The position numbers and the translations under genes are program-made. A DNA stretch of 28,449 nt from Bdellovibrionota bacterium FG-2. Its GTDB lineage: Bacteria; Bdellovibrionota; UBA1018. This document shows, one piece after another, positions 1 through 28,449 of the stretch. Each line of letters begins with the position of its first letter. Positions within the stretch are counted from its first letter, which is position 1. The stretch covers positions 1-28,449 of the forward strand of contig JBBCAV010000157.1 of the NCBI GenBank assembly GCA_051382305.1. The letters run 5' to 3'. Below the pieces are notes generated by a model. The model made no database searches and had not been told where the DNA came from. It worked only from the letters and a program-made list of their open reading frames with translations.

Positions 1-1201
1 CTGTAAGTCCATATCCCTCAAGAATCTGAACCCCACTAATTTGAAAAAATTGGCCAATCTCGGCGGGGAGTGGGGCTCCTCCACAAATGGCGAACCGCAA
101 GCGCCCTCCAAATCGCTTGGCGATTTGATCAAAAACAAGTCGCTTGGCGATTTGATACTGAGCGAGCATTCCAGGGGACTGCCGCTCTTTTTTCCAAACT
201 TTTTCGTAATAGGCGCGCCCCATTCCCATAGCCCAGTGGAAAAAGCTTCGCCTGGCTGGAGAAGCCGAGTCGACGATTGCCATTACTTGGGCGTACGCTT
301 TTTCAAAAACGCGTGGGACCGAAAAGATGAGGGTCGGACGCACTTCTGCGAAATTGGAGAGCAGTTTCTCCATGCTCTCGGCAAAGGCTTGTTTCCAGCC
401 AAACGTGTGAATAGCGATTGATTCTACTTTGCCAATAATGTGAGAGAAGGGGAGAAATGAGAGAACGACTTCGCCCTCTTCTTTGATGTGGCCCTTCATA
501 ACGGCAATGCAATCTTCTAAGACGCTGATCATGTTGTCGTGAGTGAGCATTGCCCCTTTGGGGACCCCAGTCGTTCCAGAGGTGTAGCAAATACTGATAA
601 GATCATCGGGGCGTGAGGTCGCAAGATTGCGATCAAAGCGTGCGGGTTCGCGCTCATCCTCGCGGCGCCCAAGCTCCTTGAGTGCTTGGAGCGTCAGAAC
701 TTCGGGAAACTGCGGTCGGTCCGTGTTTTCGAGGGCTTCACGGCCCGTTTCGTAAGTGATGATTTTTTCGAGATAGGGGAACGCATCGGGCTTGGCTTCA
801 TGTTTCGCCAACAGCTTCTGCAGCTGCTTTTGGTCTTCAACGAATATGATCCGCGCTTCACAATGGTTGATAATGTAGTGAACATCGTCCGCCGTGATAG
901 AAGGATAAATGGGAACCGTGACTCCGGAGGCACCTAAAATCGCCATATCAGAGAGCGACCATTCAAAACGCGTCGTGGAAAGAATCGCCACCCGATCACC
1001 GGGCTTAATTCCAAGGCCCATGAGCCCAAGGGAGACTTGTCGACATTCGCCGTAGAATTCCCTGAAGGTGACTTCTTTCCAGCCTTTCTTTGAAGCAAGC
1101 TCGGGGTCTTTGGGTTTGTAGGTGAAAGCAACGCGATCAGGCGTTACCTTTACGCGCTCAAGAAAGGTATCAGTAACCGTTTTGCGAACGATAAAGGGCA
1201 T
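1..1201 (-). CDS. fadD: Long-chain-fatty-acid--CoA ligase (AMP-dependent synthetase), 3' end truncated by the window edge
   Basis: Manual translation from ATG 1201 gives an open frame to base 1: MPFIVRKTVTDTF...LGIKPGDRVAILS...ICYTSGTTGVPKGAMLTH...SFLPFSHI...FSVPRVFEK...CGGAPL...ILEGYGLT. It contains the AMP-binding YTSGTTGxPKG and GYGLT(E) motifs. It is absent from the ORF track because no stop codon lies inside the window. Confidence 0.93.
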   Translation of the reverse strand, partial: MPFIVRKTVTDTFLERVKVTPDRVAFTYKPKDPELASKKGWKEVTFREFYGECRQVSLGLMGLGIKPGDRVAILSTTRFEWSLSDMAILGASGVTVPIYPSITADDVHYIINHCEARIIFVEDQKQLQKLLAKHEAKPDAFPYLEKIITYETGREALENTDRPQFPEVLTLQALKELGRREDEREPARFDRNLATSRPDDLISICYTSGTTGVPKGAMLTHDNMISVLEDCIAVMKGHIKEEGEVVLSFLPFSHIIGKVESIAIHTFGWKQAFAESMEKLLSNFAEVRPTLIFSVPRVFEKAYAQVMAIVDSASPARRSFFHWAMGMGRAYYEKVWKKERQSPGMLAQYQIAKRLVFDQIAKRFGGRLRFAICGGAPLPAEIGQFFQISGVQILEGYGLT

Positions 1202-1236
1202 GTGAAAATTATCTCACAGGCCGGAATTCCGCTCAA
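1202..1236 (-). promoter_or_regulatory. Putative sigma70 promoter for fadD, leaderless geometry
   Basis: TTGAGC (1236-1231), 17 bp, TGn-GATAAT (1213-1208), 6 nt, then ATG. No Shine-Dalgarno sequence. Confidence 0.55.
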
Positions 1237-1237
1237 C

Positions 1238-2689
1238 TTATTTTACGAACAAGCTCATCCATCCGCCGGTTTGGGTGTTCACCAGGTTATAAAAGAATGG
1301 AAGCACCCCGAGCAGGACACTGGCGAGCACAGTCGCAGTAACTGTGAATCCAATAACGGGTGAAGCCTCAAGTGCCTTGGCTCCCGCAAGCGGGGGCTCA
1401 ATGTACATCTGACGAACGATCCGTAAATAGTAGTACAAAGAGATCGTTGAATTAACCGCCGCGACAGCGACAAGCCAGTGGAATCCCGCCCCGGAGGCAA
1501 TGCTAAACAAAAAGAATTTCCCTACAAAACCTGAAAGCGGAGGAATTCCCGCCAGACCGAACAGGCCCACCATCATCGCGAGCGCCATAAGCGGGTTGGT
1601 TTGCGAGAGTCCGCGGTAATCGTTGATTTCTTCTTTTCCCGTTTGGTTGGAGTGAAAAATGATTACGCCGAAAACGGCTAGATTGGTGATGACATAAACC
1701 AACATGTAAAAAATCATGGAGGCGACGCTCTCTTTTTGTGGGCCCAAGAATCCCATGATCATGTAACCGGCTTGAGAGATCGCGCTAAAGGCCATGAAAC
1801 GCTTGATGTTGTTCTGAACAATCGCGACGAGATTTCCGAGACTCATCGTGAGGGCTGCAAACACGGCGATCGCGGTTTGCCAATCCTTGACAAACGGTCC
1901 AAACACCCGAAAAAATAGCTGAAACATGAGAGCAAGTCCCGCCCCCTTTGACGCGACCGAGAGATAGGCGGTGATGGGAGTCGGGGCTCCTTGATAGACT
2001 TCGGCCGCCCAAAAATGAAACGGAACGAGGGTCATCTTAAACCCAATCCCAGAAACAATCAGGGTCACAGCAAACCAAAGGATTGGACTTGCAGTTAGCG
2101 TTTGCGAAATCGCTTGAAGATCGGTTTGACCAGTAAGTCCATAGAGGAGCGAGAAACCATACAAAAGAAGCGCCGAAGCCAGAGCGCCCATGATGACGTA
2201 CTTTAGCCCTGCCTCGCCCGCGTTTCCATCGCGTTTCCAAGAAGCCAACACAAAAAGCGGAATCGTTGCCAGCTCAAGACTTACATAAAGTGTGATCAAA
2301 TCTCGTGCGGAGACTAAGAACATCATTCCTGAAAGCGTAAAAAGGAGGATGGTGTAGTATTCACCACGAAATTTAAGAGGCTGTGAGTCAGCGGTCTCCA
2401 CGACTTTGCGCCCGTCTAGCAGATCAAGGGAAAGCGCGACGGTGATTCCGGTTGAGAGAATAAAAAGGAACTTAAACCACCAGGTCACACTGTCTACGGC
2501 AAATCGCCCGCCGAAGAGCGTGCCCGCTTCCGGCATCTGAAATAGGACAGCCGCTGTAGCTGCGCCAAGCCCCAGAAGCGTGAGAGGCGCCAGTACCGTG
2601 CGGTTCTTTTCAGAGACAAAAAGGTCAACTCCTAAAACCAGGAAGGCAGTTAAGACTACAATTACATCAGGCAAAATGAGTGTGAACAT
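1238..2689 (-). CDS. nuoN: NADH-quinone oxidoreductase subunit N
   Basis: Polytopic membrane protein with LYVSLEL, EAGLKY, FKMTLVPFHFWAAEVYQGAPTP, KRFMAFSAISQAGY and LAGIPPLSGFVGKF. Last gene of the nuo series. Confidence 0.96.
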   Translation of the reverse strand: MFTLILPDVIVVLTAFLVLGVDLFVSEKNRTVLAPLTLLGLGAATAAVLFQMPEAGTLFGGRFAVDSVTWWFKFLFILSTGITVALSLDLLDGRKVVETADSQPLKFRGEYYTILLFTLSGMMFLVSARDLITLYVSLELATIPLFVLASWKRDGNAGEAGLKYVIMGALASALLLYGFSLLYGLTGQTDLQAISQTLTASPILWFAVTLIVSGIGFKMTLVPFHFWAAEVYQGAPTPITAYLSVASKGAGLALMFQLFFRVFGPFVKDWQTAIAVFAALTMSLGNLVAIVQNNIKRFMAFSAISQAGYMIMGFLGPQKESVASMIFYMLVYVITNLAVFGVIIFHSNQTGKEEINDYRGLSQTNPLMALAMMVGLFGLAGIPPLSGFVGKFFLFSIASGAGFHWLVAVAAVNSTISLYYYLRIVRQMYIEPPLAGAKALEASPVIGFTVTATVLASVLLGVLPFFYNLVNTQTGGWMSLFVK

Positions 2690-4248
2690 TAGTGCATCCT
2701 CTCTATCATCCCAACCATTGTCCCGCCCGTAGCATGCAGGCGGTTTACGAGTGGATAAATAGAAGATTCGATTAAATTAATCAGCGTACCCGGCATGAGT
2801 CCCACGACAGCAAGGGTCGTGACGAGCATACCCGTGCTAATACGTTCCGTAAGTGTTGCATCAGTGAGATGCTTAAAATGAGAGTCAGTAATCGGGCCCG
2901 CAAAAGCTCTCGATAAGCCGCGAAGGACATAAACAGCCGTGACCACGACCGAACAAGTCGCGAGAATCGTGAGGACTCGCATCGTGGTGATTTCGTGCCA
3001 GGGATTTCCAAAAAACCCGCCTAGGAAAACGCTGGACTCCGCTACAAATCCAGAGAAACCGGGCAAACCCAAAGAAGCAAGGCCCGCGATATAAAAACAA
3101 GTGGCAAGCCAAGGCATTACTTTGGCGAGCCCGCCCATTTCTGGAATCATTCTAGTGTGGGTTCGGCCATAGACCATCCCGATTAAACCGAAGAAAAGCC
3201 CCGTCATGATCCCATGGCTGAACATCTGAATCACCGCGCCCTTGAAGGACATCATGTTGAGAGTCGCCACACCAAAGAGCACAAACCCGCAGTGACTCAC
3301 GGAAGAGTAGGCGGTGAAATATTTGAGGTCTTTTTGCGTGATCGCGCCAAAGGAGCCATACAGAATATTGATTGTCGTCACTGCCATGAAAAATAATCCC
3401 CAATACTGAGCGCCTTCGGGAAGAAGATATACGGCAATACGAAGGGCACCATATCCTCCAAGTTTCATGAGCACGCCCGCATGAAGCATGGATACCGCGG
3501 TTGGCGCTGAAGCGTGCCCATCCGGTGACCAGGTGTGAAACGGATAAAGCGCGCCCAATACCCCAAATCCAACGAAAAGCATGGGGAAAACCCATCTCTG
3601 AAAATCAGATGTGTAAGTCGCTTGGCCCAAAGCAATGAGATCGAAACTATGGGTTCCAGAGACATGGTAAAGGGCTAAGAAACCCACGAGAATGAATGCG
3701 GAACCCACCATGAGCATGAGTGTGAGTTTCATGGCGGAGTATTCCTTTGGACCGGTCCCCCAGATTCCAATGAGGAGGTACATCGGAAGCACTGCAAGTT
3801 CGTAAAATACAAAGAACAAAAACAAATCAAAGCTCACAAAAACGCCAAACACGCCGGTGACCAAAGTGAGAAGGAGTCCAAAAAATTCTTTACGTCGAAC
3901 TTCGACGTTCCAACTGGCCATGACGCCTGTAAAGATGATGATCGAGGTTAAGATAATCATCGCCATGGAGATTCCATCGAGTCCAACAAAATATTGAATG
4001 CCCATTGACTCAAACCAGGGCATCCGCTCTACCAAGTAGAGCTTGGTTGCAAGCGAAGTTTTCATAGAGGCAAAATCAGGCGAGGCGGCGACCCAATACT
4101 TCCAGGTTACAAATGCCGTTAAAAGTAGATGCGCGCCGGTTCCAAGGGCCGCGACCCAGCGAATGTTCCGCTCTTTTGAGCTCGGAGTGAGGACCACCGC
4201 TAAAGTTGTTAAAAACGGTAAGAGTACAAGCCAGCTAACTAAACCCAT
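2689..4248 (-). CDS. nuoM: NADH-quinone oxidoreductase subunit M
   Basis: Motifs GLDGIS, DLFLFFVFYELAVLPMY, PFHTWSPDGHASAPT, LMKLGGYG, AYSSVSH and SLGLPGFSGFVAE. Start re-called at ATG 4248 (MGLVSW), 2 bp after the nuoL stop. TAATG overlap with nuoN. Confidence 0.96.
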   Translation of the reverse strand: MGLVSWLVLLPFLTTLAVVLTPSSKERNIRWVAALGTGAHLLLTAFVTWKYWVAASPDFASMKTSLATKLYLVERMPWFESMGIQYFVGLDGISMAMIILTSIIIFTGVMASWNVEVRRKEFFGLLLTLVTGVFGVFVSFDLFLFFVFYELAVLPMYLLIGIWGTGPKEYSAMKLTLMLMVGSAFILVGFLALYHVSGTHSFDLIALGQATYTSDFQRWVFPMLFVGFGVLGALYPFHTWSPDGHASAPTAVSMLHAGVLMKLGGYGALRIAVYLLPEGAQYWGLFFMAVTTINILYGSFGAITQKDLKYFTAYSSVSHCGFVLFGVATLNMMSFKGAVIQMFSHGIMTGLFFGLIGMVYGRTHTRMIPEMGGLAKVMPWLATCFYIAGLASLGLPGFSGFVAESSVFLGGFFGNPWHEITTMRVLTILATCSVVVTAVYVLRGLSRAFAGPITDSHFKHLTDATLTERISTGMLVTTLAVVGLMPGTLINLIESSIYPLVNRLHATGGTMVGMIERMH

Positions 4249-4250
4249 GA

Positions 4251-6260
4251 TCAATGCCTCACTAATGAAATGATCCAAAGAACCAAGAGAATTCCCAGTA
4301 CTCCGGATACGAACCAACTGCCATATGTTTGAACCTGTCCCGTTTGCGTGCGGCTAAGTCCTGCTCCCATTTTGCGTGTGCCCCAGGCACTTAAGTTCAC
4401 GCCCCCATCGACCACATGTCTGTCAAACCAAGCGATGGGCGCTGCAACAAACTGAAAAATAACCTTGTGGGTTACAAAGAGGTAGACTTCATCAATATAG
4501 AACTTATTTTTGATTGTTGTGTAGACTCCACCCAAGGACTTAGCGAGCGCTTCAATCCGAGTCGTCTCGCCTGAATAGAAAAAGGCCGCCAGCGCAAGTC
4601 CAGCCAATGCAACCCCAGTGCTCGGCAGCGCGACCGCGAGATCAATTCCTCCGTGAGCCGCGCCTTCTCCCCCGTGAGAAGCCGTGAGACTTACGAATTG
4701 TGCAAAGGGAACAAAACCCGAGAAAATCGAAAAAACTGCTAAAATCAAAAGAGGAATTAGCATTACAGGCGGCGATTCATGCGCATGATGTGCACCGTCC
4801 GTGCGGTGATTGCCCCAGAAGGTCACGAAATAAATTCGTGACATGTAAAAGGCCGTCATTCCTGCGACCAAAAGACCCACGGCAAAAATATTAGGGTGTC
4901 CGCCCTCAAGTGCGGCAGAAAGGATCTCGTCTTTTGAAAAAAAGCCAGAAAGCGGAAAAATCCCTGAAATTGCAAGCGTCGCAATCAAGAACGTGATGTG
5001 CGTCACTGGCATTTTCTTACGAAGTCCTCCCATATCCCAGATGCTATTGCTATGAGCGGCATGAATCACTGAGCCTGCTCCCAGGAACAAGAGTGCTTTG
5101 AAGAAGGCATGATTAAAAAGGTGAAACATCGAGGCCGTGTAACCCAGGGGGTGTTCAAACGAAGAAACGCCCAACGCGAACATCATATAGCCGAGTTGAC
5201 TAAGCGTCGAGAACGCCAAGACTCGCTTGATGTCGTCTTGGGTACAACCAATGAGGGCTGCAAATAAGCACGTGAAGGCTCCGATATAGGCGACGACAAG
5301 GAGTGCGTCGCCTGAAGCGGCGAAAACAGGGAACATCCGCGCTACGAGATAAACGCCAGCAACGACCATGGTAGCTGCGTGGATCAGTGCGGAAACAGGA
5401 GTCGGACCTTCCATCGCATCCGGTAGCCAGATATGAAGCGGGAACATCGCGCTTTTTCCTGCGGCGCCCATGAAGATGAGGACCATCGAAACAGTTACGA
5501 GGCTTACGCCTAAGAAAGTTCCACCCTGAGCAAAAAACTTTGCGCCGACTTCGGGGTGGGTCAAGTACATAAAATCAAAGGGCTGAAGCCCCTGAGTCAC
5601 GCTGGCGGGGAGTTCGCCAAAGATTTGAAAACCAAAAAAGCCTAAGATGAGCATTCCGATTAAGAAGCCCAGGTCCGCAAAACGGGTCACGATGAAAGCT
5701 TTCTTGGAGGCAGCCACCGCCGAGGGGCGCTCAAAATAGTAGCCAATTAAGAGAAACGAACTGGCGCCGACGAGCTCCCAGAACACAAACATCTGAAGGA
5801 TGTTTGGGGCCGAAACCAGGCCCAGCATGCTAAAAGTAAAAAGATTGAGGTAAGTGAAATACCGTCCATATCCATCTTCTCCATGCAAGTATCCCGTCGA
5901 ATAGAGGTGAACGAGCGCACTCACCGTGGTGACCACGACCATAAGCATGACCGAAATAGGGTCCGCGAGCACGCCCAGACTCACAACCAGGTTCTCTTGG
6001 TATCTGAGCCATTCTGCACTCCAAGGGACAAAGGCTTTATGAATTCCCTCAACCGCGCCTGGAAGGAGGAAAAAATACTCATAGGCCAGGCGGTAGGCAA
6101 AGCAAGCAGTGAGAAAAATGGCCAACGTAGCAAAGATTCCTGCCGCCTTCTTGGAAAGAGGCCGAATGAAAAGTCCCACCGTTAAAAACGAAAAAAATGG
6201 CAAAGCTATGATGAGCCAAGCGTTTTTCAGAGCAAATCCAAGTTCGATTGTTTGATCCAT
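4251..6260 (-). CDS. nuoL: NADH-quinone oxidoreductase subunit L
   Basis: Motifs FWELVG..SFLLIG, KAFIVTRFAD, GKSAMFPLHIWLPDAMEGPTPVSALIHAATMV, HAFFKALLFL, FFSKDEI and C-terminal QTGQVQTY. Confidence 0.97.
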   Translation of the reverse strand: MDQTIELGFALKNAWLIIALPFFSFLTVGLFIRPLSKKAAGIFATLAIFLTACFAYRLAYEYFFLLPGAVEGIHKAFVPWSAEWLRYQENLVVSLGVLADPISVMLMVVVTTVSALVHLYSTGYLHGEDGYGRYFTYLNLFTFSMLGLVSAPNILQMFVFWELVGASSFLLIGYYFERPSAVAASKKAFIVTRFADLGFLIGMLILGFFGFQIFGELPASVTQGLQPFDFMYLTHPEVGAKFFAQGGTFLGVSLVTVSMVLIFMGAAGKSAMFPLHIWLPDAMEGPTPVSALIHAATMVVAGVYLVARMFPVFAASGDALLVVAYIGAFTCLFAALIGCTQDDIKRVLAFSTLSQLGYMMFALGVSSFEHPLGYTASMFHLFNHAFFKALLFLGAGSVIHAAHSNSIWDMGGLRKKMPVTHITFLIATLAISGIFPLSGFFSKDEILSAALEGGHPNIFAVGLLVAGMTAFYMSRIYFVTFWGNHRTDGAHHAHESPPVMLIPLLILAVFSIFSGFVPFAQFVSLTASHGGEGAAHGGIDLAVALPSTGVALAGLALAAFFYSGETTRIEALAKSLGGVYTTIKNKFYIDEVYLFVTHKVIFQFVAAPIAWFDRHVVDGGVNLSAWGTRKMGAGLSRTQTGQVQTYGSWFVSGVLGILLVLWIISLVRH

Positions 6261-6263
6261 ATT

Positions 6264-6605
6264 CTAGCCCTTCATCACATTCAGCTCGGTCACATCCACC
6301 GTTTTTCGATTCTGGAAAAGCGCCACAAAAATAGCCATTCCCACCACGACTTCGGCCGCGGCAATCGCAATGACAAATATGCCCATCACTTGGCCATCGA
6401 CATTTGCGGAATTTATGAAGCGATTAAATAAAATAAAGTTTAGGGCGCCCGAATTCAGTAAAAGTTCAACGGACATAAGAATTCCGACGGCGTTTCGGCG
6501 CGTTAGGAGTCCGTAGAGCCCAATCGAAAAGAGAAGAGAAGAAAGAACCAGCCAATGCAAAACGCTGGGGACGTTCTCAAGAAATGGAGCGATATTTTCC
6601 AACAT
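6264..6605 (-). CDS. nuoK: NADH-quinone oxidoreductase subunit K
   Basis: LFSIGLYGLLTRRN, MSVELLLN and AAAEVVVG, with both conserved glutamates. Confidence 0.95.
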   Translation of the reverse strand: MLENIAPFLENVPSVLHWLVLSSLLFSIGLYGLLTRRNAVGILMSVELLLNSGALNFILFNRFINSANVDGQVMGIFVIAIAAAEVVVGMAIFVALFQNRKTVDVTELNVMKG

Positions 6606-6606
6606 A

Positions 6607-7155
6607 CTACTGCCCTCCTTTGACGGGCGTTTTTCGTGCGATCACAATCCCACCAATCAATGCCGCCAGGAGAAGCAACGAGATGATTTCAAAAGGTAGG
6701 ACGAATCCTTTTTCGCCCTGGTCAAGAAATGCGCGGCCAATAGCCGCAGTGGAGTCATGAATTTGTCCGGTTTGCGCAGTCAAAGTGTTGCCAGGAGTGT
6801 TAAAGGTCGAGTTCACAAAAATCCCCACAGAAATTCCAAAAAATGACGCCGAAAGAAGGAATGCCACAAGTCTGCGTGAGAGCGTTGGCCTTTGCTCCAG
6901 AAGGCTACTTGAGCGAGTAAGCATCACTGCGAATACGAGCAGGACCACGATTCCGCCGACATAGACGAGAATTTGAACTCCGGCGAGAAACTCGGCTCCC
7001 AAGAGGATGTAGAAGCCAGCGCTGACGCCCAAGACTCCCATGAGGTAGATTGCTGCCCTGAGGATTCTGGGTGTACAGACCGTCGCGAGGGCACAAAAAA
7101 CTGCGATCGCAGAAAAGAGATAAAACAGCAGCGTGTGAACGAAGTTTTCAATCAT
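6607..7155 (-). CDS. nuoJ: NADH-quinone oxidoreductase subunit J
   Basis: AEFLAGVQILVYVGGIVVL and LPFEIISLLLLAALIG. Start re-called at ATG 7155 (MIENFV), overlapping the nuoI stop. Confidence 0.94.
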   Translation of the reverse strand: MIENFVHTLLFYLFSAIAVFCALATVCTPRILRAAIYLMGVLGVSAGFYILLGAEFLAGVQILVYVGGIVVLLVFAVMLTRSSSLLEQRPTLSRRLVAFLLSASFFGISVGIFVNSTFNTPGNTLTAQTGQIHDSTAAIGRAFLDQGEKGFVLPFEIISLLLLAALIGGIVIARKTPVKGGQ

Positions 7156-7783
7156 AGGAGTTCGCCTTTTCACTTTCAGGAGGTTTCCCACATGCTGGGA
7201 CACCGGCGATCGCCGATCCATTCATGGGAATGTGGCCGGAGTAGACTCCGCGCTCATCTATGTTTCGTTTGCGTTCCTCGGGATCAACGATCTTGGCTAG
7301 GGCCGGCGCCGCGGGGCCGGCATATCGATTGAGATTATAGATTAAAAGCCTTCGATCATAGACAGAGTTTTCAAATTCGCCATTCATTTTGAGGGCTGTA
7401 AAAGGGCATACGATCACGCAAAGATTGCAAAAAGTGCAGCTATCCATGCGCCAAATGAAATGATCGATTTCTTGGCGCTTGCTCGTTGCGTTCTTGCGAT
7501 CTACAACGGTGATCGAGCGGTTCGGGCAGGCATCTTCGCAAATATGGCAACCCGTGCACTTGTGATAGCCGTTTTCGTCATGGGGCATGGTGAGACGGAT
7601 TCGGGCCCGCTCGACCATTTTCAGGGTTTCACGATTTTCGGGGTACTGTTGAGTCACGACTGTTGAAGGGTGTGAAAAGTACCCAAAGGTAATTTTCATG
7701 CCCTTGAGCAGAGAGCCGATCCCCGTGAAGAATTCCTGAACAGGTCCTCTAGGTTTAATGGTAGGCTTAGTTGGTGTTTGCAT
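7148..7783 (-). CDS. nuoI: NADH-quinone oxidoreductase subunit I (2x[4Fe-4S]) with C-terminal extension
   Basis: VTQQYPE, CTGCHICEDACP and CTFCNLCVIVCP ferredoxin-type motifs. Lies between nuoH and nuoJ. Confidence 0.94.
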   Translation of the reverse strand: MQTPTKPTIKPRGPVQEFFTGIGSLLKGMKITFGYFSHPSTVVTQQYPENRETLKMVERARIRLTMPHDENGYHKCTGCHICEDACPNRSITVVDRKNATSKRQEIDHFIWRMDSCTFCNLCVIVCPFTALKMNGEFENSVYDRRLLIYNLNRYAGPAAPALAKIVDPEERKRNIDERGVYSGHIPMNGSAIAGVPACGKPPESEKANSYD

Positions 7784-7790
7784 AATGTTT

Positions 7791-8882
7791 TCAGCTCGGA
7801 AAGAAGTAGAGGTTATACAGCACGACGACGGCTGCGACGAAAAGGTTTACGAAGCCGATGGGGAGCAGGATTTTCCACTCCAACTTCATGAGTTGATCCA
7901 CACGAAGGCGCGGAAAAGTCCAGCGGAACCACATGATCAGGAAAATAAGAAACGAGGTTTTGCCCGCAAACCAAAGACCAGGAGGGATTAAATCCATGAC
8001 GGCGTTGAAGCCATTGAGATTTCCGATGTGGAACGGCATCCATCCGCCCAAAAAAAGCGTCGCGCAAACGGCAGAAACGATGAACATGTTGATAAACTCG
8101 GCCAGAAAGAAAAATGCAAAGCGCATTCCAGAATACTCCGTATGAAAACCAGCGGTGAGCTCACTTTCGCCTTCGGCAATATCAAAAGGAGTTCGGTTGA
8201 TCTCTGCTACCGAGGCGATCAGGAAAATAATGAAGGACACAAGCCCAACTCCATGCGCGCGCCAAATCCACCAGCCTTGCGCTTGGCTCTCGATAATTTT
8301 TGAAAGCTGTAGCGTTCCCGAAAAAAGTACGATTATCAGCAGGGCCAGTGTTGCGGAAAGTTCATAAGAGATAATCTGTGCTCCCGCCCGCATACCGCCG
8401 ATCAGAGACCATTTATTATTTGAACTCCAACCCGCAGTGAGTAGCCCCAAAACGCCAAGACCGCTGACGGCGCTGATATAGAGGACCCCGATATTGACAT
8501 CAGTTACCTGCAAAGTGGGGCTCAACGGCAAGACGGCGATGGTCAAAAGTGCCCCTAGAAGACAAAGAAAAGGCGCGAGGATATGAAGCAGTTTGTCCGC
8601 TTTTTCAGGAACGATGTCTTCTTTCATTAAGAGTTTTAGAGTGTCTGCTATTGACTGAAGAATGCCGTGCCATCCAACCCTCATCGGCCCAAGTCGACAT
8701 TGAAAATGAGCAGCGATTTTCCGCTCAGCGTAAATCAGCACCATGCCCAGGAGGGCAACAAATGCAGCCGCGCCCGCGAGTCCTAAAACAATATATCCAA
8801 TGGAATACCATACGTTTTCCGGGAGTGCTTCTTGCGCGCGTTGTGCGATCGTCTTCACTTGCCAAACAGTTGGTTCACTCAT
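7791..8882 (-). CDS. nuoH: NADH-quinone oxidoreductase subunit H
   Basis: ERKIAAHFQCRLGP, ADTLKLLMKE, AQIISYE, AEINRTPFDIAEGESELTAGFHTEYSG and PRLRVDQLM. Confidence 0.97.
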   Translation of the reverse strand: MSEPTVWQVKTIAQRAQEALPENVWYSIGYIVLGLAGAAAFVALLGMVLIYAERKIAAHFQCRLGPMRVGWHGILQSIADTLKLLMKEDIVPEKADKLLHILAPFLCLLGALLTIAVLPLSPTLQVTDVNIGVLYISAVSGLGVLGLLTAGWSSNNKWSLIGGMRAGAQIISYELSATLALLIIVLFSGTLQLSKIIESQAQGWWIWRAHGVGLVSFIIFLIASVAEINRTPFDIAEGESELTAGFHTEYSGMRFAFFFLAEFINMFIVSAVCATLFLGGWMPFHIGNLNGFNAVMDLIPPGLWFAGKTSFLIFLIMWFRWTFPRLRVDQLMKLEWKILLPIGFVNLFVAAVVVLYNLYFFPS

Positions 8883-8896
8883 TTTAGATTATTACC

Positions 8897-10060
8897 TCAA
8901 CGATCAATGTCGGGAACGACAATATCTAACGAAGAAAGGATGGCCACCAAATCGGCAATTCGCCATCCCCGGGCAATGGAGGTGATGCTCCAAATATTGT
9001 TGTAATTCGGGGTCCGCAAATGAATGCGATAAGGCCGGTGATCTTTGCCATCCGACACGAGCATGACGCCTAAGACGCCACGGGCGGTTTCCATATGACT
9101 ATAACTGAGCCCTTCGGGAAGCCGAATCTTTGCTCCGGGCTTCATGAGCATGGTTTTACCTTCGGGGATATTATCAATGAGTTGCTCGATGATGCTAAGC
9201 GATTGTTTCATCTCTTCAATGCGAACTTGGTATCGATCTGCCGTGTCGCCTTGGGTTCCCAGGGCGACCTCAAAATTCACTTTAGAATACATCCCGTAGG
9301 GCTCACGCTTGCGAAGATCGTAATTCACGCCACTTGCGCGCAGCACGGGTCCGGTCGTTCCCATTGAAATAGCGGTTTTTGAGTCTAAAATGCCCACGCC
9401 TTTGATGCGCTTTTGGACGATGATGTTTTCACTAAAGAGGGTCTCGTATTCTTTGAGTTTGGGTCTGAAGTAACTGATAAACGCTTTAACTTCTTTTTGA
9501 AAATCGGGATGGAGATCAAACATTAAACCGCCGGGTTGAATGTAGTTCATCGTGAGCCGCGCGCCCGTCGTCTTTTCTAAGATGTCGGTGATGCCTTCTC
9601 GATCACGAAAACCGTACAAGAATGGGGTAAACGCTCCTAGATCCATTCCGAAAACGCCCCACCAAAGTTGATGGCTTTGAATCCTTTGGAGCTCGGCCAT
9701 CAGCGTACGGATAGTTTCGATGCGCTCATTGGTTTCGATTTTGGCAGCTCTTTCAACCGCTGCTGAGACAGCCCAGTTGTTCATCAATGCGGAAAGATAA
9801 TCGATACGATCAGACATGTGAACGAACTGTCGATAGCCGAGGTGTTCACCCACCTTTTCCATGCCGCGGTGGACATAACCTAAGACAGGGATGACTTCGC
9901 GAACGGTCTCTCCGTCGAGTTTTAGTACCAGACGCAAAACTCCGTGGGTTGAAGGATGTTGCGGGCCCATGTTCACGAAATACTCCTGAGTGGCCAAGGG
10001 GCTATCGGGAGATAACGAAGGTCGGGTGCGCTCTTCTAATGTACGGATGGCGATACTCAT
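8897..10060 (-). CDS. nuoD: NADH-quinone oxidoreductase subunit D
   Basis: NMGPQHPSTHGVLRL, GYVHRGMEK, DRIDY and C-terminal DIVVPDIDR. The quinone-site His and Tyr are present. No NiFe-binding CxxC motifs. Confidence 0.96.
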   Translation of the reverse strand: MSIAIRTLEERTRPSLSPDSPLATQEYFVNMGPQHPSTHGVLRLVLKLDGETVREVIPVLGYVHRGMEKVGEHLGYRQFVHMSDRIDYLSALMNNWAVSAAVERAAKIETNERIETIRTLMAELQRIQSHQLWWGVFGMDLGAFTPFLYGFRDREGITDILEKTTGARLTMNYIQPGGLMFDLHPDFQKEVKAFISYFRPKLKEYETLFSENIIVQKRIKGVGILDSKTAISMGTTGPVLRASGVNYDLRKREPYGMYSKVNFEVALGTQGDTADRYQVRIEEMKQSLSIIEQLIDNIPEGKTMLMKPGAKIRLPEGLSYSHMETARGVLGVMLVSDGKDHRPYRIHLRTPNYNNIWSITSIARGWRIADLVAILSSLDIVVPDIDR

Positions 10061-10521
10061 TCTGGACGCTCCAAAAGGTAATCATCTTTGTAGTCTTTTC
10101 GCAGGGGAAAACCTTGCCACCCATCATCGAGCAAAACGCGCCTTAGATCAGGATGGTTTTTGTAGAGGATGCCGAACATGTCGTATGCTTCGCGTTCTTG
10201 CCACTCACCAATTTGCCAGAGCGAAGAGACCGAAGGCACAACAGGGTTTTCCCGCGAAACGAAAGCGGTCACGCGTAGGGCGTGGGAGTGTGCGGTGGAG
10301 TAGAGTTCGTAGATCAGCTCAAAGCGCTGCTCTGCGATCCAGTCAATGGCGGTATGAGTACAGAGCATATCAAACGCGAGACTGGTGTCGGTTTTGAGCT
10401 TGGAGAGAAACGCGAACAACGCTTCTACAGGAATAGTCACTGTGAGGCGATCGGTTTTTTCTCGGGGCGTAGCCCTGGAATCAAGCGCGAGTACTGCGGA
10501 TGAGAGAACTTGAGTTTCCAC
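10057..10521 (-). CDS. nuoC: NADH-quinone oxidoreductase subunit C
   Basis: [23 protein letters not shown] and FPLRKDY. Start uncertain: GTG 10521 (preceded by AAAGGT) is preferred, ATG 10557 is the alternative. Confidence 0.93.
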
Positions 10522-11191
10522 TTCTGAGTAACCTTTCTGTTGATTCAGCTGTTGCATTTTCCGCGGCCACGAGATCGACGCGAGCTTCCTTCTCAAGAAG
10601 GTGCACGAGATCCCGACGAATGTCTTCCATGGTAATTCCTGGGGGGAGTTCCGCCAAAACGGGTTTGCGGCGAATCCCTGGTTGTCGGATCGTTTCGCCT
10701 TCCCGGATCATTTTTTGGAGCGTTAGGAGTCCGTAAAAATAGCCCTCAGGCCGTGGAGGACAGCCGGGAACATAAACATCCACGGGGATAATTTCATCTG
10801 CACCACGAACGGTGGAATAGGATCCATAAACGAAGGGGCCACCCGAGATCGCACACGACCCTGTTGCAATGACATAACGAGGCTCAGCCATTTGCTCGTA
10901 CAAAGTGCGTAGCGTGGGGGCCATTCGTTTTACAACCGTTCCGGCAATGACAAGTACGTCGGCTTGTCTGGGGCTTGGTCGCGCCACTTCAGCGCCAAAT
11001 CGCGCCACGTCGTGCCTGGGAGCACCGGTCGCCATCATGACTTCAATAGCACAGCAGCTCGTTCCGAAGGTCAGAGGCCATAAACTATTGAGGCGCGCCC
11101 AGTTGATGAGCTTATCCATGCTGGCGAGGAGGACAGAACCTCCTGGGACAGGCTCCAAAAAAAACGGAAGTTTCTCTACAATTAGACCCAT
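10481..11191 (-). CDS. nuoB: NADH-quinone oxidoreductase subunit B with long C-terminal extension
   Basis: [31 protein letters not shown] and [13 protein letters not shown] (N2 cluster ligands). Start at ATG 11191 in the EWV*/MGL overlap with nuoA. Confidence 0.96.
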
Positions 11192-11532
11192 TCGAGTGCC
11201 CCTTTTCTCCACGCATAAGCAAGGCCAATGACCAGAACGAGGATAAATATGCCCGCTTCAATCAGGGCAGTCGCGCCGACTTCGCGAAACACCATGGCCC
11301 AAGGATAGAGAAACGCTGCTTCCACATCGAAGACCAAGAAGAGCAGCCCAAAGAGGTAATAACCTACGTTGAATTGAACCCATCCCGATCCGATTGGTTC
11401 TTCACCGCATTCATAGGTCGCAACTTTGAGCCCTTTTGCACGATGGGGTGCAACGAGTCTGGAGGCAATGAGCCCACCAAAAACAAAGACGGCCGCTAAA
11501 AGGACGAACAAGAAGACGAAGAAGAAATCCAT
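11182..11532 (-). CDS. nuoA: NADH-quinone oxidoreductase subunit A
   Basis: [22 protein letters not shown] and WRKGALEWV. Confidence 0.96.
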
Positions 11533-11545
11533 GAGTGCCTTTTCC

Positions 11546-12598
11546 TTAGGATAGGGAGGATAGGGGAGAAATTTCGCCGCTAGCGCCTAAGTTCCAAGCA
11601 TTGCCTTCACATAAAAGGTCGTTCAGGTTTCGTTTCTTGGGGTAGGCAGATCTAAACTGGTGTACCGGCTCGTCCACCTTTCGGAAAATCCCCAGCGGCA
11701 CAGGCGCCTCTGGGTAGTCCATTAAGGAGAGAAGGTACGCCAAGGACGAATCCTTGCGGTGAATGTCGTGAACCAAAATGTCGTTCATGGTCACGCCGTT
11801 TTCACCGATTTTTACGACTTCGGGTTTCAGGTCGCGGCTTAAGCGAATGCCTTTGTTTCGTTCCGCACCAAAAAGCATCGGCTCACCTTGCTTCAGTCGC
11901 AAAGTCGTCTCAGCTTTGGTGGCTTTGTCGGTGAGGGGACCGTAGGTGCCATCGTTGAAAATCACGCAATTGATCATGATCTCGATGAAGGCTACGCCTT
12001 TGTGCGAAGCGGCCGCCGTGTATGCTTCACGAAGCAGCTCTCCGTCCGTATCCGGCACACGTGCCGCAAAGGTAGCTCCAGCTGCAAGCGCTAAAGCCAG
12101 TGGGCGCACGGCATTTTCAAAGTTTCCGAAGGGAGCCGTTTTGGTCTTCATTCCGGGCTTTGTGGTTGGAGACGTTTGTCCCTTGGTCAGTCCATAGATC
12201 TGGTTGTTGAACAAAGACAGCTTGATGTCCGCGTTTCGGCGCATCAGGTGCAAGAAGTGATTGCCGCCGATGGACAGCGCGTCTCCGTCTCCGGTTATAA
12301 CCCAAACCGAAAGATCAGGGTTTGCAAGCTTTACTCCCGCAGCAATCGTAGGGGCACGACCGTGAATGGTGTGAAACCCGTAGCAGTCGGCATAATAAGG
12401 AAGGCGTGAAGAGCAGCCGATCCCGGAAATAATGGCGAATTTCTCGCGGGGAATTCCCGTGTTAGGAAAAACGCTGGTGAGACTGTTAAATACACTGAAA
12501 CAGCCGCAACCCGCACACCATCTGGGGTCGGTTTTGCTTAGGAAATCCTTGCGCGTCAGGCCGCTGGCTTTTGGTGTTTCTGGCGTTGAATTGCTCAT
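11546..12598 (-). CDS. korB: 2-oxoacid:ferredoxin oxidoreductase subunit beta (TPP and [4Fe-4S] binding)
   Basis: WCAGCG, SGIGCSSR, HTIHGRA, TGDGD...NNQIYGLTKGQTSPT (TPP motif) and NCVIFND. Confidence 0.93.
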   Translation of the reverse strand: MSNSTPETPKASGLTRKDFLSKTDPRWCAGCGCFSVFNSLTSVFPNTGIPREKFAIISGIGCSSRLPYYADCYGFHTIHGRAPTIAAGVKLANPDLSVWVITGDGDALSIGGNHFLHLMRRNADIKLSLFNNQIYGLTKGQTSPTTKPGMKTKTAPFGNFENAVRPLALALAAGATFAARVPDTDGELLREAYTAAASHKGVAFIEIMINCVIFNDGTYGPLTDKATKAETTLRLKQGEPMLFGAERNKGIRLSRDLKPEVVKIGENGVTMNDILVHDIHRKDSSLAYLLSLMDYPEAPVPLGIFRKVDEPVHQFRSAYPKKRNLNDLLCEGNAWNLGASGEISPLSSLS

Positions 12599-14457
12599 GA
12601 GTTTGCCCCTGTCTTGATTTCGAGAAGAGTACGAACTTTTGCTTCGATTTCATCAGCGCGGAAAGGTTGCCCTTGGACTTTACTGTAGCGTTCAAAATCC
12701 ATGAGGAACTCGCCGCGAAGCATGAACCACAATTGGCCCATGTTATTTTCTGGAATCAGCACCTTCTTATATTTTTTAAGAAGTGGCTTCAGATCGCGAG
12801 GAAGGGGATTTAGGTGGCGAAGATGTGCGCAAGCCACGGGAACCCCTTGTTTAGTGAGGTTTCGCACGGCCTGTCTGATCACGCCTTTTGTGCCGCCCCA
12901 ACCTAGGATCAAAATGTCGGCGTTGGGATTGCCTTCGACCGTCATCGGAGGAATATCGTCCGCAATGCGTGCGATCTTCTCGGCCCGAAGATGGGTCATT
13001 TTTTCGTGATTCAAAGGATTGGCGCTGACCGTTCCGGTGCGATCTTCTTTTTCGAGTCCACCGATACGGTGCTCAAGTCCTGGTGTTCCAACAGGTGCCC
13101 ATGGGCGAGCCAGTGTCTTAGGATCTCGTTCATAGGGAAGGAAGTTCGTTGGATCTGTTCTGAAGTTTGCCTTGATCTCTGGCAGCTCTTCAAGTTTTGG
13201 GACCTTCCAGGCGCCCGCGCCGTTTCCGAGGTATCCGTCGCTCAGTACAATGACTGGAGTCATGTACTTGATCGCCAAGCGCGCTGCTTCAACCACGGTG
13301 TCGAAACAATCTTGAGGAGTCGAAGATGCCAAGATCGCGATTGGGGATTCGCCGTGGCGACCCCACATTGCTTGCGCCAAGTCGGATTGTTCTGTTTTGG
13401 TAGGAAGACCGGTTGATGGACCTCCTCGCTGAACGTTAACGATCACGAGTGGGAGTTCAACGATCATCGCAAGATTTAGGAACTCACTTTTCAGCGACAT
13501 TCCGGGACCTGAGGTTGTCGTTGCCGCAAGAGCACCGGCGAATGATGCTCCAACGGCGGAGCCGATCCCTGCAATTTCGTCTTCTGCTTGAAACACGGTG
13601 GCGAAATCGGGGTGTTTGCAAAGCTCGTGCATGATGTCGGTCGCAGGAGTGATCGGATAACTACCCAAGAATAGTTTAAGTCCTGAGCGCTGTGCGGCAG
13701 CAATCAGGCCGAGCGCTGCAGCGGTGTTTCCAGTGACGTTACGATACACGCCGGCCTTTTTCGGGACCTTGCGTTTGACGACAGTATAATGAGTGTCGTT
13801 GACTTCGCCGGATTCGCCCAAATTCCATCCGGCATCGAGAGCGCGGGTGTTGGCGTCGATTAATTCCGGCTTAGCTTTGAATTTTTTCTGCACCCATTGA
13901 TTGGTGAACGTCTTGTCACGCTTGAACATCGAGTACATCAAGCCTAAAGCGACGAAGTTTTTGCAACGGTCGATGGCTTTAGGGCTCATCGTGCCACCTT
14001 CGAGGGCTTTTTGTGCCACTTTGGACATTCCGACCTTCATGACTTTGAATTTTTGAAGCTCAGTGCTGGTGAGCGGATTTTCAGCATAACCTGCTTTTTC
14101 GAGGTTTTTGTCGATAAAGGCGTCTTCATTGACGATGATGGTTCCGCCTGCTTTCATGCTTGCAAGGTTTACTTTAAGCGCCGCAGGATTCATGGCGACC
14201 AGCACATCGTATTCATCGCCAGCGGTGTAAACATCCTCAGACGCAAAGCAGATTTGGAATCCCGACACGCCGAAAATCGTTCCGGCAGGGGCGCGAATTT
14301 CTGAAGGATAATCAGGGAGCGTTGCGACTTCGTCTCCCATCATGGCGGAGGTGATCGTGAACTGATCTCCTACGAGCTGCATGCCGTCACCGGAGTCTCC
14401 GGCAAGGCGAATGACAATTTGATCCATTTCAACAGATTTTATATTGGCAACAGACAT
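12595..14457 (-). CDS. korA: 2-oxoacid:ferredoxin oxidoreductase subunit alpha (gamma-alpha fusion)
   Basis: AGDSGDGMQL, YPSEIRAPAG, SYPITPA, QAEDEIA, TTSGPG and VQRGGPSTGLPTK. ATGA overlap with korB. Substrate (2-oxoglutarate or other) is not certain. Confidence 0.93.
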   Translation of the reverse strand: MSVANIKSVEMDQIVIRLAGDSGDGMQLVGDQFTITSAMMGDEVATLPDYPSEIRAPAGTIFGVSGFQICFASEDVYTAGDEYDVLVAMNPAALKVNLASMKAGGTIIVNEDAFIDKNLEKAGYAENPLTSTELQKFKVMKVGMSKVAQKALEGGTMSPKAIDRCKNFVALGLMYSMFKRDKTFTNQWVQKKFKAKPELIDANTRALDAGWNLGESGEVNDTHYTVVKRKVPKKAGVYRNVTGNTAAALGLIAAAQRSGLKLFLGSYPITPATDIMHELCKHPDFATVFQAEDEIAGIGSAVGASFAGALAATTTSGPGMSLKSEFLNLAMIVELPLVIVNVQRGGPSTGLPTKTEQSDLAQAMWGRHGESPIAILASSTPQDCFDTVVEAARLAIKYMTPVIVLSDGYLGNGAGAWKVPKLEELPEIKANFRTDPTNFLPYERDPKTLARPWAPVGTPGLEHRIGGLEKEDRTGTVSANPLNHEKMTHLRAEKIARIADDIPPMTVEGNPNADILILGWGGTKGVIRQAVRNLTKQGVPVACAHLRHLNPLPRDLKPLLKKYKKVLIPENNMGQLWFMLRGEFLMDFERYSKVQGQPFRADEIEAKVRTLLEIKTGANS

Positions 14458-14608
14458 GAAGGTTATGCCTCTTTCTCAGTCGGTGATGTGTAATGCGATA
14501 ACGCTAACACAAAAAACTTGGAAATTGTATACGTATGTCTTGAGAACCATGGGAAGAAGAGCTATCGCATTTTTATGCGGGTGTTCAAGATTTGAAGGAG
14601 CATGATTT

Positions 14609-15409
14609 ATGTCACATTCAAATGAGAAGATTTTGGTGGGGCGCTCTTTGGTTTCTTCTCCAAGAATAAGCCGGTTCTTTGGACGAACTCTGTTTGTGAA
14701 TTTGGGATCAGCCGAGGGATCGAGCTGTACTTGGCACTGTGTTTATTGTCCGAAGGAATCTGGAGACGGTGCGTCTAAGAGTGCGGGCGGCGGTGATGCG
14801 GAGCGACTTGAGGCAGGAGCGGATGCAAAACAGGTGATCGCGGCGATTCAAAATGTGGTTGCGGGGAGCTCAGAGCTGGATTCGATTGTTTTTACGAGTA
14901 CCACTGAGCCTACGCATCATCCTATGTTTGCTGAGATCGTTGGAATGACGCGCGACCTCCGGTTGTTGCTAGGGGCGAGCTGGTTGCTTCAGAGTATTGG
15001 ACCGGGCCCGCAGCTGGATGAAAAGAAGGCTTTGGAAGCATATCGATTGCTCGATCGGTTTTGGGTGAAGCTGGATTGTGCTATCGGCGAGTTGTTTGAG
15101 TCGGCGTTAAAGCCGGGTGAGAGAGAGAGCTTGGAGAAGTATGTCGCGAAGCTGCGCGCCTTGGGGCCGCTTTATCTTCGTGTCACTTTTTGGCGCGATC
15201 TAGTTAATAAAGACCGGCAGAATTGGACGCCTGAGAATTTGGAGAAGCTTTTGGCGCTCCTTGTGAGCCTGAAGCCACGACGGGTTCATCTTGCAACTTT
15301 AAAGAATGTCGCTCCGACTTCGAATCTGCGTCCCGTGGGTGATGAGGATTTGGACACGTTTGCGCTTCGGTTACACGAGGCGGGAGTGGATGCGGAGGTG
15401 TTTGCGTGA
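14609..15409 (+). CDS. Radical SAM-superfamily Fe-S protein (COG0731-like, divergent)
   Basis: CTWHCVYC is a CxxxCxxC motif, preceded by SRFFGRTLFVNL. TSTTEPTHHP corresponds to the usual xGEPTLHP. VKLD motif present. AAGGAG SD upstream. Confidence 0.8.
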   Translation: MSHSNEKILVGRSLVSSPRISRFFGRTLFVNLGSAEGSSCTWHCVYCPKESGDGASKSAGGGDAERLEAGADAKQVIAAIQNVVAGSSELDSIVFTSTTEPTHHPMFAEIVGMTRDLRLLLGASWLLQSIGPGPQLDEKKALEAYRLLDRFWVKLDCAIGELFESALKPGERESLEKYVAKLRALGPLYLRVTFWRDLVNKDRQNWTPENLEKLLALLVSLKPRRVHLATLKNVAPTSNLRPVGDEDLDTFALRLHEAGVDAEVFA

Positions 15410-15415
15410 GGTGTT

Positions 15416-16140
15416 ATGGCTTTTCCAAATTATCCTAAGAAACATTGCGAGACATCCCTGGTAGATCCCTCCGAATATGCGGCCTATCTCAAGTCGCAGG
15501 GGCACCATCCCACGTTTGCGCCGCCCGAAGGGGTTGTTGTTTGTTATTCGCCGCGATTGATGAAATCCGCGTTGGCGAAATATAATTGTCGGCAAGGTAA
15601 TGGATCATTACTGGGTTTGGGATTGGATCCCCTTCTGCCGCAATTATGCTCGAAGAGCTGATTGCCTTTGGGGTAAAGAAGTTCGTTTCGATGGGTTCGG
15701 CAGGGACTCTCCAACGGTCTTTAAAAATTGGTGACGTGGTTGTCTGCGATAAAGCTATCCGTGACGAAGGCACTTCCCATCACTACTTGGAATCCTCAAA
15801 ATTTGCTTTTGCTTCCGAGCCGCTTACCGCTCGCTTGGAACAAGTTCTTGTAGAAAAGAAGGTGGAATTTATTAAGGGTCCATCTTGGACGGTGGATTCT
15901 CCCTATCGCGAAACGGTTGCTGAGGCCAGACAGTATCAAAGCGAAGGCGTGTTAACGGTTGAGATGGAAGCCTCCGCACTTTTTGCCGTTGCACAGTATC
16001 GCAACGTCAAGGTCGCCGCTGCTTTTGTGGTGAGTGATTCTTTGGCGGATCTCAAATGGAGTCCGCAGTTTCATGATGAGCGCAAGGTTAAGAACTTGGA
16101 GCTGCTGTTGGAGTGTGCAGTTTTAGCCTCAAGGCTTTGA
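15416..16140 (+). pseudogene. Nucleoside phosphorylase (PNP/UDP family) split by a frameshift near 15600-15620
   Basis: The C-terminal frame has IITGFGIGSPSAAIMLEELIAFG, GSAG, AIRDEGTSHHY, WTVDSPYRET, VEMEASA and VVSD. The N-terminal 81-aa ORF (GAGGTG SD) is in a different frame. The downstream frame is closed by a TAA at 15598-15600. Confidence 0.85.
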
Positions 16141-16165
16141 CAGCTGTTGCCGCGAAAGGGGGTAT

Positions 16166-16192
16166 TCAGAATTTTGGCTCAAATGCCGAAAC
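16166..16192 (+). promoter_or_regulatory. Putative sigma28 (FliA)-type promoter
   Basis: TCAG, 15 bp, GCCGAAAC, against the consensus TAAA-N15-GCCGATAA. Lies 6 nt before ATG 16199. Confidence 0.45.
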
Positions 16193-16198
16193 GTTGAC

Positions 16199-16616
16199 AT
16201 GTCGGTGGCCGAGGCACAGGTCGAATCAGCAATAGTTTTTAAGACGGATGAAGAGGTTCTTTCGTATTCACTTAATGAATTTAAGAAAGAGCAGTGTATT
16301 TTCCTCCAGGAAGTCGTTGATGTAGACGGAGGCTTCGCGTTTGGGAAGCGGCGTTTTTTTCAGCACCGGGACGATATGACCCCGATGGCTTTGGGATGTT
16401 CCCGGAAATCAGAAATATGTGGCCGTCACGATGAGTGACTCGGTACAAGAGCTTGCGTACCGCGGAAAAAAGTTTGTCATTGCCTACGAGAGAATCCTTC
16501 ATAAACTAGAAGTTGTATCCTACGCGTCCTTCTCGAAGTTGCCGAAGTACAAAGTCAACGAAGCTAAGCTGCAGGAGTCTGTTCGCGGGATTGTTTCAAG
16601 CCTTAAAGGCGAATGA
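16199..16616 (+). pseudogene. Hypothetical protein, probably one ~138-aa gene interrupted by a frameshift (otherwise two small ORFs)
   Basis: ORFs 16199-16438 and 16419-16616 overlap. Removing one C from CCCC (16380-16383) gives a continuous ...FFQHRDDMTRWLWDVPGNQKYVAVTMSD... reading. Confidence 0.45.
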
Positions 16617-16775
16617 GCAGCTGAAATTCTCGTTCCGCTGTATCTTTGAGTATTTGTCCTCCTTCGGACGCTCTTAAACCGGCGCTAATTTCTTCTGAGA
16701 AACGGAGAATATGCCTTACAAAAAGGTAGATTCGACCGTAGAATTCGCTATCTTTAGCGACCCATCGCCAAGCTC

Positions 16776-17786
16776 TCAGCCCTTTTTCGGGTCCAGATAC
16801 TTTTCCATTTTCGCAAGCCCGTAAGTCTCGATCGCTTGCCACTGATTGTGATGGCGGCAGAGCAGTTTGAGATTCGCGGGATCCTTTGAGCTGCCTCCGA
16901 GTGCGTGGGGTTTGCAATGCTCGATTTCGAGGCCGAAGGTGGAATCACATCTCTTGCCGGTGTCCGGCGCGACGTATGCGCAGCGACCTCCGAATTCGCG
17001 CCAGATTTGTGCGCGAAGAGAAGGGGAAACGGCGCGAGAGGGGCTTTGCCCGACTAATTGAGTTGGTTGCGCTGTAATAAGCGCAACGTTCTTGTCGGGC
17101 TTGTCGGGTTTACTTCGCCGTTTGGGGTCGCGCCTTAAGGGATCAATTTCATCAAGCGTAACCTCGCTCATTAAGTCCATGAGTTCCGGATAAGAGGCCG
17201 GATCTTGCAGGCGAGGGACGCTGAGGTCCCGGACGCGATGCATTTTCCCCAATAGCTTTGTATCGGCCACGAAGCTGATCATCGTTCGATCTTCGGTCAA
17301 CAGGCGTTCTTTTTGGACTCTGATCGCAAGAGGCGAGACCGTGAGAAGTTCGCGTGTGACGTCGCGTGAGCTTTTGTTTTCGCACTTTTCAAAGAGTGCG
17401 GACTTTTGAGCTTGCGAATACTTTTTGTGGGCTTGATCTCGCTCGGCCTTAAGAAAGGTTTGGACCTGACTTACGGTGGAAACACTGAGGGTTCCGGATT
17501 CGATCTTCTTTTCAAGTTCCGGCATTTCTTTTATTGCCCGCATGGCTGAAATCCGGCGATAGGCTGCACTTTCGGAGTACTTCAATTCTTTGAGAACGTA
17601 ATCCCAAAGACTCGCGTGGCCCAGTTTCGCGTACGCTCGGCGGCGATCGATTTCGGCAAGATGGTGCAGAATTTTGAGGCTAATTTTCCTTTCGTTTTCC
17701 GCAAGTTTGCGGGTCGTGCCGAGCAGTTCTTCGTGAGAAAGGGCGGTGAGATTGAGGGATTCAGAAACATGAGAAATTTGATCCAT
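16776..17786 (-). CDS. HNH endonuclease with DUF222-like helical N-terminal region
   Basis: C-terminal CAY...C.....LEIEH..P.ALGG.....NL.LLC..HN (HNH with Zn-binding Cys). N-terminal HLAEIDRRRAY..LG..SLWDY...L.YSE..AYRRI. AGGAGG SD upstream. Confidence 0.88.
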   Translation of the reverse strand: MDQISHVSESLNLTALSHEELLGTTRKLAENERKISLKILHHLAEIDRRRAYAKLGHASLWDYVLKELKYSESAAYRRISAMRAIKEMPELEKKIESGTLSVSTVSQVQTFLKAERDQAHKKYSQAQKSALFEKCENKSSRDVTRELLTVSPLAIRVQKERLLTEDRTMISFVADTKLLGKMHRVRDLSVPRLQDPASYPELMDLMSEVTLDEIDPLRRDPKRRSKPDKPDKNVALITAQPTQLVGQSPSRAVSPSLRAQIWREFGGRCAYVAPDTGKRCDSTFGLEIEHCKPHALGGSSKDPANLKLLCRHHNQWQAIETYGLAKMEKYLDPKKG

Positions 17787-17832
17787 AAGGACCTCCTGGG
17801 GTCATTGCTGTGCAACCCCAGTACCAAGGGAC

Positions 17833-18705
17833 CTAGCGACTCCGCGACCAGGGAACAAGGTCAAAGGCGAGCTGGTAAATTCCGGTGGGTTCACTTGCTT
17901 GAACCTTCTTTCGGACGGACTCGAGCCATTCCATGAAGCTTCTTTGAATGGTGGCCTTGGTGTTGGCATCCGTTGAGAAGAAAACAGAATATGAATAGCC
18001 GTCGTTTTCCGGGACCAACCGGAGTCTCGCCGTTGAGTGAAGTCTCATGAGGGCTTGATAGGGGCGATTGATCGGCGAGTCGGCAGGCAGATGCAGGACA
18101 GATTTGAGGACTTTATAGCGCCGCACTTGCTCGTGTCCTTCTTGCACAATTGCTTGCACAATTGCTTGCGCAATCATTCCGCCCGCGATGAGTTTTTGAA
18201 TCGCTTTATTAAATTGCTGTTGCGTGAGGTGAAGTTCTTTTCGAATCGCATCGGGATTTTTGGCGAAGCTATCAATGGTCAGGAAGATGTGAACGAGTTG
18301 GAGGTTGAGATCCAGATAATACTCGGTCAAGAACGATTCTCCCTGTGTGGGCAGCGCCTTTTCAACGGCGACGTAGCTCTCCGTTTTGAGGTGGCTTTGT
18401 TGAATGTTGCGGATTCGTTTCTCAAGTTGAAGTTTTAGCTTTGGAACATTTGTTCGCGCAAGCCGGTGGAGGAGTTCGAGGAATTCGCGCTCCACTGCGC
18501 TTAAATTAAGGTACTCGCTGGCAAGATAGAGCTGATCCGAGCTGAAGTGGACGTCGTCTTTATTGAGCGCGCGCGAAAGATAAGTCTTTTGCATCTGGCA
18601 GGCAGACGCAAGGCGCTCAAAGGTGATGCGGGAGTCGGTTTGCTTACGGGCGAGGACCAGGTCCCGAAGGGCGGTTTTGTAATTGGAGTATTCGAAAATG
18701 ATCAT
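17833..18705 (-). CDS. TIGR02147/DUF4423-like protein with N-terminal XRE-type HTH (putative DNA-binding)
   Basis: N-terminus IFEYSNYK..LR, HTH-like FERLASACQMQKTYLSRALN, central YY..., second HTH-like segment IRKELHLT...AIQKL...GMI and C-terminal IYQLAFDLVPW. Length about 290 aa. Confidence 0.8.
   Translation of the reverse strand: MIIFEYSNYKTALRDLVLARKQTDSRITFERLASACQMQKTYLSRALNKDDVHFSSDQLYLASEYLNLSAVEREFLELLHRLARTNVPKLKLQLEKRIRNIQQSHLKTESYVAVEKALPTQGESFLTEYYLDLNLQLVHIFLTIDSFAKNPDAIRKELHLTQQQFNKAIQKLIAGGMIAQAIVQAIVQEGHEQVRRYKVLKSVLHLPADSPINRPYQALMRLHSTARLRLVPENDGYSYSVFFSTDANTKATIQRSFMEWLESVRKKVQASEPTGIYQLAFDLVPWSRSR
18141..18176. repeat. In-frame 12-bp tandem repeat (CTTGCACAATTG x2 plus a degenerate third copy)
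   Basis: cttgcacaattg cttgcacaattg cttgcgcaatca, encoding (M)IAQ-AIVQ-AIVQ on the minus strand. Confidence 0.9.
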
Positions 18706-18864
18706 AAGGTTTTTAGTAGATAGTTTACTTTTTGTTCAACTTCAAGTGAGAGTTAGATAAATAAATAATTCACAACCTATTTAGTCTGCGATACTAGGTC
18801 TCTGTGTTACACGGAACACGGATTGGCCAATCCTTCACTGAATGAAACGAAGGAGGGAGTTTTT

Positions 18865-20255
18865 ATGTTTATTCTCAAAAGAAGTTTTTTAGCGGTTATT
18901 TGCCTGGGCTGGGCTTCGGGCGCGCTTGCATCCACTGGCGGAGGTTGGATCGGCGGCGGAGGGGGGCGCAGACCGATGCCGAAAATCCCTGGTTTTTGAG
19001 TACGAAGCCAATTCCGTATTGTATCGAGGTTGCTGCGGGCTTTCCGCTCACAAAACAAGAAGTCAAAGGCGTGATTGCCGCGTCACTTTCCGAATGGAAG
19101 AAGGCGTTCGAACATTACGGGGTCGAAAGTGCGGTCATTGGTCGCGACCACAGTCCTAAGGCGACGCCTTTTCATCATCCAGGTCATTTCCTCGATGGCG
19201 TTGATCGAGCTCTGATTGCTGAGGGGACCGATCTCGGCGTTTGCCCAAGTAACACGACCGGGATACTACGGTTTCAAGTAGGGTTTGTGTCGGAACGCGT
19301 AGGTGAGTATCTAAAGACGCGGGATAAATATATTGTCGGAGCCGCGATTCGAGATTCCTATGACCCTTTGACTCTTAAGGCCGGTGGAATTGTGTGGGTG
19401 GCACCTCAGAATTATATCGGAGCAATCGATAAAGTTTATGGATGTGCGCCGAAGTTTCCCGATTGGACTTCAAAGCGCAGGTTGCAAATGCTTATGGTTC
19501 ATGAGCTTGGGCATGTGTTTGGAGTTCCCCATGATGCAGCGGCGGTCATGGCTTCTGGAATTTATTACCTGTTAGTGCAGGATCATCTTTACAAAAACTT
19601 TGACGTTCTGGCGGAGAGTAATCCGGAGGAGATGTTTGGTTTTACGTGTAAGGTTGAGTCCAAGGAGCATCCCCTTAAACTATTTTCTTCAGAATTGACT
19701 CTGCAGGATAGTCAAAACGCAGTTGCGGGCAGCTCTTTGATGGAGGTCATGGGGGTTCCAGCTGAAGAAAAATGGAGCAAGATGACTTATGCGTTTGCTC
19801 GTTTGAAATCGGATGCCATCTTCCAAGATAATCTACAAATTGAAATTAGAATTGTAACTGTCTCAGGCGGGGAGTTCGTGGCGACGGTTTCTTCGAGTGG
19901 TGATCCGTTTCATAAAAATAGGATCTCCGTTGCGACGAATCAGTTTGTATCATGGATGCCTGATCTTAATATGCCAGGTCTTAGTGAAGTTCCGCTTCTC
20001 TATTTGGATGAAACCGGGACGTTTATGGGCACTCTTGTTACAGACGGGGGACTTACCGTTCCTGTTGTGGTGAGCAGCACTCAAAATCAGTACATGGATT
20101 TGCGGGTCTATTCATCGTCTAAGAAGTCTTGGGTCAATGTTTCCACGCAACGCCCGATGGTCGACTACGATCTTTGGGGGCGATATACACGCGAGGAGTG
20201 TGGGCTTCCTCCTGGGAATTCTCCCCCGCCCAGCTCGAGTCCTGTTGCGAATTAG
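18865..20255 (+). pseudogene. Secreted metzincin zinc metalloprotease, frameshifted in a G6 tract (18961-18966)
   Basis: SD (AAGGAGGGAG) and ATG 18865 start a signal peptide MFILKRSFLAVICLGWASGALA; this frame stops at 18999. The long frame has HELGHVFGVPH (HExxHxxGxxH) followed by AVM (Met-turn). One extra G joins them into a 463-aa protein. Confidence 0.85.
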
Positions 20256-20280
20256 TCTCGGGGGCTAGCTCGATTCCTTG

Positions 20281-20310
20281 GTGGGGCTAGAACTTAGATT
20301 CTAGCTCCAC
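20281..20310. terminator. Stem-loop between convergent genes, putative terminator
   Basis: GTGGGGCTAGAA-cttaga-TTCTAGCTCCAC, a 12-bp stem with one G-U pair. No strong U tract. Confidence 0.55.
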
Positions 20311-20321
20311 ACGTTTGTGGG

Positions 20322-20693
20322 CTAAGATTTGACTCGTCCGATGGAGCGAACAAATTTCTCTACGTCTTCAACCCGGGTTTCAACTTTTCCCTGGCGCTGC
20401 CAGAGGCCGGTAAGACCCTCCAGTACGATACGGTTATTTGAGTTTTGCTCCTCGACCAACAAAGCGATTCGAGAAACGTCAGCCTGGGTGCGCTCAAGTT
20501 TAGAATGGATCAGGCTCATTTGTGAGTCCATTTGGTTAAACCGTGCATCCATCTCACTGAATCCGGCTCTCATTTCAGACTTAAGCTCCGTACGCACAAG
20601 CTGCAACATCCCCTGAGTTGCGGGACGGTCTTTTGCGTTGGCGGCAAACGGAAGCTGGGGTTCAGGTTTCTTAAAGGCGCTCTTTTTTGGCAT
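20322..20693 (-). CDS. Hypothetical coiled-coil protein
   Basis: Heptad pattern EMRAGFSEMDARFNQMDSQMSLIHSKLE. GAGGA SD before ATG 20693; GTG 20705 is an alternative start. Confidence 0.75.
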   Translation of the reverse strand: MPKKSAFKKPEPQLPFAANAKDRPATQGMLQLVRTELKSEMRAGFSEMDARFNQMDSQMSLIHSKLERTQADVSRIALLVEEQNSNNRIVLEGLTGLWQRQGKVETRVEDVEKFVRSIGRVKS

Positions 20694-20865
20694 TTTGATC
20701 CTCACTGTTTAGATTGTTCCAAGCGGCAAAGCAAGTCTCAGGCCCAACTTTTACCTGATTTGGTGGGAAAGACTTATGAAATCAGGACGCTATGTACGAA
20801 CTTAAGACCTGAGGCAAGAAGTAACTCGGTGGGGCAAAGAGCGTGAATATCGACCAACCCACGGG

Positions 20866-20881
20866 AGGAACACAAAATGCT
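20866..20881 (+). promoter_or_regulatory. Putative sigma54 -24/-12 promoter for the EEP gene
   Basis: AGGAACACAAAATGCT has exact GG-N10-GC spacing, against the consensus TGGCACGNNNNTTGCW. Lies 22 nt before ATG 20904. Confidence 0.4.
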
Positions 20882-20903
20882 AGCCTAAACTGTAGGCCCG
20901 AGT

Positions 20904-21674
20904 ATGCACACCAAAAAAACTTCTCCTGACAACGAACCCCCTGCCGAACCTCTCCGAGTCCTTTCCTATAACATCCACAAAGGCTTCTCGCTCGGTAACA
21001 CCCGCTTCGTGCTTCACCACATTAAAGAAGCGATCGAGGTGGTGCGTGCTGATCTTGTTTTTTTGCAAGAGGTGAGGGGACAGCACGAACATAAGCACAA
21101 AAATCGCGCAGCCAATCAATTTGAATTTCTTGCCGATCGCATCTGGCCCCATTTTGCATACGGCAAAAATGCTGTCTACTCGAAAGGGCATCACGGTAAC
21201 GCGATCTTGAGTAAATTTCCGATCGAAAGTTGGGAGAATCTCGACGTTTCAACTAATCGCCTGGAGCACCGGGGAATTCTGCACGCCGTCGTGCGCTTGT
21301 CTTCTGGCACGCTTCACCTTATGTGTCTCCACTTAGGGCTCTTCGAAACTGCTCGCAAAAAACAACTGGAATTTCTATGCCAGCGCGTTGAGAGTGTCGT
21401 GCCCAAAGATGTTCCGCTTGTGGTGGCGGGAGACTTTAACGACTGGCGAGAGCGCGCTTCAAAAATCCTTCTAAAACGTTTGCATCTTCGTGAAACACAC
21501 TACGAGTGTCACGGACGACTCGCCAATACCTATCCGAGTTGGATGCCCATCGTTTGCCTGGATCGGATTTATGTGCGCGGGCTCACACCCCTAGTGAGTG
21601 AATCAATGACAGGCCCGCCCTGGAACAGTCTTTCAGACCATGCAGCGGTGTTTTGCGAATTAAAGGCTGCCTAA
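20904..21674 (+). CDS. Endonuclease/exonuclease/phosphatase family protein (YbhP-like)
   Basis: SYNIHKG, DLVFLQEV, YGKNAVY..GHHGNAILS, AGDFNDW, LDRIY and LSDH motifs. Confidence 0.93.
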   Translation: MHTKKTSPDNEPPAEPLRVLSYNIHKGFSLGNTRFVLHHIKEAIEVVRADLVFLQEVRGQHEHKHKNRAANQFEFLADRIWPHFAYGKNAVYSKGHHGNAILSKFPIESWENLDVSTNRLEHRGILHAVVRLSSGTLHLMCLHLGLFETARKKQLEFLCQRVESVVPKDVPLVVAGDFNDWRERASKILLKRLHLRETHYECHGRLANTYPSWMPIVCLDRIYVRGLTPLVSESMTGPPWNSLSDHAAVFCELKAA

Positions 21675-22159
21675 TCGGAAGCAGAGTCCGATCGCCTCGT
21701 CTTCTTCATTACCTGATCAATCTCTTTTTGCGCTGATTTCTTCTTCATGTCTTGTCGCTTGTCGTGGGTTTTTTTCCCTTTGCCCAAACCCAGCTCCACT
21801 TTTACACGCCCTTCTTTGAAGTACATGCGCAGCGGAACGATGGTGTAACCCTTTTGAATAACCGCACCAAACAGTTTATCAATTTGATGACGGTGTAGCA
21901 GCAGTTTGCGCTTGCGCCCGGGTTCGTGGTTCCAAATGTTTCCATGCGAGTAGGGGGCGACATGGGTGTGAAGTAAATAGGCTTCGATGCGAGGCTTGCC
22001 GTGAATCTCGACGAACGCGTCGCTCAGGTTCGGTGATTGGGTTCGCAAGCTTTTGACTTCAGTGCCGGTGAGCACAATCCCGGCTTCAACGGTTTCTTCG
22101 ATGAAGTAATCGCCGCGCGCGGGATTGGAGGCAATGAGTTTTTCGCCTTGGGGTTTCAC
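21671..22159 (-). CDS. smpB: SsrA-binding protein SmpB
   Basis: EAGIVLTGTEVKSLR, RKRKLLLH, GYTIVPLRMYF and GKGKKTHDKR. Start re-called at GTG 22159, 7 bp after the upstream stop. Confidence 0.96.
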   Translation of the reverse strand: MKPQGEKLIASNPARGDYFIEETVEAGIVLTGTEVKSLRTQSPNLSDAFVEIHGKPRIEAYLLHTHVAPYSHGNIWNHEPGRKRKLLLHRHQIDKLFGAVIQKGYTIVPLRMYFKEGRVKVELGLGKGKKTHDKRQDMKKKSAQKEIDQVMKKTRRSDSASD

Positions 22160-22166
22160 TTGTCTC

Positions 22167-22838
22167 TCATTTCGGCGTTCCTGCGGCAGATCCTGGCGTC
22201 TGCGCAATCCCCAGCGACAAAATCGTCTTAAATGCTTCTTCGACACTCAAACCGCTTTCGCGCACGTCGTTCTCTGGCACGATAAGATAAAAACCCGAGG
22301 TCGGATTGGGCGTCGTGGGGACGTAGATATGAAGAAATTTACCCGTCCCGCCTTCGGTCCCGAACCCTTGCGTAGAACTGGTCACAAAAGCGAGCGTCCA
22401 GACGTCTTTGCGCGGATACTCGACATAGACGACGCGATTAAATTGATTTCCATCCTGCGAGGCCAGTGTGCGCAGTAGTTGGTCAAGAGCGCTGTAGATT
22501 CCTCGAATCACCGGAATCCGCTGAATGATTTCGGCCGCGACTTGTAGGATCTTTCCGCCCAAATATTGTTTCGAGGCCCAACCCAAAATCGAAACGCCTA
22601 GGGTGAGCAGAAAAGTGGTTGCTAGCGTGATCCCAAGATTCACAAAGGCAGCAAAGGTCGCATCTTGAAAAATATTTTCAGGTCTCCAACCCGTTGGCAA
22701 AATTTCGTGCAGACTCCAGAGCCCCTCCAAAACCGAAAACAAAATCCAAATAATCACACCAAACGGAATAATAATGAGTACACCGGCAAAGAAGTTTCGT
22801 TTAAGGAGGGGAAAGAGGGGAGGGATTTTTCTTTTCAT
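22167..22838 (-). CDS. DUF502 domain membrane protein
   Basis: FFAGVLIIIP, RIPVIRGIYS, VVYVEYPR, YVPTTPNPTSGF and SVEEAFKTILSLG. Confidence 0.92.
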   Translation of the reverse strand: MKRKIPPLFPLLKRNFFAGVLIIIPFGVIIWILFSVLEGLWSLHEILPTGWRPENIFQDATFAAFVNLGITLATTFLLTLGVSILGWASKQYLGGKILQVAAEIIQRIPVIRGIYSALDQLLRTLASQDGNQFNRVVYVEYPRKDVWTLAFVTSSTQGFGTEGGTGKFLHIYVPTTPNPTSGFYLIVPENDVRESGLSVEEAFKTILSLGIAQTPGSAAGTPK

Positions 22839-22841
22839 GAT

Positions 22842-24260
22842 TTAGAACGCAAGAGTCAGAGTTGCGCCTCCTCCGAGAAGATAGCCCCCGGCATCGTACC
22901 CTGGTGCGCCGATTTTGAGATCCCCGGTTCGGGCGCCGTTTTCATCGCCCGGATCTTTGGTGACGTGTTGGGTGACCATGCGGTGATAGCTCGCGTGCAG
23001 GCTTAATTCGCAGGGGGTCGGAAAATGTAGGAATTGCTCAAACCGATAACCCAGTCCGCCGTTCCACATATGTTTCGCAGGATCGAGGTAGTTGCCTGGG
23101 CCTGCGGGCGTTCCTTTGAGGAAACTGGGGCGGTAGGCGTAACCGGCCCGCAGACTCACGGGACCGATTTTGAATTCTTGTCCTACGCGCGGGACCCAGA
23201 GATCGATAAATTCAAAGGTGGGACTTTTTCCTGCCGAGATATTCACTCCCCGAGATTGATCCTCGCTGCCCGTGGTTTGGGGATTCACGATCTCCATCTG
23301 GGGAGCCACGAATTTACTCCAGGCTTGGTAGTCGGCTTGAAAAAATATTGTCCAAAAGGGCAGGGGCTTCAGCGAGGCCCCGAGTTCGACCGTCATGGGA
23401 TCATAGTAGAGCGCGGATATGGAGGAGAAGTTGAAATCCAGTGCCACGAAGTTTCCGATCGCGCGCGCGCCCGAATGAAGGGTCATGTTGTTGGCTGAGG
23501 CCACGGGTAATCGCAGCACGGAGCTCAGTGAAAACCAACCCGATCCATCACTTGGACCCAGATAAGCCCCAAAATAGGGCGCGGCCTTGGGTTTCATGCT
23601 GGAAATAAAGCGCATGGTGGAAGGTTTCGAAGAATCGGTTTGTAGAAATACTGTGGCATCACTGGTGAGGGAGTAGGCAGTGTGGATTCCTGCACCTAAC
23701 CTAAATCCGTAGCCGAATTCCATTCCGATTCCTGCTTCTATTTGGGGCCGATTCGTGCGACTCCGATAAAGTACGTATTCGGGTTCAAAGGTTTCGCCGC
23801 TATCCAAGTAGGCTACTTGCTCAATAGGAATAAAGCCCGTAAGTCCGAATGTAAAATTATAGAAGCCAGGGAAAAGTCTATAAACTAGGCCCATTGCTTG
23901 ACCAAAAGTTGGGCGATAATTGTTGTCGACGCTATCGATCGTCACTTTGTCAGAGGTGTATTCATTCTCGACAACGACGTTACTGATCGGTAGAAATCGA
24001 GGCGTCACAGACATCAAAGCCCAGCCAAAAATCAGTCGTCTTTCGCCAGAAAAGGGCAGTGCGGCGGGATTGGAGTAGGCCGAAAACCCGTCTTCAGATT
24101 GGGCAATTCCCGCGAGAGCGCTGGAGCGCGAGCCAAAGCCATAGGCTTCGCCCACATTGGCCCTCGCAGTCGAGCTGAGGGCCAAACAGATACAAAAAAT
24201 TAAACGGAGTCGGTCCCACCGGCAGTAGTGCTCAAAAGAGCGCGAAATAGTGATTCCCAT
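22842..24260 (-). CDS. Outer-membrane beta-barrel, FadL/OMPP1/TodX-like transporter
   Basis: Signal-peptide-like LIFCICLALSSTARA, hatch motif YGFGSRSSALAG...AYSNPAAL, LRAGYAYRPS and terminal aromatic residue (TLAF). Start position uncertain. Confidence 0.8.
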   Translation of the reverse strand: MGITISRSFEHYCRWDRLRLIFCICLALSSTARANVGEAYGFGSRSSALAGIAQSEDGFSAYSNPAALPFSGERRLIFGWALMSVTPRFLPISNVVVENEYTSDKVTIDSVDNNYRPTFGQAMGLVYRLFPGFYNFTFGLTGFIPIEQVAYLDSGETFEPEYVLYRSRTNRPQIEAGIGMEFGYGFRLGAGIHTAYSLTSDATVFLQTDSSKPSTMRFISSMKPKAAPYFGAYLGPSDGSGWFSLSSVLRLPVASANNMTLHSGARAIGNFVALDFNFSSISALYYDPMTVELGASLKPLPFWTIFFQADYQAWSKFVAPQMEIVNPQTTGSEDQSRGVNISAGKSPTFEFIDLWVPRVGQEFKIGPVSLRAGYAYRPSFLKGTPAGPGNYLDPAKHMWNGGLGYRFEQFLHFPTPCELSLHASYHRMVTQHVTKDPGDENGARTGDLKIGAPGYDAGGYLLGGGATLTLAF

Positions 24261-25054
24261 TCACCCCACTCTAGCGCCTCCGCGCGTTTTGCGCCATCCA
24301 CCCCTGAAATTTTAAGTGCATTTTGAAAGGGGAGGGTATGGGGAAGCCCTGAACGTAGCATTTTTCGTCGGTGAGCAAATGCCGCCTTTAAAAGTGACTG
24401 CCACAAAGCCTTATCTTTAGACTCTGTACCCACTGCGATACGAGGGGTTTTGCGCCTCTGAAGAAGCACGACTTCAGAGAATACCTCGGGAGGAGGCGAG
24501 AAGGCTCCCGGGGGAACACGGTGAAGCTTGGTTAGATCCCAATTATTTTGAATCCAAACCGAAAGGCTCCCCCAGGCTTTGGTGCTAGGGATGGCCCGGA
24601 GGCGCTCCGCTACTTCCGCCTGGAACATAAGGACCATAACGGGGATTTCCTGGGTGTGGCTGGCGAGGCGACTCAAGATCGCTGTCCCCGACGAATAAGG
24701 AAGATTTGAGACGACGGCCAAAGGACTTTTGTTGAGCCAGAGTTCTTCTGGGAGCACTAGGAAATCCGCTTCCTGCACTGTGCAATGAGGCAGCGGCGCG
24801 ACGCGCTCTTTCCATTCTTGAGCAAGCACGCGGTCCGTCTCGCAAAGCACGAAAGGAATCGGATTTTTCTCGATTCGATGAAGCAGGGGAAAGGTGAGGG
24901 CTCCTTTTCCAGGGCCGATTTCAAGCAGTGAGGCGCAATTTGTGGCTTGTGCGTGCTCGATAAACGTGTCGACGATTAAGTCACACAAAATTTCATCGCG
25001 CAAAAAATGTTGACCTAGCGCCCGTCTTTTGCCTTTGGTACCAAGTCCAGCCAT
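24200..25054 (-). CDS. rsmA: 16S rRNA (adenine1518/1519-N6)-dimethyltransferase
   Basis: LGQHFL, LEIGPGKGALT, VSNLPY, MFQAEVAERL, FSPPPEV and AFAHRRKML. Confidence 0.96.
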   Translation of the reverse strand: MAGLGTKGKRRALGQHFLRDEILCDLIVDTFIEHAQATNCASLLEIGPGKGALTFPLLHRIEKNPIPFVLCETDRVLAQEWKERVAPLPHCTVQEADFLVLPEELWLNKSPLAVVSNLPYSSGTAILSRLASHTQEIPVMVLMFQAEVAERLRAIPSTKAWGSLSVWIQNNWDLTKLHRVPPGAFSPPPEVFSEVVLLQRRKTPRIAVGTESKDKALWQSLLKAAFAHRRKMLRSGLPHTLPFQNALKISGVDGAKRAEALEWGEWESLFRALLSTTAGGTDSV

Positions 25055-25058
25055 CGTG

Positions 25059-26132
25059 TTAGACCTCGGGGTTTGCGATCGCGTTAAGAGAGAGTAGCGC
25101 TTTGTCTCTCAAGAAATGTCCTTGCCGAAAGCGATAGGTTCCCGCGGCGGCAATCATAGCGGCATTGTCGGTACAGTATTGGGGCTCAGGAAAAAGTGCG
25201 GGACGGGCCAGACCCATTTTCCCCCATTCACTACTCAGGCGCTCTCGTAATCGAGAGTTCGCGGCCACTCCGCCGACAATCGCAAGGGACTGGCACCCGT
25301 ATTCCCGAATCGCCAGGGTGATTTTGCTTAAAATTGCATCCACGATGGCTTCTTGAATAGAGGCGCATAAATCATTCAAACTCCCCTCAAGCGCGCCCTC
25401 TCTTTTTAGCTTTTCCACCCTAAGTGCAACCGCGGTCTTGAGACCACTGAAAGAAAAATCGAGAATCGCCTTTTGTGGCAAGGCGCGCGGGAAATCAAAA
25501 GCGTCTTTCTTTCCCCCTTTGGCCGTCTTGTCGATCCAAACGCCTCCGGGGTAGGGAAAGCCTAGGATTTTAGCCGTTTTATCAAAGGCTTCACCCGCCG
25601 CATCGTCGCGGGAGCGCCCCACTAGGGCGCGTTTCAGAAAATCGGGGGGCCAGAGTTCAGGCGGCACTTTCGCAACGTAGAGATTCGTGTGTCCGCCAGA
25701 AATAATCGCAAGAAGCATAGGGAGCGGTGCGTTCTCAGTTATAATATTCTGTCCGAGAAAAAGACTGCAAGCATGACCTTCTAAGTGATGAACGGGGACC
25801 AGAGGTTTCTCGAGGGCGTACGCGATCCCCTTGGCGGCGGTAATGCCGACCAAAAGTGCGCCGATGAGTCCGGGCCGATTGGTAACGGCGATGGCATCAA
25901 GCTCCGCAAGCGAAATTCCAGCCTCTTTTATCGCTAAATCGATCATCGGGTTGATGGTCTCAAGGTGGTTTCGAGAGGCGATTTCAGGCACCACGCCCCC
26001 GTAAGGTTGATGAATGCGAATTTGCGAATGAGTCGAAACGCTGCGAACTTCAAACCCCTCGGTAGGATTATAGCGAACGACTGAAGCACTACATTCGTCG
26101 CAGGAGGTTTCGATGCCAAGAACAAGGGACAT
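25059..26132 (-). CDS. tsaD: tRNA N6-adenosine threonylcarbamoyltransferase
   Basis: LGIETSCDE, YGGVVPEIASRNH, HHLEGH, SGGHT, DDAAGEAFDK, FSFSGLKT, GGVAAN and TDNAAMIA. Confidence 0.97.
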   Translation of the reverse strand: MSLVLGIETSCDECSASVVRYNPTEGFEVRSVSTHSQIRIHQPYGGVVPEIASRNHLETINPMIDLAIKEAGISLAELDAIAVTNRPGLIGALLVGITAAKGIAYALEKPLVPVHHLEGHACSLFLGQNIITENAPLPMLLAIISGGHTNLYVAKVPPELWPPDFLKRALVGRSRDDAAGEAFDKTAKILGFPYPGGVWIDKTAKGGKKDAFDFPRALPQKAILDFSFSGLKTAVALRVEKLKREGALEGSLNDLCASIQEAIVDAILSKITLAIREYGCQSLAIVGGVAANSRLRERLSSEWGKMGLARPALFPEPQYCTDNAAMIAAAGTYRFRQGHFLRDKALLSLNAIANPEV

Positions 26133-27634
26133 TAAAGCTCACCCGGAGGACAGCTGACGCGTTTATATTTTTCTTCGAATACTTTATCTTGTAGCGAGTT
26201 TTTGTCATGCCACTCTGTGGCGCGATCCGAAGTGTGGCAGCCCATGCATTTACTTTTTTCGACTTTCTTAGAATAAGTGTTTGCGCCAAAAGGATGGTTT
26301 CCTGAAGGACCATGGCAATTCTCACATTGAACGGGTGCCCAGGCCTTGTCGAGTGTTTTGAAGGCGCCTTTTTCAAGGGCTTCGGCGAGTTGCTCTGGGG
26401 TGAGGGCTGGAGCACCCGAGGACGCGCTTTCAGGCGCGCCTGAAAGCGCGCCAATTTTGCTTACATCCGAGAACCCGTTAGCTTCACCTAAACCTAAACT
26501 ATGGCAGGAAAGACATTCTTTGTTTCGGGCCTGTTTCTTCGCGACGAGCGAGCTCAGCGCTTTGAAATGGGGTGTTTTTTTCCAAAACTCTGCCTGCTTG
26601 CGGTGGCAATCCATGCAACGCGCAAAAGTCTGATAGGTAGCCTGGGCGTTTGTCGCGGGCCCAGTAATGCCAAGTTCCGTGTCTTGTTTTGAATTCAGTT
26701 CCGCTACAGCTTTCTTGAAGTTGGCAACCAGCAAGTCAATTGAACTGGGTTTCCCAGGGGGGGAATCATAGCCTGGGTCCAAGCCGATCATTTTGTATCC
26801 CTTTAAGTCACCCTCAGTAAGTGGGGCGCTGAGAGGCAAAACCCCTACGTATTGATTCTTGAACGAGGTTTGCAAGATGATCGCGCCATTGATTTTCTCT
26901 GGCTCTTGAATGAAGGACTGGGTGTGACTGCCGACAATGACATCAATCCCTTTTACTTTCTTGGCAAGTTCTTGATCTTTTTCAAATCCGAGGTGGGAGA
27001 GGACAATAACGAGGTCGGCTTTTTTACGAAGCTCAGGCACCCATATTTCCGCCGCCTTGAGTGCTGAGGTGGTCTTGAGTTCGGAGGGCCAGCCCATTTC
27101 TTCGCCGACGATTCCTAGGACGGCGATACGAAGGGTGGCTGAACTCTCAGATTTTTCATCTTTTTTCTTGGTAAAAATGGCATAAGGCTCCAGAAATTTA
27201 TCTGAGTTTTTCCGGGTAAGGTTTGAAGCGATAAACTTGAACTTCCGCCCTTTGATGAGGTTTTCGAAAACGGAAACGCCCAGCGAAAAATCTTTCTCCC
27301 CGGGGACCGCCGCATCAAGTTCCGTTAGCTCAAGGGCTTTTGCAATAAATTCTGCCTGAATTTCAGCCTGTTTCTTCAACATTGGCGCGGTGGTGGTCGA
27401 GGAGAAGAATAGGTCACCGCCATCCAGTTGTAGGGCGCTCCGCGCGCCATAGGTTTCTTCGGTGCGCTTGATGAGCGTATAATGTCGCGCAAGCCCGCCT
27501 TTGGGGTTGCTCCGGCACCCACAGGGTTCGAGCTCCCCCAAGATGTCGTTAGTGTGAATGAGGACCGCCGCCTGCGCAATCGAAGCGAAAAGCAGCCAGC
27601 CCAGTGCGAGCCAAAAGAACTGAGGATTTCTCAC
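26132..27634 (-). CDS. Exported UshA/5'-nucleotidase-like metallophosphoesterase domain fused to a tetraheme c-type cytochrome domain
   Basis: Signal peptide ending IAQA. HTND..GELEPCGC...GGLAR, DGGD, LSHLG, GIDVIVGSH. Four CxxCH motifs: CMDCH, CLSCH, CENCH, CMGCH. Confidence 0.88.
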   Translation of the reverse strand: MRNPQFFWLALGWLLFASIAQAAVLIHTNDILGELEPCGCRSNPKGGLARHYTLIKRTEETYGARSALQLDGGDLFFSSTTTAPMLKKQAEIQAEFIAKALELTELDAAVPGEKDFSLGVSVFENLIKGRKFKFIASNLTRKNSDKFLEPYAIFTKKKDEKSESSATLRIAVLGIVGEEMGWPSELKTTSALKAAEIWVPELRKKADLVIVLSHLGFEKDQELAKKVKGIDVIVGSHTQSFIQEPEKINGAIILQTSFKNQYVGVLPLSAPLTEGDLKGYKMIGLDPGYDSPPGKPSSIDLLVANFKKAVAELNSKQDTELGITGPATNAQATYQTFARCMDCHRKQAEFWKKTPHFKALSSLVAKKQARNKECLSCHSLGLGEANGFSDVSKIGALSGAPESASSGAPALTPEQLAEALEKGAFKTLDKAWAPVQCENCHGPSGNHPFGANTYSKKVEKSKCMGCHTSDRATEWHDKNSLQDKVFEEKYKRVSCPPGEL

Positions 27635-28353
27635 TTCAGTTTTGACCTGACTTTTTTGGCTTCCGAACTTTTAGGGAATTTCTCGGCCAGTTCCTGAAAG
27701 AATCCTTTTGCATCATCTTTCATTCCAAGCGCCTCAAAGGAGAGTCCGATTTTGTAAAGAGCTTCAGGATTGTGGTGCGACCGAGGGAACTTCTCAGGAA
27801 ATTTCGAGTAGTCCACGATCGCTTTTTTATACTGTTTTAACTGATAATAAGCTTCTGCGCGCTGAAACGTTGCTTCTTGAATTTTCTTAGCTTTGGGGTG
27901 ATTTAGGTAAGTCGAAAGTGTTTCAATGGCCGTATCGAGGGTCCCTGCCTCTAACTGAGTACTGGCTTTAGTGTACAGTTCTTCCGGATCCTTGTTGAGG
28001 CTTGTTTCTTCCGCTGTTTTGAAATTCTCAATCAACAGAGCCTGCGCTTTTTCAAGTTCGACGACTCTGGTTTCAAGTTTCTTTTGATCTTCTTTTTGGG
28101 CCTGGTTTGCTGTTTCAGCTCCCTGTTTTTGGGTCCGTTCAAGGTCCTCAATTCGTCCGGTGAGACGAGTGATTTCGCTTTTGATTTCGTCAATCACGTA
28201 TTGCCCTTGTGGCTGGACGTCCTGAATGGGGGCTGCGACGGGCTTAGCAGTTTCGTCCCCACCTTCTTCTTTGATTTGTGTTCGAGTTTTAAGGCATCCC
28301 GATAAAATCAGACAAAGAGCCAAGCAAAAAGAGACGGTTCGAAGGTTTTTCAT
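27631..28353 (-). CDS. cpoB: CpoB/YbgF-like TPR lipoprotein
   Basis: Lipobox LSGC, coiled coil (EITRLTGRIEDLE) and TPRs ending PEALYKIGLSF...KFPKSSEA. No tol-pal genes are visible in the window, so the symbol is tentative. Confidence 0.78.
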   Translation of the reverse strand: MKNLRTVSFCLALCLILSGCLKTRTQIKEEGGDETAKPVAAPIQDVQPQGQYVIDEIKSEITRLTGRIEDLERTQKQGAETANQAQKEDQKKLETRVVELEKAQALLIENFKTAEETSLNKDPEELYTKASTQLEAGTLDTAIETLSTYLNHPKAKKIQEATFQRAEAYYQLKQYKKAIVDYSKFPEKFPRSHHNPEALYKIGLSFEALGMKDDAKGFFQELAEKFPKSSEAKKVRSKLK

Positions 28354-28388
28354 CCTCTTAATATCGCATTCAGGAGTGAGGAGGGCAA
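28354..28388 (-). promoter_or_regulatory. Putative sigma70 promoter for the cpoB-smpB operon, leaderless geometry
   Basis: TTGCCC (28388-28383), 17 bp, TGn-GATATT (28365-28360), 6 nt, then ATG. Confidence 0.5.
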
Positions 28389-28393
28389 GAGGG

Positions 28394-28449
28394 TTAAGGA
28401 GTTGGTAGCCCTGAAGGCGCGGGAGTGGGTTGAGCGCCTGGGGCGGGCA
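28394..28449 (-). CDS. Possible Pro-rich C-terminus of an upstream gene (partial)
   Basis: One frame reads PAPGAQPTPAPSGLPTP-TAA, ending just before the putative -35 element. Confidence 0.4.
   Translation of the reverse strand, partial: PAPGAQPTPAPSGLPTP

What the first reader, a model, noticed from the sequence alone, without database searches (positions are those of the whole stretch)
1238..14457. korAB heads an 11-subunit complex I operon lacking NuoEFG: candidate 2-oxoacid:quinone oxidoreductase proton pump
Seen: korA-korB-nuoA-B-C-D-H-I-J-K-L-M-N lie on one strand. All junctions overlap or are 14 bp or less (korB to nuoA is 13 bp, too short for a terminator). nuoD is followed directly by nuoH, so nuoE/F/G are absent, and no ferredoxin or flavodoxin gene is in the window. 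Established: headless complexes I (cyanobacterial NDH-1, Fpo-like complexes) accept electrons from ferredoxin. In Campylobacter, 2-oxoglutarate oxidoreductase feeds complex I via flavodoxin. Two-subunit KorAB has no ferredoxin-like delta subunit. Inference: KorAB replaces the NADH-input module, either through a ferredoxin encoded elsewhere or by docking directly, with the 2x[4Fe-4S] NuoI as acceptor. This would couple oxidative decarboxylation of a 2-oxoacid to quinone reduction and ion pumping without NADH.
Basis: partly seen in the sequence, partly recalled or inferred. Interest (0 to 1): 0.85.

Follow-up and report, generated by a model that had tools for sequence, protein, structure and literature searches.

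The report
Ferredoxin-fed headless complex I operon
An uncultured Oligoflexia bacterium packs a 2-oxoacid-oxidising enzyme (KorAB) and a complex I without its NADH-binding head into one tight operon, and relatives add a small ferredoxin to the same operon, which supports an already proposed ferredoxin-driven respiration and not a new kind of machine.

Summary
korA-korB-nuoABCDHIJKLMN lie on the minus strand (14457 to 1238). Every junction overlaps or is 14 nt or less, and nuoD runs straight into nuoH.

The linkage is not unique. This Nuo type occurs in 13 of 401 genomes sampled from the phylum, and in 12 of 75 in the family. In all 13, korAB sits directly upstream.

The genome's only nuoEFG genes found lie inside a separate, complete 14-gene nuo operon.

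The decisive addition is a 95-aa YfhL-type 2[4Fe-4S] ferredoxin gene. It follows nuoN directly in four relatives. It follows nuoN plus a PFOR-type gene in three more. It follows korB in a basal relative that lacks nuo. Its spread in the phylum almost matches that of this KorAB clade. The window's genome carries two copies elsewhere.

Best reading (0.65): 2-oxoacid to KorAB to soluble ferredoxin to 11-subunit Nuo to quinone, with proton pumping. Direct docking of KorAB has no support.

The idea and a looser gene cluster are already in print (Castelle 2013). This scan also noted a related operon before (e1-4619949). I class it as a new member of a known kind, with moderate interest.

The parts
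12595..14457 (-). korA, 620 aa: alpha subunit of a two-subunit 2-oxoacid:ferredoxin oxidoreductase (gamma-like POR domain + POR_N + PFOR_II)
   Evidence: Pfam. NCBIfam TIGR03710, 643 bits against a cut-off of 482.75. Nearest solved chain 6n2n_A, E 8e-81.
11546..12598 (-). korB, 350 aa: TPP-binding beta subunit with four invariant Cys (C28, C31, C62, C211) for one [4Fe-4S] cluster and no Fer4 domain
   Evidence: Pfam TPP_enzyme_C. Invariant columns in a 20-row alignment. Nearest solved chain 6n2n_B, E 4.5e-55, aligned over residues 10-216 only. Below NCBIfam cut-offs.
11182..11532 (-). nuoA, 116 aa; its ATG lies 13 nt after the korB stop
   Evidence: Pfam Oxidored_q4. Sequence read. Junctions.
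10481..11191 (-). nuoB, 236 aa from the ATG at 11191; carries the CC...C...C cysteines of cluster N2 and a C-terminal tail
   Evidence: Pfam Oxidored_q6. NF005012, 227.5 against 116. Cysteines read.
10057..10596 (-). nuoC, up to 179 aa; start uncertain (TTG at 10596 or a later ATG), overlaps the end of nuoB
   Evidence: Pfam Complex1_30kDa. TIGR01961, 131.2 against 122.45..
8897..10060 (-). nuoD, 387 aa; keeps the GPQHPSTHG motif
   Evidence: Pfam Complex1_49kDa. NF004739, 433.2 against 360. Invariant columns.
7791..8882 (-). nuoH, 363 aa; starts 14 nt after nuoD, so there is no room for nuoEFG
   Evidence: Pfam NADHdh..
7148..7783 (-). nuoI, 211 aa: two CxxCxxCxxxCP motifs plus a clade-specific conserved C-terminal extension (about residues 154-195, window 7199-7324)
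   Evidence: Fer4 families. Alignments. The extension is not aligned in Bacteroidota NuoI.
6607..7155 (-). nuoJ, 182 aa from the ATG at 7155
   Evidence: Pfam Oxidored_q3..
6264..6605 (-). nuoK, 113 aa
   Evidence: Pfam Oxidored_q2. NF004320, 102.9 against 57.
4251..6260 (-). nuoL, 669 aa, antiporter-like subunit
   Evidence: NF005141, 629.1 against 556.
2689..4248 (-). nuoM, 519 aa from the ATG at 4248
   Evidence: TIGR01972, 449.3 against 263.8..
1238..2689 (-). nuoN, 483 aa, last nuo gene
   Evidence: TIGR01770, 407.6 against 332.6.
2..1201 (-). AMP-binding acyl-CoA ligase gene, cut by the contig end, 36 nt after nuoN; possibly co-transcribed; also follows nuoN in the same-genus genome G263
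   Evidence: Pfam AMP-binding. 88% identical ORF after nuoN in L225.

Best explanation
The cluster is one operon for a ferredoxin-linked respiratory module. KorAB, a two-subunit 2-oxoacid:ferredoxin oxidoreductase with a single [4Fe-4S] cluster, oxidatively decarboxylates a 2-oxoacid to the acyl-CoA. The substrate is probably 2-oxoglutarate. KorAB then reduces a soluble YfhL-type 2[4Fe-4S] ferredoxin. That ferredoxin delivers the electrons to the exposed NuoI/NuoB iron-sulfur chain of an 11-subunit complex I that has no NADH-oxidising NuoEFG module. This complex reduces quinone and pumps protons.

Shown: the gene content, the tight packing, the co-inheritance, and the presence of the ferredoxin gene in the same operon in relatives. 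Inferred: the substrate, the direction of electron flow, ferredoxin docking at NuoI, and ion pumping.

In this genome the ferredoxin is encoded elsewhere, in two copies. A PFOR and further OFOR genes elsewhere in the genome may feed the same pool.
For: 1. Anatomy. Thirteen genes lie on one strand with junctions of 14 nt or less. nuoD to nuoH is 14 nt. KorB has four invariant Cys and no Fer4 domain. NuoI has two 4Fe-4S motifs.

2. Co-inheritance. A NuoD orthologue (E 1e-120 or better, 72% identity or more) is found in 13 of 401 phylum genomes and 12 of 75 family genomes. These are exactly the genomes where korAB lies directly upstream of nuoA. KorAB and NuoD trees share sub-clades.

3. Ferredoxin in the operon. 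A 95-aa YfhL-family ferredoxin (NF033683, 101 bits against a cut-off of 86) follows nuoN directly in G173, G299, G377 and Bdellovibrionales RBG_16_40_8. It follows nuoN plus a PFOR (G205) or a split PFOR-like pair (G302, G278). It follows korB in G392 and precedes korA in G239, both of which lack the nuo genes.

4. Phyletic match. This ferredoxin is found in 13 of 401 phylum genomes. Ten of them are among the 13 korAB-nuo genomes. Two more have korAB-fdx adjacency, and one has the split PFOR-fdx pair.

5. Own genome (85% complete). Two ferredoxin copies are present (C401, C190). No flavodoxin was found and no RnfC above cut-off. nuoEFG were found only inside a complete separate operon.

6. Independent linkages elsewhere. 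PFOR lies directly upstream of related 11-subunit nuo operons in L145 and L180. In L011, PFOR-korAB is joined to a different NuoEFG-less Nuo lineage.
Against: - No ferredoxin gene lies in this window. In this genus the ferredoxin genes sit beside sucA and beside sdh genes, so the protein may be a general carrier.
- Three of the 13 korAB-nuo genomes gave no ferredoxin hit (G290, G371, G353; 75-89% complete).
- One member of the same NuoD clade (L142) has no korAB in the 6.6 kb upstream.
- There are no transcript data.
- The papers I read report no biochemical proof that any bacterial Nuo of this type oxidises ferredoxin.
- KorB, NuoA, NuoI and NuoJ stay below NCBIfam cut-offs.
- Gene adjacency shows co-use, not electron transfer.
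Confidence: 0.65

Rival explanations
1. Direct docking. KorAB binds the top of the 11-subunit complex in place of the N-module and passes electrons from its single cluster straight to NuoI, with no soluble carrier.
For: - korB and nuoA are only 13 nt apart, and korAB is always adjacent to this Nuo type.
- KorAB has no delta or Fer4 subunit.
- NuoI carries a conserved C-terminal extension of about 40 residues that is specific to this clade and could be a docking element.
Against: - The operon in relatives holds a soluble ferredoxin gene, and often a second or third 2-oxoacid oxidoreductase (PFOR, split PFOR-like). One shared carrier explains this more simply.
- The ferredoxin's phyletic spread follows the KorAB clade.
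- The same KorAB clade works without any nuo next to it but with fdx (G392, G239).
Confidence: 0.07
2. Co-regulation only. The two enzymes are expressed together, for example under low oxygen, but the 11-subunit complex takes electrons from some other donor and KorAB-reduced ferredoxin goes elsewhere.
For: - The own-genome ferredoxin genes lie near sucA and sdh, not near nuo.
- A group-4 hydrogenase-like cluster and a third nuo-like cluster could also use ferredoxin.
- L142 has this Nuo without korAB.
Against: - The adjacency holds in 13 of 13 genomes across 10 genera, at 54-68% KorB identity outside the window's own genus and 94% within it.
- Ferredoxin lies downstream of nuoN in seven relatives.
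- No alternative input-module gene was seen in or beside the operon in the stretches examined.
Confidence: 0.13
3. Reverse operation. The complex uses proton-motive force to drive electrons from quinol up to ferredoxin, and KorAB (with PFOR) then works as a synthase that fixes CO2.
For: The nearest solved relative, 6n2n, is, by my recall, a CO2-fixing 2-oxoglutarate:ferredoxin oxidoreductase. These enzymes are reversible, as stated in PMC3903129.
Against: - The genome has a 2-oxoglutarate dehydrogenase E1 gene and succinate dehydrogenase genes, which fit an oxidative cycle.
- An acyl-CoA ligase follows nuoN.
Confidence: 0.1
4. Shared N-module. NuoEFG from the canonical operon on another contig also serve this complex, which is then an ordinary NADH dehydrogenase isozyme.
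For: Spero et al. (PMC4453560, passage read) raise this for one genome that has a single nuoEFG set and two copies of the other nuo genes.
Against: - Here nuoE, F and G sit in line inside a complete nuoA-N operon.
- The two sets are distant: NuoD 36.5% and NuoI about 30% identical. In the NuoD tree they lie far apart.
Confidence: 0.03

Closest known systems
Zixibacteria RBG-1 ferredoxin gene cluster (Castelle et al. 2013, PMC3903129; passages read)
   Same: An 11-subunit complex I without the NADH module is clustered with pyruvate:ferredoxin and oxoglutarate:ferredoxin oxidoreductases. The authors propose that the complex re-oxidises ferredoxin and builds proton-motive force.
   Different: That cluster is large and mixed (NfnAB, Mvh/Hdr, PFOR, OGOR) and is described only in text. 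Here korAB is joined to nuoA by 13 nt in a 13-gene operon, in another phylum, and relatives carry a dedicated ferredoxin gene at the operon's end.
11-subunit Nuo of Bacteroidota and Ignavibacteriota
   Same: Same gene order, nuoABCDHIJKLMN. These are among the closest groups in the NuoD tree: one of three unresolved lineages in a 37-row group with SH-aLRT 95, at 53-60% identity.
   Different: Of the 80 fetched NuoD relatives, only the Bdellovibrionota locus (L143) has korAB upstream, and two (L145, L180) have a PFOR upstream. Their NuoI lacks the C-terminal extension.
Campylobacter jejuni complex I fed through flavodoxin
   Same: A complex I that does not use NADH and takes electrons from a small carrier. 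Spero et al. list it as a flavodoxin-dependent case (PMC4453560).
   Different: By recall, Campylobacter keeps nuoG and has two substitute genes in the E/F position. Here D runs straight into H. No flavodoxin was found in this genome, which is 85% complete.
Cyanobacterial NDH-1 and FpoF-less Fpo complexes (ferredoxin-dependent; recalled, and cited in PMC3903129 and PMC4453560)
   Same: Headless complex I relatives thought or shown to accept electrons from ferredoxin.
   Different: They belong to different Nuo lineages with their own extra subunits, and they are not operon-linked to a 2-oxoacid oxidoreductase.
Haloarchaeal KorAB / Fdx / Nuo proposal (Pfeiffer et al. 2021, PMC8305020; passages read)
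   Same: A two-subunit KorAB reduces a ferredoxin, and a NuoEFG-less Nuo is suggested as the ferredoxin re-oxidiser.
   Different: The paper lists these genes under separate, non-neighbouring locus tags. It also calls the link unresolved.
Earlier finding of this scan, e1-4619949
   Same: A korAB + NuoEFG-less nuo + ferredoxin operon of about 13.6 kb. It shares short words with this window's NuoD, so it is a relative of this operon.
   Different: That operon holds the ferredoxin gene; this window does not. It is an unchecked AI note. I did not test its count of 47 species.

Membership tests
Two-subunit 2-oxoacid:ferredoxin oxidoreductase (KorAB / OAFO type) | Alpha subunit joining the gamma-like POR domain with POR_N and domain II | tested here: met
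   Pfam POR 23-210, POR_N 263-477, PFOR_II 513-577. TIGR03710, 643 bits against a cut-off of 482.75.
Two-subunit 2-oxoacid:ferredoxin oxidoreductase (KorAB / OAFO type) | Beta subunit with a TPP-binding domain and four Cys for one [4Fe-4S] cluster | tested here: met
   TPP_enzyme_C, 109.8 bits. C28, C31, C62 and C211 are invariant in 20 rows. However, TIGR02177 scores 232.9 against a cut-off of 261.9, so no NCBIfam model names it.
Two-subunit 2-oxoacid:ferredoxin oxidoreductase (KorAB / OAFO type) | No delta (2x[4Fe-4S]) subunit or domain | tested here: met
   No Fer4 family in KorA or KorB. No other ORF with the motif in the window.
Two-subunit 2-oxoacid:ferredoxin oxidoreductase (KorAB / OAFO type) | 2-oxoglutarate as substrate and ferredoxin as acceptor | not testable with these tools
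   No equivalog cut-off was reached. The nearest solved chains are 6n2n, 5b46 and 8ys5.
11-subunit (NuoEFG-less) complex I | nuoA, B, C, D, H, I, J, K, L, M, N present in order on one strand | tested here: met
11-subunit (NuoEFG-less) complex I | No nuoE, F or G in the operon, and none orphaned elsewhere | tested here: met
   nuoD to nuoH is 14 nt. NuoE, F and G were found in line in a complete operon on contig C384. A further NuoF-like 645-aa frame on C350 was not characterised. The genome is 85% complete.
11-subunit (NuoEFG-less) complex I | Iron-sulfur ligands of NuoB (N2) and NuoI (two clusters), and the NuoD quinone-site motif | tested here: met
   NuoB cysteines read. NuoI C76/79/82/86 and C116/119/122/126 are invariant. 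NuoD GPQHPSTHG and Y88 are invariant. Their roles are recalled from Thermus complex I.
11-subunit (NuoEFG-less) complex I | Ferredoxin:quinone oxidoreductase activity with ion pumping | not testable with these tools
   Inference from gene linkage only.
Campylobacter-type flavodoxin-dependent complex I | Substitute genes in the nuoE/nuoF position, nuoG kept, flavodoxin as donor | tested here: not met
   There are no genes between nuoD and nuoH. No Flavodoxin_1 match in the genome, which is 85% complete.
YfhL-family 2[4Fe-4S] ferredoxin (the proposed carrier) | Match to the NCBIfam equivalog above its cut-off | tested here: met
   NF033683 scores 100.9 bits (own genome, C401 copy) and 101.7 bits (G302), against a cut-off of 86.
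Cyanobacterial NDH-1 | Oxygenic-phototroph-specific subunits such as NdhS | not tested
   No search was made. The NuoD tree places the window with Bacteroidota-type Nuo.

The most novel reading that the evidence does not exclude
KorAB, and in relatives PFOR, does not merely share a ferredoxin pool with the complex. It forms a physical supercomplex with the 11-subunit Nuo. The clade-specific C-terminal extension of NuoI would hold either the ferredoxin or KorAB itself at the entry cluster. The result would be a dedicated 2-oxoacid:quinone oxidoreductase proton pump.
Probability: 0.08. Interest if true: 0.85.

Novelty: new member of a known kind. Interest (0 to 1): 0.45.

Why it matters
What feeds the NuoEFG-less complex I of many bacteria has long been open. 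The passages I read from Castelle 2013, Spero 2015 and Pfeiffer 2021 still call the ferredoxin link speculative or unresolved.

Here the candidate donor enzyme, the complex and, in relatives, the carrier itself are written into one operon, and they are inherited together across ten genera. That gives a short, concrete parts list (KorAB, a YfhL-type ferredoxin, 11 Nuo subunits) for a reconstitution experiment.

If the route holds, oxidising 2-oxoglutarate through ferredoxin instead of NADH sends lower-potential electrons into the pump. This would affect energy yield in low-oxygen habitats.

It does not establish a new type of enzyme.

Tried and rejected
- Promoter and terminator scan of 900-15000 gave 12 promoter-like sites against 11.0 expected, and 26 terminator-like sites against 18.7 (sd 5.2). 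There is no usable signal, and nothing at the korB-nuoA junction.
- Sequencing runs: one holder was listed and none is on record as RNA. No RNA holder was listed, so co-transcription could not be checked and read laying was not used.
- Complex prediction with KorA 241-620 + KorB + NuoI as partner gave 'no answer' (score 0.00, mark 0.32). This counts neither for nor against binding.
- ATP-citrate lyase (PF16114) gave no match in the genome, but the family rang in none of the 14 control genomes either. The result is uninformative.
Known relatives such as G173 did not appear. The counts '1 of 80 KorB relatives with nuo downstream' and '1 of 80 NuoD relatives with korAB upstream' therefore come from a truncated sample and are not a census.
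- The single-protein scan found only 5 loci.
- Rejected: orphan NuoEFG completing this complex.
- Rejected: adjacency unique to this genome.
- Rejected: flavodoxin as carrier, since none was found.
- Literature searches for a described korAB-nuo operon found the general idea but no description of this operon in Oligoflexia. Subscription-only papers and supplements (for example Castelle 2013, Table S1) were not seen.


Full report
OBSERVATION

The window is contig C157 of a metagenome-assembled genome (433 contigs, 85% complete, 4.4% contamination). Its nearest named relative is a MAG labelled Oligoflexia, with 94% KorB identity.

Thirteen ORFs lie head to tail on the minus strand from 14457 to 1238.
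- KorA has POR, POR_N and PFOR_II.
- KorB has TPP_enzyme_C.
- NuoA, B, C, D, H, I, J, K, L, M and N have their own families.

NCBIfam cut-offs are passed by KorA (TIGR03710, 643 against 482.75 bits) and by NuoB, C, D, H, K, L, M and N. They are not passed by KorB, NuoA, NuoI or NuoJ.

With start codons refined, the junctions are -4, 13, -10, up to -116 (nuoB/nuoC, start uncertain), -4, 14, 7, -8, 1, 3, 2 and -1 nt. nuoD is followed after 14 nt by nuoH.

The only ORF in the window with a 4Fe-4S motif is NuoI.

An acyl-CoA ligase gene follows nuoN after 36 nt. A consensus scan for promoters and terminators gave nothing above chance.

THE REST OF THE GENOME

The genome holds three further complex-I-like clusters:
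- Contig C384, continuing on C193, carries a canonical operon with nuoE (16962-17438), nuoF and nuoG in line between nuoD and nuoH.
- Directly upstream of it lies a third, very divergent nuo-like set without E, F or G.
- Contig C190 carries a group-4-hydrogenase-like set.

The only nuoE, F and G genes found are therefore not orphans. A further NuoF-like 645-aa frame on C350 was not characterised. The window's NuoD is 36.5% identical to the canonical one.

No flavodoxin and no RnfC above cut-off were found, in an 85%-complete genome. A PFOR of about 1220 aa and two more POR_N proteins exist elsewhere.

IS THE ADJACENCY CONSERVED?

A KorB search of 401 genomes sampled across the phylum gave a top tier of full- or near-full-length matches (43-94% identity) in 48 genomes besides the window's own. 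I fetched all 48 contexts and mapped the 13 window proteins on them:
- 12 show korA-korB-nuoA onward in the same order. One of these, G353, is cut by a contig end after nuoC.
- 35 do not.
- 1 (G006) has only 52 nt downstream of korB and is uninformative.

A NuoD search of the same 401 genomes at E 1e-120 found orthologues (72-91% identity) in 13 genomes, counting the window's own. These are exactly the 13 with the adjacency.

In the whole family the figure is 12 of 75 genomes and 9 of 48 genera. One more is in a sister family of the same order.

So this Nuo type was seen in the phylum sample only behind korAB, while KorAB orthologues occur widely without it.

Outside the sample, Bdellovibrionales RBG_16_40_8 has the same operon (L066/L143). 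A contig labelled Enterobacteriaceae (L011) has PFOR-korA-korB-nuoA to L.

One exception is L142, labelled Lentisphaerae. Its NuoD nests in the same clade, but there is no korAB in the 6.6 kb upstream, where RhuM- and DUF4160-type genes lie.

THE FERREDOXIN

I scanned the flanks of the related operons for 4Fe-4S motifs and found a 95-aa ORF. NCBIfam names it a YfhL-family dicluster ferredoxin (about 101 bits against a cut-off of 86). Its positions are:
- G173, G299, G377: 78-105 nt after nuoN, same strand.
- RBG_16_40_8: just after nuoN.
- G302 and G278: after nuoN and a split PFOR-like gene pair.
- G205: after nuoN and a full PFOR (TIGR02176, 1854 bits).
- G392: directly after korB. This genome has korAB of the same clade but no nuo.
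- G239: before korA.

Across the 401 phylum genomes the ferredoxin is found in 13. Ten are among the 13 korAB-nuo genomes. The others are G392, G239 and G311; G311 has the split PFOR-like pair next to the ferredoxin gene. It was not found in G290, G371 or G353 (75-89% complete).

The window's genome has two copies. One lies on C401, between a GAPDH-PGK fusion ORF and a 2-oxoglutarate dehydrogenase E1 gene; the same-genus genome G263 has the same arrangement. The other lies on C190, between fur and succinate dehydrogenase genes.

TREES

In a quick IQ-TREE of 93 NuoD rows, the window sits in a 12-row clade (SH-aLRT 100). That clade lies in a 37-row group (95) with the 11-subunit Nuo of Bacteroidota and Ignavibacteriota and one Verrucomicrobiota row. 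Fibrobacter is next.

The genome's own canonical and third NuoD, and the NuoD of L011, lie far away on long branches. Their exact placement is unsure.

In a FastTree of concatenated KorA+KorB (121 rows), a 14-row clade (support 100) holds all 13 korAB-nuo rows, L011 included, plus G392.

Sub-clades agree between the two trees: {window, G299, G377, RBG_16_40_8}, {G371, G205, G254} and {G173, G278}.

My inference is that a Bacteroidota-type 11-gene nuo operon was taken up once and placed between korB and fdx of an existing korAB-fdx operon, and was then inherited with it. In L011 the same KorAB clade is joined to a different EFG-less Nuo lineage.

Related Bacteroidota and Balneolota operons (L145, L180) have a PFOR, 61% identical to that of G205, upstream of nuoA.

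MECHANISM

KorB has four invariant cysteines and no ferredoxin-like domain. The nearest solved enzymes are two-subunit 2-oxoacid:ferredoxin oxidoreductases (6n2n, 5b46).

NuoI keeps both cluster motifs. NuoB keeps the N2 cysteines. NuoD keeps GPQHPSTHG and Y88.

The best-supported route is 2-oxoacid to KorAB, to soluble YfhL-type ferredoxin, to NuoI/NuoB, to quinone, with proton pumping by NuoL, M and N. Substrate, direction and pumping are inferred.

NuoI has a conserved C-terminal extension of about 40 residues. It is found in this clade but not aligned in Bacteroidota NuoI. It is a candidate docking element for the ferredoxin, or less likely for KorAB.

Direct docking has no evidence. The complex-prediction job gave no answer and counts neither way.

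KNOWN OR NEW

Castelle et al. 2013 (PMC3903129, passages read) describe a gene cluster in Zixibacteria RBG-1 that joins an 11-subunit complex I with pyruvate and oxoglutarate ferredoxin oxidoreductases. They propose ferredoxin oxidation by that complex.

Spero et al. 2015 (PMC4453560, passages) and Pfeiffer et al. 2021 (PMC8305020, passages) discuss the same idea for partial nuo operons and for haloarchaea.

Four full-text searches found no description of this operon in Oligoflexia.

This scan has noted a related operon with ferredoxin before (e1-4619949, which shares words with this NuoD), and two similar cases in other phyla.

The finding is thus a clean new member of a known, still unproven kind. 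Its value is a compact parts list for an experiment.

Noticed in passing
window 7199-7324 (NuoI residues about 154-195): A conserved C-terminal extension of NuoI (YAGP...DPEERK...SGP.PL.G) is shared by the korAB-linked clade. It is not aligned in Bacteroidota NuoI, and its function is unknown.
   Followed up: partly
G000 contig C384 (L231) 4691-14151: A third nuo-like cluster (B, C, D, H, I, ..., M, N) without E, F or G lies directly upstream of the canonical nuo operon. Its NuoD has VGPYHLALPAP where others have GPQHPSTHG, so it may not reduce quinone in the usual way.
   Followed up: partly
G000 contig C190 (L230) 801-4668 and 11237-18547: A second YfhL-type ferredoxin gene sits between fur and succinate dehydrogenase genes. 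The same contig holds a group-4-hydrogenase-like membrane complex (a fused Fer4/NuoB-like protein, a NuoC/D-like 506-aa protein, and antiporter-like subunits).
   Followed up: partly
G000 contig C401 (L229) 568-2871: One 767-aa ORF joins glyceraldehyde-3-phosphate dehydrogenase and phosphoglycerate kinase domains. It is 94% conserved in the same-genus genome G263. A ferredoxin gene and a 2-oxoglutarate dehydrogenase E1 gene follow it.
   Followed up: no
window 15416-16140 (+): A nucleoside phosphorylase (PNP_UDP_1) gene seems split over two frames: an 81-aa ORF, then a 164-aa ORF that matches only profile positions 64-228. This is either a frameshift or an assembly error.
   Followed up: partly
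window 10481-10596: nuoB and nuoC overlap by up to 116 nt in different frames if the TTG start of nuoC is used. Overlapping alignments of 19-110 nt also occur in several relatives (L014, L018, L021, L023, L024, L026).
   Followed up: partly
L145 1761-6357 and L180 1-2143: In a Roseivirgaceae (Bacteroidota) contig and a Balneolales contig, a PFOR and a dihydroorotate-dehydrogenase-like gene lie directly upstream of nuoA of an 11-subunit nuo operon.
   Followed up: partly
L142 1-6616: A contig labelled Lentisphaerae has a NuoD nested in the Oligoflexia clade (74% identity). Upstream of nuoA it has RhuM- and DUF4160-type genes and a NuoF-like gene on the opposite strand, but no korAB.
   Followed up: partly
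L011 (whole locus): The contig is labelled Enterobacteriaceae, yet its KorAB nests among the Oligoflexia rows and its Nuo belongs to another EFG-less lineage. The taxonomic label looks unreliable.
   Followed up: no
window 26132-27634 (-): A 500-aa multihaem c-type cytochrome ORF (Cytochrome_C554 and related families) lies next to tsaD and a TPR/BamD-like lipoprotein gene.
   Followed up: no
L100, L116, L129: In three Bacteroidota contigs a ferredoxin-like ORF lies divergently just upstream of korA.
   Followed up: no
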